A stretch of 64,000 bases of DNA, taken from an uncultured delta proteobacterium (GTDB lineage Bacteria; Myxococcota_A; Polyangia; Polyangiales; B10-G4). The notes under the pieces were generated by a model. The model saw only the letters and a list, made by a program, of their open reading frames with translations, did not search any database and was not told the DNA's origin. The stretch lies in contig CAVSGI010000010.1 in NCBI GenBank assembly GCA_963727445.1, positions 640,001 through 704,000 of the forward strand, given 5' to 3'. Of the stretch, positions 1 through 64,000 are shown piece after piece; within the stretch, counting starts at the first letter, position 1; each line of letters begins with the position of its first letter. Both the position numbers and the translations under genes were made by a program.

Positions 1-361
1 CGCCGATGGACGCCGCACATCTCGACGGAGCGACCGATGGCGCAGCGCCCGACGCCGCGCCGTGCACGTCGTTCGGGCCGTTCGCGCCGCCACGTCCGGT
101 GACGCAGCTCAACAGCTCGGCTCTCGAAGCTTCGCCCTCGCTCACGGCGACCGGTCTCGCCCTCTACTTCAGCTCGTTCCGCGACGGAGACCAGGACATC
201 TACGTGAGCCGAAGAGAATCAGTCGCTGCGCCCTGGGGCAGCCCCACGAGGACGCCGAAGTGTCACCCGATGGCACGGAGCTCTACTTCATCTCGAAGCG
301 CGCCGGAGGTTTGGGCGACTACGACATCTGGCAGACCACACGCAGCTGCACCGCGCCGTGA
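1..361 (+). pseudogene. 3' end of an exported protein with PD40/TolB-like propeller repeats; frame break or internal deletion near 245-250
   Basis: ORF 6..632 reads CTSFGPF..LNSSALEASPSLTATGLALYFSSFRDGDQDIYVSRR..WGSP. The repeat resumes in the frame of ORF 62..361 (EDAEVSPDGTELYFISKRAGGLGDYDIWQTTR). Same repeat type as the C-terminus of 24865..26370. The 5' end lies outside the window. Confidence 0.6.
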
Positions 362-442
362 CGTGGGGAACCGCCGGCGCCGGAAGATCATCCTCTCCCA
401 CCGCGGCCCGCACATCGGGGCCGTTCCCCCCTCGCCAAAGCC

Positions 443-2023
443 TCAAACCTCCAGCCGCTCGAAAAAGCCTGCCAGCTGGGCGCGCTGCTCCGGTGGCATG
501 TACTCGAAGTTGCGGCCGCGATCGATGATCTCCCAGAAGTCCTTGGTGGTGACGCCCTCGAGCGACGATCGGATCTGTTCGAGGCGTGCGCGCGGTTCGT
601 CCGCCATATCGTCGGCGATGCGCTTCGCGTGATCGGTCTCGCCCTTCCACAGGTAGTAGGCCGCGAGCTTCACCTGTGCCTTGCGCACGCCGAGGAGCGC
701 CGACTCCTGAGACTTCGACCGCAGCGGGCGGTCGAGCTCGAGGAACTGGTCGAGCATCGCCTGGTGCGCCTCGGAGTCGAGCGAGTGCGCGATCTGACAG
801 AGCGCAGAGATGTCGTAGGCGACGGTCTCAGTGACGAACGAGAGCTTCATGTCGAAGCTGACGTGACCGTAGTAGCTCATGTGCCGCACGCCCTCGCGTC
901 CCGCGTCTGCGTGGCCGTCGCGCAGCAAAGCCTCGACGAGCTGGCGGTACTGGTTGAGTACGTTGTAGGCGGTCCGAACGTCGCGCGCGTTGAGCGTCGC
1001 GCGCAGGTAGCTGTTCATGAACCGGTAGACGAGCCCGGTGAGCTCCGCGTCGCCGGCGCGGCTCGCGGCTTCTCCGATGTAGCGCGTATCGATCGCGATG
1101 AGGTAGTTGATGTCGCGCATCGGCCCAAGAGCTTCGTTGTAGATGCCCAGGTACTGGCGCATCACCTTCCATTCGACCCAGGTGCGGCGTGACTCGAGAT
1201 CCGCGCGCGACTCGGGGTCCATCGCCACGAAGTCAGGGTTGTGCTTGAGGCTCTCCCCCAGCCGGAACCACGCGTCGGTCGCGCGCGGCTTGAGCCGGAG
1301 ATAAGCGAGCGCGAAGTCCTTGAGCCCGTCGACCGCGCCGGACGCGATGATCTTGTCCTTGCCACTGATGGAGTTGCTCGTGATGTCCGTGAGCTCCTCC
1401 ATCGCCGTGAGCACGTGCGCTTGAAGCCCGCCCACGTGGTCGTGCTCCCTGGCCTGCGTGCCGTTTGTGGCTTTGTCGATCGCGTCGCGCCGGATACGGC
1501 GGATGATGTTCATCGGCTCGAGGAACCAGAAGACGTATCCGAAATACGGCGCCATCAGCACGAGGGCGATGGTCAACATCACCATCATCGACAGGATCGC
1601 GACGCGCGGGACGAAGTCGTGATGGAGCGAAAAGGCCGTCCACACGCCCACCACGCACACGACGAGGTAGAAGCCCATGACGGTGAGGTTGACGCGGTCG
1701 CGCAGGAACATCCGCGCGACGCCGGTGTACCGCTCGGCCGAGAGCTGAACGATGATGGACACGACCGTCACCACCATCCCGAAGATCGCCGCGATGTTTC
1801 CAGACAGCGAGCTCGTCGCGTCCGTGATGGTCGACGGGTCGAGGTCGATGAACCGACTGATGGCCGTGTCGGAGTTGCCCTCGAACGGCCCCCCGAAGAG
1901 CGTGTTGTCGAGCCAGTAGAGCCCGACGAACATGAACGTCGCGGCACCCGTGAGGATCACGACCGGCACAGCCCAGCTTCCGGTGTTCCGTCGAAGGCCG
2001 TTCCTCTCGTGTCGCTCGGGCAT
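443..2023 (-). CDS. DUF2254-like integral membrane protein
   Basis: ORF 443..2164 trimmed to ATG 2023 (MPERHER). Several N-terminal TM helices with an IIVQLSAERYT motif, then a long helical soluble domain. Confidence 0.65.
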   Translation of the reverse strand: MPERHERNGLRRNTGSWAVPVVILTGAATFMFVGLYWLDNTLFGGPFEGNSDTAISRFIDLDPSTITDATSSLSGNIAAIFGMVVTVVSIIVQLSAERYTGVARMFLRDRVNLTVMGFYLVVCVVGVWTAFSLHHDFVPRVAILSMMVMLTIALVLMAPYFGYVFWFLEPMNIIRRIRRDAIDKATNGTQAREHDHVGGLQAHVLTAMEELTDITSNSISGKDKIIASGAVDGLKDFALAYLRLKPRATDAWFRLGESLKHNPDFVAMDPESRADLESRRTWVEWKVMRQYLGIYNEALGPMRDINYLIAIDTRYIGEAASRAGDAELTGLVYRFMNSYLRATLNARDVRTAYNVLNQYRQLVEALLRDGHADAGREGVRHMSYYGHVSFDMKLSFVTETVAYDISALCQIAHSLDSEAHQAMLDQFLELDRPLRSKSQESALLGVRKAQVKLAAYYLWKGETDHAKRIADDMADEPRARLEQIRSSLEGVTTKDFWEIIDRGRNFEYMPPEQRAQLAGFFERLEV

Positions 2024-2150
2024 CGCGCGCGGAGTATCGCGTGCCGAACCGGCGGATGGAAGCGGCCAAAAGTACGACGCGGAGCTGACCGCGTCCGGCT
2101 CGTCGATGGAAAGCGGAGCCCATTCGGGACGGCACCGAGAACCGAGGCGC

Positions 2151-2711
2151 TCAGTCCACGGCAAGCTTGCCGCTCTTCGCCAGCTTCGGGTCCGTGCAAG
2201 AAGCGAGGTTGAAGCAGCAGGGCCGGCGCTTTCCGCTACTCATCTTGGAGATGCTCACCTCGACGCGCCGCTCACGTGTCTCGGGATTCCTGGTCGCCCC
2301 GATCCATCGAACCCATTCCCACCGTGCCATCGGAGTGATCGCGCGCCAGAGATCTCGGACTTCCCGCGGTGCATTCGACAGGGCCTTTCGCAGGTCTGGG
2401 GGAACGCGGGGCTCTGGCCACTCCTCGGCGGGCTCGACCACCACCGTGGCCTCGTCGCCGGGACCGACACCGGCGTCTCTTTGCAGCTTCGCGTCGACCC
2501 TGATCCAGTGACCGAGCTCTCCGTCCGGTTCGATGACCGTCTCGAATGAGTGTCCGTCGAGCGTCCCACGCACGGCCACTTGACCTCTCGATGGGAGCTT
2601 CTTGCTCGAGGCGTCGGGTAGTCGGAGGATCGTCGGGCCGCTCGTCGCTCGCAACGTCGCTTCGAAACGGATAGGCGGCTTCGCCGCTTTCTTCTTTCGC
2701 GTTGCAGTCAC
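2151..2711 (-). CDS. DUF1905 + YdeI/OmpD-associated family protein
   Basis: LPSRGQVAVRGTLDG..GHW N-domain; VPPDLRKAL..W..ITPMARWEWVRWI..PETRERRV C-domain. Confidence 0.8.
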   Translation of the reverse strand: MTATRKKKAAKPPIRFEATLRATSGPTILRLPDASSKKLPSRGQVAVRGTLDGHSFETVIEPDGELGHWIRVDAKLQRDAGVGPGDEATVVVEPAEEWPEPRVPPDLRKALSNAPREVRDLWRAITPMARWEWVRWIGATRNPETRERRVEVSISKMSSGKRRPCCFNLASCTDPKLAKSGKLAVD

Positions 2712-2849
2712 GTCAGGGCGCCGCGAGCTTCACGAGAGCTCCTCGCTCTGCAGAATAGCCTCCGACGCCGAGGCCGGCCAAGCCGCTCATCGGGTCCACC
2801 ACCTCGAAAAAATCGGTCACGTTCTGCGGACTCAGCGCTACCAATCCCT

Positions 2850-3353
2850 GTGAGAACCTTCGCAGCCGCGGCTTTCTGCCTGGCCATCGCCCTGCCGGCG
2901 GCGGCCGCGGCCGATTGTCGGGCGTCGGCGACAGGGGCGATGTCGGTCGACGTCTCGCTGAGCCCGATGTCGGGGATCCTCTGTCTCCACGACGTGGTGG
3001 TGCATCGTGGGGCGGACTGCTCCGGGACGGTCGAGTGGCAGACGGTGCTCGGTTGTGACGAGACGCGACGCATGGTGGTCAGCGATGACGGGGTGCTCGT
3101 GAACCTGCGGGCTTCCCGGCCGAATCGGCGCAACTGGGAGATCGTCCGCGTCTTCGTGCGGTCGGGCCGCGATGTCGCGGTTCGTTCGATCCGCTACGAC
3201 GCGCTCCCGTCGATTCCACCCGCCCCGGCGCGTGCGCGCCTCGAGCTGGGCGCCGATGGGCTGCGCATCGGCGAGGGGCCGGCGGCGCCGCTGGTGCCGC
3301 TCGCGCGCCTCATCGCCCTCGGCCATCGGACCGGCAGCCGCCGCGCGCGCTGA
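2850..3353 (+). CDS. secreted hypothetical protein
   Basis: 167-aa ORF with an Ala-rich signal peptide (MRTFAAAAFCLAIALPAAAAA). Confidence 0.6.
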   Translation: MRTFAAAAFCLAIALPAAAAADCRASATGAMSVDVSLSPMSGILCLHDVVVHRGADCSGTVEWQTVLGCDETRRMVVSDDGVLVNLRASRPNRRNWEIVRVFVRSGRDVAVRSIRYDALPSIPPAPARARLELGADGLRIGEGPAAPLVPLARLIALGHRTGSRRAR

Positions 3354-3521
3354 CCGGCTCGTTTCAGCGCACCGCGTCCACCTCCCAGGTTGCGCAAAGG
3401 GCGTCCCAGTGACCTTCCCAGGCGAACCACGGATCCTCCACGAGAGGACGAGGCGTCCGTCGTCGAAGCGGGCGCGAAGGATCGTTTCGGGGGGCTGATC
3501 CCACGAAAGAGGTCGCGAGCG

Positions 3522-5199
3522 TCAGAGGCCGGAGGTGCCGGGTGTCGGCACCGGGAGCGTCGTCGCTTGGAGGTTTGCTCCGTTGTCGTAGTAGTCGACA
3601 GTGGCGGAGAGGCGCGTGAGGTCGTACCCGTCCACCTGGACGCACGCCCCGACCGGGCATCCGCTCACCTCGCCCATGTCGAGGTCGACGCGTCCATCGG
3701 TCGCGAGCTGGAGCCCGCAGAGCGCCGCGTCGCGAATGGCGAACCGCTCGGCTCGGAGCTGCGCACCCATGTAGGCGCCCACGCCGATGCCGGCGGGTGC
3801 ATCGGGGCAATTCGTGGTGGCACATTCGCGCTCGCGCGTCGACAGGACGCGCGTGTCCACGAGCTCGATCTGGGTGCCGGAGCCGAAGCCGACGACCGCG
3901 ACGTCCCGGTTGTCCGTGATGAGCGCTCTCTCGAGGTGGGCGCGCGCGCTGCGGTCCACCGCGAGGGCCCGGCCGTAGCGAAGGTCGCCGCTGGTGCTCC
4001 GGGTCTCGGTGATGACGGCGTCCTGGAGGAGGAGCTCGCCGGTACCGTTTCCCACCGTGACCGCCTGCTCGGTCGCCCGTTCTATCCACACCCGGGTCGC
4101 GTTCAGGTTGGTGCCCTCGGCGAAGACGGCGCGTCCGATGGCGCCGAAGGTCGGGTCGGGGCCCACGTCTCGTATCACCGCGTCGGTGAGGGTCATTCGG
4201 CCGTTCTGAGCAAGCATGGCGGCGCCGTTCGCGTTCTCGATCACGATCCGTTCAACGGTCAGCTCACAACCCACGCAGATGAGGCCCGCGTTCGTCGTGG
4301 AGCTGATGACCACGTCTCGCAGGGCTCCCATGGAGCCACTGGAGCCGAAGGTCCCGACCCAGATCCCCCCGGTGGACTCGCGGACCGCGACGCGGTCGAG
4401 GTCGAGCTCGCCGGCCCCCTCGAGTCGGATGCCTGTTCCGGAGTCGCTCGGCAGCCCCGCCAGCGCCACGTCGCGAATCGACACGTCGGTGCCCGAGAGC
4501 CGAGCGCTCCCGCGCAGCACGATGCCGGCGTCGTCGACCGAGGAGATGACGACGTGCTCCAGAGCCGCGCTCCCGCCGTCGTCGATGACCACGCCGCGGG
4601 TGGGTCCGGGAGATCGTGAGGTCCTGGAGCCGAACGCCGGAGCCGGTGACCATCACGACCGCGGATGCCGCCGGATCGTCAGGGGCAGACAACGTCACGC
4701 CGGAAGCACAGGCTCCTCGGATCGTGACGTCCGGGCCGAGCTCGATCGCCTCGGAGTATGCGCCGACGCCCACCGCGATCGTCTCCCCCGGGGCCACTGC
4801 GGTCAGCGCGTCGGTGATGGTGGCGAATGGCAGGGTGGAGGAACCGTCTCCCCCCGGAGCCGCGTCAGCGCTGACGAAGACCACACCTTCGGCGGGAAGG
4901 CTCGCGAAAACCCCATCGCTGGGACAGGCGGATCCAATCCGGGAGCAACCAGGCTCGCCGGGGAAATGCGCCTCGTTCGAGCCGCACTCGAGGCGGCCTT
5001 CCTCGGGCCAGGGATCGCATCGAGCCAGCTCTGGAAACGCCGCCGCCACCGTCTCACGCCAACCGGATGGGCACGGCGTCAGCACGGGCAGGGCGATGGT
5101 AGCGGTCCCCGCATCATCGTCGACCGGCGGATCCCCGCCACAAGCGACACACCCGAGTACCGCGAGGAGTGGCAGCGAGCTCTCAGCGAATCTCCACAC
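3522..5199 (-). CDS. Lipoprotein with Cys-rich N-region and right-handed parallel beta-helix repeats; frameshifted at ~4608-4610
   Basis: N-half in ORF 4264..5355 (lipobox VAC, EAHFPGEPGC, GGDGS..PFATI) and C-half in ORF 3522..4592. Removing one base from the GGG at 4608-4610 gives ..LTISGPTRGVVIDD.. Colinear paralog of the intact 20286..22385. Confidence 0.75.
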
Positions 5200-6080
5200 C
5201 GGCAGCTCCGATTCGAGCATCGAACCGCCACGCGTTGCAAGTGTCGGGCGTGCAATCGCCCATCCGGCAGCCATCGGCGTCGCAGATGGAGTCGGGGGGG
5301 TACGTCCAGGTGTCCGGTGGCGTGGTGCAATCCGCGCTGGCGAAGAATCTCGCACCCGGTCACGCCAACGACGGGGAAGCTACCCTCGATGGTGGAGTCC
5401 AGCAGGACGAAGCTGGTGACACGACCTCGCCCCAGCACGCGGCTGCTCAGCGTGTCGTATTCGCCGACGCACGTGCGATCGTGGCTCAGCTCGACGCCGA
5501 TGAACGTCAACTCGGCGAGCACCAGCTCCACGGGAGTCGATCCGTCCGTGTCGTGGATGGGCACGACGAAAGGCACGGGAGCGGGCTCGCTCGTCAAGAG
5601 CTCACCTTCGATCGTACCCGTCGTGGTGAACGGATCCCAACGCGCCGGGTCATCGGGGCCCGGCGCGTCGCCCGCGTGCCACGCGTAGTACGACTCGTCG
5701 CTGCCTCGCGCGAGAGTTCCGATTCGGATCGTGACGGGTCCATCGGTGCCGGTACCCTGGATCTCGAACCCGACCATGAGCGCGTCCAGGCGTAGGGCTT
5801 GGGTGAACCCGTACGCGACCGCCGCGTTCGTGAGCGCGAGGGGCAGAGTGTTGTCGAAGTCGACGACTTTGAGCTGAGCTGAGGCCAGGCGATCTTCGTT
5901 ACTGCGGGCGTAGCAGCAGGGCAACGACAAGGTCGACTCCCAGCAGGGATTGGGCATCCCCGAATCCACGGTGCCCGTGTCCGTGAGTGGGGAGGAATCG
6001 GGAGCCGTCGACGTCTCGCCGCACCCGAACACCGAGGAAAGGCTGGTTGCGAGCATCGCGAGGCAAACCACGGGGCGCAC
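5183..6080 (-). CDS. Cys-rich lipoprotein, hypothetical; frameshifted at ~5349
   Basis: Lipobox VFGC. After ..GVTGCE the natural-looking C-terminus continues in another frame (FFASADCTTPPDTWTYPPDSICDADGCRMGDCTPDTCNAWRFDARIGAAGVEIR*) with its stop at 5183-5185. Confidence 0.6.
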
Positions 6081-6213
6081 ATCGGAACGATAGCATCGGT
6101 CGGCTCCCGGTCAGGCCCCACTCTTCGCACGAGAGTGCCCGAACGCATGGCAGGCGTGAGACTCTTCCGAGCTGAGCATTCGGCTTTTCCGCCGACAGAG
6201 ACGGGTTTGGACC

Positions 6214-9200
6214 GTGGACATAGCCATCATCGGTATTGGGTGTCGCTACCCAGGCGGCGTCGATTCGCCCGCGTCGTTCTGGCGCCTCTTGAGATCGGGC
6301 GTGGACGCCATCACCGAGATCCCGGACGACCGGTGGAGTCAGTCCACGCAGTTCGACCCTGACAAGCCACCCGGAACCAGCAACAGCCGCTGGGGCGGGT
6401 TCCTCGACGATGTGAGTGGGTTCGACCCGTCGTTCTTCGGTATCTCGCCCCGAGAAGCCGCGGCCATGGATCCGCAGCAGCGCCTCCTCCTGGAGCTCGC
6501 CTGGGAGGCGATGGAAGATGCCGGCGTCCCGCCGGGCACGCTCCGGGGCACGCCGTGCGGGGTGTTCGTGGGCCAGTCGAGCTTCGACTACGCCGAGATT
6601 CAGAAGGCGCCGAGCAACCGGCACCTCATCGACGCCTACACCAACCTCGGCACCGCCGGGAGCATCGCGGCCAACCGGATCTCGTACATCTTCGATCTCA
6701 AGGGGCCGAGCATGACGATCGACACGGCGTGCTCGTCGTCGCTCGTCGCCACCGACGTCGCTTGTCGCTACCTCCGGGACGGAGTCATCGACCACGCGCT
6801 CATCGGCGGGATCAACCTCATCTTGAAGTCCGAGACGACGATCGGTTTCGCCCAGGCGTCGATGCTCTCCCCCGACGGGCGCTGCTTCGCCTTCGACGCC
6901 CGCGCCAACGGCTACGTCCGCTCCGACGGCGCCGGCGTGGTGCTGCTCAAGCCTCTGGCGCATGCGCTACGGGACGAGGATCGGGTCTACGCCGTCATCA
7001 AGGCCACGGTGAGTAATCAAGACGGTCACACCCGTGGCATCACGGTGCCCAGCCAGAGTGCCCAGGTCGCGGCGATCGAAAGCGCCCTCGCGCAGGCTGG
7101 CCTCGCCCCCCACGAGGTTCAGTACGTCGAAGCTCACGGTACCGGGACGCCCGTGGGCGATCCGATCGAGGTCCGTGCGCTGAGTGCCGCGCTCGGAGGC
7201 GATCGCGCGCGCCCGCTCCTGGTGGGCTCGGTCAAGACCAACATAGGCCACCTCGAGTCGGGCGCAGGCGTGGCTGGTCTCGTGAAGGCTGCGTTGGCGC
7301 TTCATCACGGCACCATTCCGCCGAGCCTCCACGTCGAACGTCCGAATCCCGCCATCGACTTCGAGTTGCTCGGCGTCGAGGTGGTGACCTCGCCCACACC
7401 GTGGCCCGAGGGACCGCGATACGCCGGGCTGAACAGCTTCGGCTTCGGCGGTGCGAACGCGCACGTCATCCTCGGGGACGCCCCGCCCGCGCCAGCGAGG
7501 AGCACACCTCACCCAGGCCCGCATTTATTGACCGTCTCCGGTCGTAGCGAGGCCGGCTTGAGAGCCCGCCTGGCGCAGCTCACAGAGTGCCTCGAACACG
7601 ACGCCATTCCGCTCGCCGACCTCTGTCATACGGCGAGCGCTCGGCGAGACCACCACCCATACCGTCGCGGTGTCGTGGGGGCCGATCGCGCATCGCTGAC
7701 GGCCGCGATCTCGCACGCGATGGATCAACCCGTTGCACCGGTGCCGGCGGCTCGGCCTCAGGTCGCCTTCGTCTACACGGGGATGGGGCCGCAGTGGTTT
7801 GGGATGGGCCGCGAGCTCTCGGCGTCGTCCGATGTCTTTCGCGACGCGATGGTGCGTTGTGACGCGTTGTTTGCCGGGCTCGAGCACGGCGTCTCGGTCC
7901 TGGAAGTGCTGGCGGCTGACGAGGAGGCCTCGCTCATCGATCGAACCGAGCACGCCCAACCAGCCATCTTCTCCATTCAAGTTGCCCTGACGGAGCTCTG
8001 GCGGCGTTGGGGGCTGCGACCCGACCTGATCATCGGACACAGCATCGGCGAAGCAGCGGCTGCATGGGCTGCAGGCGCCTTGACGCTCGAGCAGGCCGCT
8101 TTGGTCATCCATCATCGCAGTCGCTTGCAGGCCGAAACCGCCGGCTCCGGCACGATGCTCGCGGTGGGACTGTCGGCGACCGCGGTGACGCACTTTCTCC
8201 GCGGCCTCGAAGATCGCGTCGCCATCGCCGCCATCAACAGCGGCGACTCCGTGACCCTGGCCGGCGAGCACGACGCTTTGGAGCAGATCGCGGAGGCCCT
8301 CGACAGGGTCGGCGCTTTCCAGCGCCGACTGTCGGTCGAGGTTCCCTACCACAGCCCGCAGATGGCACCGGTGGCGAAGCACCTCGCTTCCGCCTTGAGC
8401 ACGCTCGTGCCCGTGCCTGCATCGGTGTCCATGTTCTCGACCGCCTCGGGGACATGGGTCGGCGAGCGCCTCCTCGACGGGGCCTATTGGGCGAGCAACG
8501 TCGAGAACCCCGTCCGGTTCAAAGACGGCATCCATGCGCTCGTGAGCCGCGGTGCGGCTGCATTCCTCCAGGTCGGCCCCCACCCCGTTCTGTCGAATGC
8601 CTTGATGTCCGAGGCCCCGGACCGACCCGCGCTCGCCTCGCTGCGCCGGAACGCTCCGGAACATCAGACCCTCCTGACGGCTGCTGCGCGCCTCTACGAG
8701 CTCGGCCTGTCCTTCGACTGGGCCGAGATCAATGCCGGCAAGCGCGTCGACCTGCCGAGCTATCCCTTTCAACGGCAGCCCTTCTGGCGGGAGGACCAGC
8801 GCTCGGAGGAGACGCGCATCGGCGCCGCGCGTCACCCGATGATCGGCCGGCGGACCATGGCGCCCGCACCCCGATGGAATCCGACGATCGACACGCGTCG
8901 TCTCCCCTGGGTCGCCGACCACGTCCTGCAGGGCTCGGTGGTCTTCCCCGGCACGGGATACGTGGAGATGGCGCTCGCCGCCGGCAGCGAGCTCTTCGGG
9001 GGCCTCCCGGGAGGCCTCGACGACGTGCGCTTCGAGCAGGCGTTCTTCGTGCAGCGAGACACCCGTCACGCTCTCGAGCTCCAGGTCGACCCGGCCTCGA
9101 AGCAATGGGAGGTCTTCGGACGCGGCCCCGAAAATCACTGGATCCGCCACGCGAGTGGGTGGCTGCATCGCGACCGCTCCTCCGTGCCGGTGATCGACGC

Positions 9201-12200
9201 AGCGGCACTTCGGCAATCCTGTCCGATCCGACTCGACCACCAGGCCTGCTACGCGCGCTTCGAGAGACTCGGCTTCTCCTACGGGGACTCATTCCGTGGC
9301 ATTCGGGCTTTGCACGTGGGTCCGCGGCGGGCCTTCGCCGAGATCGAGGTCCCAGCATCGCTCTCGAAGGTGGAGGCCTACTCGTTTCATCCGGCCGTGC
9401 TCGACGCGTGTTTACAGCTCCTCGCCGGCGCGGCGCCGGAGCTCCACGGCCTGGCCGTGCCGGTGGCCATTCGGCGCATGCGGGTGCACGGGACCCTGAC
9501 GCGACGCATCCAGTGCTTCCTCCAGCTCCACGCCGGGCACGGTCAGGATCTGGTGGGTGACCTTCTGGCCTTCGATGAAGAGGGCCGGCTCCTCATCGAG
9601 ATGGAGGACCTCACCGCACGCTGCACGGAACTGTCGCGGCCAGCGACGGTCGCCGACTTCGACCCACTGCTCTATTCCCCGCGCTGGGTGAATGCGCCGC
9701 TCGATGGCAAGCACGATGCCTCGTGGATCCCGCGATTGGACCAGCTCGCCGCAGCTGGAGGAAAGGCGCCACGGTGGCAGGTTCGGCGCGTCGACATCGG
9801 GGACGGCGAAGCAGAGCTCGAAGCGCTGGCCACGGACTACATCGTGTCCGCACTCAGGAACCTGGGATGGCAGCCGGCGCTCGCCGATCGCTTCACGGCG
9901 ACAGAGCTCGGTCGCTCCCTCGGGGTGGATCCGCAGCACGATGCGCTCTTGGCACGCTACCTCGGCTTTCTCGTCGTGGACGGCGTGCTCGGCCTCGAAG
10001 CCGGGTCCTACGAGGTGCGGCGCGATCCGGGGCGACCCGAACCGAGCGCCACCTGGCGAGAGCTCTACTTTCGCTACCCTGCCTCGCAGGCCGAGCTTCG
10101 GCTGCTCCGCCGGTGCGGGTCCCACCTGGCCGACGCACTGGCTGGGAAGATGAGCGGCGTCGAGTTGATCTTCGTCGACGGCTCGTCGAGCCTGTTGGAG
10201 CACCTCTACCAACACGCACCTTCGGTCGCTTCTGCAGCGGCCGCCGTGCAGTCGGTGATCGAGGCGCTCGACGCGGCTCGGCCCGTCGGCCGGCCCCTGC
10301 GGATTCTCGAGGTCGGCGCTGGAACCGGGGGCCTCACGGCCGCGATGGTTCGTGCCCTGCCGGATCGCGAGGTCGACTACTGCTTCACCGACGTCTCGCC
10401 TCTGTTCTTGCAGCGCGCGAAGGAGCGGTTCCAAGACCTCCCGTTCCTTCGCTTCGAGATCTTCGACCTCGAGCAGCCCGCGCAAGAACGAGGCTTGGCC
10501 CCCGGGTCCTTCGACGTGATCCTCGGTCTGGACGTGCTGCACGTCATGTCCCGACTCGACCGCGCACTCGAGGCGATCGGCGAGCTCTTGGCTCCCGATG
10601 GCGTCTTCGTGCTGGCGGAATTGGTGGAGCGCTACCGGACCAGTGAGCTGTTCTTCGGAATGCTGCCAGGCTGGTGGAGCTTTCAGGGCGACCCACGCCG
10701 CGACGATCACGCACTCTTGTCACCATCTGATTGGAAGTCGCTTCTGCAGGAGCACGGCTTTCGCGAGGTCGTCCGGACGGCCGCGCCCGACCCGTCGGCG
10801 CGCGCGGTCTTCCTGGCCCGGCGCCCTCGGATCTCGGCGAGCAGCGAGCCGCGGAAAGAAGAGTCCGCGGCGGCGCCGACGACGGGCCAGCGTTGGGTCG
10901 TGTTCGAGGACGCCGGGGGCGTGGGCGCGGCCATGACCGAACGCCTTCGAACGACGGGGGCCGAGGTGATCACGCTACGAGAGGCCGACGCCCCGGACGA
11001 GGCGCATCTGGCGCGAATCCTCGGGGGCTCGCTCCACGGCGTGCTCCATCTGTGGAACCTCGATGTCCCGGACGGCAAAGAGGCCATCGCGCACGCCGAG
11101 AGCCACGGCACGTTCTCGATCGCGCGCCTCGCCCAGGCGATCCCCGAAAAGGGCCGCGCCGGGTCCCATCCACTCGTCATCGTCACGCGGCAGGCATGGG
11201 CCGTCGATGGGCCGTCGAGCGAGCCCGCCGCGGCCCTGGCGTGGGGCCTCGGTCGCTCGCTTCGAAACGAGCGCGTCGACCTCGACCTGCGCTTGTTGGA
11301 CATCGACGACGAGGCGGACGTCGACGCTCTGTGGACGGAGATCCGCGGAGGCGTGGACGACGAAGTTGCGCTGCGAGGCTCGAGACGCTTCGTTCGGCGG
11401 CTGAACCCCACCGCGCTCCGCGACCTCCAACGAGAAGCGCCGCCACGGGATTGCCGCATGGTGCTGACGGTGCCAGGTCTCGTGGAGTCGCTCTCGCTCT
11501 TCGAAGTCTCGGACGACCCGCTCCCCGAGGGGTGGGTATCGGTCGACGTCGCATCCACGTCGCTCAACTTCAAGGACGTGACCCGCGCGGTCGGCCTCCT
11601 CGCGGAGTCCCGCGAGAGGGCCGCCTCGGCGTCCGAGCTGGGCCAGGAGTCCGCTGGTGTAGTGCGTCGCGTCGGTCCGGGAGTCGACGGAGTCGAAGTG
11701 GGAGACCGGGTCCTGGCATTGGTCGGCGGAGGCCTCGGTTCCGTCGTGCGTTGCCCCGCGGCGCTCGTCGCCAAGCTCCCCGACGACGTCACCTTCGACG
11801 AAGCTGCGGCTATTGGCATGGTCTTCCTGACCGCGTACCACGCTCTCTTGAATCTGGCGCGCTTGCGGCCCGACGAGACGGTGCTGGTTCATTCGGGAAC
11901 GGGTGGTGTGGGTCTGTCGGTCATCCAGCTCGCGCACTCCATCGGCGCGCGCGTGATGGCGACGGCGGGCTCGGCGGAAAAGCGCGAGATGCTCTTGGCG
12001 CTCGGCGCCGAACGTGTCGGAGACTCGCGTTCGCTGGCCTTCGTCGACGACGCGCGCGCGTGGACCGATGGGCGGGGCGTGGACGTCGTCGTCAACAGCC
12101 TGGCGGGCGACGCCCTGCACGCGAGCCTGAATGCGCTCGCGCCCTACGGACGATTCGTCGAGCTCGGCCGGCGCGACATGGAAGAAGGTGGGCGCCTCGA

Positions 12201-14727
12201 TCTTCACCCGTTCCTGGAGAACCGCGCGTTCTTCGGCGCCGATGTCGACGCGTTGCGTAGTGAACGCCCGGAGGAAGCCGGCGCAGTGATGCGCGGATTC
12301 CTCGAGGACGTGGCCCGTGGGCGCATGCGAACGTTGCCGTACAGACGCTTTCCACTCTCGGAGACCGTGCCGGCTTTGCGCGCCCTCTCGCGTGCGGAAC
12401 ACACGGGCAAGTTCGTCATCTCGACCGGCACCGAGTCGCGTACCGTCGTCCCCGCCGCGGCACCGAAGCTCTCGTTACCCGGTACTCACGTGATCACCGG
12501 CGGATTGGGAGGGCTGGGCTTCGCGCTCGCCCAGTGGCTCGTCGCCTGTGGCGCGCGCCACGTGGCGCTGCTCGGACGACGCGGCCTTCAGAGCGAATCC
12601 GACCGGGAACGCGTCGAGGCCCTGGGCCGCGCCGGCGCCGACGTCCGGGTGTGGCCCTGCGACGTCAGCGACTCATCACGCCTCGCCGCAGTGCTCGCCG
12701 AGGTGCGGGCGACGATGCCCCCCGTCCACGGCGTGTTCCATCTCGCCATGGTGCTGCGCGACGAGCCGGTCGCGCGCATGAGCGCACAGACCCTTCACGA
12801 AGTGCTCGCCCCGAAGGCCTGGGGCGCCTTCCATCTCCACAGGCTCACAGAGTCGGATCCCCTCGAGCACTTCGTGTGCTTCAGCTCGGTGTCCGCCGAG
12901 CTGGGAACCCTCTTCCAGGGGTCCTATGCGGCGGCGAACACGATGCTCGATGCCCTCGCTCATCATCGGCGTGCGCTCGGCAAGCCAGCGCTTTCGATCG
13001 ACTGGGGAGCCGTGGCGGAGGTGGGCGTGGTCGCGGAGACGCGAGAGACGGCCAGCTTCCTCGCGAGCCTCGGCGTGGACACCATCCCCGTCGCTCGCCT
13101 CCTGGCGGTGCTGGGCGAGATGATGCGTAACCCTGCCGCCCCACCTCAACTGATGGTATCGGCGATGGATCACGCGCGGCTCATCCGGGCGATGCCGCGC
13201 CTTCGGGAGAGCCCCAAGTTCGAACGCCTGACCGAATCGCTGGTCGAGGCGACCATGGGCACGGGAGGCGACGAGGTCGATCGCAAGACCCTGATACGGA
13301 GAGAGGTAGCAGCGATACTCGGGAACGACCCAAAGCGTGTGCGCGATGACATGCCGCTCGTCGATCAGGGCCTGGATTCGCTGATGGCCGTCGAACTCTC
13401 CAATCGGCTCCGGAACAAGCTCGGAATCGAAGTCGCCACCATGACGCTGCTGGAACACGCGACGGTGACGAGCCTCGAGGAGAGAACGGCCCGAGAAGGG
13501 GACCGCTCTGCATCCGCCGAGTCGGAGTCCTCCGAATCTGTGGACCTCGACGCCGAGGCCCAGCTCGATGCGTCCATCGCACCCACCGGGCGCGACATCA
13601 CACACACCGCCGATCCCCAGATGGTCGTGGTCACGGGGGCCGCGGGGTTCATCGGGGCACACCTGGTCCATCGCCTGCTCGAGCAGACGTCGGCCGAGAT
13701 CCAGTGTGTGGTGCGGGACCGAGGCGACGGCGCTCGCGCCCGATTGCTGCGCGCCCTCGACGGGTACGGGCTCACACACCCCGACCGGGAACGACGCTTG
13801 AAGGTCGTCGACGGAGACGTGGCATTCCCGCGCTTCGGGCTCGACGCCAGCACGTGGGAGTCCCTCGCCGAGGCCGACCACATCTACCACGCTGCAGCCC
13901 GGCTCAACTTCGCCCTTCCTTATCGGGCCCTGCGTGGCCCAAACGTCGTCGGTGTTCGAGAAGCGCTGAGGCTGGGTGCGACGGGCCGCCTGACGCCGGT
14001 TCATCATCTCTCCAGCTTTCCGGTCGTCGGTCAGCCAGGCGGAGTTCCGGCCGAGCGGGGATACAGCGCGCACTACCTCGCGTCACGCGGCTACGACGTC
14101 GGCTACATCCAGACGAAGTGGGTCGCCGACCAGCTCGTAACCCACGCGCGAGACCGAGGGCTCCCGGTCACGACCTATCGACCTGGCTTGGTGGCAGGGC
14201 ACTCCGGGACTGGCGTCTGGAACACCGAGGATGTCACCTGTCGCATCATCAAAGGTTGCATTCTCCTGGGAACGGCGCCCGATCAGGATCAGATGCTCGA
14301 TCTCGTTCCCGTCGACTACGTGGCCGCGGCGGTGGTGAACTTGTCCCTCCGCGAGAGCTCGTTGGGGCGGGGCTTCAACATGGCCAACCCCGCGCCCGTT
14401 AGCTGGCGGTGGTTCGTCGGGTGGCTTCGGGAACAGGGATACGACATCGAGCTGGTCCCCAGTGAGCGCTGGCACCGACAGGTGTCCGCGGGTCGCCTGC
14501 CGGAGGATAATCCACTCCGGAGTCTCGTGCCCTACTTCCAGCAGCGCCCACTGGACCGACCGCTCGTAGGGTATCGCGAGCACGCGCGTGCACCACGGCT
14601 ACTCGCCCGACTCACGACGGGGGCCGCGCTAGAGGGTCAGGGCGTCCTCTGTCCACCTCTTGACCGCAAACTGCTCGGCTTGTATGTCAGCTTTCTGCAA
14701 AGCACCGGGTTTCTCCCGCTTCCCTGA
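6214..14727 (+). CDS. Type I polyketide synthase, single module KS-AT-DH-cMT-ER-KR-ACP with terminal thioester reductase (R)
   Basis: KS DTACSSS/HGTGT/NIGHLE; AT GHSIG and VPYHS; DH HVLQGSVVFP; MT LEVGAGTGG..DVLH; ER LVHSGTGGVG; KR ITGGLGGLG..YAAAN; ACP GLDSLMAVEL; R VTGAAGFIG..YIQTK. Confidence 0.95.
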   Translation: MDIAIIGIGCRYPGGVDSPASFWRLLRSGVDAITEIPDDRWSQSTQFDPDKPPGTSNSRWGGFLDDVSGFDPSFFGISPREAAAMDPQQRLLLELAWEAMEDAGVPPGTLRGTPCGVFVGQSSFDYAEIQKAPSNRHLIDAYTNLGTAGSIAANRISYIFDLKGPSMTIDTACSSSLVATDVACRYLRDGVIDHALIGGINLILKSETTIGFAQASMLSPDGRCFAFDARANGYVRSDGAGVVLLKPLAHALRDEDRVYAVIKATVSNQDGHTRGITVPSQSAQVAAIESALAQAGLAPHEVQYVEAHGTGTPVGDPIEVRALSAALGGDRARPLLVGSVKTNIGHLESGAGVAGLVKAALALHHGTIPPSLHVERPNPAIDFELLGVEVVTSPTPWPEGPRYAGLNSFGFGGANAHVILGDAPPAPARSTPHPGPHLLTVSGRSEAGLRARLAQLTECLEHDAIPLADLCHTASARRDHHPYRRGVVGADRASLTAAISHAMDQPVAPVPAARPQVAFVYTGMGPQWFGMGRELSASSDVFRDAMVRCDALFAGLEHGVSVLEVLAADEEASLIDRTEHAQPAIFSIQVALTELWRRWGLRPDLIIGHSIGEAAAAWAAGALTLEQAALVIHHRSRLQAETAGSGTMLAVGLSATAVTHFLRGLEDRVAIAAINSGDSVTLAGEHDALEQIAEALDRVGAFQRRLSVEVPYHSPQMAPVAKHLASALSTLVPVPASVSMFSTASGTWVGERLLDGAYWASNVENPVRFKDGIHALVSRGAAAFLQVGPHPVLSNALMSEAPDRPALASLRRNAPEHQTLLTAAARLYELGLSFDWAEINAGKRVDLPSYPFQRQPFWREDQRSEETRIGAARHPMIGRRTMAPAPRWNPTIDTRRLPWVADHVLQGSVVFPGTGYVEMALAAGSELFGGLPGGLDDVRFEQAFFVQRDTRHALELQVDPASKQWEVFGRGPENHWIRHASGWLHRDRSSVPVIDAAALRQSCPIRLDHQACYARFERLGFSYGDSFRGIRALHVGPRRAFAEIEVPASLSKVEAYSFHPAVLDACLQLLAGAAPELHGLAVPVAIRRMRVHGTLTRRIQCFLQLHAGHGQDLVGDLLAFDEEGRLLIEMEDLTARCTELSRPATVADFDPLLYSPRWVNAPLDGKHDASWIPRLDQLAAAGGKAPRWQVRRVDIGDGEAELEALATDYIVSALRNLGWQPALADRFTATELGRSLGVDPQHDALLARYLGFLVVDGVLGLEAGSYEVRRDPGRPEPSATWRELYFRYPASQAELRLLRRCGSHLADALAGKMSGVELIFVDGSSSLLEHLYQHAPSVASAAAAVQSVIEALDAARPVGRPLRILEVGAGTGGLTAAMVRALPDREVDYCFTDVSPLFLQRAKERFQDLPFLRFEIFDLEQPAQERGLAPGSFDVILGLDVLHVMSRLDRALEAIGELLAPDGVFVLAELVERYRTSELFFGMLPGWWSFQGDPRRDDHALLSPSDWKSLLQEHGFREVVRTAAPDPSARAVFLARRPRISASSEPRKEESAAAPTTGQRWVVFEDAGGVGAAMTERLRTTGAEVITLREADAPDEAHLARILGGSLHGVLHLWNLDVPDGKEAIAHAESHGTFSIARLAQAIPEKGRAGSHPLVIVTRQAWAVDGPSSEPAAALAWGLGRSLRNERVDLDLRLLDIDDEADVDALWTEIRGGVDDEVALRGSRRFVRRLNPTALRDLQREAPPRDCRMVLTVPGLVESLSLFEVSDDPLPEGWVSVDVASTSLNFKDVTRAVGLLAESRERAASASELGQESAGVVRRVGPGVDGVEVGDRVLALVGGGLGSVVRCPAALVAKLPDDVTFDEAAAIGMVFLTAYHALLNLARLRPDETVLVHSGTGGVGLSVIQLAHSIGARVMATAGSAEKREMLLALGAERVGDSRSLAFVDDARAWTDGRGVDVVVNSLAGDALHASLNALAPYGRFVELGRRDMEEGGRLDLHPFLENRAFFGADVDALRSERPEEAGAVMRGFLEDVARGRMRTLPYRRFPLSETVPALRALSRAEHTGKFVISTGTESRTVVPAAAPKLSLPGTHVITGGLGGLGFALAQWLVACGARHVALLGRRGLQSESDRERVEALGRAGADVRVWPCDVSDSSRLAAVLAEVRATMPPVHGVFHLAMVLRDEPVARMSAQTLHEVLAPKAWGAFHLHRLTESDPLEHFVCFSSVSAELGTLFQGSYAAANTMLDALAHHRRALGKPALSIDWGAVAEVGVVAETRETASFLASLGVDTIPVARLLAVLGEMMRNPAAPPQLMVSAMDHARLIRAMPRLRESPKFERLTESLVEATMGTGGDEVDRKTLIRREVAAILGNDPKRVRDDMPLVDQGLDSLMAVELSNRLRNKLGIEVATMTLLEHATVTSLEERTAREGDRSASAESESSESVDLDAEAQLDASIAPTGRDITHTADPQMVVVTGAAGFIGAHLVHRLLEQTSAEIQCVVRDRGDGARARLLRALDGYGLTHPDRERRLKVVDGDVAFPRFGLDASTWESLAEADHIYHAAARLNFALPYRALRGPNVVGVREALRLGATGRLTPVHHLSSFPVVGQPGGVPAERGYSAHYLASRGYDVGYIQTKWVADQLVTHARDRGLPVTTYRPGLVAGHSGTGVWNTEDVTCRIIKGCILLGTAPDQDQMLDLVPVDYVAAAVVNLSLRESSLGRGFNMANPAPVSWRWFVGWLREQGYDIELVPSERWHRQVSAGRLPEDNPLRSLVPYFQQRPLDRPLVGYREHARAPRLLARLTTGAALEGQGVLCPPLDRKLLGLYVSFLQSTGFLPLP

Positions 14728-14742
14728 CGGACGGAGACGACA

Positions 14743-15300
14743 ATGGCCAGCGACTTTCAAAAGCAGAAGTACCTCGACTTTTTCAACGTCATCGACAGCA
14801 ACCAGAACGGACAGATCGAGTTCGATGACATGGCGTCCCACGTCTACAAGCTCGCCACCGCCAAGGGTTGGCAGGAGAGCGACGATGCGTTCAAGCGCCT
14901 CCTCGACGCCAAGAAGAGCACCTGGAAGGCCATCTCCGAGCGCTGCGGCGGGTCAGAGAAGATCTCCAGTGATGAGTGGGTCGACATGTGCGACGGCGTG
15001 GCAACCGAGATAAAGCGCGACGGCAAGGCGCCCGCGTTCGTCACCGAGGCTCATCTCGCGACCTTCAACTCTCTCGATCTCGACAACAGCGGCGGGATTC
15101 ATCTCGACGAGTACGAGCACTACCTGAAGTCGATGGATGCCTCGACCGCGCAGGCGGCCGACGCGTTCAGCCGGGCCGACGCCAACAGCGACGGTCAGGT
15201 CACGATGGAGGAGCTGCAGGATCTACTCGTCGAGTTCTTCGTCAGCGACGAGCCCGGCGATCCCGGAAACGGCTTCGTGTCCGGCAAGGTCTACGCCTGA
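14743..15300 (+). CDS. EF-hand calcium-binding protein (calexcitin/SCP/calerythrin-like)
   Basis: Canonical loops DSNQNGQIEFDD, DLDNSGGIHLDE and DANSDGQVTMEE, with a degenerate EF2. GGAG RBS; starts 15 bp after the PKS stop. Confidence 0.9.
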   Translation: MASDFQKQKYLDFFNVIDSNQNGQIEFDDMASHVYKLATAKGWQESDDAFKRLLDAKKSTWKAISERCGGSEKISSDEWVDMCDGVATEIKRDGKAPAFVTEAHLATFNSLDLDNSGGIHLDEYEHYLKSMDASTAQAADAFSRADANSDGQVTMEELQDLLVEFFVSDEPGDPGNGFVSGKVYA

Positions 15301-15442
15301 GCGCTCGGGCCCGACGGAGTCACGGCCTCCAACCCTCGCACGACAACAGCGGGTCACGATGCATCCCCGCCGACGAGATGCTCTTGCCCGTGTGCCGCGC
15401 CAGCGTGTCGTCGATTACAGCGGGGTGAGCCCCCGGATCTCG

Positions 15443-16181
15443 CTACTGATGGTGCATCGCGGGCGTCGCGGGGAGCGCCTCGACGCCGACGGTGGCGAGA
15501 CCTGTAGGCAACGGGGTCGTCGCCGTGCTCGCCGCGGGAAGCATGATGCAGGTGGCCGAAGAGGTGAAGTCGATCGCGCCGGTGGTCACGGAAGAGGTCG
15601 GCGCGAAGTCGATCGTCCCGTTCGGAACAGGGACCTCGAAGAGCCACAGTCCGCCCGGGATCGCTTCGAGCGATGCGGAGGTCGACGCGACGAGCAGTCC
15701 GCCCTGGGAGGTGATGCGCGCCGTGGGTGGAGATTGACCGTTGTCGCCGCCGTACCACTTGGCCCAGGCGAAGCGCGTCGGCGAGGTCTTCGAGTGTGTC
15801 GAGGGCGTCATCGAGTGCGGAGAGCGCCTCGGTCGGCGAAAGAGATTGCCAGTCGAAATGAAGCCAGAAGTGAAGCGTGATCGACGCGCGAAGCGTGCCG
15901 GTTCCGTCGATGCGATCCTCGGTCGTCGCGTCTTTGCCGTCACCGTCGAAGAGCTCTATTGGAACGTCTGTCGCGCCGATCGGGAAGGTGATCGTGAGCG
16001 GCGCGCTCGCCGCACCCGGGCCGGTGGGCGTCGGAGGAGGCAAGAGCGTCGGTGCCTCGACCCCCTCGACCGGAATCTGCATGTCGAGGTCGAGTCGACG
16101 AAACGCGTGGTACACGGTGGCGGGCTCGGTCGTGACGACCATGCCGGGCGCGTCGCGCTCGATCGCGACAACGCGGCGCAA
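15443..16181 (-). pseudogene. Degraded remnant of a large exported beta-rich protein
   Basis: Two protein-like segments in different frames (GLLRRVVAIE..VVTTEPAT..; FAWAKWYGGDNG..GGLLVAST..), with no signal peptide or convincing start. Confidence 0.4.
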
Positions 16182-16299
16182 TAGCCCCTGTGGTCATGAC
16201 GAACGCGGTCCTGGAAGGCAGAGATCTAGCCGGGGTTTAGAATTCGTCGTTGGCGGCGACCGCCTTTCCATTCTCTTCACGGTCTCTTAGGATGTGTCC

Positions 16300-17061
16300 A
16301 TGAGGTCGGGTTCGGCCGTCTTCTTGTTCGTCTTTTCTGCCGTGCTCCTTCCTTCTCTGGCGTACGCGCAGGAAGAGGGGGACGAGGCGGCCGTCGAGCA
16401 CTTTCGCCTGGGCCAGGAGTACCTGGCCGACAACCGTTTCGAGGACGCGCTCCGCGAGTTCCGCGACGCCCATCGCCTCAGCGGCCGCGCCGAGATGATC
16501 TTCAACGAGGCGGTCGCGCTCGAGAAGCTGCAGCGGTGGGGAGAAGCGGCCGACGCCTACGAGCGCTTCGTGGACGCCGTCCCGGAGGATCACTCGGCTC
16601 GTGAAGGCGCCGTGTCGCGCGCGCAGGAGATGAGACGTCGCGAGGCGTCGGAGCCAGCCACCGAGATGGTCGAGCCCGTGACGCTGCAGCCGGTGAGGGT
16701 CGCCAGCCCGAGCCCGCTCACCTTGCCCGGCGTCGTGGTCCTCGGCGTGAGCGCGCTCATCGGCGCGAGCTCTCTGGTCACTGGGTTGATCGCCCACGGG
16801 ACCTACAGCGATCTCGAGACGCAGTGCGTCGACGACATCTGCCCGGCGTCGCTCCGGGACGACCGCGACACCGCGTCGTCCTTCGCGTCGGTGTCGACCG
16901 TCCTCTTCGTGACCGCCGTCGTCGGCGGCGTGCTCGGTGGCACGCTGATGGCGCTCGGCCTCGCGGGGGTGGGCGCGGACGACGGCGAGGGCGCGAGCGC
17001 GGCCATCGTCCCCTTCGGTGCCCCGGGGGGCGGCGGCTTGACCGTGACGGGAAGCTTCTGA
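16300..17061 (+). CDS. Secreted TPR protein with C-terminal hydrophobic segments
   Basis: Signal peptide (LAYAQ), TPR (HFRLGQEY..FEDALREF..FNEAVALEKL..AADAYERF), two hydrophobic helices, ends GGGLTVTGSF. Confidence 0.8.
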   Translation: MRSGSAVFLFVFSAVLLPSLAYAQEEGDEAAVEHFRLGQEYLADNRFEDALREFRDAHRLSGRAEMIFNEAVALEKLQRWGEAADAYERFVDAVPEDHSAREGAVSRAQEMRRREASEPATEMVEPVTLQPVRVASPSPLTLPGVVVLGVSALIGASSLVTGLIAHGTYSDLETQCVDDICPASLRDDRDTASSFASVSTVLFVTAVVGGVLGGTLMALGLAGVGADDGEGASAAIVPFGAPGGGGLTVTGSF

Positions 17062-18802
17062 TGCCCCGCCTTCTGCCCCTGGCGATCCTGCTCTCCCTGA
17101 GCGCCTGCACGGCGCTGGACGACTTCGGCAAGTTCCAGTTCCCCGACGCGACCGTCGATGGGAGCGCCGACAGCGGCGACGTCGGCCCCGACGCCCCCGC
17201 GTGCGTGCCCTCGATGGACGGAGAGGTGTGCAACGGCCTCGACGACGACTGCAACGGCCTCCCCGACGAGGGCGACATCTGTGGTCCCGGCCTGTCCTGC
17301 GTCATGGGCGAGTGCGTCGACTGCGAGCCGGGGATCCCCGACCCGCCCGACGTCGACTTCTACGACGCGAACTGCGACGGCATCGATGGCGATTTCGACT
17401 CGGCGATCTTCGTGGCGCCAGGCGCAGCGCCGGGTGGGGACGGTCGGACGCCAGATGCGCCCCTCGCCTCGATCCAAGCCGGCATCGACGCGGCGATCAA
17501 CGCGACGCGGTCCGAGGTCTACATCGCGGCGGGCGAGTACACCGAATCCGAGCCGGTACGGCTCGCGTCGGGCATCTCGCTCTACGGCGGCTACGACGCG
17601 ACGTTCACCAGCCGCAGCGACGCGGCGACGGTGCTCCACGGCGCGACGACGGCCGTCCTGGGCGAACGGCTGAGCAGCGACGTGGAGCTCCAGCTCCTCA
17701 CGATCGAGTCCGCCACCGCCACGACGCCGGGCGAGAGCTCCTACGTCATCCGGGTGATCGACAGCCCGGGGATGATCCGCATCGTCGCGTGCGAGCTCTT
17801 CGCCGGCGATGGAGCGCCTGGGGAAGGTGGAGCGAGCGGGTCCAGCGGAGCGATGGGGAACGTTGGGGACCCGGGGATGGACGGCGAAGATCGCCTCGGG
17901 GCCGGCCTCTCGGGGCAGGCGGGGGGGCGGCGGTGAGCTGCGCCGGTGGACGCAGCTCGGGCCGCGGGGGCCAGGGCGGGGACTCGGGTCCGTCGAACGA
18001 CTGCATGCCCACTTACGCCTGCCGCGATGGGTTGGACGGGGCCAGGGGACAACTCACCGGAGGAACCGCGGGCGCTGGAGGTTCGGCAGTCACCAACTGC
18101 CAAATAACGGAAAGCAGCGGAGGGGGGCCGGCCGACGGCGCAGAGAGTGGAATGCAGGGCGCGCCGGCGATGGCTCTCGGATTGGTCGACGGCGGCTCGT
18201 ACGTCCCCGCCCTCAGCGGCCCGGGTGACGATGGAGCGCCGGGGCCGGGCGGCGGCGGCGGCGGTGGGGGCGCTTCGGTCCTGAACGCCATCGGCGGGAG
18301 CGGCGGCGGCGGTGGCTCCGGTGGATGTCAGGGAACGGGTGGCGGCGGAGGTGGGGGAGGCGGTGCGTCGATCGCCGTCCTTCTCGTCAACGCCGTGGCC
18401 CTCCTGGCGAACGGGACGATTCTGCATCGCGGAGCGGGAGGCCCGGGGGGACGGGGCGGTGATGGCGGCATGGGAGGAGCCGGCGGCAGTGGAGGCAGTG
18501 GGGGGGGCTCAACTACGACTGCCACCGGCACTTGTTCGACGTTCCCAGGTGCTGGCGCCGGGGGAAACGGTGGAGACGGCGGGGAAGGCGGCGCTGGCGG
18601 TGGGGGCGCCGGTGGGCCTGGAGGCCCCTCGATCGGCGTCCTTCGCATCTCCGCGGCGATCACCGCGCCCGGATTGACCTACGAGGGCGGCATGGGCGGT
18701 GCGCCGGGCATGGGCGGCAACCGACCCGCCACCGGCAGCACCCCGGCCGAACGCGCGCCGTCCGGCCCGATGGGCATGGTCTACGACGACCATTCGCTCT
18801 GA
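17061..18802 (+). CDS. Lipoprotein with CNGLDDDC metal-binding repeats, DUF1565-like domain and Gly-rich (PGRS-like) tail; frameshifted at ~17898-17927
   Basis: TGATG overlap with the upstream gene; lipobox LSAC; EVCNGLDDDCNG and DANCDGIDG. The Gly-rich tail continues in the frame of ORF 17201..18802 after G runs (G7 at 17921-17927). Confidence 0.75.
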
Positions 18803-18920
18803 GCGTCGTCGTGGACGACATTCGTCGTCCGGCTCCCCGATCTCGCCGGCTCGCGCTTCTTGCCCGTGGTGGAAGGATACCGCCGACTCCGACGCGGATC
18901 GTCGAGCTACACTCACCTCC

Positions 18921-20219
18921 ATGACTCCTACCCAGCGCTGGCGCGGGCTCAAGGCCTTGATCCACGACGCCGTGGACGCGACCACGGACCTCGTCGGTGT
19001 GGGGCACGAGTCCACCGCGCGGAGCGTCCGGCGGGTCACCGACGCCATCGAGCCGCTGCGGGAGCCTGCGCGCGTCGTCGACGATGCCCGCCGTGTCTCG
19101 ACGGCCGGGGTACTCGGCACGGTGAAGGCCGTGAATCGGGGCGTCGAGTGGCTGAGCGACTTCGTCATCGATCGCGTCGCAGAGGTCGACGAGCCTCGGT
19201 GGCGAGCGCTCGAAGGAGGACGGGTGATACCCGCGCTGCCGATGCGCTCGGATGCGGCCGGGACGCGTGCGTGGGTGGGAGACGCAGCGATCGGGCTCGT
19301 CAACGCCGCCGTGGGAGACCACCTCAGCGAATCCGAGAACGGGCTGGACATGTCGATGCTCCTCCGCGTGGGTGATGACTACGTGTCGCCCGAACGCGGC
19401 GTGCTGGAGCGGGTGGTGAGAGCGCCGAGCCCGGCGGTCGCGCTCTTCGTACACGGCCTCGGCACCACCGAGTGGTCCTGGTGTCTCGACGCGGAGCGCT
19501 ATCACGGGGACCCGGCCACGACCTTCGGGACGCTCCTCGAAGCGGACCTCGGCTTCACCCCCGTCTACGTGCGCTACAACTCCGGGCGCAGGGTCTCGGA
19601 CAACGGGCGGCTCCTCGCCGCGCAGCTCGAGCGATTCGTGGAGGCCTATCCGACCACGGTCGGGGATCTCACGCTCTTCGGCCACAGCATGGGCGGCCTC
19701 GTCCTCCGGAGCGCCATTCATCACGCCGAGGAACGAGGCTTCACCTGGCCGAGCCTGGTGCGGCGCGTCTTCTGCCTCGGTGCTCCGCACCACGGCGCAC
19801 CCCTCGCGAAGCTGAGCCAGGTCATCGGCAACGCCTTGAAGGTCGTCGACCTCCCCGCCGCTCAGATCGGCGCGCGGATCTTCGACGGACGGAGCGCAGG
19901 GATCAAGGACCTCAGCGCCGGTGACGTGGTTGACCCGGAGTGGCTCGAAACGAATCGGGATGCCGCGACCGATCCGGGCCTACTGCCGCACGCGCGCCAC
20001 TACTTCCTGTCGGCGACCGTGACCACCGACCCCGAGAACAGGTTGGGACGAATCATCGGCGACCTCCTCGTGCGTGACCCCAGCGCCGAGGGCAACGAGC
20101 TCCGCGAGTCGCACTTCCCCATCGAGACCTTCCGCTATGGCGGCGTCATGCACCACCAGCTACAAAACCATCCTTCGCTCTACGTGGAGATTCTCGAAGC
20201 GTGCAGGGAAGCGCGATGA
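18921..20219 (+). CDS. Alpha/beta hydrolase (PGAP1-like lipase/esterase)
   Basis: FVHGLG oxyanion motif, YNSG, GHSMGG nucleophile, LGAPHHGAPL, GDLLV and a C-terminal His. Confidence 0.85.
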   Translation: MTPTQRWRGLKALIHDAVDATTDLVGVGHESTARSVRRVTDAIEPLREPARVVDDARRVSTAGVLGTVKAVNRGVEWLSDFVIDRVAEVDEPRWRALEGGRVIPALPMRSDAAGTRAWVGDAAIGLVNAAVGDHLSESENGLDMSMLLRVGDDYVSPERGVLERVVRAPSPAVALFVHGLGTTEWSWCLDAERYHGDPATTFGTLLEADLGFTPVYVRYNSGRRVSDNGRLLAAQLERFVEAYPTTVGDLTLFGHSMGGLVLRSAIHHAEERGFTWPSLVRRVFCLGAPHHGAPLAKLSQVIGNALKVVDLPAAQIGARIFDGRSAGIKDLSAGDVVDPEWLETNRDAATDPGLLPHARHYFLSATVTTDPENRLGRIIGDLLVRDPSAEGNELRESHFPIETFRYGGVMHHQLQNHPSLYVEILEACREAR

Positions 20220-20285
20220 GCGAAGAGACGTGTGGCAGCGGTGCCCAGGGGACGTCACCGAACTCCGAACGCCGTGAGCCCGCCG

Positions 20286-22385
20286 TCAGGGCGTGACGTC
20301 GATTCCGCCGAATGCCGGCGCGCCGGGCACGGGGAGCGTCGTCGCGTCCAAGTTCGTCTCGTTGTCGCGAAAGCGGACTCCGCGAGCGATGACGTCGAGG
20401 TCGGCGCCCGCGACCTGTACGCAGAGCCCGAGCGGAGAACCGGCGACCAGCCCATCTTCGAAGCGCGTGCTCAGCATCTGGTCGGAGCTCGTGGTCGTCA
20501 GCAGCATGCCGCAGAGCGAGCTGCCGACAATCTCGAATCGCGAGAGCGAGAGATCGCTGGCACCTGCCACCAGGCCGTAGCCGAAGGGGGTGTCGGGACA
20601 AGACGTCGCCGCGCACACCGAGGCGACCATGCCGACGGAGACGTCGGAGAGATCGAGTGTCGCCTCGTTCACCGCCCCCAGGCCTAGAGTGTGAGCGTTC
20701 TCGATGCGAACCCGGGCGCCGCGCAGCGAACCGCCCTCCTGCACGTGAACCCCCGCTCCGAGGAGCGGGTCCTCCGCCGTACCGACCGGGTCGCGAACGA
20801 CGAGGTCCTCCACGTCCCCGGAGGCGCCGTCGACAAGGAGCCCGAGATCGTGGTTCTCCGCCATGAGCACGCGGCGGATCATCACCGACCCCGAGAGTCC
20901 GATGAGCGCGCCGCGCCCCCCGAGACCATCGTTTTCGGCCGGGAGGGTGTCATAGATGGCTGCGTCCTCGAGGAAGACCTGGGCCTCCGTGCCCGCGAGG
21001 ATGGCGACGTCGCGGTTGCCGGAGAGTACGCCACGAGTCACGCGGATCACCGCGCCCTCGCCTCCGAAGACGCCGAATCCGCCGGTGCCGTCCGCTTCCT
21101 CGGCGAGGGTGTCGCGAATCACGACATCGCTCAGCAGGACCTCGGTGCCTTCCTCGACCGCGAAGATCGCCTCCGCCCGATTTCCAGCGACGACCACGCG
21201 TTCGGCGACGACGCGCGACGCCTCCTGCGCGTTGATGCCGCGACCATGAACGCGGCTCGATTGAAGCGATCGGGTGTTGCGGACGATCGAATCGGTCAGC
21301 GTGATCACGGCGCCCGCTCCCTTGGCGACGACTCCCACGTCGTGATTTCCGTCGATCACCACCCGTGAGAGAGTGACCTCTGAGCGGGCCCCCTGGACGA
21401 AGACGCCGAAGCCATTGTTGCCGGCGCCACTCGGTTGCGTGTCCCGGACGAGGGCATCCGTGAGGGTGAGCTCGATGTCGTCCCCGATGGCGGCGAGGCC
21501 GTAGCCCACGTTGGCATCCAGGATCACCCGCTGCGCGTCGAGGCGTACGCCGCCTCCATCGATCACGATCCCCCGGCCCCGCCCGCCGACGCTGGTGCTC
21601 TCCGTGGTCTCCCGGATCACGACGTCTCGCAGCGACACCTCGGCGTCCGGGCCATCGACGTAGAGACCGCGGCCCAGGGGTGTGTTCACCGCGACCGCCT
21701 CGACCTCGAGCGAACGCCCACCCGGAACCACCAGAGCGTTCTGCATCGGATGATCGATGGTCAGCTCGCGGACCACCGCAGCCTCACCCCCGTTCTGTAC
21801 GCTGATCAGGATCGCCAGGGGTGGGCTCGCCCCTTCGAGGATCGTCTCGGCGGCGCAGGCGCCGACCAGACGCACGCCAGCGCGGAGGGGAATGGTCCCG
21901 GCGAAGCGTCCTTTGGAGAGGGCCACCGTGTCGCCTGGCGAGAGCGTGGCCCAGGGCACCTCGTCGAGGGAGCCGAACGGCGCTCCCATCGAGCCGTCAC
22001 CTCCGGTCGGTCCCGCCTGGACGTAGAGGACACCGCTCGCCGGGAGATCCTCCGCGTAGTCTCCGCTCGGGCAGGCGCTTCCCAGCGGGCGACAACCGGG
22101 CTCCCCGGGGAAGTGGGCTTCGCCCGGACCGCAGGTCGCGGGGCCGTCGTCCGGATAGGGCTCGCACTCCACGACGCGGCGGTCGACCTCGCGCCAGCCC
22201 TCCGGGCAGGGAGCGAGCGCCACCGGTGGCACGCCATCGCTGAGCCAAGGGATGTCGGGAGGGAGGAGGACGGCATCGGCGGCGCCCGCATCCACGACGA
22301 GCCCCGTGTCAGGGGTCGATGCGTCGTCGCCGCCACACGCTCCGAGGAGCGCCGCGAGCGTCGCGAGGGTCGCGGTTCGCGCCAC
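20286..22385 (-). CDS. Lipoprotein with right-handed parallel beta-helix repeats
   Basis: Lipobox LGAC; Cys-rich region; repeated (L/V)xDxxIRDT...G.GxGxxx units; ends NLDATTLPVP. Confidence 0.8.
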   Translation of the reverse strand: MARTATLATLAALLGACGGDDASTPDTGLVVDAGAADAVLLPPDIPWLSDGVPPVALAPCPEGWREVDRRVVECEPYPDDGPATCGPGEAHFPGEPGCRPLGSACPSGDYAEDLPASGVLYVQAGPTGGDGSMGAPFGSLDEVPWATLSPGDTVALSKGRFAGTIPLRAGVRLVGACAAETILEGASPPLAILISVQNGGEAAVVRELTIDHPMQNALVVPGGRSLEVEAVAVNTPLGRGLYVDGPDAEVSLRDVVIRETTESTSVGGRGRGIVIDGGGVRLDAQRVILDANVGYGLAAIGDDIELTLTDALVRDTQPSGAGNNGFGVFVQGARSEVTLSRVVIDGNHDVGVVAKGAGAVITLTDSIVRNTRSLQSSRVHGRGINAQEASRVVAERVVVAGNRAEAIFAVEEGTEVLLSDVVIRDTLAEEADGTGGFGVFGGEGAVIRVTRGVLSGNRDVAILAGTEAQVFLEDAAIYDTLPAENDGLGGRGALIGLSGSVMIRRVLMAENHDLGLLVDGASGDVEDLVVRDPVGTAEDPLLGAGVHVQEGGSLRGARVRIENAHTLGLGAVNEATLDLSDVSVGMVASVCAATSCPDTPFGYGLVAGASDLSLSRFEIVGSSLCGMLLTTTSSDQMLSTRFEDGLVAGSPLGLCVQVAGADLDVIARGVRFRDNETNLDATTLPVPGAPAFGGIDVTP

Positions 22386-22492
22386 GCCACGAGGTTATCA
22401 CTGACGGGGCGACTATTTCCGCCGCAGCGGAGATGCAGGAATGAGGCCGGAGAGGATAGGCGCGGAAGCGACGAACCTCTACCATCCGCAAC

Positions 22493-23269
22493 GTGAGGCT
22501 CATGCTCCCACCCGACCGTGGAGAGGTCGCAGCCACCGCGCGCGCCGCGGTCCTGACGGATTGGATGGGCGGCTGGCTCGGTGAACGGGTGGAGGTGACC
22601 GTCGCGAGAGACTACGGGCAGCTCGCCGACGTCGTGTCGAGGGGCGAGGTCGAGATGGCCTGGGTGACGCCCTTCGTGGCGTCGCGGGTTCGGCTCCTCG
22701 TGAGCCGGCTGCTGACCATCGTGCGCTACGGGGCCACCGGCTGCGCAGCCACCTTCGTAGTCCATCGTGACTCGGACATCTCGTCGCTCCGAGATCTGCG
22801 GGGCAAGCGAGCCAGCTGGGTCGATCCCCTCTCCATGAACGGTCACCTCATGGCGCTGAAGCACCTGGAGAAGAGCGGATTCGATCCGTCGGCCCACTTC
22901 TCGGAGCAGCACTTCGCCGGAAGCTACCGCGCAACGCTCTCGGAGGTCGCCGAGGGCCGGGCCGATGTGACCTCCTTCTTCGTCGTTGCCAACGACCGGG
23001 ACATGACGCTCCGCGAGATGCGAGAGCTGCTCGGAGCGCGCGCAGAGGACCTGGCGATCCTGGAGATCACGGATCCCGCGCCCTTCGACGCGATCGCCCT
23101 ACCCAGCGGGCCCCGCGCGAGCTTCCTCGCCGGCGAGCTCCTGAAGCTCGATCAGAAGATGAGCCCGCCCGCGATGCTCCTCGAGGTCTGTCGCGCCGAT
23201 CGCTTCATCGACGCCGACCTCGACGCCTACGCGGGCTTCGACGAATACGTCGACCTCACGTCGCTCTGA
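22493..23269 (+). CDS. PhnD-like phosphate/phosphonate substrate-binding domain protein (orphan, no signal peptide)
   Basis: DLRGKRASWVDPLSMNGH, FAGSY..VAEGRADV; no ABC permease or ATPase nearby. Confidence 0.75.
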   Translation: MRLMLPPDRGEVAATARAAVLTDWMGGWLGERVEVTVARDYGQLADVVSRGEVEMAWVTPFVASRVRLLVSRLLTIVRYGATGCAATFVVHRDSDISSLRDLRGKRASWVDPLSMNGHLMALKHLEKSGFDPSAHFSEQHFAGSYRATLSEVAEGRADVTSFFVVANDRDMTLREMRELLGARAEDLAILEITDPAPFDAIALPSGPRASFLAGELLKLDQKMSPPAMLLEVCRADRFIDADLDAYAGFDEYVDLTSL

Positions 23270-23342
23270 GCGGGCGTCGGGCGCCGCACCTGCAGCTCCT
23301 CCATCGCAGCCGCAGTCCCCGCAGAGTCGCCGAATCCCGACG

Positions 23343-24773
23343 TCAGGGTTCGAAGAAGACGTCGAGATCCGAGTCACTGCGGGGGACGTCCTCGTGCTCG
23401 CCGCGTGCGTTCTCGACATGCACCGTGCCATCGCCCGGGAACGAGAGCTGCGCTCGCGCCTCGATGGTGCGCGCGCCGCCTTCGATGACGTCTCTGACGT
23501 GCTCGGCGATACGAACGCAGCGGAGCGCGACGGTGGCCAGATCTCTGCAGACCAGATAGCCCTCCTCTTGGAGCTCGTGATCGACGTCCTCCTCGTCGTC
23601 GTACGCGCGCTCGGTCTCGTAGTGGAGCAGCAGCTCGGGATCACCGCCCCCGACGAGCTCGCGCAGCGCCGGATCCCGGGTGTGGAAGTGCATGGTGCCG
23701 CTCATCTGGTTGCCGTTGAAGGGACCATCCGCGATCTTCGGGCCCTGCCACCAGCCCGCCTCGGTCGCGATGGCGAGGTGGTGACTCTCCATCTGCTGGG
23801 GTCCGCGCTCGAGCTTCAGCACCGCGACCTCACGAAGCGCGCCACCCGCGGGTGCTTCGAGCCGGTATGGGACGGTGAGCGTGCAAGCATCCTCGGAGTC
23901 GACGTCGCCTTCACGACAGCGCAGGGCTTCGCGCCCGACGGCCTCCGGCGAGGGCAGGGGTGTGAAGGCCGGGGCTCGTTGGCGCGGCGCGCGGCGACCG
24001 CCCGGCGGTGGCGGCGCGAAGACCGAGCTGCAGGGCTCGAGCAAGCGCGACAGGCACTCGCCGAGATAGCGGCCGGGCGCGCGGTCCACGTACGCGGGCG
24101 GGTCCGGATCCGACACCCAGACGCCGTCCGGAAGGCGCAACACCTGGAGAAGCTGCTGTGGGTCCCACGGATTCGAAACGGCGTTGGGAAAGGAATCCGC
24201 ATCGCTCGCGTACGTGAAGAGGCGCTCGTCGGAAGTGGCGACGCGCCCGTGGTCGTCGTAGCGGCACGTTCGCACGCGTGGCTGTCGGTCTTCGAATCCG
24301 TCTTCGATGCTGACGGGCCGCCCGCGCTCGTCGTAGGTCCAGCGGACGATTCTCACGCCTTCCTCCGGGTCATCGTAGCGCGCCTCGACCTGGCGGGAAT
24401 CCTCGTCTTCCGCGTAGGTCACGCGCGTTTCGAGAAGCGGTCCCTCCTCGCCCATTCCCTCGACGGCCTCGCGTTGAATCCTGACGACCCGCCCGCGCTC
24501 GTCGCGCAGGTACCGCTCTTCGTACTGCGTGCCCGCGGCGTCGCTGGCCTCGTAACGCGCCGTCGGAAGCCCTTCGGCGTCGAAAGAGATCTGCTCTTCG
24601 GATTCGGGGAGGAGCAAACGGCACGTGCTGACCGTGTCCCGCGCAACGGGCTCGCTCGGTCGGGCCCGCGTCGGAACCGCGCCTGCCGCGGTGGGCGGGG
24701 CGACCCCCGTCGCCGGCCCCGACCGCGACCCACAGCCGACGGCAAGCAGAGCGAGGATGAGCGGTCGAAGCAC
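23343..24773 (-). CDS. Lipoprotein with YD/RHS-like repeats
   Basis: Lipobox AVGC at the GTG 24773 start; repeats FDAEGLP, RDERGRVV, TYDERGRP, YDDHGRV. Confidence 0.65.
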   Translation of the reverse strand: MLRPLILALLAVGCGSRSGPATGVAPPTAAGAVPTRARPSEPVARDTVSTCRLLLPESEEQISFDAEGLPTARYEASDAAGTQYEERYLRDERGRVVRIQREAVEGMGEEGPLLETRVTYAEDEDSRQVEARYDDPEEGVRIVRWTYDERGRPVSIEDGFEDRQPRVRTCRYDDHGRVATSDERLFTYASDADSFPNAVSNPWDPQQLLQVLRLPDGVWVSDPDPPAYVDRAPGRYLGECLSRLLEPCSSVFAPPPPGGRRAPRQRAPAFTPLPSPEAVGREALRCREGDVDSEDACTLTVPYRLEAPAGGALREVAVLKLERGPQQMESHHLAIATEAGWWQGPKIADGPFNGNQMSGTMHFHTRDPALRELVGGGDPELLLHYETERAYDDEEDVDHELQEEGYLVCRDLATVALRCVRIAEHVRDVIEGGARTIEARAQLSFPGDGTVHVENARGEHEDVPRSDSDLDVFFEP

Positions 24774-24864
24774 CGGCGGAGTATAGGGACCATGAGGCTC
24801 GGGTTTCCAGCCACGTCCCTGGGGAACGTCCGTTCGCATTCGGCGCATGGTGTATGATCATCGA

Positions 24865-26370
24865 GTGCGGTCGTCGTTCACCATCCCCTTGGCGGTTTTC
24901 GCCGCCATCGGGTGCGGCGGCGGGGACGGTTCCTCGCTCCTCGTCGATCTGAAGACGGATTTGCGGCCGGGGGTCGAGTTCGCCGCGGTCGAGCTGGAGC
25001 TCTTCGAGGGACGGCCCAGTGACGAAGCGGCTCCGATCCGCGAGCAGCGCGTCTCGGTGAGCGTGCTCGACGACGTGATCGAGGCACATCGGATCGCCGA
25101 CATCAGCGGCCTCGAATCTGGCGACCACGGCCTTGTCGCTACTCTCGTGGACGCGACGGGCGGCTTCGTCGCCCAGCGCACGATTCTCTTCGAGCTCAGC
25201 GGGACTCTCGGGGTCACGGTCCTCATCACGCGCGATTGCCGCAGCATCCGCTGTCCGACGGCCACCGATGCGCCGGAGGCGACCTCGTGTCTGGGAGGGG
25301 TATGCGTGGATCCGGGCTGTGCGGGCGCGTCCTGCGGCGGTGGGGGTTGCACCACGGGCGGCGAATGCGCGGCGGCCGATCCGTGCGCCACCCCTTCGTG
25401 TGACGAAGGCGTCTGCTTCTACCGTCCGGACGACAGCTCCTGTGGCGCTGGGCAGGTGTGCATACCGGATCGGGGTTGCGTCGCGACGGCGACAGATGCC
25501 GCTCCGATGGACACGGGCGTGCCGGATGCTGCCGTCGATGGCGGTGATGCGGGAGACGCCGGAGACGCCGGAGATGGGGGCTGCACCCTCGGGCCGTTCT
25601 CGTCGCCCGAGCCCCTCACGACGCTCAACTCGACGAGCTTCGATTGCTGCCCGACCGTCACCGCCGACGGGCAGGAGCTCTACTTCGTGAGCAACCGCGC
25701 CACCGGGCAGCTCTTCCACTCGACGCGAAGCACCGCCGGCGTGTGGGCGGCGCCCGATGTGGTGGATGAGCTGGGGGACATGGGTACGATAGGTGAGCCA
25801 GCGGTGACCGGCGATGGGCTCACTCTCTACTTCGAGTCGGACAGAGACAGCCCATCCAACTTTCAGCTCTACGTAGCTACGCGTGGCGCACGTACCGAGA
25901 GCTTCGGTACGCCGTCACTCGTCGGTGGCGAGCTGACGACGCTGGTCGACCCTCGAGGCGTCACGGTCACCGGCGATCATCTCGAGCTCTTCCTCACGGT
26001 CGGAAACGAAGGATCCACGGGGCAGATCTGGCGGATGACCCGCGATGACCTCTCGGCAGAGTGGTCCGGCGCGCTGCCGGTGGACTCGACCCTCACGGGC
26101 ATGTTGGCGAGCTTCCCCGGTGTGTCCCGCGACGGCCTCGAGCTCTTCTATCAGATGAGCGACGCGGGCGCCCCGAACGATGTCTACGTAGCGCGCCGAC
26201 CAGATCGCGACTCACCTTTCGGCACTCCGATCCCGGTCCCCAGCCTCTCGCGCGCCGGGATCGACGAAGGGGACCCTGCGGTGACGCTCGAGGGCCGCGA
26301 GCTCTACCTGAACATCACGAGCCCGACCGACGACACCGACATTTTCGTGGCCCGGCGCGAGTGTCTTTGA
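24865..26370 (+). CDS. Lipoprotein: Ig-like N-domain, Cys-rich repeats, C-terminal PD40/TolB-like propeller
   Basis: Lipobox AIGC; five P(T/A/G)V(T/S)xDGxEL(Y/F)-type repeats. Confidence 0.8.
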   Translation: MRSSFTIPLAVFAAIGCGGGDGSSLLVDLKTDLRPGVEFAAVELELFEGRPSDEAAPIREQRVSVSVLDDVIEAHRIADISGLESGDHGLVATLVDATGGFVAQRTILFELSGTLGVTVLITRDCRSIRCPTATDAPEATSCLGGVCVDPGCAGASCGGGGCTTGGECAAADPCATPSCDEGVCFYRPDDSSCGAGQVCIPDRGCVATATDAAPMDTGVPDAAVDGGDAGDAGDAGDGGCTLGPFSSPEPLTTLNSTSFDCCPTVTADGQELYFVSNRATGQLFHSTRSTAGVWAAPDVVDELGDMGTIGEPAVTGDGLTLYFESDRDSPSNFQLYVATRGARTESFGTPSLVGGELTTLVDPRGVTVTGDHLELFLTVGNEGSTGQIWRMTRDDLSAEWSGALPVDSTLTGMLASFPGVSRDGLELFYQMSDAGAPNDVYVARRPDRDSPFGTPIPVPSLSRAGIDEGDPAVTLEGRELYLNITSPTDDTDIFVARRECL

Positions 26371-26402
26371 ATGAGCTCGCCGCCAGCCGGCGCGAGAAGT
26401 TG

Positions 26403-26744
26403 TCAGGGGGATTCGGAGTGGATGACCGTCGCGTTCAATCCGTTCGCGTCGATGGCATTCTGAACGAGGCTCCGGGCCCGTTCGGCATCACACGAGGAAG
26501 CCGCAACCGTGAGGCCCAACGAGCCGTACTCGATGATGTCGATGCCCTCCTCTTCCAGGAGTGCACGCAGGCGCTCACCCGTTGCGACGTCCCCGTTCAG
26601 GTATTGGGCGATGGGGAGCATTTCTTCTTCGGCCTCGCAGTCCGATTCGACGGAGCTCGTCGGGCTGCGCGTGGCGGTCCCGCTGCACGCGAGGGTCGAG
26701 CTGCAGGCCAACAACAGTAGGCCACACGGGTACACGATGTTCAT
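26403..26744 (-). CDS. small lipoprotein, hypothetical
   Basis: ATG 26744 gives MNIVYPCGLLLLACSSTLAC. Confidence 0.5.
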   Translation of the reverse strand: MNIVYPCGLLLLACSSTLACSGTATRSPTSSVESDCEAEEEMLPIAQYLNGDVATGERLRALLEEEGIDIIEYGSLGLTVAASSCDAERARSLVQNAIDANGLNATVIHSESP

Positions 26745-26791
26745 GCGTGCTCTTGGACGTCGCACTTCACAAAAAGGTCTCCCCTGAGGTC

Positions 26792-27589
26792 TCAAGGGCA
26801 GGAGAGCGCCGAGATCTCCGCGGCATCCCAAGCACTGATCTGTCCGAAGTCCATGAACGCCCAGTATGGGGTCCCCTCGATGTGGAGCGTGCAGCCAGTG
26901 GCGAGGGGGTAGGAGTCCCAGAGCGTGGTGGGCAAGCGGAGTTGGAGAAGCGGCTCCCCCGTGACTCCCGCTGTCTCGACGACGGCGCGGGTGAAGGCTT
27001 CTCCACCTACCTCGGGGGTACCGGTGATCGTGAGATCGACGGCGATGAGCTCGTGCGCGTAGTCCTCGAGACTCGAGACGAGATCCGCCGCGGAAGACAC
27101 GTCCTGGACCAGTCCGCTGATGTCGTTATCGGAGGACGTGACGACCAGCTCCGTGATCGCGCTGGCTCGCTTGTGGCCGATCCGCGTCTCCACCGCGGTG
27201 ACACGAAAGCTGACCATGTCGCCCGCGGATACCGATGATGGGTCGACCTGCACCACCAATGCGGGCCCCATTGGCTCGGACTGCACGAAGAACCCGGGGA
27301 TGTCGACGCCGATGGCGGGCCTCACGTAGGTCACCAACACGTCTTCGATCCTGACGTTTGCCGGGCCGTCGGGTGACGAGAGCGCCGCCTCGATGCCGAC
27401 GAGCTCCATTCCCGTGTCCGCGGTCGCATCCCCGTCTGGGGCAGCGTCGGGCATCGGCGTGTTGGTATCGATGGCGGAATCGGCGACGCCGGTGTCCAAC
27501 GTGCCGGTGTCGGCCGTGGCGCCGTCATCACCACACGCGAGCGCGATTGTCGAAAATGCGATCAGCGTCCACTTCCATGCTCTGGCCAT
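26792..27589 (-). CDS. Lipoprotein with putative OB-fold-like domain
   Basis: Lipobox ALAC, Asp/Thr-rich linker, VTYV..GFFVQ..VSAGDMVSF motif. Confidence 0.65.
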   Translation of the reverse strand: MARAWKWTLIAFSTIALACGDDGATADTGTLDTGVADSAIDTNTPMPDAAPDGDATADTGMELVGIEAALSSPDGPANVRIEDVLVTYVRPAIGVDIPGFFVQSEPMGPALVVQVDPSSVSAGDMVSFRVTAVETRIGHKRASAITELVVTSSDNDISGLVQDVSSAADLVSSLEDYAHELIAVDLTITGTPEVGGEAFTRAVVETAGVTGEPLLQLRLPTTLWDSYPLATGCTLHIEGTPYWAFMDFGQISAWDAAEISALSCP

Positions 27590-27654
27590 GGCCGCGAACT
27601 ACGCACAGAAGCATGGGAGTCAACACTTCAGACGCTCCCGAAGTTGCCGGGCAC

Positions 27655-29118
27655 TCACGGCCCCACCGGCCCCAGGTAGAGATTCGCCCGCGTCGCCGTT
27701 CCACACCCCGTGTCGTCTCCATCGACGGCGGCCGCGACCACGACGCGCCCATCGCGCAGGACACCCACGGCACGCCCGATGTCCGCACCCGGGGTGCCCA
27801 ACGGGTCGCTCCATCGATGAGCACCAGAAGCGGTGTCGAGTGCGACCACGAACGCGTCGGCTCCCTCGGTGACGAGGGAACCGCCGCCGAAGTCGACGGG
27901 GCCCTCGAAAGCGCCAGTGAAATAGACGGTCGAGCCGGTCGTGATCGCGCGACGGCCTTCGTCACAGCCGGGCCCGCCGAAGCTCTTCTGCCAGCGCACC
28001 ACGCCGTCGCGGTCGTAGGAGACGATGAAGATGTCGCGGCTGCCCTGGCCCGTCAGCGCTCCACCGCCCGGGTCGATGTCCGCGGTGCCCTCGAAGTAGC
28101 CCGAGACATAGAGGCTTCCGGCGTCATCGACCGCGACGTCGTTACCGTAGTCGAAGCCACTGGCGCCGAAGGTGCGCGACCAGCGGTAGACGCCATCCTC
28201 GGTGAGGGCCAGGACGAACGCGTCCTGGATACCTCGATAGGGCTCGGCCCCGCCGCCGAAGTCGAGCATGCCCTCGTAGAAGCCGGTGGCGTAGATGCTC
28301 CCGTCGCTCGCGACCGCCACGCCGCGGCAGCTGTTGAAGCGCACGTCGCCCCACGCCCTCGACCAGCGGTCGCTGCCGGATGGTTCGATGAGGGCCACGA
28401 AGCAGGCGGCGGTCGCTCCCGTGCTCAACATCCCACTTCCGAAGTCGATGGTGTCACCGAAGGATCCGACGAGGACGACGTCCACGCTGCCGATGCGCGC
28501 GAGCTTCCCGCCGCCGTCGTCCCCGGCGCCACCGTAGGCGAACGATGCCTGGTGCTCGCCGGTCCGGGACATGCGCATCAGGAAGACGTCTCGCCCCCCG
28601 GCGCTGGTCTTCGTCCCACCGCCGAAGTCCACCATTCCGGTGAAGAAGCCGGTGACCCAGAGGTCGCCCGCGGAATCGAGGAGCACGGCTTCGCCTTCGT
28701 CCCGGGTGGCGCTCCCCCAGGTTCGCGTGAATCGATGCGCGCCCGTCTGCTCGTAGCTCACGACGAAGGCGTCGCGCTCTCCCACGCTCGCGCGGTCGCC
28801 GTCCCCGAAGTTCGCGGTTCCGTCGAAGTAGCCGGTCAAGTAGATCGCCCCGCTCCCGTCGACGACGAGGTCCTGAACCTGAATGCGACCATCGCCGACG
28901 GAAACGCGCGGCCACACATCCGGGCCGCCAGCATCGGCGTCGGTCGCCGCATCTCCGGCGGCGTCGGCTACGGCGTCGGCTCGCGCGTCGGCGTCCCCCG
29001 CATCGAGCGTCGCGTCGACGGTTCCGCCGTCCTCGCCCCGGCCCTCGTCGAAGCCGATCCGCCCGCACCCCACGAGTAGGAGCGCGGCGACGACCACACC
29101 TGCGCGGCCGGGAGTCAT
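27655..29118 (-). CDS. SBBP-type beta-propeller repeat lipoprotein
   Basis: GCGRIGFD lipobox; about seven repeats of VDxxGxxYxTGxFxGxxDFGGG..DAFV. Confidence 0.8.
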   Translation of the reverse strand: MTPGRAGVVVAALLLVGCGRIGFDEGRGEDGGTVDATLDAGDADARADAVADAAGDAATDADAGGPDVWPRVSVGDGRIQVQDLVVDGSGAIYLTGYFDGTANFGDGDRASVGERDAFVVSYEQTGAHRFTRTWGSATRDEGEAVLLDSAGDLWVTGFFTGMVDFGGGTKTSAGGRDVFLMRMSRTGEHQASFAYGGAGDDGGGKLARIGSVDVVLVGSFGDTIDFGSGMLSTGATAACFVALIEPSGSDRWSRAWGDVRFNSCRGVAVASDGSIYATGFYEGMLDFGGGAEPYRGIQDAFVLALTEDGVYRWSRTFGASGFDYGNDVAVDDAGSLYVSGYFEGTADIDPGGGALTGQGSRDIFIVSYDRDGVVRWQKSFGGPGCDEGRRAITTGSTVYFTGAFEGPVDFGGGSLVTEGADAFVVALDTASGAHRWSDPLGTPGADIGRAVGVLRDGRVVVAAAVDGDDTGCGTATRANLYLGPVGP

Positions 29119-29221
29119 CGGCGTGCGCGGCGACGTCTTCGAGCGCATCGGACCAGTGTCCAGGAGCCCCCGTGTGTGTCAACCGACCCGACCATCAGTC
29201 GAACGGGGGCACCACTCCGCC

Positions 29222-29503
29222 TCAAAGCCCCGAGAACAAGTCGAGGGCGTGCGGCAGGTCGGGGACGTCGCCGCCGTCCTGGTAGGGCAGGTCCTCCATG
29301 ACGAGGTCGATCTCGGCGAAGAGCTCGACGCGCTCGTCCGGCATCTCGAACGTGAGCGAGCCCGGCTGCTCCTCGGTGATGACCGCGCGGGCGAGCTCCT
29401 CACCGGGCCCGTAGAGAGTGACGAACGCGAACGCGCCACCCGCGAGCAGGATGACCAGGCCGACGAGGAACGTCACGAATCGCTTCTGGGTCAATCGGCG
29501 CAC
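29222..29503 (-). CDS. small membrane-anchored hypothetical protein, possibly truncated
   Basis: 3' part of ORF 29222..30085: basic N-terminus, TM FVTFLVGLVILLAGGAFAFV; TATCAT 6 nt upstream. Confidence 0.45.
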   Translation of the reverse strand: MRRLTQKRFVTFLVGLVILLAGGAFAFVTLYGPGEELARAVITEEQPGSLTFEMPDERVELFAEIDLVMEDLPYQDGGDVPDLPHALDLFSGL

Positions 29504-29658
29504 GCGCACATGATACCGCCGATGCTTGGTCGGCTCTCCCCCCGGTTCCAGGCACGTCTGAAGCCAACCCGGACGCCCGAGCATCCGAGTTGAAGTTGGC
29601 GTCGACGGGCTCGAGCCCGCGCCGCTCGCATCGAGTCTAGACCCCGCGCGGGCGCTGT

Positions 29659-30684
29659 GTGAGAGTCGCCACCATGCAGACGACGTGCGAGCGCGACTTC
29701 GGTGCCGTTGCTCTGTTGGACATCGCAGCGACGCCAGGCGGCACAATCTTCGTGCGCCAGGTGCCTGTGGAGAGCGTCGACATGCCGGGGGGCGGCACGC
29801 GTCTAGGCACGGTGGGTGCGGGCGAGGTGCTTGCGCTCGACCACGAGCTCTCCGAGCTGGATTGCATCGACGTCGAAGCCTTGGTCGTCGCGCACCGGCT
29901 GGACGAGAGCATTGGGACGCGCGCCATTCGCGTCGTGCACGATCCACGAGGATGGGCGATGTCGATCCTGTGCTCCGACAAGATCGCCGACTTCGGTTTC
30001 GGCAAGGACGAGGACGGTCGGTCGCGAACGGGTGAAGCTTGGGCCACATACACGTGCGAGCACACCAGGCGTTTCTCGAGCGCACGCTACCATCCGACCA
30101 ACGGCGACCTCGTCTTCGTGGAAGACGGTGGACCGGTACGCACGGCTCACGGGAGCCTCGAGTGGGGGGACGTCAACGCGTACAGCGCCGCGATGGACGA
30201 CGACCTGATCGCCGCGATCGGCCCCAAGTACCTCTACGTGTATGACCAGGCGGCTCAGGCGGAGTTGTTCCGCGCGCCCGTCGGCCCGGGCTATGCCGTT
30301 GGCCTCTTGCCGGATCGGCGGGTGGCGGTGCTCGCCGGCAGGAAGGCGCGGCTTCGAATCTACGACGCAGATGGTACGGAGCAGCTCTGCCTCGTCTCGG
30401 GCGTGCCGTCGCCCTCGCGCATCGAGGTCTCGCCCACTGGGACCATCGCGCTCTTCAATTCCGACCGCTTGGCGTTCGTCGATCCCGCGACCGGGAGGGT
30501 AGCCACGTTGCCTGCCTATGTCGGGTCGAAAGATCACGCCCGGCCTGGCCAGTTCGCATGGCTCGACGGGGAGAGTTTCGCGGTGGTCTTGTCCGGCACC
30601 GCGAAGCTCTCCATCTCGAAGGTCGACGATTTGTTCGCGACGTTGCCCGCAGTGAAGTGGAAGGTCGAGAAGCCCAAGAAGTAG
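29659..30684 (+). CDS. hypothetical protein, possible beta-propeller
   Basis: 341-aa ORF with GC-typical codons and short beta-strand/turn repeats (YHPTNG, VSPTG, WLDG). Confidence 0.55.
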   Translation: MRVATMQTTCERDFGAVALLDIAATPGGTIFVRQVPVESVDMPGGGTRLGTVGAGEVLALDHELSELDCIDVEALVVAHRLDESIGTRAIRVVHDPRGWAMSILCSDKIADFGFGKDEDGRSRTGEAWATYTCEHTRRFSSARYHPTNGDLVFVEDGGPVRTAHGSLEWGDVNAYSAAMDDDLIAAIGPKYLYVYDQAAQAELFRAPVGPGYAVGLLPDRRVAVLAGRKARLRIYDADGTEQLCLVSGVPSPSRIEVSPTGTIALFNSDRLAFVDPATGRVATLPAYVGSKDHARPGQFAWLDGESFAVVLSGTAKLSISKVDDLFATLPAVKWKVEKPKK

Positions 30685-30809
30685 CGACGAGCGCCGCCGA
30701 CTCCTTCACCGGACGGGACCAGGCACTGGCTTTCCGTTGATGTTGCAGCCGTCTGCGGCGCCGCCACCTGTTCGACGACGAGCAAGTCACCGCGCAGCCG
30801 CTGACGAGC

Positions 30810-32830
30810 TCACTCCGCCGCGGGCTCGTCCGTCTCGTCGTCCTGGTCCTGCTCGACGATGACGAACTGGACGCGGCGGTTCTGGGCGCGGTGCTCGTCG
30901 CTGTCGTTCGGGACGATGGGCTGGGTCTCGCCGTAGCCGATGGGCGTGAGGCGCGACTCCTCGACGCCGTGCTCCACCAGCCAGCGCTTCACAGAGTCGG
31001 CGCGGCGCTGGGAGAGCTGCGCGTTGTACTCGGCGCGGCCCCGGTCGTCGGTGTGGCCCTGGATCTCGATGCGGCGGATCTGCGGGTTGTTGGTGATGAC
31101 GTGCGCGATCTGGCTCATCAGGTCGAAGCTCGAGGGCAGGATCTCGTCGCTGTCGAAGGCGAAGTTGATCTGCTCGAGGATGCGGATCTCCGACTCCTGG
31201 ACCTCGACCAGGGCGTGGCGCCTGAGCTCGCAGCGCACCTCGACGTCGTAGCTCTCGACGTCCTCCGCCTCGGCGGGGATGGTGCCGCTGCAGGTCCCCG
31301 TCTCGTGCTCGTCGGCCGAGACCTCCATCTCCACCGCGGTCCCCGGCTCGAAGCCGTAGGTGGTGAAGCGGCCGTGCTCGGCGAGGACCGAGCTCCACTG
31401 CGAAGCCGGGAAGCGCACGACGGCCTTGTCGACGGGGTTCCCGTCCTCGTCGACCACCTGACCGAGGATGCGGCCGGTGGGCGGCGCTGGTTCCTGCACC
31501 TCATCCTCGACCTCGACCTCGCGCTCGATGACCTCGGGCTCCGGCGGCGGCCGCGTGTCGAAGTTGTATTGAACGCCGAAGAACACGTCGTAGGGCTCGT
31601 TCAGCGCGAGCTCGCGCACCGAGTGCTCCTTCGACGCGCCGGTGAGACCGATGTCGACGCCGACGTACGCGGAGAAGCCTTTCACCGGCGGCAGGACGCG
31701 CAGGCCCAGGGTGAGGTCCATGGGCATCGCCGCGACCCCTTCGATGCCGAGGCAGCTCTCCTCCGAGGGGTCGCCGGGCACCGAGAGACAGCTGTAGCCG
31801 GTGCGATTGACAGGGATGTTCCAGCTCCACTCGACGATCGGATGGATGAAGAGCTCCTCGGCCACGCGCAACGGCACCTCGACGCCGAGGCGGATGTCGA
31901 AGAAGTCGGTGCGGTTCGCCTCGAGCGCAGTCCGCTCGTAGGTGGTGGCGAGGTGCCGGCTCTCGTCTGCGCGCGGCAGGGGATCGGCGAGGGCGGCGTA
32001 GCGCTCGTCCTCGATGCTCTGCAGAAAGTTCTCCGAATTGTCGATGCGGTAGCCGAGGGCCATGCGGGCGATGAGCGGCAGAGGATTGTCGAGCTCGCGC
32101 AGGTCGGCGGTCATGAGGGCGTCGATGGAGAGCCCCATCGCGGCGGGATCGATGCCGAGATCGCTCGAAGTCGGAAGCCACCCCTGGAGCTGGCCGGCGA
32201 TGGCGAGCCAGTCGTTGAGCTGCACCGGCACCTTGGCGCCGACGCGCACGTCGCCCATCACCAGGTAGAGGTTCGGGCGCCCAGTGGTGTTCGAGGTGGC
32301 GAAGCTCCTTATCGATCCCCACAGCTCGAGGAATTTGTGGATGCGCCCGGTGACGCTGAGCACCCCGCCGATGCGGCTGTGCTGGTCGCCCTCGACGATG
32401 AAGCTGTTGAGGGCGTAGAAGTCGAGGCCGAACTGATAGCGGAAGGTCCCCACCGGTCCGCCTTCGGCGCCGGGGACGTGAAAGCCGCCGGTGGAGCCGA
32501 GGAAGGTCGACTGGTTCCGGAACTCGCGATCCCACGCGTCCTCGGTGGGCACCAGGGACGAGCCGTCGTCCTCGCGCTCTTCGGGGGTAGTGCGTCTCCG
32601 CCCTCGGATTCGTCCCGCGCCTGGTCGAGATCGCTCTCGAGCTGCTGGTCCTCGTCGAAGGCGTCCTCCCAGTCGCTGCCGCCGAAGTCATCCTGGCTCT
32701 GCGGCTCCTGCTGGGGCGTGTCGCCGAATTCGTCCCCGAACTCGTCGTCGAAGTCGTCCTGCGCCGCAGCCACGGACGGTGCTGACAGCACGGTGGCGAG
32801 AGCGGCGCAAAGGAGTCCCGTCCGAAGCAT
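30810..32830 (-). CDS. OmpA-family outer-membrane protein (acidic N-region, beta-barrel-like region, carboxypeptidase-regulatory-like domain, OmpA C-domain); frameshift at G5 run 32583-32587
   Basis: INFAFDSDEI..IEIQGHTDDRG..NAQLSQRRA..GYGETQP..NRRV. The signal peptide MLRTGLLCAALA.. is in the frame of ORF 32309..33106; adding one base to the run joins the frames (ALPPEEREDDGSSLVPTED). Confidence 0.85.
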
Positions 32831-32858
32831 CCGGCGCATTGTAGGCTTTCCGGCGCGC

Positions 32859-35198
32859 GTGGCCAGCACGACCGACAACGAAAACGCAGGCGGGGAATCG
32901 ACCCACGGCCAGCGCATCGAAGCGACCGGCTTCGTCCTGACGCGACAGTGGCGCGAGACGCGCGCTGGGATCGCCCTCACCTTCTGGCTCTGGACCGAGG
33001 ACGGGCCGATGCGCGTTCGGGTGCCCCCCGAGGAAGACGTGATGTTCGTCGAGCGCGAGACGGTGACGAAGGACGGGCGCCGCAAGCCACTCGAGCTCAC
33101 CAGCATGCGCGGATCGCCGGTCGACGGCGTCTACTTCCGGAGCCGGCGCGCGCTCCGCGCCGAGCGCGATCGCCTGCGCGCGCGCGGCGGCCACGCGCTC
33201 GAGTCCGACGTGAAGCCGGACGCGCGCTTCCTGATGGAGCGCTTCGTCACCGGCGGGATGCGCGTGCGGGGCAAGCTGACGGGCGAGGGCGCCTTCCGCG
33301 ACGTCGAAGCAGAGGAGGTGCACGCCGCCGACGTCAGCCCGCGCCTGTCCATCGTCAGCTTCGACGTCGAGAGCGACGGACCCGATGGCGAGCTCTACTC
33401 GACCGCGCTCACCGACGGCACGCGCGCCGACACTTACGTGATCGGCGAGGGCGAGGACCAGGACGGGGTCTTCTTCGTTCCCGACGAGCGGGCCCTGTTG
33501 CGCGCCATCGTCGACTTCGTTCACGCCGTCGACCCCGACGTGCTCACCGGCTGGAACGTCATCGACTTCGACATCGCCAAGCTCTGCGCACGCGCCTCCG
33601 CGTTGGGCGAGACCTTCCCCCTCGGTCGCGACTACCAGCCGGCCCGGGTGCTCCTGCCCAGCAGCTCGAACGGCGTCGCGGTGGCGCGGATCGACGGTCG
33701 AGTCGCTCTCGACGGCATCGCCACCATGCGCGCCGCGACCTTCCGCTTCGAGTCCTTCAGCCTCGACAACGTCGCCCGCGAGCTCCTCGGCCGCCAGAAG
33801 CTCGTCAGCGACGACGCGGATCGCCTCGGCGAGATCCGCCGGATGTACGCCGAGGACAAGATCGCCCTCGCCCGCTACAACTTGCTCGACGCCGAGCTCG
33901 CCCTCGAGATCGTGAAGAAGGCGCGCCTGCTCGAGTTCGCCGTGGAGCGCCAGCAGCTCACGGGCTTGCTGATGGACAAGCAGGGCGGCTCGGTGGCCGC
34001 CTTCGACCATCTCTATCTGCCGCGCCTGCATCGACACGGTCACGTAGCGCCGGACGTCGGCGCCTCGGAAGAGGTCGTGACCAGCCCCGGCGGCTACGTG
34101 ATGGATTCGGTGCCGGGCCTGCACGACAACGTCCTGGTGCTCGACTTCAAGAGCCTGTACCCGAGCATCATCCGCACCTTCGCCGTCGATCCCATGGGCC
34201 TCGCCTTCCCGGACGACGATCCGATCCCGGGTTTTCGCGACGCCACCTTCGCCCGCGAGCGACACATCCTGCCGGGCCTCATCGAGAGCCTGTGGAAGGC
34301 GCGCGACCGCGCCAAGGCGCAGGACAACCGCGAGCTCTCCACCGCGATCAAGATCCTCATGAACTCCTTCTACGGCGTGCTCGGGACGCCGGGCTGCCGC
34401 TTCTTCGACCCGCGCCTCGCGAGCTCCATCACCCGCCGCGGCCACGAGATCATCAACGCCACCAGGGACCGCGTCGAAGACGAGGGCTACCGCGTCATCT
34501 ACGGAGACACGGACTCGATCTTCGTCCTCGTCGGGAGCGGCCACGACGAAGAGCAGTGCCGCGCGGTGGGCGACGGTCTCGCGCGGCTCTTGAACGATTA
34601 CTGGAGAGCCCGCCTCGCCGAGGAGCCGCGGGTCGAGAGCGCCCTCGAGATCGAGTTCGAGACCCACTACCTGCGCTTCTTCATGCCGACGATGCGCGGC
34701 TCCGAGAAGGGCAGCAAGAAGCGCTATGCCGGCTCCGTGCGGGGCGAGGACGAAAGCGCGAAGATCGTCTTCAAGGGGCTCGAGGCGGTGCGCACCGATT
34801 GGACGCCGCTCGCCCGGCGCTTTCAGCGCGAGCTCTTCGCCCGGGTCTTCGCCGACCGCGAGTACCGCGCATGGTCGCGTTCCATCGTCGACGACCTCTA
34901 CGCCGGCGCCCTCGACGACGAGCTCGTCTATAGGAAGCGCCTCCGGCGCAGCGTAGACGAGTACGAGCACAACGTCCCGCCCCACGTGCAGGCGGCGAAG
35001 AAGCTCGACCGGCCACCCCGCGTCATCCGCTACGTGATCACCACCCGCGGCCCCGAGCCGGTGCAGGCGCGAAGCGGCGCGCGCATCGACTACGACCACT
35101 ACAAGAGCCGCCAGCTCGCCCCCGCCGCCAACGGCCTTCTGACCTTCCTCGGCACCGACTTCGAGACCATCGCCGGCAAGCAGCTCAGCCTGTTCTGA
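32859..35198 (+). CDS. polB: DNA polymerase II (family B)
   Basis: GFVLTRQWR N-terminus, exonuclease FDVE/GWN..FD/YNLLD, polymerase DFKSLYPS, KILMNSFYG, YGDTDS, KKRY, and a C-terminal QLSLF clamp motif. 779 aa from GTG 32859. Confidence 0.95.
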   Translation: MASTTDNENAGGESTHGQRIEATGFVLTRQWRETRAGIALTFWLWTEDGPMRVRVPPEEDVMFVERETVTKDGRRKPLELTSMRGSPVDGVYFRSRRALRAERDRLRARGGHALESDVKPDARFLMERFVTGGMRVRGKLTGEGAFRDVEAEEVHAADVSPRLSIVSFDVESDGPDGELYSTALTDGTRADTYVIGEGEDQDGVFFVPDERALLRAIVDFVHAVDPDVLTGWNVIDFDIAKLCARASALGETFPLGRDYQPARVLLPSSSNGVAVARIDGRVALDGIATMRAATFRFESFSLDNVARELLGRQKLVSDDADRLGEIRRMYAEDKIALARYNLLDAELALEIVKKARLLEFAVERQQLTGLLMDKQGGSVAAFDHLYLPRLHRHGHVAPDVGASEEVVTSPGGYVMDSVPGLHDNVLVLDFKSLYPSIIRTFAVDPMGLAFPDDDPIPGFRDATFARERHILPGLIESLWKARDRAKAQDNRELSTAIKILMNSFYGVLGTPGCRFFDPRLASSITRRGHEIINATRDRVEDEGYRVIYGDTDSIFVLVGSGHDEEQCRAVGDGLARLLNDYWRARLAEEPRVESALEIEFETHYLRFFMPTMRGSEKGSKKRYAGSVRGEDESAKIVFKGLEAVRTDWTPLARRFQRELFARVFADREYRAWSRSIVDDLYAGALDDELVYRKRLRRSVDEYEHNVPPHVQAAKKLDRPPRVIRYVITTRGPEPVQARSGARIDYDHYKSRQLAPAANGLLTFLGTDFETIAGKQLSLF

Positions 35199-35243
35199 AG
35201 CGCGCTTCGGCAGTCGCACGTCGCGCCTGCTATGCTCGATCGC

Positions 35244-36302
35244 ATGAGGATGGGATTCGGACGCGCCGCAACTGCCATCGCAGCGGCGCTCTTGCTCGCG
35301 TCGTGCTTCACGAGCCATTCGGCGCCGACCGACGCGTCCGTGCGACGCGATAGCCGAGTGGTGCTCGATGGCACGGTGATCCGCGATGGCGCGCCGTTCG
35401 ACGCAGAAGAGCCGCCGCCGCCGATGGATGGCGGGGGCGAGATGTGCGGGGACGAGCTCTGCGTCAGCGGTCAGATCTGCTGCAGCGCCTGCGGCGGCCC
35501 GCCCTTCTTCTGCGCGCCTGCGTCCGCCGGCTGTCCCGACGTCACCTGTCCCCCTCCTCCGCCCGGCGGCACCGGGTACGTCGTGGACTCGTTCCAGGTC
35601 GGTGCGCCCGATCCGACCGGTGATCCGAACGTCGTGCCCGGCATGAACCTCGACGGCATGGTGAGCGACGGCTCGGATCCGGGCGGGTGCTTCCACCTGG
35701 ACTTCACCTCGCTGCCTCCAGACAACGAGCCGGGCGTCGACAACCAGATGGGCCCGATCCTCAGCGCGATCGGAGGTGGGTTCGGGGAAGATTACGCGAG
35801 CGCGATCGCCTCCGGTCAATGGCTCATCCTCCTCTCGATCGAGGACGGGAGCCGTACGATTCAGCTATACCGCGGGACCACCGCCGATGGCGGGCCGCCG
35901 CGCTCCTCCGGAGGGAGCCTTTCGCCCGGACAGGCCTTTCGGATCATCGAGCCTCTGGGGACGCTCAGCGGCCGGCCGATCGGAACGCGCTTGCGCGCCG
36001 AAGGCAGCGGCATCGTCTTCCCGTTCTCCTGGCGCTCGATGGGTTCGATCCGCTTCATCACGCCGCGCCTGTACGGGAACTTCGCGCCTGGTCGGATCTC
36101 CGCGGGCGTGCTCGGGGGCGCCTACTACGTGGATCAAGCGGTCGACGAGGTCGTCGCGGTCGACCCCACGTCCATCCCGCGCGCCCTCGCGCGCTCGGTC
36201 CTCGATTCTCAGGCGGACTTGCTCCCAGACGACACGGGCATGTGCACGGCCGTCTCGACGGGCTACACCTTCACCGCCGTCTCCGCGACCATCGTCCCCT
36301 GA
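35244..36302 (+). CDS. lipoprotein, hypothetical
   Basis: Lipobox LASC; Cys-rich segment; GMNLDG..GC...D..GVDNQ motif. Confidence 0.7.
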   Translation: MRMGFGRAATAIAAALLLASCFTSHSAPTDASVRRDSRVVLDGTVIRDGAPFDAEEPPPPMDGGGEMCGDELCVSGQICCSACGGPPFFCAPASAGCPDVTCPPPPPGGTGYVVDSFQVGAPDPTGDPNVVPGMNLDGMVSDGSDPGGCFHLDFTSLPPDNEPGVDNQMGPILSAIGGGFGEDYASAIASGQWLILLSIEDGSRTIQLYRGTTADGGPPRSSGGSLSPGQAFRIIEPLGTLSGRPIGTRLRAEGSGIVFPFSWRSMGSIRFITPRLYGNFAPGRISAGVLGGAYYVDQAVDEVVAVDPTSIPRALARSVLDSQADLLPDDTGMCTAVSTGYTFTAVSATIVP

Positions 36303-36309
36303 CGCGCGC

Positions 36310-36903
36310 TCAAAGGACGGTCATCACCCGCGCTTCGACGCGGAAGGCGCCCATCGGCCCGGCCATGTCGTCCCGGACGATCAAAGTGCCGGAGCGGGTG
36401 TCGAGCTGAAACGACCCGTCGGAATCGGCGGTGGTGGTCTCGGCGTCCTCGCCGACCACGCCCGGCGGGGTGTCGTAGACCGCGCAGGGGAAGTAGCCGT
36501 TGTCGACGCCACCGTAGAGGTTCGTCCCGTTGCAGGTCGCGATGGTGTGACACCAGTAGCCCATCGCGCTCGTCGAGTCCCGAACCTCGACCGTGAAGGA
36601 GCAGCTGTCGCCCGGCGAGACCGGGATCGTTCCGCCGACGCGCTCCACCGTGGCCACGATGGTCCGCATGCTTGCCGCGGGCCGAGGCGTGGGAACGATC
36701 ACCAGCGGCATCGGCGGCGGTCCCGGCGCTTCCACCGAGCCCGTGCCGCCACCCCCGTAGGGATCCTGGAAGGCCGCGATTTGGCTCTGCTGCTCCTGGT
36801 AATAGAAGAAGCCGACGACACCGAACACGCAGCACCCGAAGATGGAGAGGAGGCCGCAGCCTCCAGCCACGTAGAGCAGTGGCGAGGTCTTCTTCTCGGT
36901 CAT
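36310..36903 (-). CDS. single-pass membrane hypothetical protein
   Basis: N-terminal TM (LLYVAGGCGLLSIFGCCVFGVVGFFYY), Pro-rich linker, Cys-containing beta domain. Confidence 0.7.
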   Translation of the reverse strand: MTEKKTSPLLYVAGGCGLLSIFGCCVFGVVGFFYYQEQQSQIAAFQDPYGGGGTGSVEAPGPPPMPLVIVPTPRPAASMRTIVATVERVGGTIPVSPGDSCSFTVEVRDSTSAMGYWCHTIATCNGTNLYGGVDNGYFPCAVYDTPPGVVGEDAETTTADSDGSFQLDTRSGTLIVRDDMAGPMGAFRVEARVMTVL

Positions 36904-36925
36904 GGGCGGAGCGTATCATCGGCCG

Positions 36926-37447
36926 ATGCGGGGTGGCTCACGAAGAAGGACCCGGCCCGATGAATCGGCAAAGCCCAGCTACATCACGGCCGAGGGGTAC
37001 CGGCGCCTCGAGGAGGAGGCGCACCAGCTCTGGAACGTGGAGCGCCCGAGGATGGCCAAGGCGGTCCAGGTGGCGGCCGCCGAGGGCGACCGGTCGGAGA
37101 ACGCCGAGTATCAGTATTCGAAGCGCAAGCTGGCCGAGATCGACCGGCGGCTGACCTTCCTCGGCAAGCGCCTGGACGTCCTCACCATCGTCTCGGACCC
37201 CCCGCCGGAAGACGGCAAGGTCTACTTCGCGAGCTACGTCACCCTCGAGGACGAGGAAGGGGAGCAGGTGGTCTACCGCCTGGTCGGCCCCGACGAGACC
37301 GACGCCGAGCGCGGCTTCATCAGCATCGAGTCCCCGGTGGCCAAGGCGATCCGCGGTCGCGAAGAGGGCGACGAGGTGGAGGTGCGGCGGCCGCGCGGCG
37401 CTACCGTCTACGAGATCGTCCGTGTCGCCAATACGCCGCCACGATGA
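36926..37447 (+). CDS. greB: transcription elongation factor GreB
   Basis: YITAEGY..LW.VERP..V..AAAEGDRSENAEY.Y.KR.L.EIDRR..FL.KRL; ISIESPVAKA. Confidence 0.93.
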   Translation: MRGGSRRRTRPDESAKPSYITAEGYRRLEEEAHQLWNVERPRMAKAVQVAAAEGDRSENAEYQYSKRKLAEIDRRLTFLGKRLDVLTIVSDPPPEDGKVYFASYVTLEDEEGEQVVYRLVGPDETDAERGFISIESPVAKAIRGREEGDEVEVRRPRGATVYEIVRVANTPPR

Positions 37448-38798
37448 TGAGGAACGCGGCGTAGGCCGGACCCTGCGAAGGCGGCGCGGCGACGCCGCAG
37501 CCGCAGCCGTCCGAGGAGCCATCGGGCGGCGGCTCGGCGCCCGCGTCCGTCGACGCGGCGTCGGGGGCGCCGCTGTCGACCGCCGCCGCGTCCGCCCCGC
37601 CACCACCGTCCGCGCCGCCGTCGACCGCAGCGTCTGCGCGGCCCGCGTCCGGGGCCGCCCGGCCGAAGTCACGCAAGAGGTCGTCGAACCACTCGGTGCA
37701 GGTGGCGGTGACGTCGCTCGGAGGCGCACAGGTCGAGGGCCCGGTGACGCGATCGAAGGTCAACAGCGGCGTCAGCGCGGTGGGGTCGGACAAGGGCGCG
37801 GTCCCCAGCGAGAAGCCGTCGGCGCCGGCAAGGCCGTTACCGCAGACGTAGAGGACGTCGTCCCGGATCTCGAGACACGCCACGTCGAGGTTGCGGTTGA
37901 GGAGATCCAGCATGGTCCCGTCGGGGCTGCGCAACAGGCCCTGCTCCGAGTTGCCGTAGAAGAGGGTCCCGTCGGGGGCGCGGGCGAAGCCGAAGGGACG
38001 ACCGTTGGGCACCGGCGCCGCGGCCAGGGTGTCGATGGTGCGAAAGCTCGCGCCCGCGTCCTCGGAGATGATCAGGCGATCGGTGAGCTCCCCTTTGACC
38101 CAGGCGTAGACCGTATCGGGATCGGTGGGATGGACCGCGAGGAGGTTCAGCTCGAGCTCGTCCGCCTCGTAGGAGAAGGGATGCGCGGCGAAGGTCGCCC
38201 CACCGTCGTCGGAGGTGTAGACCGCCGGCATGGCGCTGGTCCCCACCATCGGAGGCGCTTCGGCGCTCACGTAGATGCGGTCGGGGTCCGAGGGCGCGGT
38301 CCGCACCCGCTCCGGCAGAAACGGCGCGGGGATGCCGCCCGCGGTCGGAGTGAAAGTGAGGCCATCACTCGATCGGTAGACGTGATTGTCGACGGCCACG
38401 TCGGATTGAAGGGCGAGCACCGCGCCGGTCGACGGATCGATCGAGACGTCGGCGACGAAGCTTCCGTCGAGCGCCGCGGGGATCGCGCTCCATCCGCAAC
38501 CGCGCGTGTCACTGCGGCGTAGCGCATCGCGTTGGGCGAGGAAGAGCGCGGCGCCGGGTCCGAGGACGGTGGGATTGGTGAAACCGAGGCGCCCCGAGGG
38601 GATGGACTGGACGCAGATCCACTGCCAGGTGGCCCCGCCGTCGGTGGTCTCGAGCAAGCCGAAAGTGGCGACCACCATCATGTGGTCGGCGTCGTCCGGG
38701 TCGAAGAGGACCGCCTGACTCTGGGGGACGCCACCATGTGCGTGCACGACCCCGGCAGAAAGAAGAACGGCGGAGAGGATGGCGACGACCCGGAACAT
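37401..38798 (-). CDS. BNR/Asp-box repeat surface protein with MYXO-CTERM-like tail
   Basis: Signal VVHA|HG; T/SxDGGxTW/F repeats; tail DGCGCGV...YAAFLIIVAAYWRHGRSRRR. The 3' end overlaps greB by 47 bp. Confidence 0.8.
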   Translation of the reverse strand: MFRVVAILSAVLLSAGVVHAHGGVPQSQAVLFDPDDADHMMVVATFGLLETTDGGATWQWICVQSIPSGRLGFTNPTVLGPGAALFLAQRDALRRSDTRGCGWSAIPAALDGSFVADVSIDPSTGAVLALQSDVAVDNHVYRSSDGLTFTPTAGGIPAPFLPERVRTAPSDPDRIYVSAEAPPMVGTSAMPAVYTSDDGGATFAAHPFSYEADELELNLLAVHPTDPDTVYAWVKGELTDRLIISEDAGASFRTIDTLAAAPVPNGRPFGFARAPDGTLFYGNSEQGLLRSPDGTMLDLLNRNLDVACLEIRDDVLYVCGNGLAGADGFSLGTAPLSDPTALTPLLTFDRVTGPSTCAPPSDVTATCTEWFDDLLRDFGRAAPDAGRADAAVDGGADGGGGADAAAVDSGAPDAASTDAGAEPPPDGSSDGCGCGVAAPPSQGPAYAAFLIIVAAYWRHGRSRRR

Positions 38799-38889
38799 CG
38801 GGCGTGAGGATAGCGTTGTCGGCGCGGTGGTGCAGGCGTCTAAGTTGCGCTGAGGGACGTTTGTGCCCACCGTTGAGGGCGACCCGTCC

Positions 38890-39981
38890 ATGGGAACCGA
38901 GTCGAAACCGTGGTTGATCTGGCTCACGGCCTTCGCGTCCGCGGCGGTCCATGCGGGCGCAGCCGCGGGCGTCGTGGCCTTCGGGCACGCCCTGCCATCG
39001 GGCGACGCGGCGACCATCAGCGAGGTGGACTTCGTCGTGCTCGACCTTCCCGAAGAGTCGCCAGCGCCGGAGCCCCTGGTCGACCCCTTGCCGCTCCCCG
39101 AAGAGCCGCCGAGGCTCGCGAGCCTCGTCCGCGATCGCGCGGCGGAGCATCCGCTCTCGACGGCCGTCGAAGAGCACACCCTCCTCCCCGAGCCCGAGCC
39201 CCGCCCCGAGGAAGAGGAGGAGCGCGAGCGTGAGCGCCGGCAGCCGATGGTCTCCCTCGACCCGACTTCAGTCGCGGCTGCCTCGGTCGTCTTCGACGAC
39301 GACCCCTCCCCGCCCCGGCCACAGCCGCCCGCGAGCGGGCGGGGCGAGCGGTCCGAGGAAGCGCTCGAAGCGCAGCTCGGGGGAGCGCTCCAAGGCGCGG
39401 CCAACGCACGCCCCCACGTGAGCCATCGCCCGCCGCCCCGGCTTCGCGCGCGCACCGACGGCAGCTACGCCTTCCACGGACACCTCTTCGACGCGGTGAT
39501 CGCCCGCGATGGACGCGTGCGCTTCTCCGATCGCGGCGGCGTCGAGATGAACAGCCCGAACCTCGGTCCGAACGGGCTCATTCCGTCGGGGACGTTCGAC
39601 GTCACCGACTCGATCGAGCGCGCGCGAGGCAACGACCCCTTCCGCTACGAACGCGACTGGTTCATGCGACAGACGCGCGAGCTGCGCGAACGCCTCGAGG
39701 ACGAGAGCTCCGCGCGAGAGCAGCAACACGGGATGGCCGCCCTCCGCGGCTCGCTCCGGCGCATCTGGGGCGGACGCGGCACGGACCCGCAGCGCCGCGC
39801 GCGGATCTTCAGTCTCTGGGACGACTGCGCGGAGGACGAGGTCGGCCACCGAGCGCGCGCCGCCATCATCGGATTCGTCCGCGAGACGCTGCCGCAGGGC
39901 AGTCCGGGCGCCTTCACGGAAGGCGAGCTCCGGCGCCTGAACGCCGAGCGCCTGAGCCGCGAGCCTTTCGCGCCGTACTGA
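38890..39981 (+). CDS. Membrane-anchored protein with TonB-like N-terminus, hypothetical
   Basis: TM with SAAVH motif followed by a Pro/Glu-rich spacer and a helical C-domain. Confidence 0.6.
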   Translation: MGTESKPWLIWLTAFASAAVHAGAAAGVVAFGHALPSGDAATISEVDFVVLDLPEESPAPEPLVDPLPLPEEPPRLASLVRDRAAEHPLSTAVEEHTLLPEPEPRPEEEEERERERRQPMVSLDPTSVAAASVVFDDDPSPPRPQPPASGRGERSEEALEAQLGGALQGAANARPHVSHRPPPRLRARTDGSYAFHGHLFDAVIARDGRVRFSDRGGVEMNSPNLGPNGLIPSGTFDVTDSIERARGNDPFRYERDWFMRQTRELRERLEDESSAREQQHGMAALRGSLRRIWGGRGTDPQRRARIFSLWDDCAEDEVGHRARAAIIGFVRETLPQGSPGAFTEGELRRLNAERLSREPFAPY

Positions 39982-40005
39982 GCGGGCGCGATATGCTTCC
40001 GCTCC

Positions 40006-41577
40006 GTGGAGCTTGGCGGCGGCAAGTATCGGCTCGGAGAACAGCTCGGAGTGGGCGGCATGGGCGCCGTCTACGAAGCGACGCACGTGGATCTCGGGCG
40101 CTTGGTGGCGATCAAGGTCTTGAACGAGAAGAACCGCGCGTCGGCCGAGCGCCGGGAACGCTTCCATCGCGAGGCGATGATCGCGGGTCGACTCGAACAT
40201 CCGCACATCGTCGACGTGCTGGACGTCTCGCCTGGTAGCGACGAAGAGCCGCCCTATCTCGTCATGGAGAAGCTCCAGGGGCGTACCCTGACCGCGTTGA
40301 TGCGAGAAGAAGGAGCGCTGGACGCGCACCGCGCCGCACGCCTCGCGCTGCAACTGCTCTCCGCGCTCGCCGCGGCGCACGCCGAGGGGGTGGTTCACCG
40401 CGACCTCAAGCCCGCGAACCTGATGATCACCAGCGGCTACGACGGCGGCGAGCACCTCAAAGTGCTCGACTTCGGGATCGCCCGCCTGATGCCCGAGACG
40501 GGGGCCGAGAAGCTCACGCATACCGGCCAGGTCCTCGGCACCCTGAACTACATGGCGCCCGAGCAGGCCGTGGGCAGCCCGGTGGATACGCGCGCCGACA
40601 TCTACGCCGCAGGCGCGGTGCTCTACTCCATGCTCGCTGGAGTGCCGCCGATTCCGGGGAAGAACGCGGCCGAGGTGATGGCGCGGGTGATCGCCGGGGA
40701 GTGGGAGCCGCTGAGCACCGTCCGGCCGGACGTGCCGAAGCTCGCGGGGGTCGTGCAGCGCGCGATGGCGATGAATCCCGAGCGGCGCTTCGCCTCGGCG
40801 AGGGAGATGAGCGCGGCGATCGAAGCCGCCGTGCCGGACGACGCGGACGCCTTCCTCTCCTCACCAGGCGCCGCGCCACCCGCGACACGCGCCCCTTCGG
40901 CCGAATCCCTCCCACCCGACACCCCAGTGAACGAAGCCGGTTCGGCTCGCGTCGAGAGGTCCGGCCCGCGACCGATCGTGCTCCTGCTCGCCGCGCTCGC
41001 GGCGGCCGTCCTGGCCGCATTGCTCGTCTTGTTCGTGCGCGGCGAGGACCACCCACGGCCGTCGGTCGACGCGCCAGCCCCACCACCACCGGCGCCAGCG
41101 GTGCCCGTGGCCGTGGAAGCCGCGCCGATGCAACCAGCAGCGAGGCCGGAAGCCGATGACGACGCAGACGTGGGACCGCCTCGAGCCGATGAGGATTCGA
41201 CCGAAACGGAAGCACGCGCGCACATGCAGACGGAGCGATCAGGCGCCGGAGCCCGAGGACCGAGCTGCCCGGCCTACATCGGGAGCCACGGCTCCCTGGA
41301 GGCCCGACACAACTACAGCACCCAGTTGCACTTCGGCCTCGAGCGCGCCCGCCACATCGCCGTCACGGAGTGCTTGAACGACGCACATCCCGGGTCGATG
41401 CTCGTGTCGATTCGCATCGATGCTCAGTCCCGCCCCACCCGGGTGCGCCTGTCGAACGCCAACTTCCTGTCGTCCACCGAACGCGCGTGCATCCGCCGCG
41501 CACTCTCGGCATCCGACTGGAGCAGCTTCGTGGGACCGGACGACCTGGCCTTCAACATGAATGTCGAGTGTCTCTGA
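40006..41577 (+). CDS. Transmembrane Ser/Thr protein kinase
   Basis: LGVGGMGAVY, VAIK, HRDLKPAN, DFG, GTLNYMAPE; TM helix; periplasmic C-domain. Confidence 0.95.
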   Translation: MELGGGKYRLGEQLGVGGMGAVYEATHVDLGRLVAIKVLNEKNRASAERRERFHREAMIAGRLEHPHIVDVLDVSPGSDEEPPYLVMEKLQGRTLTALMREEGALDAHRAARLALQLLSALAAAHAEGVVHRDLKPANLMITSGYDGGEHLKVLDFGIARLMPETGAEKLTHTGQVLGTLNYMAPEQAVGSPVDTRADIYAAGAVLYSMLAGVPPIPGKNAAEVMARVIAGEWEPLSTVRPDVPKLAGVVQRAMAMNPERRFASAREMSAAIEAAVPDDADAFLSSPGAAPPATRAPSAESLPPDTPVNEAGSARVERSGPRPIVLLLAALAAAVLAALLVLFVRGEDHPRPSVDAPAPPPPAPAVPVAVEAAPMQPAARPEADDDADVGPPRADEDSTETEARAHMQTERSGAGARGPSCPAYIGSHGSLEARHNYSTQLHFGLERARHIAVTECLNDAHPGSMLVSIRIDAQSRPTRVRLSNANFLSSTERACIRRALSASDWSSFVGPDDLAFNMNVECL

Positions 41578-41583
41578 AGCGGC

Positions 41584-42777
41584 TCACTCGTCGACGACGG
41601 CCATGAACATGTCCGCGATGGCGCGGTGTCCGTCCGGGTTCGGGTGGATGCAGGTGAGATCGAACCACAGGGGCGTGCCGGGACCGCGGTAGCAGGGTGC
41701 CGAGGGGTCGTCGTGATTGAAGCCACGACCGCAGAACTCCTCGAGCATGAAGATCATGTCCGAGTCGGTCTCCACCGCGATCCGCATGTACTGCTCCTCG
41801 GCGTACACGACCATCGCGGCGAGGATCGACGGGTCATCCCAGGGCGCGCCGAAACCCGCCAGCTCGGCCGAGGGACACGCGGTCACGTCGCCGGTGCCGT
41901 CGGTGAACTCGAACATGTTGGCGAAGACGACGAAGACGCCACTCGGAAAACGCCCGGGCTCCTTGAGCCAATGGACGGCGTCTTCCATGTATTGCACGAA
42001 GAGGTGCACCTCGTCCCAGAGGTCGGCGATGGGCACCCCGTCGACGCCGTCGTTGGTGATGGCGGCGACGTCGTTGCCGCCCATCGTCATGATGACCAGC
42101 GTGCGCTGATCCCGCGCGCTCGCCGGGAAGCACTCTTCGAGCTGATTGCCGGCGCCGAGAAGATCGTCGGTGCGTGCACCCCACCTGGCACAGCTGGCGA
42201 ACGCGCCGGACTCCATCACGCCGGAGATCCCATCGACGGGGTTCGCCGACTTCCACAGGAGGTTCGGCGGATCGATCCCGAAGCGGGACGCCAGCGAATC
42301 GGCGAGACGCGCGCGGTAGACGTCGCCGCTGAGCGTGGGCGGCGTGCCGACGGTGACCGAGTCGCCGAGAAAGACCACACGCTCGATGCCGGTGATGTCC
42401 TGATGATTGGTGCCGAGGCAGTGGCTGCCGATCGTCGGCATGAAAGGCGCATAGTCCGGCGCGACCGGCGGCATCGTGGCGTAGGCCCCGGCGAAGCAAG
42501 CCTCGGCTGTCAGCGGTCCGGTGTCCGCGGCATCGACGGCCCCATCCGCCGCATCCGGCGCAGCATCGGCGGCGTGGCCGCCATCGCGTGGTGAGCCGAA
42601 GTCCGGCCGGCCCGAATCGGCGGCCGTCCCGCTGTCCACCACGGCGTCCATCGAGCCATCCCCGAGAGCGGCGTCCGATCCCGCGCCCCCGTCCCCCGTG
42701 GCGCCGCCGTCGTCGCCGCACCCACCCAAAGCGAGCAACGCAAAGACCCCGACGCTCATGAGAGACCACTCACGCAT
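41584..42777 (-). CDS. SGNH/GDSL hydrolase lipoprotein
   Basis: FLGDSV block I, GGND block III, HPN block V; lipobox GGC. Confidence 0.85.
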   Translation of the reverse strand: MREWSLMSVGVFALLALGGCGDDGGATGDGGAGSDAALGDGSMDAVVDSGTAADSGRPDFGSPRDGGHAADAAPDAADGAVDAADTGPLTAEACFAGAYATMPPVAPDYAPFMPTIGSHCLGTNHQDITGIERVVFLGDSVTVGTPPTLSGDVYRARLADSLASRFGIDPPNLLWKSANPVDGISGVMESGAFASCARWGARTDDLLGAGNQLEECFPASARDQRTLVIMTMGGNDVAAITNDGVDGVPIADLWDEVHLFVQYMEDAVHWLKEPGRFPSGVFVVFANMFEFTDGTGDVTACPSAELAGFGAPWDDPSILAAMVVYAEEQYMRIAVETDSDMIFMLEEFCGRGFNHDDPSAPCYRGPGTPLWFDLTCIHPNPDGHRAIADMFMAVVDE

Positions 42778-42876
42778 CGACCGACGGGATGCCCCAACAC
42801 CGGCCTCCCTTCAAATCGAGGCGACGGATTGCTCACACTCAGTGAAAGAGGTCGCGCAATTTGCTACTGCTCCCCC

Positions 42877-43794
42877 ATGCGGCAGCTCGCGCGCTTCGAG
42901 GAGAGGGACAGGGCCGAGATCCTGGCGGACACCCTCTACGTCGAGGGCATCGAAGGCCGCGTCGAGGAGGCGCGAGACGGCGCCTTCATTCTGTGGGTCG
43001 AGGACGAACGGCATCTCGATCGTGCCAAGGAGCTGCTCTCGCTCTTCGAAGAGGAGCCGGGGGACGCACGCTTCGAAAAGGCACGCAAGGAAGCCGAGAG
43101 TCGCCGCAAGAACGCCGCGAAGAAGGAAGCCGCCGCCCAGAAGAGAGCCGACAAGCTCCGCGCACGCTTGGAGCGTCGAACCGAGTCGGGCTACGGGCGC
43201 GTCACCCTCGGGCTGATCTTCACCTGCGTGGGCCTGGCGCTCGCGATGCAGTTCACGAACTACCAAGCCATCTATCGGTGGCTCGCATACGCAGGTCCCA
43301 CGCCCTTCGGCCTTCCCTGGGGCGGCATCCGTGACGGTCAGGTCTGGCGACTGGTCACACCCGCCTTCGTCCACGCGCCCATCATGGGCTTCGGGGTGCT
43401 CCACCTCTTCTTCAACATGTACTGGTTGAAGGATCTGGGGACGCTCTACGAGCGCAACACCAGCGGCCTCCGGTTGCTCCTCTTCGTGTTGGTGGTCGCC
43501 GCCCTCTCCAACACATTCGCCTTCTTCGTCTGGGGCGAGCAGAGCTTCGTCGGCATGTCGGGAGTGATCCTCGGCCTCTGGGGCTACGCGTGGGCGCGTT
43601 TCAAGATCGGCAAGAGTCACGAGTGGGCGATGCCCCAGAGCTGGGCTCTGTGGCTCATCGGCTTCTACCTCGTCGCGCTCTTCGGTCTCCTCGGCGGCGT
43701 CGCCAACGGCGTGCACACCGGCGGCCTGCTCGCGGGCGCTGCGTGGGGCGCGATCGCCGGACTGCGCGAGAGAGCGGGCTCGCGACGACCCTGA
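42877..43794 (+). CDS. Rhomboid family intramembrane serine protease (GlpG-like)
   Basis: WRLVTP..H..HLFFN, GMSG catalytic Ser, HTGG catalytic His; soluble N-domain. Confidence 0.9.
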   Translation: MRQLARFEERDRAEILADTLYVEGIEGRVEEARDGAFILWVEDERHLDRAKELLSLFEEEPGDARFEKARKEAESRRKNAAKKEAAAQKRADKLRARLERRTESGYGRVTLGLIFTCVGLALAMQFTNYQAIYRWLAYAGPTPFGLPWGGIRDGQVWRLVTPAFVHAPIMGFGVLHLFFNMYWLKDLGTLYERNTSGLRLLLFVLVVAALSNTFAFFVWGEQSFVGMSGVILGLWGYAWARFKIGKSHEWAMPQSWALWLIGFYLVALFGLLGGVANGVHTGGLLAGAAWGAIAGLRERAGSRRP

Positions 43795-43838
43795 CGCGTG
43801 ATGTGCGCGAGCGTGCGCGAGATGGCATGCTTTGCGCG

Positions 43839-45204
43839 ATGCGCTTCTTGGTCTCGCTTTCGCTGGCCGTCGCGATGACGGCGCTCCTCGCCCCCCGAGC
43901 CGAAGCCCATGGGCGCATTCCCGAGCTGGGGCGCATCTCGTTCCACCCCTCGAACGACGACATCTTCCTGGTGCGAGGCACCTTCGGCCTGGCGGTCACC
44001 AAGGACGACGGGGCCAGCTTCCAGTGGGTCTGCCCCACCGTGTTCAGCGGGCGCTGGACGGAGGATCCGGCCATCACCATCGCCGAGGACGGCTCCTTCA
44101 TCGTCGGCATCTTCGACGGCCTGTCCCGCAGCCCCGACGGCGGGTGCAACTGGGAGATGCCCTCCACCGATCTGTCCGCTCAGGTGGTGATCGACGTCGC
44201 GCGCACCGCCGACGCCACGCGGCTCTTCGCGCTCCAGTCGAGCGGCGGCACGGACAACGGCTTGTGGACGAGCACCGACTCGGGTGCGTCGTGGGTCGCC
44301 ACCAACCCCGCCATCGATCCCATCCTCTTCGAGACGATACGGGTCGCACCCTCGGACGCGATGCGCGTCTACCTCACGGGCGCTTACCCACCGTCGGCGA
44401 CGTCGCCTCGACGGCCCTTCGTCTACGCATCCGATGACGGCGGCGTGACCTTCGACTCGGTCGCCTTCAGCGACTTTCGCGATGGAGACCGCAACGTCTA
44501 TCTGATGGGGGTCGACCCCAACGATGCGGACCGCCTCCTGATCCAGGTGCGGGGCGCCGACACCGACCGGATCTACGAGAGCACCGACGCTGGCCAGACC
44601 TTCAGCGAGATGCTCAGCGTCCCCTCGATGGACGCCTTCGCGTGGTCGGAGGACGAGAACGACGGCGTGGATCGGCTCCAAGACGAACACCACCCTCTAC
44701 CAATCCACCGACGGGGGCCACACTTTCGATCCGCTCCGAACCGACATCACGGTGAGCTGCCTCGGTGTGCGCAACGACGAGCTCTTCGTGTGCACCGCCA
44801 ACTTCATCGACGGCTACGCCCTCGGCCGGTCGACGGATCAGGGAATGACCATCGACCCGCTCTTCGTCTACGCCGACATCGACGGGATCGTCTCCTGCGA
44901 TGCCGGGGCCGACGCGCCGACCGTCTGTGAGATGGAGATGGTGGACCTGGAGCGCGATCTCGGTCTTCTCGGCGACGCCGGCGTGCCGGATGGCGGCGAT
45001 GGATCGGTCGACGGCAGCACCGATGGTGGGGCCGACGGCGGCTCCGACGGGTCCGCCGACTCCGGTACGGATCCAGGCGGAGGCGGTTGCGGCTGTCGTG
45101 TGGCTGCGGCGTCCGACGACACCGGCGGCCCCGGATGGACCGCGCTCCTCGGCGTGCTGGCGCTCGTCGCTTGGCGCCGCCGGGACGTGGATCGACAGCA
45201 CTGA
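43839..45204 (+). CDS. BNR/Asp-box repeat protein with MYXO-CTERM; frameshifted at ~44655
   Basis: Signal AEA|HG; S/TxDxGxxW/F repeats. After AWSED it continues in the frame of ORF 44752..45204 (TTAWIGSK..STDGG..GGGCGCRV..LLGVLALVAWRRR). Paralog of 37401..38798. Confidence 0.8.
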
Positions 45205-45271
45205 AGAGGAGGGCTAAGCTTCGGCCAGCCCCTGGGGTGCCGCGCGGCGCCGGCCGGGGTCGGAGGCGGCG

Positions 45272-46372
45272 ATGAGGAATTGGCTTATTGGAGCCCTCTT
45301 TCTAGGGGCGCTTTTCACCACGCATGCGGCGGCAGCCCAGGACGCCCGCGAACAGGCGCGCGAGAACTTCAACGCTGGCGTCCAGGCGTTCGAGGCGGGC
45401 AACTTCGAGCAGGCCCTCGAGGCGTTCCAGGAGGCCTACCGGCTCGCGCCCCACCCGACCGTCCGGGTGAACATGGCCAACTGCTACGAGCGCCTGAACC
45501 GCCCGCTCGAAGCGCTCTTCCATTTCGAGAGCTTCCTCGCCGAGTCGGAGGACGCGCCCGCCGAGCAGAGGCGTGAGGTGCAGGCGGCAGTGGAGCGACT
45601 TCGACATCAGATCGGCGAGGTCACGCTTCGCGTCGCACCCGACGGCGCGCTCGTTCGCCTCGACGAGTCCGAGGTGCGCCGCGCTCCCATCATGAACACC
45701 ATCCGCATGACCCCCGGCAGCCACGTAGTCGAGGTGCGCGCCGAGGGCTATCAGTCGATTCGTCGCGAGTTCATCGTCGAAGCCGGCCAGCCGGCCGACG
45801 TCACCATTCGCCTCGAGCGGGGCGAAGACACCGTCGCCGAGCCGCTCCCAGCCGTCGACGAGAGCCCGGTGGTCGAAGGCGAGCCGCTGCCTGCGGACGC
45901 GGTCGCCGCGCCTCCACCCTCCACCACCACACAGGACGTCGTCGGCCCCGAGCCACTGGCCGATGAAGGGGGCGGCGGCGGCTTCGAGATCACGACGCCA
46001 ACGATCATCGCCGGCGCGGCGACCGGGGCCCTGCTGGTCGGAACGGTGATCACCGGCATCCTCGCCCTCGGCGCGAACAGCGACTTCGAAGACGCCGTGA
46101 CGCGGAGCAACGATCCCTCATTGTCTCGCGCCGAACGCGCGCAGGCCCGGATGGATGGCACGGACGCGGCGTCGCGCGCGAACACCCTCTCCACCGTGAG
46201 CGACGTGCTCCTGGTGTCCACCATCGTCGCCGCGGGAGCGACGGTGGCGCTGTTCTTCTTCACTCAGCCGGACGGAGACGACGAGCCCGTGGCACACGGA
46301 CCCCGGATTCGCGGCGTGACGGCTGCGGCGACCCCCCAGGGCGGCGCCATCGTTCTCACCGGCGAGCTCTGA
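45272..46372 (+). CDS. TPR + PEGA domain protein
   Basis: Signal peptide; TPR; PEGA (PDGALVRLD..PGSHVVEVRAEGY); two hydrophobic helices; ends GGAIVLTGEL. Confidence 0.85.
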   Translation: MRNWLIGALFLGALFTTHAAAAQDAREQARENFNAGVQAFEAGNFEQALEAFQEAYRLAPHPTVRVNMANCYERLNRPLEALFHFESFLAESEDAPAEQRREVQAAVERLRHQIGEVTLRVAPDGALVRLDESEVRRAPIMNTIRMTPGSHVVEVRAEGYQSIRREFIVEAGQPADVTIRLERGEDTVAEPLPAVDESPVVEGEPLPADAVAAPPPSTTTQDVVGPEPLADEGGGGGFEITTPTIIAGAATGALLVGTVITGILALGANSDFEDAVTRSNDPSLSRAERAQARMDGTDAASRANTLSTVSDVLLVSTIVAAGATVALFFFTQPDGDDEPVAHGPRIRGVTAAATPQGGAIVLTGEL

Positions 46373-46373
46373 G

Positions 46374-48170
46374 GTGCGTGCGTCGCCGCTCTGTTGGGGC
46401 CTCGCCCTCACCGTCGCTCTGGCGATGGCGGGATGCAGCGCACTGGTGAACCCGGATGAGAGCCGCCTCGGCGGGGCGGGCGATGCGGGGACTGGCGACG
46501 GCGGCCGGCCCGACGTGAGCACCCCCGACGGCGGCGGTGACAGTGGGCCTATGGACGGCGGGGGGCCGGACGCAGCGGACACGGGTACCGACACCGGCGG
46601 AGGCTGTTCGGGCGGCTGCGACGACGGGATCGACTGCACCACCGACGAGTGTGTCGCAGGCTCCTGCGTCTCGACCCCGAACGACGGAGCTTGCGGCGGG
46701 GGCGAGGTGTGCGACCCCCGGCTGGGATGCAGCGCTTCGTCCTGCACCACCAACGCTGATTGCGACGATGGCGCCTATTGCAACGGCGTCGAGGCCTGCG
46801 ATCCGGGCAACCCCGCGGCGAACGCGCGAGGCTGTATCGGGGGCGGCGCCCCCAGCTGTGACGACGGGGTGGCGTGTACCGCTGACAGCTGCGACGAAGC
46901 GGCCGACGCGTGCGTGAACGAAGCCAGCGACATGCTCTGCGACGATGGGATCGATTGCACCGACGACACCTGTCGCCCGGGCGCTGGGCGCGCCGACGAG
47001 CGAGGCTGTATCTACAACCCGCGCAACAGCCGATGCAGCAGCACCGACTTCTGCAGTGGTGGAAACGTCTGCAGCATCGAAGCGGGCGGGTGCACCGGTG
47101 GGACACCGCGCGACTGCAGCGACGGTGACGTCTGCACGACGGACAGCTGCGATTCCGCTGCCTCGATGTGCGTCCACGTCGGGCGCGACGAGGATGGCGA
47201 CGGTGCATTCGCCACCCACATCGGCTCGACGAGCTGTCCGACCGGCACCGACTGCGACGACGGCAACCCTTCGGTGCACCCGGGAGCCACCGAGCTCTGC
47301 AACATGATCGACGACGACTGCGATGGGCTGGTTGACGAGCTCTGCACGCCGATCCCCGACACGTGCGGCAGCGCGGAAGAGATCTCGGTGACGGTGGGCG
47401 GCTCGACCACCACCATCATGGGGAGCCTGGGCAGCTTCGCCTCCGACTACCAGAGCCCCTGCGGCTCTCCCGGCGGGCGCGACGCCGTCTACTACGTCGA
47501 CGTCACGACCCCCGTCGATCTCCTCATCGACACCATCGGAAGCGCGGCAGACACCGTGGTCGCCGTGGCCCTCGACTGTAGCAGCGACGGCTTCCGCAGG
47601 TTGGGCTGTGACGATGACATCGATCTCGGCGTCGATCTTCAGAGCCGCGTCTGGGTCCATCGATTCGGCCCGCCGCCGGGCACCTCCAGCGCGCGGCTCT
47701 ACATTCTCGTGGATGGGCGCACGTCGTCGGAGACGGGCACCTTCCAGCTCAACGTCCGCGCCAGCATGGCAGCCGCCGATGCATGCCTGTCGCCCATCGA
47801 CATCAGCGGGGGCGGCGCGTTGATCGGTTTCATCGCGCCAAGCACGGCCTCGGTCGGCTATCGCGGAAGCTGTCAGTCGGACGCCGCCGCCACCGAGTCC
47901 GAAGCGATCGCCACGATCTACGGGCCGCCCGACGGCGACATCGACATCGATGCCTTCTCGAACTTCTTCGATCCCGACCTGTACTTGCACCGCAACCGAT
48001 GCGCGACCGGCCCCGAGGTGGACTGCGTCGCGGGCGACGGCTTCGGCGCCGCCGGCTTTCGCTACCACACCCGCATGGGCCCCACCTCGACCACCCCGGG
48101 CGGCGACTACTACCTCTTCGTCGACGGCGTCGACATGGCTGGCGCCTACCTCGTCTCGTACGAGCCCTGA
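46374..48170 (+). CDS. Cys-rich lipoprotein with CDDGxxCTxDxC repeats and a DCDD..HPGATELCN..DDDCDG metal-binding motif
   Basis: Lipobox AGC; repeats visible in the translation; C-terminal PPC-like beta domains (YYLFVDG). Confidence 0.8.
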   Translation: MRASPLCWGLALTVALAMAGCSALVNPDESRLGGAGDAGTGDGGRPDVSTPDGGGDSGPMDGGGPDAADTGTDTGGGCSGGCDDGIDCTTDECVAGSCVSTPNDGACGGGEVCDPRLGCSASSCTTNADCDDGAYCNGVEACDPGNPAANARGCIGGGAPSCDDGVACTADSCDEAADACVNEASDMLCDDGIDCTDDTCRPGAGRADERGCIYNPRNSRCSSTDFCSGGNVCSIEAGGCTGGTPRDCSDGDVCTTDSCDSAASMCVHVGRDEDGDGAFATHIGSTSCPTGTDCDDGNPSVHPGATELCNMIDDDCDGLVDELCTPIPDTCGSAEEISVTVGGSTTTIMGSLGSFASDYQSPCGSPGGRDAVYYVDVTTPVDLLIDTIGSAADTVVAVALDCSSDGFRRLGCDDDIDLGVDLQSRVWVHRFGPPPGTSSARLYILVDGRTSSETGTFQLNVRASMAAADACLSPIDISGGGALIGFIAPSTASVGYRGSCQSDAAATESEAIATIYGPPDGDIDIDAFSNFFDPDLYLHRNRCATGPEVDCVAGDGFGAAGFRYHTRMGPTSTTPGGDYYLFVDGVDMAGAYLVSYEP

Positions 48171-48205
48171 GCGTCCGCTCATGGTTTGCGTTACAGTTGC
48201 CCCGC

Positions 48206-51200
48206 ATGGGGGGGCTGCCACTTTCGCCGATGCAGCGAAGTCTGCTTCTGGATGCCTTGCGCGGTGGAGAGCAGGGGGTGGGTGTCGAGCAGTTCGTGGT
48301 GTTCATGCCCGAACGCGTGGACGCAGCGCGCCTCCGCACCGCCTTCGAAGGAGTGCTCGCGCGCCACGCGAGCCTGAGATGCAGCTTCCGCTGGCACGAC
48401 CAGCTCACGCAAGTCGTCCACGATGACGTGTCGCTCCCCTTCGAGCAGGTAACGCTTTCGAGTGATGGCGGCAGTGAGGAGGTCGAGCACTGGCTCGCCG
48501 CCGATCGCCGCCGTGGCTTCTCGCTCGATAGCGCCCCTCTGCTGCGCGTCGCCCTGCTCACCCGCCGAGCCGAGGAGCACCACCTGGTCTTTTCGTTCCA
48601 CCACATCCTCTTGGATGGACGGAGCACGCTGCAGGTCGTGCGCGAGGCTTTCGCCGCCTACGACGGTGGGTTCGACGATGATCTACCCACGGAGGTCGTT
48701 CCCTTTGCTCGGCATGTCGAGCACCTCGATTCGCTGGAGGAGGGGCGCTCCGACGCGTTCTTCGAAGCGCTCCTCGAGGCGTTCGAGGGGCCGACCCCCC
48801 TTCCCTTCGGCGCGCGGACCGAGCACGCGAGCAGCGGGCACCGTGAGCTCTCGCGAATCGTCCCCGAGGAGCGCGCGGCACGGATCGCGGCACGTGCGGA
48901 GGAGCTCGACCTGCGCTCGAGCAGCTTCTTCCAGGCGGCGTGGGCGCTGATGCTGGGCCGTCACGCCGAGGTGCAGGACGTCACCTTCGGCGGGGTCCGT
49001 GCCTGCCGTCACTCCACCGTGGAAGGGGCCGAGAGCATGGTCGGCGTCCTGATCAACACGCTGCCCGTGCGTGCGCGCCTCGATCCCGAGGCGACCGTCC
49101 GCGATCTCGTCCGAGACCTCAGAACGCAATGGGTGGCGCTGCGAGAACACGAGAACACCCCCCTCTCTCGCATCGTCGGTCTGGTGCGCGACGAGTCCGC
49201 CGACCGGCTCTTCGACACGCTCGTCATGTACGAGCAGTACGATCTCGCCACCGAGCTTCCTGCGCTAGGCGGTCCGTGGGCGCCGCGACGAGTGCGGCTC
49301 CTCGAGCACACGGGTGTCCCCCTCTCCCTTTCGGTCTACCACCAGGGTCGAGCGCGTCTCACGATCGAATACGACACGAACTGCTTCGACGACGCGGAGG
49401 TCGACGCGCTCCTCGACATGCTCGATGCGCTCCTCGCCGAGATGGTGGAGGACCCGGACCGGAAGCTGGGGACCCTCGTGGGACTGAGTCCCGAGACGCG
49501 TGACCGCGTCCTCGACCTCTCGGCCGGGCCGCCGCTCGACACGCCGGTCACCGACACCGTCCATGCCATGCTCTGGGCACGGGCCGGGGCAGCCGACGAT
49601 GCCATCGCGGTCTCCTCCGATGACGCGGTCGAGGGCCTCGACTACGGCACGTTGCGCCGTCGCGCGCATGGCTTCGCCGCGCGCTTGTGCGCCGAGGGCG
49701 TGACGCGGGGACAGCGCGTGGGACTGTGCACCGGGCGCGACGTCGACTTCGCCGTCGGACTGCTGGGCATCCTCGAGGCGGGCGCGGCCTACGTGCCTCT
49801 CGACCCCACATATCCCCCCGAGCGCCTGGCGTTCATCCTGGAGGATGCGTCGATCGCCCTGGTGGTCACCACCGAGCAGACGCGAGGAGTCGCGGAGTCC
49901 CTCGGGGCCCGCGCGCTGGTCGTAGGCGACGAGACTTCCGAGGAATCGGTGGGCGTGGAGGTCGACGGGGAAGACATCGCGTACGTGATCTACACGTCGG
50001 GTTCGACCGGTCGCCCGAAGGGAGTGCCCATCCGGCACAGCTCCGTGGTCCGTCATTGTCTCGCGACCAGCGAGCTCTACGACCTCACGGCCGAAGATCG
50101 CATCCCTCAGTTCGCGTCGATCAGCTTCGACATCGCCGTCGAGGAGATCTTCCCGACCTGGTCCGTGGGCGCAGAGCTCGTTCTCAGACCGGCGGATGTC
50201 GTCGACATCGCCGGTTTCACCCGATGGCTCGCCAAGCGCGGCATCACCGTTCTGCAGCTACCCACGGCGTTCTTCCAGCAGTGGGTCGACGCTCTCTTGT
50301 CTCAGGGCATGTCGCTTCCGCCGACGATTCGTCTCGTCATCGTGGGCGGCGAGGCAGCGACTCTCGCTGCATATCGACGCTTCACTTCCATCGCCGGACC
50401 GAACACCCGCTGGATCAATGCCTATGGCCCGACCGAAGCCACCGTCACCGCGACGACCTTCGAAGCGACGGGCGAGTCGCTGCGCGACGATCCGCCGATC
50501 GGAAAGCCGATCCCCGGGGCTTTCGCGTACCTCCTCGATCAGCGATCGGAGCTCGTGCCCTTCGGAGTGCCCGGCGAGCTCTACCTCGGCGGCAAGTGCC
50601 TGACACCTGGGTACCTGAACCGACCCGAGCAGACGGAAGCGCGCTTCGTCGAAAATCCGATCGTCACCGCGGGCGCGCCACGTCGCCTCTATCGCACGGG
50701 CGATCGCGCGCGGCGCCTGCCGACGGGAGACATCGCGTTCCTCGGACGCGACGACCGTCAGGTCAAAGTGCGCGGCTACCGCATCGAGCTCGGCGAGGTC
50801 GAGTCTGCGCTGGCGGTGCATCCGTCGGTCGTCAGCGCGGCGGCGAAGGTGTGGGGCGAGGGGGCCAACCGACGTCTGGTGGGCTACGTCAGCGGCTCCT
50901 CGGTGCTCGACACCGGGGAGATCCGATGCGACCTCGAGGGCCGGGTCCCTTCGCATCTCGTCCCCGGTCGGATCGTCGCGCTCGACGCGATGCCGCGCCT
51001 GCCCAACGGGAAGGTCGACTACGCATCTCTGCCGCTTCCGGCCGACGACGCGCCCAAAGTCGACGACGACAATCGACCCCGCACGCTGTTGGAGCACATG
51101 CTCCTCGAGTTGTGGCGCGAGACCCTCGGACGACGCGACATCGGCATCCACGACAGCTTCTTTGCTAGCGGCGGAGACTCACTCGCGGCCATCCGGCTCC

Positions 51201-52126
51201 TCAATCAGGCCAATCGCATGGGCCTCCAGGTGGACGGCCCGACTTTCTTCGCGAGCCCCACAGTCGCGGAAATGGCGGAAGGAGCCTGCGTACCGCGAGC
51301 CATGGCCGAAGAGGACGCGCGCTCCCTGGTGGTCCTCCAGCCTCGGGGCACCCGACCGCCTCTGTACTTCATGCATTCGACGCCCGGCGACCTGCTCGGC
51401 TACGGACCGTTGATCTACGCACTCGGCGTCGACCAGCCCTGCTACGGGCTGCAGTCGCACGGGCTCGGTGCTTCGGACGAGGCACACGAGTCGATCGAGG
51501 AGATGGCGCGTCACTACGCAGACCTCATCCTCCGCTTCCAGGCCGAGGGCCCGTACGTCCTGGTGGGCTGGTGTTTCGGTGGCCACGTCGCCCTCGAGAC
51601 GGCGCGAGCGCTCGGCCGGGCCGGCCGGCGAGTCGCGCCGGTCGTCCTGGTGGATGCCTTCCCGGCCATGGGACAGGCCGAACGGGCGCTGGCGAAGCTC
51701 CGGCGGGGCGCGACGTTGATCCGGCGAGGGCCCCGACGCTGGGTTACGCTGGGTCGGCGGCTCCTCTTTCGACCGCAGACCGACTACGACCGCGTGTTCG
51801 AGGTCGACATGGACGCGGGCGCTTTCGCGAATCGGCGACACGTCTACGAGACGAACATGCGAGCGATGGATGCGCACCGCACTCGGCACTACCACGGGTC
51901 CGCCTTGCTGATCCGCTGCAGCGAGTCGGACGACACCGTGACCGAGCGGGACTACGACTGGTCGCGCTTCATCGATGTGGTCGAGATCTTCGAGGTGGAC
52001 GCCACCCACGAGACCCTGCTCAAGGAACCCCACGCGACCGAAGTCGCGCGCTTCTTGCACGATTGGATCGGCAGAGCGTGCGAGCTAGAAACTCCACCGC
52101 AGAGTCTGACCGCTCGTCGTGGATGA
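48206..52126 (+). CDS. Monomodular NRPS C-A-PCP-TE
   Basis: C: PLSPMQ, HHILLDG, VGVLINTLP. A: YTSGSTGRPKG, NAYGPTE, YRTGD, QVKVRGYRIELGE, NGKVD. PCP: GGDSL. TE: GWCFGG. Start trimmed to ATG 48206. Confidence 0.95.
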   Translation: MGGLPLSPMQRSLLLDALRGGEQGVGVEQFVVFMPERVDAARLRTAFEGVLARHASLRCSFRWHDQLTQVVHDDVSLPFEQVTLSSDGGSEEVEHWLAADRRRGFSLDSAPLLRVALLTRRAEEHHLVFSFHHILLDGRSTLQVVREAFAAYDGGFDDDLPTEVVPFARHVEHLDSLEEGRSDAFFEALLEAFEGPTPLPFGARTEHASSGHRELSRIVPEERAARIAARAEELDLRSSSFFQAAWALMLGRHAEVQDVTFGGVRACRHSTVEGAESMVGVLINTLPVRARLDPEATVRDLVRDLRTQWVALREHENTPLSRIVGLVRDESADRLFDTLVMYEQYDLATELPALGGPWAPRRVRLLEHTGVPLSLSVYHQGRARLTIEYDTNCFDDAEVDALLDMLDALLAEMVEDPDRKLGTLVGLSPETRDRVLDLSAGPPLDTPVTDTVHAMLWARAGAADDAIAVSSDDAVEGLDYGTLRRRAHGFAARLCAEGVTRGQRVGLCTGRDVDFAVGLLGILEAGAAYVPLDPTYPPERLAFILEDASIALVVTTEQTRGVAESLGARALVVGDETSEESVGVEVDGEDIAYVIYTSGSTGRPKGVPIRHSSVVRHCLATSELYDLTAEDRIPQFASISFDIAVEEIFPTWSVGAELVLRPADVVDIAGFTRWLAKRGITVLQLPTAFFQQWVDALLSQGMSLPPTIRLVIVGGEAATLAAYRRFTSIAGPNTRWINAYGPTEATVTATTFEATGESLRDDPPIGKPIPGAFAYLLDQRSELVPFGVPGELYLGGKCLTPGYLNRPEQTEARFVENPIVTAGAPRRLYRTGDRARRLPTGDIAFLGRDDRQVKVRGYRIELGEVESALAVHPSVVSAAAKVWGEGANRRLVGYVSGSSVLDTGEIRCDLEGRVPSHLVPGRIVALDAMPRLPNGKVDYASLPLPADDAPKVDDDNRPRTLLEHMLLELWRETLGRRDIGIHDSFFASGGDSLAAIRLLNQANRMGLQVDGPTFFASPTVAEMAEGACVPRAMAEEDARSLVVLQPRGTRPPLYFMHSTPGDLLGYGPLIYALGVDQPCYGLQSHGLGASDEAHESIEEMARHYADLILRFQAEGPYVLVGWCFGGHVALETARALGRAGRRVAPVVLVDAFPAMGQAERALAKLRRGATLIRRGPRRWVTLGRRLLFRPQTDYDRVFEVDMDAGAFANRRHVYETNMRAMDAHRTRHYHGSALLIRCSESDDTVTERDYDWSRFIDVVEIFEVDATHETLLKEPHATEVARFLHDWIGRACELETPPQSLTARRG

Positions 52127-52187
52127 CGTCTCGGCAGCGTGAAGCCCTGGCGGTGGACATCGGCGCCGGGGTGCATAACTGGCTGAC

Positions 52188-52727
52188 ATGCGATCCATGC
52201 GCGGTTTTCCGATGCTCGCCCTCCTGATGGCGGCTTGTGGTGGGAGCGGGGACAGTACGCCCCCGAACACCGAGGTCCTCTCCTGGTCCCGCTCCACCTA
52301 CACGACCCTCGACAACCTCCAGCTGGGCGACGACGTCGGCGACGCGACGTCCGAGTCCCAGGTCCTCGTCATCTCCCCCCAGAAGCAGGGCATGTGTGAC
52401 TCCTCGTATGCGGACGTGCGCGTTCGCCTCGACGTAGACTACGGCGAGGTGAAAGAACAGATGGGCGACGACACCCACCTCGTTCCGCGACGCGTCAGCG
52501 CAACCGTCCTCGACAACGACATCTGGCTCATCGAAGGCAAGTGCGAGCCTCGGGTCCGCGTCCCGGAGGCGCCCGGCTTCGAGGACGAGGGAGTGCCGCG
52601 GGTCCTCCGTGCCGAGTGCGAGATCACGCTTCAGCACCATGACGACGCGCGCCTGGTGTCCATCGAGATCTCGGGCGACGAGAACCTCGAGGTCACCGCC
52701 GGCTTCGACGAAGTCCGGGTCGAGTGA
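52188..52727 (+). CDS. lipoprotein, hypothetical
   Basis: Lipobox AAC, 179 aa. Confidence 0.65.
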   Translation: MRSMRGFPMLALLMAACGGSGDSTPPNTEVLSWSRSTYTTLDNLQLGDDVGDATSESQVLVISPQKQGMCDSSYADVRVRLDVDYGEVKEQMGDDTHLVPRRVSATVLDNDIWLIEGKCEPRVRVPEAPGFEDEGVPRVLRAECEITLQHHDDARLVSIEISGDENLEVTAGFDEVRVE

Positions 52728-52728
52728 A

Positions 52729-53823
52729 TCACCCGAGCGAGGTGCGAATGGCCTTGGCCGCCGCGTCGTGCTCTTCCGCGAGCGCGGTGTCGCCCATGCC
52801 CGCGTAGGCTCGGGAGAGGAGCTCGTGAAGCGCGGCGTTGCCCGGCGCGCCCTCCACCGCATCGCGCGCGCGCTCCACGGCCGCTGCGAAGTTCCCCCGT
52901 TCGAGCTGCGCCTCGGCCTCCAGGCGGAGGGTCGCGACGTGAGAGATGAGCGCCTCGCGCGCCTCGACGAGCGGGTCTACGTCCCGAACGGTGACCACCG
53001 AGGCCCAGGCGCCGCGGAAGACCTTCTCGGCGACGCCGCCGAAAGTGGCGGGCAGGAGCCTGTCGAAGCTGCCACTTCCGAGGACGACCAGGTGGGCGTC
53101 ATGAGTCGCCTCGAGGATGCGCGAAACCGGACGGCCTCCGAGCACCTCGAGCTGAACGTTGACGCCGGTGTCGTCGTGACCGGCGACGAGGTTCTGGAGC
53201 GCCTCGCGAACGCGGTCTTCGATGCGGTCGGCCGCCCGGTCCAGACGCTGTCCCCCGTAGTAGAGCGCCCCGTCGGTGGGTATGACGGTGACGACCCGGT
53301 AGGGCGCGTGAAAGAGGCGGGCCATTCGAAGCCCGACCTGGAAGGCCATGTGGGACTGGGGCGAGAGGTCGACGGGACAGACGATCGGCTGGTCGTCGGC
53401 GGGAAAGGTCCCGCGAGCGACGAAGACCGGTCGCCGCGAGTGGCGGACGATGCGTTCGGCCACGCTCCCTGCGAACCACTGGCGGATCGTCTGGGGCTGG
53501 CCGCCGCCGACCACGAGCATCTGCGCCCCCGACGTCGACGCTGCGCGCAGGACGAGCTCCGCGGGCTCCCAGGGCTCGACCACCGGCTCGATCACGGTCG
53601 TACCTTCGTCGATCGCTGGGGCGAAATAGGAGAGGATCTCGGCGCGAGCCCTTTCGGCGTCGCGCGGATCCACCACGTGCAGGCGGCCCGAAGGGACCGC
53701 GTGAACGGGCAGGATGGGGGCGTGGGTCAGCAGCGCCAGTCGAGTAGCCGCCTCGACCACGTCGGCAGAGGAAGAATCGAGTGCGATGGCCGCAACGATG
53801 GGTCCGGTGTCGAGGTCGCTCAT
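52729..53823 (-). CDS. Tandem universal stress protein with C-terminal TPR
   Basis: Two USP domains (LVVGG..GSVAERIVRHS.RPV; IVCPVDLS..LVVLGS..GGVAEKV) and a TPR-like tail. Confidence 0.85.
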   Translation of the reverse strand: MSDLDTGPIVAAIALDSSSADVVEAATRLALLTHAPILPVHAVPSGRLHVVDPRDAERARAEILSYFAPAIDEGTTVIEPVVEPWEPAELVLRAASTSGAQMLVVGGGQPQTIRQWFAGSVAERIVRHSRRPVFVARGTFPADDQPIVCPVDLSPQSHMAFQVGLRMARLFHAPYRVVTVIPTDGALYYGGQRLDRAADRIEDRVREALQNLVAGHDDTGVNVQLEVLGGRPVSRILEATHDAHLVVLGSGSFDRLLPATFGGVAEKVFRGAWASVVTVRDVDPLVEAREALISHVATLRLEAEAQLERGNFAAAVERARDAVEGAPGNAALHELLSRAYAGMGDTALAEEHDAAAKAIRTSLG

Positions 53824-53841
53824 GCTCGTGACCTACGCACC

Positions 53842-53857
53842 GGCGTGACCGATGCCA
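53842..53857 (-). promoter_or_regulatory. possible sigma-54 (-24/-12) promoter of the USP gene
   Basis: Minus strand TGGCATCGGTCACGC = GG-N10-GC, about 20 nt before ATG 53823; the -12 box is imperfect. Confidence 0.4.
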
Positions 53858-53933
53858 GTCGTGCACGAAGGGATCGACGACATGTTGCTCGACTCGATCT
53901 GGTGCGGGGGCTAGGCTCGGGCCCGACGATTCG

Positions 53934-56804
53934 ATGACGGGCCACCTCGTTGCTTCCGCGCCGAACGGGCCCGACTCGCTGTCGAAGGCCATCGAAGCCG
54001 CGGCTCGCCTGCTGCCGGCCCAGGGCCCGATCGGGATCTTCGTCCACCACAACACGCTGCACGCGTTCGAGCACCTTCCCTTCGAGCAGGCCGTCGTCGA
54101 GGCGGGCGCGCTCCTCGGCTGTGAGCCGTTCCTCTCGGAGGCGCGCTACCTCGAGGAGCTCGCTCGCGGGCGGATCGCGGTCACCGACATCGAGACCGTG
54201 GTTTCAGAGGCGCTGGGCACGGACGCCGAAACGCCCGTGATCGCGGACATGAGTCGGCGGGAGCTCTACGAACGGATCCTCGCCGGTGGAATCCCCGAAG
54301 CGGGCGCGCACGAGACGGCGTGGTTGGTGAGGGAAGGCGACGCATTGCGTGCGCCGGGCGCGCGGATGCTCTTCGATGCGTGCGAGGCGGTCGTCGACCG
54401 TGCCGCGCCCGTTCCTCCGCACGGCGATCCGCCGCGGGTGCGGATGCGCGATCGACTGCTCGAAGCGACCGGCTTCGACACCGACGAGCTCGTGCACCCA
54501 CTCCTCATCCGGCTCTGCGGCGCAGTGCTGGATCAAGGCATCGCGTCCTTCGTCATGCCGGCACGTGAGCGCGGGTTATTCGAGGCGTTCGTCGAGCTCT
54601 TCTCGACCGAGCCCGCGCCGCACGGCGACCCGTGGATGCGCGAGCTCGCCCGGCTCGCACGAGAGGAGCGCGATTGTGGACGCGATGCGACCGCGTCGCT
54701 GGTCCGTTCGCTCGCCGCGCTCTCCGTTCGCGACGACGAGCAACACCGATTCATCGTGGAGACCGCGCTCGCGCTCCGGGGCTGGGCGGGCATGGTGCGA
54801 CAGGTCGAGGAGCGCCCCGATCGCGTTCCTTCACATGCGCCCGCGGTGTCGCTGCGATCATTCCTCGCTGTGCGGCTCCTCGCCGAACGGGCTGCGCTCA
54901 CCTACGTCGCGCGCACGGAGCTCGGGCACGACGGCCCGCTCACCACGCTCCAAGAGCGGCTGCCCGAGCGTCCGGCTGCGCCCGAGCGCGCGCCGATCCA
55001 GCGGGCGTGGGCGCTTTTCTGCGCGGCGACGCACCTCGAGCTGGCGGCCGAAGACCTCGCGGGTGAAGACGGCGCTCGCCTGCTGTCCGAGGTCGAGTCT
55101 CTCTCCTCGCTGGAACGGCGGCGGCTCCTTCACCTCGCCTACGAGCGGCGACACCTTCGCGAGGTGCTCGACGCGATGGCACGGCACCAGCGCTCCTCGG
55201 CCGAGCAACCCTCGTTCCAGGCCGTCTTCTGTATCGACGATCGCGAGGAGTCGCTGCGAAGGCACGTCGAGGAGGTCGCGCCAGCGTGCGAAACCCTGGG
55301 GGCAGCCGGATTCTTCGGTGTGGCGATGTACTTTCGGGGCATCGCCGATGCACACGCGCGGGCGCTCTGCCCGATCGTCGTGACGCCCGAGCACGAGGTC
55401 GTCGAGGTGGCCATCGACGAGAGCTCGCTCTCGTCGCTGCGGCGGAGCGTGGGGCGCGGCGTGGGTCACGTCTCTCACGGCATCGCCGTCGGGAGTCGCA
55501 CCTTCGTGCGCGGCACGCTGATCAGCGCGCTCGCGGGGGCGTTGATGAGCGTTCCGCTCGTCATGAGGGTGCTCTTTCCGCGACTCTCGGCGCGGCTCTC
55601 GCGTCGGGGTGCAGAGCTCACCAAGCCCTCGAGCCGCACGCGGCTGGCGATCGAGCGGCGCGACGTAGCACCGTCGCTCGGACGCTGGTCCGGGTACACG
55701 CACCAGGAGATGGCCCAGATCGTCCGCGGGCAGCTCGAAACGATGGGCCTGTCGGGCCGGCTCGCCGATCTCGTGCTCGTCGTCGGTCACGGCTCGTCCA
55801 GCCTCAACAACCCGCACGAGTCGGCCCACGACTGCGGCGCGTGCGCAGGCGGGCGTGGCGGTCCGAACGCGCGCGCCTTCGCACAGATGGCGAACGACAC
55901 CGAGGTGCGGGCGCTCGTCGCACAGACCGGGCTCGCCATCCCCGAGACGACCTGGTTCGTCGGCGCGGAGCACAACACCTGCGACGACGAGGTGACCTTC
56001 TTCGATGCGGATCTCGTCCCTGCGCGTCTCTCTGCGCCGTTGGAGCGCGCAGCAGCGGCGATGCGAGAAGCGGCGCGCCGAGACGCGCACGAGCGCTGCC
56101 GCCGGTTCGACAACGCCCCTCTCTGGCTCCCGCCCGAGCTCGCGAAGAGGCACGTGGAGGGGCGCGCGGTCGATCTCGCGCAGCCGCGCCCGGAGTACGG
56201 CCACGCGACCAACGCGGTCTGCGTGGTTGGCCGGCGCGGGCGGACGCGCGGACTCTTCCTCGATCGCCGCGCGTTCCTGGTGTCCTACGATCCGGCGCAG
56301 GACGACGACGAAGGCACCGTGCTCGCCCGCCTGCTCGGCGCCGCGGTGCCGGTCGTCGCGGGGATCAACCTCGAGTACTACTTCGGGTATGTCGACCCGA
56401 CCGGCTACGGCTCGGGAACCAAGCTCCCGCACAACGTGACCGGGCTCCTCGGCGTGATGGACGGCCACCAGAGCGACCTCCGCACCGGCCTCCCGTGGCA
56501 GATGCTCGAGATCCACGAGCCGGTGCGACTCCTGCTCGTCATCGAGGCGCCCCGCGATCGCGTGGCGGCCGTGCTCGCCGCGAGCCCTGCGCTCGCGCAG
56601 CTCGTCGACAACCGCTGGGTCCGGCTCGCGGTGCTCGACCCCGAGAGCTCGGAGGTCGAGGTGTATGAACGGGGCATCTACCGCCGATACGAGCCTCACT
56701 CCGCCGAGCTGTCGATCACGGCGTCGTCTCGGCAGTGGTATGGCAACGAGCGGGGCCCCGTGCCGCCCGCCGCGATCTCCACCGGAGCCGGGGTCGCGCG
56801 ATGA
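53934..56804 (+). CDS. dabA: DUF2309/UPF0753 inorganic carbon transporter subunit DabA
   Basis: QGPI..FVHHNTLHAFE, FCIDDREES, GHGS, HDCGAC (Zn ligands C, D, H, C), RPEYGHATNA, INLEYYF, GSGTKLPHNV. Confidence 0.93.
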   Translation: MTGHLVASAPNGPDSLSKAIEAAARLLPAQGPIGIFVHHNTLHAFEHLPFEQAVVEAGALLGCEPFLSEARYLEELARGRIAVTDIETVVSEALGTDAETPVIADMSRRELYERILAGGIPEAGAHETAWLVREGDALRAPGARMLFDACEAVVDRAAPVPPHGDPPRVRMRDRLLEATGFDTDELVHPLLIRLCGAVLDQGIASFVMPARERGLFEAFVELFSTEPAPHGDPWMRELARLAREERDCGRDATASLVRSLAALSVRDDEQHRFIVETALALRGWAGMVRQVEERPDRVPSHAPAVSLRSFLAVRLLAERAALTYVARTELGHDGPLTTLQERLPERPAAPERAPIQRAWALFCAATHLELAAEDLAGEDGARLLSEVESLSSLERRRLLHLAYERRHLREVLDAMARHQRSSAEQPSFQAVFCIDDREESLRRHVEEVAPACETLGAAGFFGVAMYFRGIADAHARALCPIVVTPEHEVVEVAIDESSLSSLRRSVGRGVGHVSHGIAVGSRTFVRGTLISALAGALMSVPLVMRVLFPRLSARLSRRGAELTKPSSRTRLAIERRDVAPSLGRWSGYTHQEMAQIVRGQLETMGLSGRLADLVLVVGHGSSSLNNPHESAHDCGACAGGRGGPNARAFAQMANDTEVRALVAQTGLAIPETTWFVGAEHNTCDDEVTFFDADLVPARLSAPLERAAAAMREAARRDAHERCRRFDNAPLWLPPELAKRHVEGRAVDLAQPRPEYGHATNAVCVVGRRGRTRGLFLDRRAFLVSYDPAQDDDEGTVLARLLGAAVPVVAGINLEYYFGYVDPTGYGSGTKLPHNVTGLLGVMDGHQSDLRTGLPWQMLEIHEPVRLLLVIEAPRDRVAAVLAASPALAQLVDNRWVRLAVLDPESSEVEVYERGIYRRYEPHSAELSITASSRQWYGNERGPVPPAAISTGAGVAR

Positions 56805-58180
56805 GCTTTGGAGCATGGTCGCTCGAGCGGCTCGTCCTCGCCGGCCTCGCGCTGCCCTACGCCCTCCTCCTCGTGCTCGGCGTAGCCTCGCTGCTCGGGA
56901 GGCCGATTCGCGAGGCCGTCACCGGATACCTCGCCCCCCTCTCCTTCGGCGGCTCCTTCGCGGCGTTCGTGCTCGCGTGGCCCGCGCTCGTCGCGACGCC
57001 CGGGCAACGGATCCTGCTCTCGACAAGCTCCTGGTTCCCCGCAGAGGACGCCGGCCTTCAGATCGCGCTGGTAGCCGATCCGCTCGCGCTCTGGCTCGCG
57101 ACGCTCTCCATGGGTGTGTGCGGCGTCATTGCGGCGTTCTCGCATCGCTACCTGCACGATGATCCTGGCTACAATCGCTACTTCGTCCAACTCTCGGTGT
57201 TCGCGGGCGGGCTCCTGCTGGTGGTGCTCTCCGCCAGCATCGAGGTGCTCTTCGCTGGATGGGAGCTCCTCGGCCTCTCCTCCGCGCTCCTCGCCGGCTT
57301 CTTCCACGACCGGCCGCTGCCGGTGAAGAACGCGCTCTACGTCTTCGGGGTGTACCGCGTGGGGGACGCGGCGATGCTCACCGCAGCCGTCCTCGTCCAT
57401 CACTACGTCGGGAGCGGGAACCTCGCGCTCGTCTTCGGCGCAGACGCAGCACTCTCCACCGGCCAGGCGACCGTCGTCGGTGCGCTCTTGCTCGTAGCGG
57501 CTGCGGCGAAGTGCGCGCAGCTACCTTTCTCGAACTGGCTACCCCGCGCGATGGAGGGGCCGACGCCATCGAGTGCGGTGCTCTACGGCGCACTCTCGGT
57601 CCATGCGGGGGCGTTCCTGCTCCTCCGTGCCGCCCCGATCCTGGATCGGAGCCCGATCATCGCGGTCGCGCTCGGCCTCCTCGCCGCGACGACAGCCGTG
57701 TACGCGACGATCACCGGTCGCGCCCAGACCGACGTGAAGAGCGCGCTCGCTTTCGCCTCGCTCACACAGGTGTCGATCATCCTCGTGGAGATCGCGTTCG
57801 GCCTGAGGATCCTCGCGATGGTGCACATGACCGGGCATGCGCTGCTCCGGACGCTTCAGTTTCTGCGCGCGCCATCGATCCTCCACGAGGTGCACGAGCT
57901 GGAGAACGCGATCGGCGCCCATCTCGGGCACGTCGGCGTTCACCCCGAGGCGCGCCTCGGATCGCGCCGGCGACGATGGCTCTACCGGTTCGCGCTCGAG
58001 CGCGGCCACGTCGACGGTTGGCTCCGGCTGGCCATCATCGGCCCATTCATCGCCGTGTTCCGCGCCCTCGATGCGCTCGACCGGCGCGTGTGCGACGTCC
58101 TCGCGCACCGAAGCCTCGAAACAGCGGAGTACGAAGGAACCGATGAGCCGCGAGAGGAGAGTCGCCGTGCTCGACCTTGA
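56801..58180 (+). CDS. dabB: NuoL/ND5-like proton-conducting membrane subunit DabB
   Basis: ATGA overlap with dabA; GWELLGLSS, YRVGD, KCAQLPFSNWLPRAMEGPTPSSA, GHALLR. Confidence 0.88.
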   Translation: MSFGAWSLERLVLAGLALPYALLLVLGVASLLGRPIREAVTGYLAPLSFGGSFAAFVLAWPALVATPGQRILLSTSSWFPAEDAGLQIALVADPLALWLATLSMGVCGVIAAFSHRYLHDDPGYNRYFVQLSVFAGGLLLVVLSASIEVLFAGWELLGLSSALLAGFFHDRPLPVKNALYVFGVYRVGDAAMLTAAVLVHHYVGSGNLALVFGADAALSTGQATVVGALLLVAAAAKCAQLPFSNWLPRAMEGPTPSSAVLYGALSVHAGAFLLLRAAPILDRSPIIAVALGLLAATTAVYATITGRAQTDVKSALAFASLTQVSIILVEIAFGLRILAMVHMTGHALLRTLQFLRAPSILHEVHELENAIGAHLGHVGVHPEARLGSRRRRWLYRFALERGHVDGWLRLAIIGPFIAVFRALDALDRRVCDVLAHRSLETAEYEGTDEPREESRRARP

Positions 58181-59327
58181 TCCGCTCTCGATGGTGCTCC
58201 TGCCCTTCGTGGGGCTCATCTCGGCGGCGGTGTTGATCGCGCGTCCGAAGAGCGCCCGCGAGAAGGGCTCTCTTCCTCGCGCGCTGCTCGGGCTCGCCCT
58301 GCTGCTCGCGCTGTTCGCCTCGCGAGATCCCCTCGTCATCGCCGCTCTGTGGACCGCGACGATCGCTCCCCTGCTCGTCGAGCTCCACCTCCACGGCGAG
58401 CGCGGCGCGTTTCGCGTCGCCGCGATCTACCTCGGCGCGAGCGCGGTATTCGTCGTGGTGGGCGCAGTCCTCATCGTCTTCGTCCCCGAAGCGCGCGGCA
58501 CGGGTGCGCTCGTCGTGCTCCTCGGTGCGATGGTGCGCAAGGGCATCTTCCCGTTTCAGAGCTGGGTCCCCGAAGTGTTCGAACGAGGGCCCTGGGGAGC
58601 CGCGCTCACATTCACCGCGCCGCAGGCTGCTGCCTATACGGTCGTGCGGCTGGTCGTACCTCACGCCTCGACCGAGGTGCTCGCCATCGTCGGCGTTTCG
58701 GCGCTCTTCACCGCGGTCTACGGCGGCGGCGTGGCGCTCGTGCAGCGCAATGCGCGACGCGCGTTCGGCTACCTCTTCATGAGCCAGTCGTCGCTCGTGA
58801 TGGCGGGGCTCGACTGCGTGTCCGTCGAGAGCCTCGCGGGCGCGCTCACCACGTGGGTCTCCTCAGGGCTCGCGCTCACGGGGCTGGGGCTCGCGATGTG
58901 GATGCTCGAGGTGCGGAGCGGGAAGCTCCGGCTCGATCGTTTTCGCGGCGGCTACGAGAACAAGCCGGGCCTCGCCGTCGGCTTCCTTCTCCTCGGGCTC
59001 GCGGTGGTCGGTTTTCCGGGCACGCTCGGCTTCGTCGCCGAGGAGCTCCTGATCGACGGAACCGTCTCGCGCTTCCCACACATCGGGTTCGCCACTGCGG
59101 TGGCGACCGCCCTCGGAGGGATCTGCGTCCTGCGGATGTACTTCGCGCTCTTCTGCGGCCGGGCCACCCAGCGCATGCCCCTTCGACTGCGGAGGCGCGA
59201 GCTCCTCGCGGTGATGCAGCTCGCCGTGATCCTCGTCGCGCTGGGCCTCGCGCCCTCACCACTGGTGGCGCTCCACACCGACACCGCCGAGCGCCTTCTC
59301 GAGAGGCGGGCTATGCTCTCGAGATGA
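58143..59327 (+). CDS. Second NuoM/ND4-like (Mrp-antiporter family) membrane subunit
   Basis: RKGIFPFQSW, GFPGTLGFVAEELL; many TM helices; overlaps the dabB 3' end. Confidence 0.8.
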   Translation: MSRERRVAVLDLDPLSMVLLPFVGLISAAVLIARPKSAREKGSLPRALLGLALLLALFASRDPLVIAALWTATIAPLLVELHLHGERGAFRVAAIYLGASAVFVVVGAVLIVFVPEARGTGALVVLLGAMVRKGIFPFQSWVPEVFERGPWGAALTFTAPQAAAYTVVRLVVPHASTEVLAIVGVSALFTAVYGGGVALVQRNARRAFGYLFMSQSSLVMAGLDCVSVESLAGALTTWVSSGLALTGLGLAMWMLEVRSGKLRLDRFRGGYENKPGLAVGFLLLGLAVVGFPGTLGFVAEELLIDGTVSRFPHIGFATAVATALGGICVLRMYFALFCGRATQRMPLRLRRRELLAVMQLAVILVALGLAPSPLVALHTDTAERLLERRAMLSR

Positions 59328-60160
59328 CTTTTCGAGGACGAGTCGTCGCGATCACCGGCGGTGCTTCTGGTATCGGCAGGGCGCTCGCGGTCGAGCTCGC
59401 GCGCCGTGGTGCCGACGTCGCCATCTGTGACGTCGACGAAGACGGGCTCGCCGAGACCGCCAGGCTGGTCCGAGCACAGGGCCGCCGAGCGACGACGCAC
59501 CGCGTGGATGTCGCGGAGCGCGACGCGGTGTACGCGTTCAAGGACGCTGTACTCGACGAACACGGCCGCGCCGACGCAATCGTCAACAACGCAGGCGTCG
59601 CGGTCACCGACACCGTCGTGGACTCGACCTACGAGGACCTCGAGTGGATCGTGGGGATCAACCTCTGGGGAGTGATCTACGGGACCAAAGCGTTTCTGCC
59701 GCATCTGATCGAGCAGAAGGACGGCTGGGTGGTGAACATCAGCAGCGTCTTCGGACTCATGGCGTTCCCCAACCAGTCCGCTTACAACGTGACCAAGTTC
59801 GGCGTTCGCGGCTGGACCGAGGCGCTGCGCCAGGAGCTCGGAGGCACGGGCGTCACCGCCATTTCGGTGCACCCGGGAGGCATCCGCACGAACATCGTCC
59901 GCGGCGGGCGCTTTCGCCGGGTGCACGACGGATCCGTGGATGCAGACGAGGCGATCCAGCAGTTCGATGCGCGCTTGGCCCGAACCACCCCGGAGCAGGC
60001 GGGGCGCATCATCGCCGACGGGATGGAGCGAAGAGACCCGCGCATCCTGGTCGGCCCCGACGCACACCTGATCGATCGCTTGGTTCGCCTCCTCCCGGTG
60101 CGCTACACGGACCTCGTCGAACGCGCGCTCGCGAGCCAGCGGCGGAAGAGCAAGCGCTGA
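59324..60160 (+). CDS. Short-chain dehydrogenase/reductase
   Basis: TGGASGIG, NNAG, SS..YNVTK, VHPGGIRT; ATG 59324. Confidence 0.92.
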   Translation: MTFRGRVVAITGGASGIGRALAVELARRGADVAICDVDEDGLAETARLVRAQGRRATTHRVDVAERDAVYAFKDAVLDEHGRADAIVNNAGVAVTDTVVDSTYEDLEWIVGINLWGVIYGTKAFLPHLIEQKDGWVVNISSVFGLMAFPNQSAYNVTKFGVRGWTEALRQELGGTGVTAISVHPGGIRTNIVRGGRFRRVHDGSVDADEAIQQFDARLARTTPEQAGRIIADGMERRDPRILVGPDAHLIDRLVRLLPVRYTDLVERALASQRRKSKR

Positions 60161-60212
60161 GCGGGGACCGCGGCGTTTCATTCGGGCCCCCCGAGGGGTA
60201 ATGTCGCGTGCC

Positions 60213-61016
60213 ATGAAGACCCCCGGAGAGACCGTCCGCTACGCGCTCGAGGACGGAGTCGCGACCATCACCCTCGACCGCCCCGAATCGCTGAACGCGA
60301 TGAACGAGACGCTGATGCACGACCTCCGCGCCGCGCTCGGCTACGTGGAGGAGGACCCGCGGGTGCGCGTCGTCGTGCTCACGGGTGCAGGACGCGGGTT
60401 CTGCTCGGGCGCGGACCTCGAGGTGGTCGCCCAGCTCGACGCGGAAGACGATGCCACCGTCGAACGCGTCATGGACGGCATCTTCCACCCAGCGCTTCGC
60501 GCCCTCGTCGAGTGTCCGGTGCCCACGGTGGCGCGTGTCCAGGGCGTCGCCGCCGGCGGAGGCTTCGGCCTCGCCCTCGGGTGTGACATCGCCGTCGCAG
60601 CGCACTCCGCCACCTTCGTCGCCACCTTCGGCCCCCGCCTCGGCATCGTGCCGGACTTCGGGACCACCTGGAGCCTCCCGCGCCGCGTCGGGCGCGCGCG
60701 CGCCCTGGGGCTCGCGATGCTCGGCGAGAAGATCGACGCCGTGCAGGCCGAACAGTGGGGACTGATCTGGAAGGCGGTCGCGGACGATGCACTCGACGCC
60801 GAGGTCTCGAAGATCGCCCGAGCGCTGGCGCGGACGTCGCCGAGCGCCATGACCCGCATCCGCGAGACCATCGACCAGGCCGCTGACCACAGCCTCAGCG
60901 CTCAGCTCGACGTGGAGATGGCGCACCAGAAAGTGCTGGTCCCACGCAACATGAAGGCAGCCGCTCGCGCCTTCCTCGAGAAGCGCGAGCCCGAGTTCGG
61001 ACCCGAGCGCGACTGA
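60213..61016 (+). CDS. Enoyl-CoA hydratase/isomerase (PaaG-like)
   Basis: ITLDRPESLNA, LTGAGRGFCSGADL, AAGGGFGLALGCD, LGIVPD.G. Confidence 0.9.
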   Translation: MKTPGETVRYALEDGVATITLDRPESLNAMNETLMHDLRAALGYVEEDPRVRVVVLTGAGRGFCSGADLEVVAQLDAEDDATVERVMDGIFHPALRALVECPVPTVARVQGVAAGGGFGLALGCDIAVAAHSATFVATFGPRLGIVPDFGTTWSLPRRVGRARALGLAMLGEKIDAVQAEQWGLIWKAVADDALDAEVSKIARALARTSPSAMTRIRETIDQAADHSLSAQLDVEMAHQKVLVPRNMKAAARAFLEKREPEFGPERD

Positions 61017-61028
61017 GCCAGACGCGCG

Positions 61029-61062
61029 TCGGCGCTCGCCACCGCAGGGGAGCGAGCGCCGA
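61029..61062. terminator. GC-rich hairpin between convergent genes
   Basis: Perfect 11-bp stem TCGGCGCTCGC / GCGAGCGCCGA with a 12-nt loop; no U-tract. Confidence 0.45.
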
Positions 61063-61081
61063 AGCATCGGTCTCGTGTCGG

Positions 61082-61984
61082 TCAGCCCCCGACGGGGCCG
61101 CAGTCCGTGCAGTCGGTGCCGGATTCGCAGAGGCTGTAGTGCGAGCCGGGGCGACCGTCGTCGCACTCGCCGTCGCCCGCGGTCACGCACGTGTCGTTGC
61201 AGGTCGCGTCGGGCATCGCGAGGCACGTACCCATCACGTTGTCGCAGGTCTGCCCGTCGGGGCAGGCGCCGTCCATGGTGCCGCAGGCCTCGCCGCAGAC
61301 CGTCCCGCACTCCCGGCCGTCACACGAGCAGGCCACGCAGCTGCCAGCCCGGCAGGTCTGCATGTCCGGGCAGGCGCCATCCATGGTGCCGCACGTCCCT
61401 CCGGCCCCGTCGGCGCCACACTCGCGACCCATGCACATCGCGGTGCGGCACTGCGACCGGTAGCAGACTTCGGGATCGGAGCACGATCCGCAGTCCATCA
61501 TCCCGCAGGCGTCCATGCCGCAGCCGATGGCGTCGCAGCCGCAGGCCACGCAGGACGAGCCCATGCACATCGAGCCCGCCCCGCAATCGCCGCAGGTCCC
61601 GCCGCAACCGTCGCTCCCGCACTCCGCCCCGTCGCAGCTGGGCACGCAGCCCGCGGGATCGCGCGGACCACAGTCCGTACAGTCGGAGCCGTAGTCGCAG
61701 ACCGAGGTGTCGGACCCATCTCCCCCATCGTCGCACTCCCCGTCGCCGACCCACTCGTTGTCGGTGCCGCAAGAGTCGTTGCAGAGGGTTGCGCTGGTGC
61801 TGCCGTCGCCACCCGTGGTGCTGCCGTCGCCGCCCGTGGTGCTGCCGTCGCCACCCGTGGTGCTGCCGTCGCCGCCGGTCGTGCCGGAATCGGAGGTCGT
61901 TCGTCCCCCGTCGGAGTTGCAGCCGGCCACCAGGACCAGGCTGGCCAGCAGGATCAAGCTCGTCAAAGCGCGGTTCGTCGTCAT
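61082..61984 (-). CDS. Cys-rich lipoprotein with CGxDGCGGxCG repeats
   Basis: GGAGG RBS; lipobox VAGC; duplicated CNDxC..DGECDDG..C..GxDCTDCGP modules. Confidence 0.85.
   Translation of the reverse strand: MTTNRALTSLILLASLVLVAGCNSDGGRTTSDSGTTGGDGSTTGGDGSTTGGDGSTTGGDGSTSATLCNDSCGTDNEWVGDGECDDGGDGSDTSVCDYGSDCTDCGPRDPAGCVPSCDGAECGSDGCGGTCGDCGAGSMCMGSSCVACGCDAIGCGMDACGMMDCGSCSDPEVCYRSQCRTAMCMGRECGADGAGGTCGTMDGACPDMQTCRAGSCVACSCDGRECGTVCGEACGTMDGACPDGQTCDNVMGTCLAMPDATCNDTCVTAGDGECDDGRPGSHYSLCESGTDCTDCGPVGG
61797..61880. repeat. 4 x 21-bp in-frame tandem repeat (TGGDGST)
   Basis: GTGCTGCCGTCGCC(A/G)CCCGTG units at 61797, 61818, 61839 and 61860 (last copy degenerate). Confidence 0.9.
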
Positions 61985-62017
61985 CCGTCCATCCTCCAGG
62001 TGCAGGACCGTTCCCCT

Positions 62018-62033
62018 TGCGAAGGTCGTGCCC
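62018..62033 (-). promoter_or_regulatory. sigma-54-like promoter for 61082..61984
   Basis: Minus strand GGGCACGACCTTCGCA = GGCACG-N4-TCGC. Confidence 0.55.
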
Positions 62034-62198
62034 CTGAGTGGGGACACTGAAATCCGGGACATTTCCGCACCTCGGACGAGGCGATCGGCTATTGGAGTGG
62101 CCGGGCGTCGGAGCCGCGCGTGCGCCGGATGCGGCGATCGAGCCACGTGCACCACACGGGCTCGAGGGGTGCGGAGTCCATCCCTGACACACGCCATC

Positions 62199-62216
62199 TG
62201 TCCGACACTGCGGACA
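62199..62216. promoter_or_regulatory. palindrome, candidate enhancer-binding-protein site
   Basis: TGTCCG-ACACTG-CGGACA between two divergent sigma-54-like promoters. Confidence 0.45.
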
Positions 62217-62277
62217 AGAGTCCCTAGCACATCCAGTTTTCGCCCGTGATCTCGGCACCTGGCCTTCGGTGGGGAGG

Positions 62278-62293
62278 GGGCACAGCCCTTGCT
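62278..62293 (+). promoter_or_regulatory. sigma-54-like promoter for the DUF1592 operon
   Basis: GGGCACAGCCCTTGCT matches GGCAC-N5-TTGC. Confidence 0.65.
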
Positions 62294-62306
62294 CACTGCT
62301 CCCTGC

Positions 62307-63956
62307 GTGCGGCACCTCTGCCTCTTCTTCGCTCTCCTCGCAGGCTGCACCGGTGCGATCTCCGACCCGCCGTCCGCGCCCGGCGGCCCGAGCCCGAGCG
62401 ATCCCCGTGCCCCGGGAACGGAGGTCGGGCCCTTCGCGCCGGGCCCGGCCACCATGCCCCGCCTCACCCAGGTCCAATACGCCAACGCCGTCGCGGACCT
62501 CTTCGGCGCCGGACTGCCGAGGATCAGCCTCGAAGCCGATCAGAACCCCCACCTCTTCTTCAACATCGGCGCCGCGTCGACGACGCTCTCGGAGTACGGC
62601 GCCCAGAGGTACGCGGACTCTGCGGACGCGATCACCGAGGCGCTCTTCACCGACGTCACCCGGCGCGTGGACCTGCTGGGCTGCGTGCCGACGAGCGGCG
62701 CCGACGGATGCGTCGAGCCCGCGCTCGCCGACCTCGGCCGCCGGATCTATCGCCGCCCGCTCACCGACGGCGAGCTCAGTCGCTGGCTCTCGGTCTCCGA
62801 GCAGGCGGGCGCGACCGACCCGTGGGACGGGCCGCGCTTCGCGATCTGGGGAATGCTCCAGTCGCCCAACTTCCTCTACCGTTCGAACGTCGGCGAGCCC
62901 GACCCCGCCGATCCCAGCCGGCGGCGTTACACCTCGTGGGAGATGGCCGAGCGGCTGTCGTTCTTCTTCTGGAACACGACACCCGACGCGGAGCTGCTCG
63001 ACGCCGCCGAACGAGGGGAGCTCCTCGACGATGCGAGTCTCTACGACCAGGCGATGCGGCTCGCCGAGGACACGCGCACGCGCGCGGCGGTGCAGGACTT
63101 CTTCGCGCAGTACCTCGACCTCGGCGGCCTCGCCTCGGTGGAGCGCACCGCCGAACGCTACCCCGAGTGGTCCGAGACCATGGCCTCGTCGATGGAGATG
63201 GAGCTCCGGCTCCTGGTCGACGACATCGTCTTCCGGCGCGACGGGGACCTCCGTGAGCTCTTCTCGACCCGTCGCACCTTCGTGAACAGCGAGCTTGCGA
63301 CGCTCTATGGTGTGTCGGCACCCGACGCGAGCCCGATCGCCTTCGTGCCCGTGGAGCTGCCGAGCGATGGGCCGCGGGCGGGGATCCTGACCCTCGGCGC
63401 GTTCCTCGCGATGAACGCCCACGAGTCGGAGACATCACCGACGAAGCGCGGCAAGTACGTGCGCGAACGCGTTCTCTGTCAATCGGTCCCGCCTCCTCCC
63501 GACAACGTGAACCTCGATCTGACGCAGAGTGAGGGCGAGACGACCACCCTGCGCGAGCGCCTCGAAGAGCATCGGCAGAACCCGGCCTGCGCGAGCTGCC
63601 ACTCCTTCATCGACCCGCCGGGCTTCCTCTTCGAGAGCTTCGACTCCATCGGTCGCTTCCGCACCGAGGTGGACGGCTACGCCGTCGACACCAGTGGCGA
63701 CCTCGACGGGACGCCCCTCGCCGACGCCACCGATCTCGCCACCGCGCTCCACGACGACCCCCGCGTCCCGGCGTGCATCGTTCGCCAGCTCTTCCGCCAC
63801 GCCAACGCGCGTCTCGAGACGGACTCGGAGGAGGCGGCGCTCGTCGAGCTCGAAGCGGCCTTCGCCGACTCCGGCTATCGCTTCCGCGACCTGATGGTCG
63901 CCCTGGCGATGTCGGAAGGCTTCCGCACGGTCTCGGATTCGGAGGGCTCGCGATGA
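62307..63956 (+). CDS. DUF1592/DUF1588/DUF1595-family (PSD) lipoprotein with CxxCH
   Basis: RLT..QYANAV.DL, LQSPNFLYR, EMAERLSFFFW..PD, TSPTKRG, CASCH..IDP.GF; lipobox LAGC. Confidence 0.9.
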   Translation: MRHLCLFFALLAGCTGAISDPPSAPGGPSPSDPRAPGTEVGPFAPGPATMPRLTQVQYANAVADLFGAGLPRISLEADQNPHLFFNIGAASTTLSEYGAQRYADSADAITEALFTDVTRRVDLLGCVPTSGADGCVEPALADLGRRIYRRPLTDGELSRWLSVSEQAGATDPWDGPRFAIWGMLQSPNFLYRSNVGEPDPADPSRRRYTSWEMAERLSFFFWNTTPDAELLDAAERGELLDDASLYDQAMRLAEDTRTRAAVQDFFAQYLDLGGLASVERTAERYPEWSETMASSMEMELRLLVDDIVFRRDGDLRELFSTRRTFVNSELATLYGVSAPDASPIAFVPVELPSDGPRAGILTLGAFLAMNAHESETSPTKRGKYVRERVLCQSVPPPPDNVNLDLTQSEGETTTLRERLEEHRQNPACASCHSFIDPPGFLFESFDSIGRFRTEVDGYAVDTSGDLDGTPLADATDLATALHDDPRVPACIVRQLFRHANARLETDSEEAALVELEAAFADSGYRFRDLMVALAMSEGFRTVSDSEGSR

Positions 63957-64000
63957 TCACGCGCCGGCGTCTCAGCCGACGAACCTTTCTCCGCGGAACG
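63953..64000 (+). CDS. 5' end of probable DUF1552 protein (Tat-like SRRTFLRG)
   Basis: ATGA overlap, GGAGG RBS, MITRRRLSRRTFLRGT; usual partner of DUF1592 genes. Truncated by the window end. Confidence 0.65.
   Translation, partial: MITRRRLSRRTFLRGT

Follow-up and report, generated by a model that had tools for sequence, protein, structure and literature searches.

A calexcitin/SCP-type EF-hand gene directly behind a reducing polyketide synthase with a terminal thioester reductase in an uncultured member of the Polyangiales

EF-hand proteins of the SCP/calexcitin/calerythrin group occur in animals and in bacteria and share their fold family with the photoproteins aequorin and obelin and with the coelenterazine-binding protein of Renilla. 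Calexcitin-type proteins act on protein targets, and the insect juvenile hormone diol kinase (JHDK) has, as its name suggests, a lipid substrate. According to passages of PMC10574481, the bacterial relatives that have been studied are buffers, such as calerythrin and CabB, or developmental regulators, and SCP-type EF-hand proteins of bacteria are presented there as Ca2+ buffers or as proteins of unclear role, with no mention of a link to biosynthetic genes.

The polyketide synthase (PKS) described below is most closely matched in the PDB, over its whole length, by mycocerosic acid synthase (9d2z), and its enoylreductase (ER) is MAS-like; the alignment to that enzyme, however, skips the methyltransferase (MT) region and includes no match to the terminal reductase (R). 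The best PDB matches for these single domains are the C-methyltransferase (cMT) of CurJ (5thy) and the R domain of MxaA (4u7w), neither of which comes with the full domain string. CurJ and MxaA are parts of modular lines.

The window, that is, the whole stretch of 64,000 nucleotides analyzed here, belongs to contig CAVSGI010000010.1 of an uncultured delta proteobacterium (assembly GCA_963727445.1; 9.47 Mb, 27 contigs, 85.6% complete, ~69% GC) and contains a PKS gene followed by a gene for an EF-hand protein. Both proteins are members of known families; their pairing, which did not turn up in the searches run, recurs once independently, inside a broader trend that was counted without a baseline. 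No publication bringing together an EF-hand protein, a polyketide synthase and calerythrin was found in the literature covered (subscription journals and supplements lay outside its scope), the term "EF-hand protein" was absent among the best matches listed for the biosynthetic-cluster literature, and, among the matches listed for bacterial iterative HR-PKS with a thioester reductase, no title or abstract opening pointed to such a unit.

Layout of the two-gene unit

The features of the unit, its flanks and the plasmid loci discussed further on are collected in Table 1. The stop codon of the PKS occupies 14725-14727 and the GGAG motif lies 6 nt 5' of the ATG of the EF-hand gene, which confirms the 15-bp spacing and the ribosome-binding site (RBS) reported in the earlier note. 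A spacing of this size is by itself ordinary; taken together with the RBS and with a gap in which neither a terminator-like site nor a significant fold was found, it makes the operon structure proposed in that note probable, and the two genes are likely to be co-transcribed. The PKS probably starts at 6214, since the Pfam KS model begins at residue 2; the database entry for the protein (P0166) is 29 aa shorter than this ORF.

Table 1. Features of the two-gene unit and its flanks (positions in the window) and EF-hand loci on plasmids
Feature	Position	Strand	Remarks
Upstream flank, divergent lipoprotein-like ORF	5079..6080	-	apparent frameshift near 5350; outside unit
PKS ORF	6214..14727	+	2837 aa, GTG start, uninterrupted
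C-methyltransferase domain, CurJ-like	9781..10833	+	PDB 5thy, E 5.6e-61
Terminal thioester reductase (R), MxaA-like	13591..14727	+	PDB 4u7w, E 1.3e-74; TIGR01746
15-bp gap with GGAG at 14733-14736	14728..14742	+	terminator-like site not found
Calexcitin/SCP-type EF-hand ORF	14743..15300	+	185 aa, ATG start
Downstream flank, convergent ORF without assigned family	15443..16181	-	apparent frameshift near 15765; outside unit
Crinalium plasmid, type I PKS cluster with EF-hand gene mid-cluster	NC_019733.1 25037-45568		
Planktothrix plasmid EF-hand locus			terpene cyclase/P450
S. tsukubensis plasmid EF-hand locus			CDPS-P450
Three plasmid EF-hand loci			type III PKS/P450/prenyl synthase; cqsA; NRPS, one each
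Plasmid EF-hand locus			EF-ACAD-P450

The flanking genes are divergent upstream and convergent downstream, as had been claimed. A Pfam search of both gave zero matches and both are apparently frameshifted, so that the accompanying claim of flanks free of tailoring genes holds as far as these ORFs can be named. Several flank ORFs (window 3522-6080 and 15443-16181) appear frameshifted, either through assembly indels or as pseudogenes, and the 8.5-kb PKS gene is intact. Elsewhere in the window are found a stand-alone NRPS with the order C-A-T-TE (48278-52126), 33 kb from the PKS, and a DAB-type inorganic carbon transporter represented by DabA and two proton-antiporter-like genes (53934-59327).

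The synthase and the EF-hand protein

The PKS is a single module with the Pfam domain string KS-AT-DH-MT-ER-KR-ACP-NAD_binding_4, a rare, fungal-style architecture for a bacterium, and its C-terminus scores above the cut-off of the NCBIfam thioester-reductase model. The motifs of all domains are in place: DTACSS, HGTGT and NIGH in the KS, GHSIG in the AT, HxxxGxxxxP and the Asp in the DH, HSGTGGVG in the ER, GGLGG and the Tyr in the KR, GLDSL in the ACP, and TGAAGFIG, the Ser and YxxxK in the R domain. The cMT carries the motif GAGTG and aligns its His and Glu positions with those of CurJ, with an Asp in place of the CurJ Asn before the His. These motifs, which we take to be catalytic for condensation, C-methylation, full reduction and reductive release, bear out the earlier reading of a reducing PKS with an R-terminated string. 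The AT motif reads VPYH; given the presence of a cMT domain, malonyl extension followed by SAM-dependent methylation is the simpler guess for the extender. The R domain of MxaA, the closest to that of the PKS, is presumably a four-electron reductase yielding an alcohol. From its domains the synthase is predicted to work iteratively and to release a methyl-branched, largely saturated aldehyde or, more likely, primary alcohol.

A tblastn search of the 85.6%-complete assembly did not find a second type I PKS, and one PPTase gene, Sfp-like in length and motifs, lies ~98 kb from the PKS. Four metagenomic proteins share this architecture with 33-37% identity to the PKS, three of them with a degenerate R domain and one with a weak MT.

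The EF-hand protein has canonical Ca2+ loops in EF1 (residues 18-29), EF3 (112-123) and EF4 (146-157); the EF1 loop ends in Asp, as it does in all 25 aligned rows (25/25). EF2 is degenerate: its first Asp is missing, and it falls two residues short of its length in the two closest homologs. The loop alignment thus agrees with the pattern of three intact hands and one broken hand noted before. The protein is divergent: its nearest relative among 1.84 billion representatives searched is 38% identical.

The AF2 model (pLDDT 94.8) is a compact globular fold of four EF-hands that places the protein in the SCP/calexcitin/calerythrin group. Foldseek TM-scores were 0.88 for calexcitin, 0.81-0.85 for JHDK, 0.71-0.79 for SCP (with 2scp inside the 0.79-0.88 group) and 0.74 for CabD. 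Calexcitin (2ccm, 4ndb) and JHDK (7pjd, 6kth) are alike in fold (TM 0.81-0.88, rmsd 2.1-2.7 A) and have in common with the EF-hand protein the SDFQxxK start, a GW motif and a C-terminal D.PGN motif; they are, however, animal proteins with 24-26% identity to it, whereas the protein of the window comes from a bacterium, its EF2 is shortened and its gene lies behind that of a PKS. JHDK is the best PDB match both by sequence (E 4e-14) and by Foldseek E-value (TM 0.85). Calerythrin and Streptomyces CabD (1nya, 3aka) are bacterial proteins of the same fold family, with three of four Ca2+ sites (PMC10574481), and match at TM 0.65-0.74 with 17-19% identity.

The earlier note had assigned the protein to the SCP/calexcitin group and stressed its kinship with aequorin and the coelenterazine-binding protein. 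The group assignment and the shared fold family stand, and the silent EF2 is a further common trait of aequorin, obelin and the Renilla protein, but the photoproteins and the coelenterazine-binding protein match less well (TM 0.62-0.74, sequence identity 17-24%) than calexcitin, JHDK and SCP and were ruled out as the closest match.

Neighbours of related genes

In 401 genomes of the order, an alignment search with 8 candidates scored per genome gave at least 46 matches to the EF-hand protein, in 28 genomes. All 46 loci were read, seven of them to 1.5 kb per side and the others wider where the contig allowed. Neither a PKS nor an R gene lies beside any of the 44 non-self homologs (0/44, in 27 genomes of the order), among them the nine loci with context in the protein's own clade, whose neighbours vary. 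Most homologs have unrelated and variable neighbours (e.g., a kinase, RsmB, MFS, ArgRS, RNase R, a peptidase). At one EF-hand locus (L101:1885-3387) an ion-channel gene (Ion_trans) comes immediately after the EF-hand gene, an arrangement that fits a classical calcium-sensor role.

The converse search, for KR-ACP-R with two candidates scored per genome, matched 12 other genomes. None of the loci of these 12 KR-ACP-R or ACP-R synthases, eight of which were read wider, has an EF-hand gene, and a scan of five KR-ACP-R synthases found an MT domain in none; for this reason the 12 are not regarded as true orthologs of the PKS. A true ortholog with readable context was not found in the collections searched. 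Metagenome loci gave the same picture, with PKS-R at 0 of 28 (15 of them shorter than 2.5 kb) and a stand-alone KS just downstream of the EF-hand gene in one, and no PKS was seen in two further genome-contig loci read by eye.

The independent case is that of Nonomuraea gerenzanensis (NZ_LT559118.1, ~6821100-6830290; an 11.85 Mb record labelled as a plasmid). There an EF-hand gene is followed, after a 64-bp gap, by a PKS with the domains KS-AT-DH-MT-ER-KR-ACP and by a stand-alone R gene that overlaps the PKS stop by 4 bp, and the unit is bounded by divergent and convergent genes. It resembles the unit of the window in its domain set, co-directional genes, tight spacing and immediate flanks without tailoring genes, and differs from it in that the EF-hand gene comes first, R is a separate gene, EF2 is intact and the host belongs to another phylum. 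Identities between the two are 48% for the KS, 34% for the rest of the PKS, 37% for R and 25% for the EF-hand protein. Neither set of genes is the other's closest relative, and in a quick tree the EF-hand proteins fall in different clades; with such low identities, both a separate assembly of the two units and an old common descent may be considered. No characterization of the Nonomuraea unit was found. Among the relatives of its PKS in the Streptomyces group, an EF-hand gene is present at 0/4 loci and an R gene likewise at 0/4. The earlier note had named a usual lack of the EF-hand neighbour as what would refute its proposal, and among relatives this largely applies: the adjacency is missing from all four sets (homologs of the order, R-terminated synthases, metagenome loci and Streptomyces-group PKS) but is found in this one independent instance.

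Enzymes of lipid metabolism are recurrent neighbours of the family. In the order, clear lipid enzymes are encoded in the same direction beside 5 of the 44 matches, a raw count without baseline control. Three loci (L072, L073, L074) have lipoxygenase-like neighbours, in both gene orders, and an EF-hand gene is present at 3 of the 30 lipoxygenase-like loci examined (44 were found). This divergent lipoxygenase-like family occurs in 33 of the 401 genomes, one subclade being tightly paired with an EF-hand gene. Operons of the type FAAL-ACAD-P450-EF were recognized at two loci in two genomes (L075:149-7043; L162:5981-11374), where the ACAD of genome G485 and the FAAL of genome G500 were assigned by reading the sequence, Pfam having given neither. 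A methyltransferase follows the operon in G485, and a similar EF-ACAD-P450 arrangement occurs in Streptomyces SAT1 (L190). Weaker cases in the order involve a DAGK-like gene, an amidase and two divergent P450s.

The second EF-hand paralog of the host genome follows an NAD_binding_4 reductase that shares 27% identity with the R domain across 206 aa. Reductase matches of this kind number 19 in the genome, 6 of them at E<1e-18, and the link is suggestive only, as the reductase class was chosen after the fact. At this locus (L024:8520-12947) an ACAD-like hydroxylase and an FAD oxidoreductase are encoded divergently from the orphan FAR-like reductase and the EF-hand gene.

In a plasmid collection, 19 EF-hand loci were opened, leaving aside S. 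clavuligerus strains that duplicated one another and any second position within a record. Nine of the 19 lie in or beside small-molecule or lipid enzymes, again a raw count without baseline control; Streptomyces plasmids are cluster-rich. The 14 annotated loci divide evenly, 7 in or beside small-molecule clusters and 7 not, and the five unannotated ones comprise the Nonomuraea unit, one oxygenase fusion and three that are unclear or negative. The Crinalium cluster includes a KS-AT-ACP PKS, cyclases, methyltransferases and oxidoreductases. In the fusion, found on a Streptomyces plasmid behind a cis-prenyltransferase gene (L193:3591-5447), an MpaB/Lcp oxygenase is joined to an SCP-type EF-hand domain, and seven more records carry an MpaB oxygenase annotation under the EF-hand match (H75-H81; annotation only). 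The recurrence in Nonomuraea and the frequency of lipid and small-molecule neighbours, counted without a baseline, lend support to the idea that the link between PKS and EF-hand protein is non-random.

Possible roles of the EF-hand protein

On a tentative reading, to which we give somewhat less than even confidence, the EF-hand protein may be co-transcribed with the synthase and assist it by handling its hydrophobic product. The PKS would iteratively build a methyl-branched, largely saturated chain, released in reduced form, and the EF-hand protein would bind an intermediate or the product itself, a hydrophobic or reactive molecule, as a carrier or sink, with Ca2+ stabilizing or switching the protein. 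Different lipid and small-molecule enzymes would have recruited the family on several occasions, which would make the pair of the window one instance of a wider habit and not a conserved dedicated system. The Nonomuraea unit, the reductase ahead of the second paralog, the lipid and small-molecule neighbours and the presence of JHDK among the top structural matches speak for this reading; the lack of adjacency among relatives, the low share of lipoxygenase-like loci with an EF-hand gene and the published view of bacterial relatives as buffers or developmental regulators speak against it. Handling of a product or intermediate fits better than docking or JHDK-like catalysis because the partners are unrelated in fold and are mostly enzymes of hydrophobic molecules; a single ligand for the whole family does not fit, as the neighbouring enzymes are chemically diverse. 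Such a role, if true, would provide the family with a function open to testing and would connect calcium with secondary metabolism at the level of proteins.

A plausible but somewhat doubtful alternative is that the EF-hand gene is an incidental neighbour encoding a generic Ca2+ buffer of the calerythrin/CabB type, mobile between loci, and that the PKS works alone. The mostly unrelated and variable neighbours of the homologs, none of which adjoins a PKS in the order, speak for this view, as do the 10 of 19 plasmid loci without a clear cluster, the description of calerythrin and CabB as buffers in PMC10574481, and the frameshifted-looking flanks, which may mark an unstable region. It accounts less well for the recurrence of the domain set, differently ordered, in a second phylum, for the fact that both paralogs of the host genome follow R-type reductases, for the oxygenase fusion, and for the retention of three Ca2+ loops and an RBS.

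It is distinctly unlikely that the protein is a Ca2+ sensor docking on the synthase (e.g., on the R domain) and gating release or activity. Calexcitin gave the top TM-scores (0.88), each of the three reductase-linked cases (the window, the second paralog and Nonomuraea) has an R-type domain, which is absent from the four Streptomyces PKS loci that have no EF-hand gene, and the oxygenase fusion implies that an EF-hand domain can be physically close to an enzyme; the partner enzymes across loci, however, are unrelated in fold (lipoxygenase, P450, R, terpene cyclase), which makes one docking surface improbable, and the EF-hand gene is missing from the 12 R-terminated synthases. Very unlikely is a tailoring enzyme that, like JHDK, modifies (e.g., phosphorylates) the alcohol released by R, since the top rank of JHDK by sequence and Foldseek E-value, the primary alcohol of the predicted product and the absence of other tailoring genes from the unit are offset by an identity to JHDK as low as 24-26%, an equally good match to calexcitin and the many different products of the family's neighbours.

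A bolder extension of product handling, which we consider unlikely, is that bacterial calexcitin/SCP-type EF-hand proteins form an unrecognized accessory class of lipid and natural-product pathways, in which a Ca2+-controlled pocket would hold the product or modify it in the manner of JHDK, and that a unit combining an MT-containing HR-PKS, a reductase and an EF-hand protein was put together both in an actinomycete and in a probable myxobacterium, as the host is judged to be by its gene content. In that event the methyl-branched fatty alcohol or aldehyde of the unit would be stored or released under a Ca2+ switch, and the class would be for bacteria what the ligand-holding EF-hand proteins are for animals.

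Practical tests of these readings are favored by the existence of a cultured carrier of the same domain set, Nonomuraea gerenzanensis, in a unit that is small and self-contained. Orthologs of its EF-hand protein, 85-92% identical, occur in four other Nonomuraea species.
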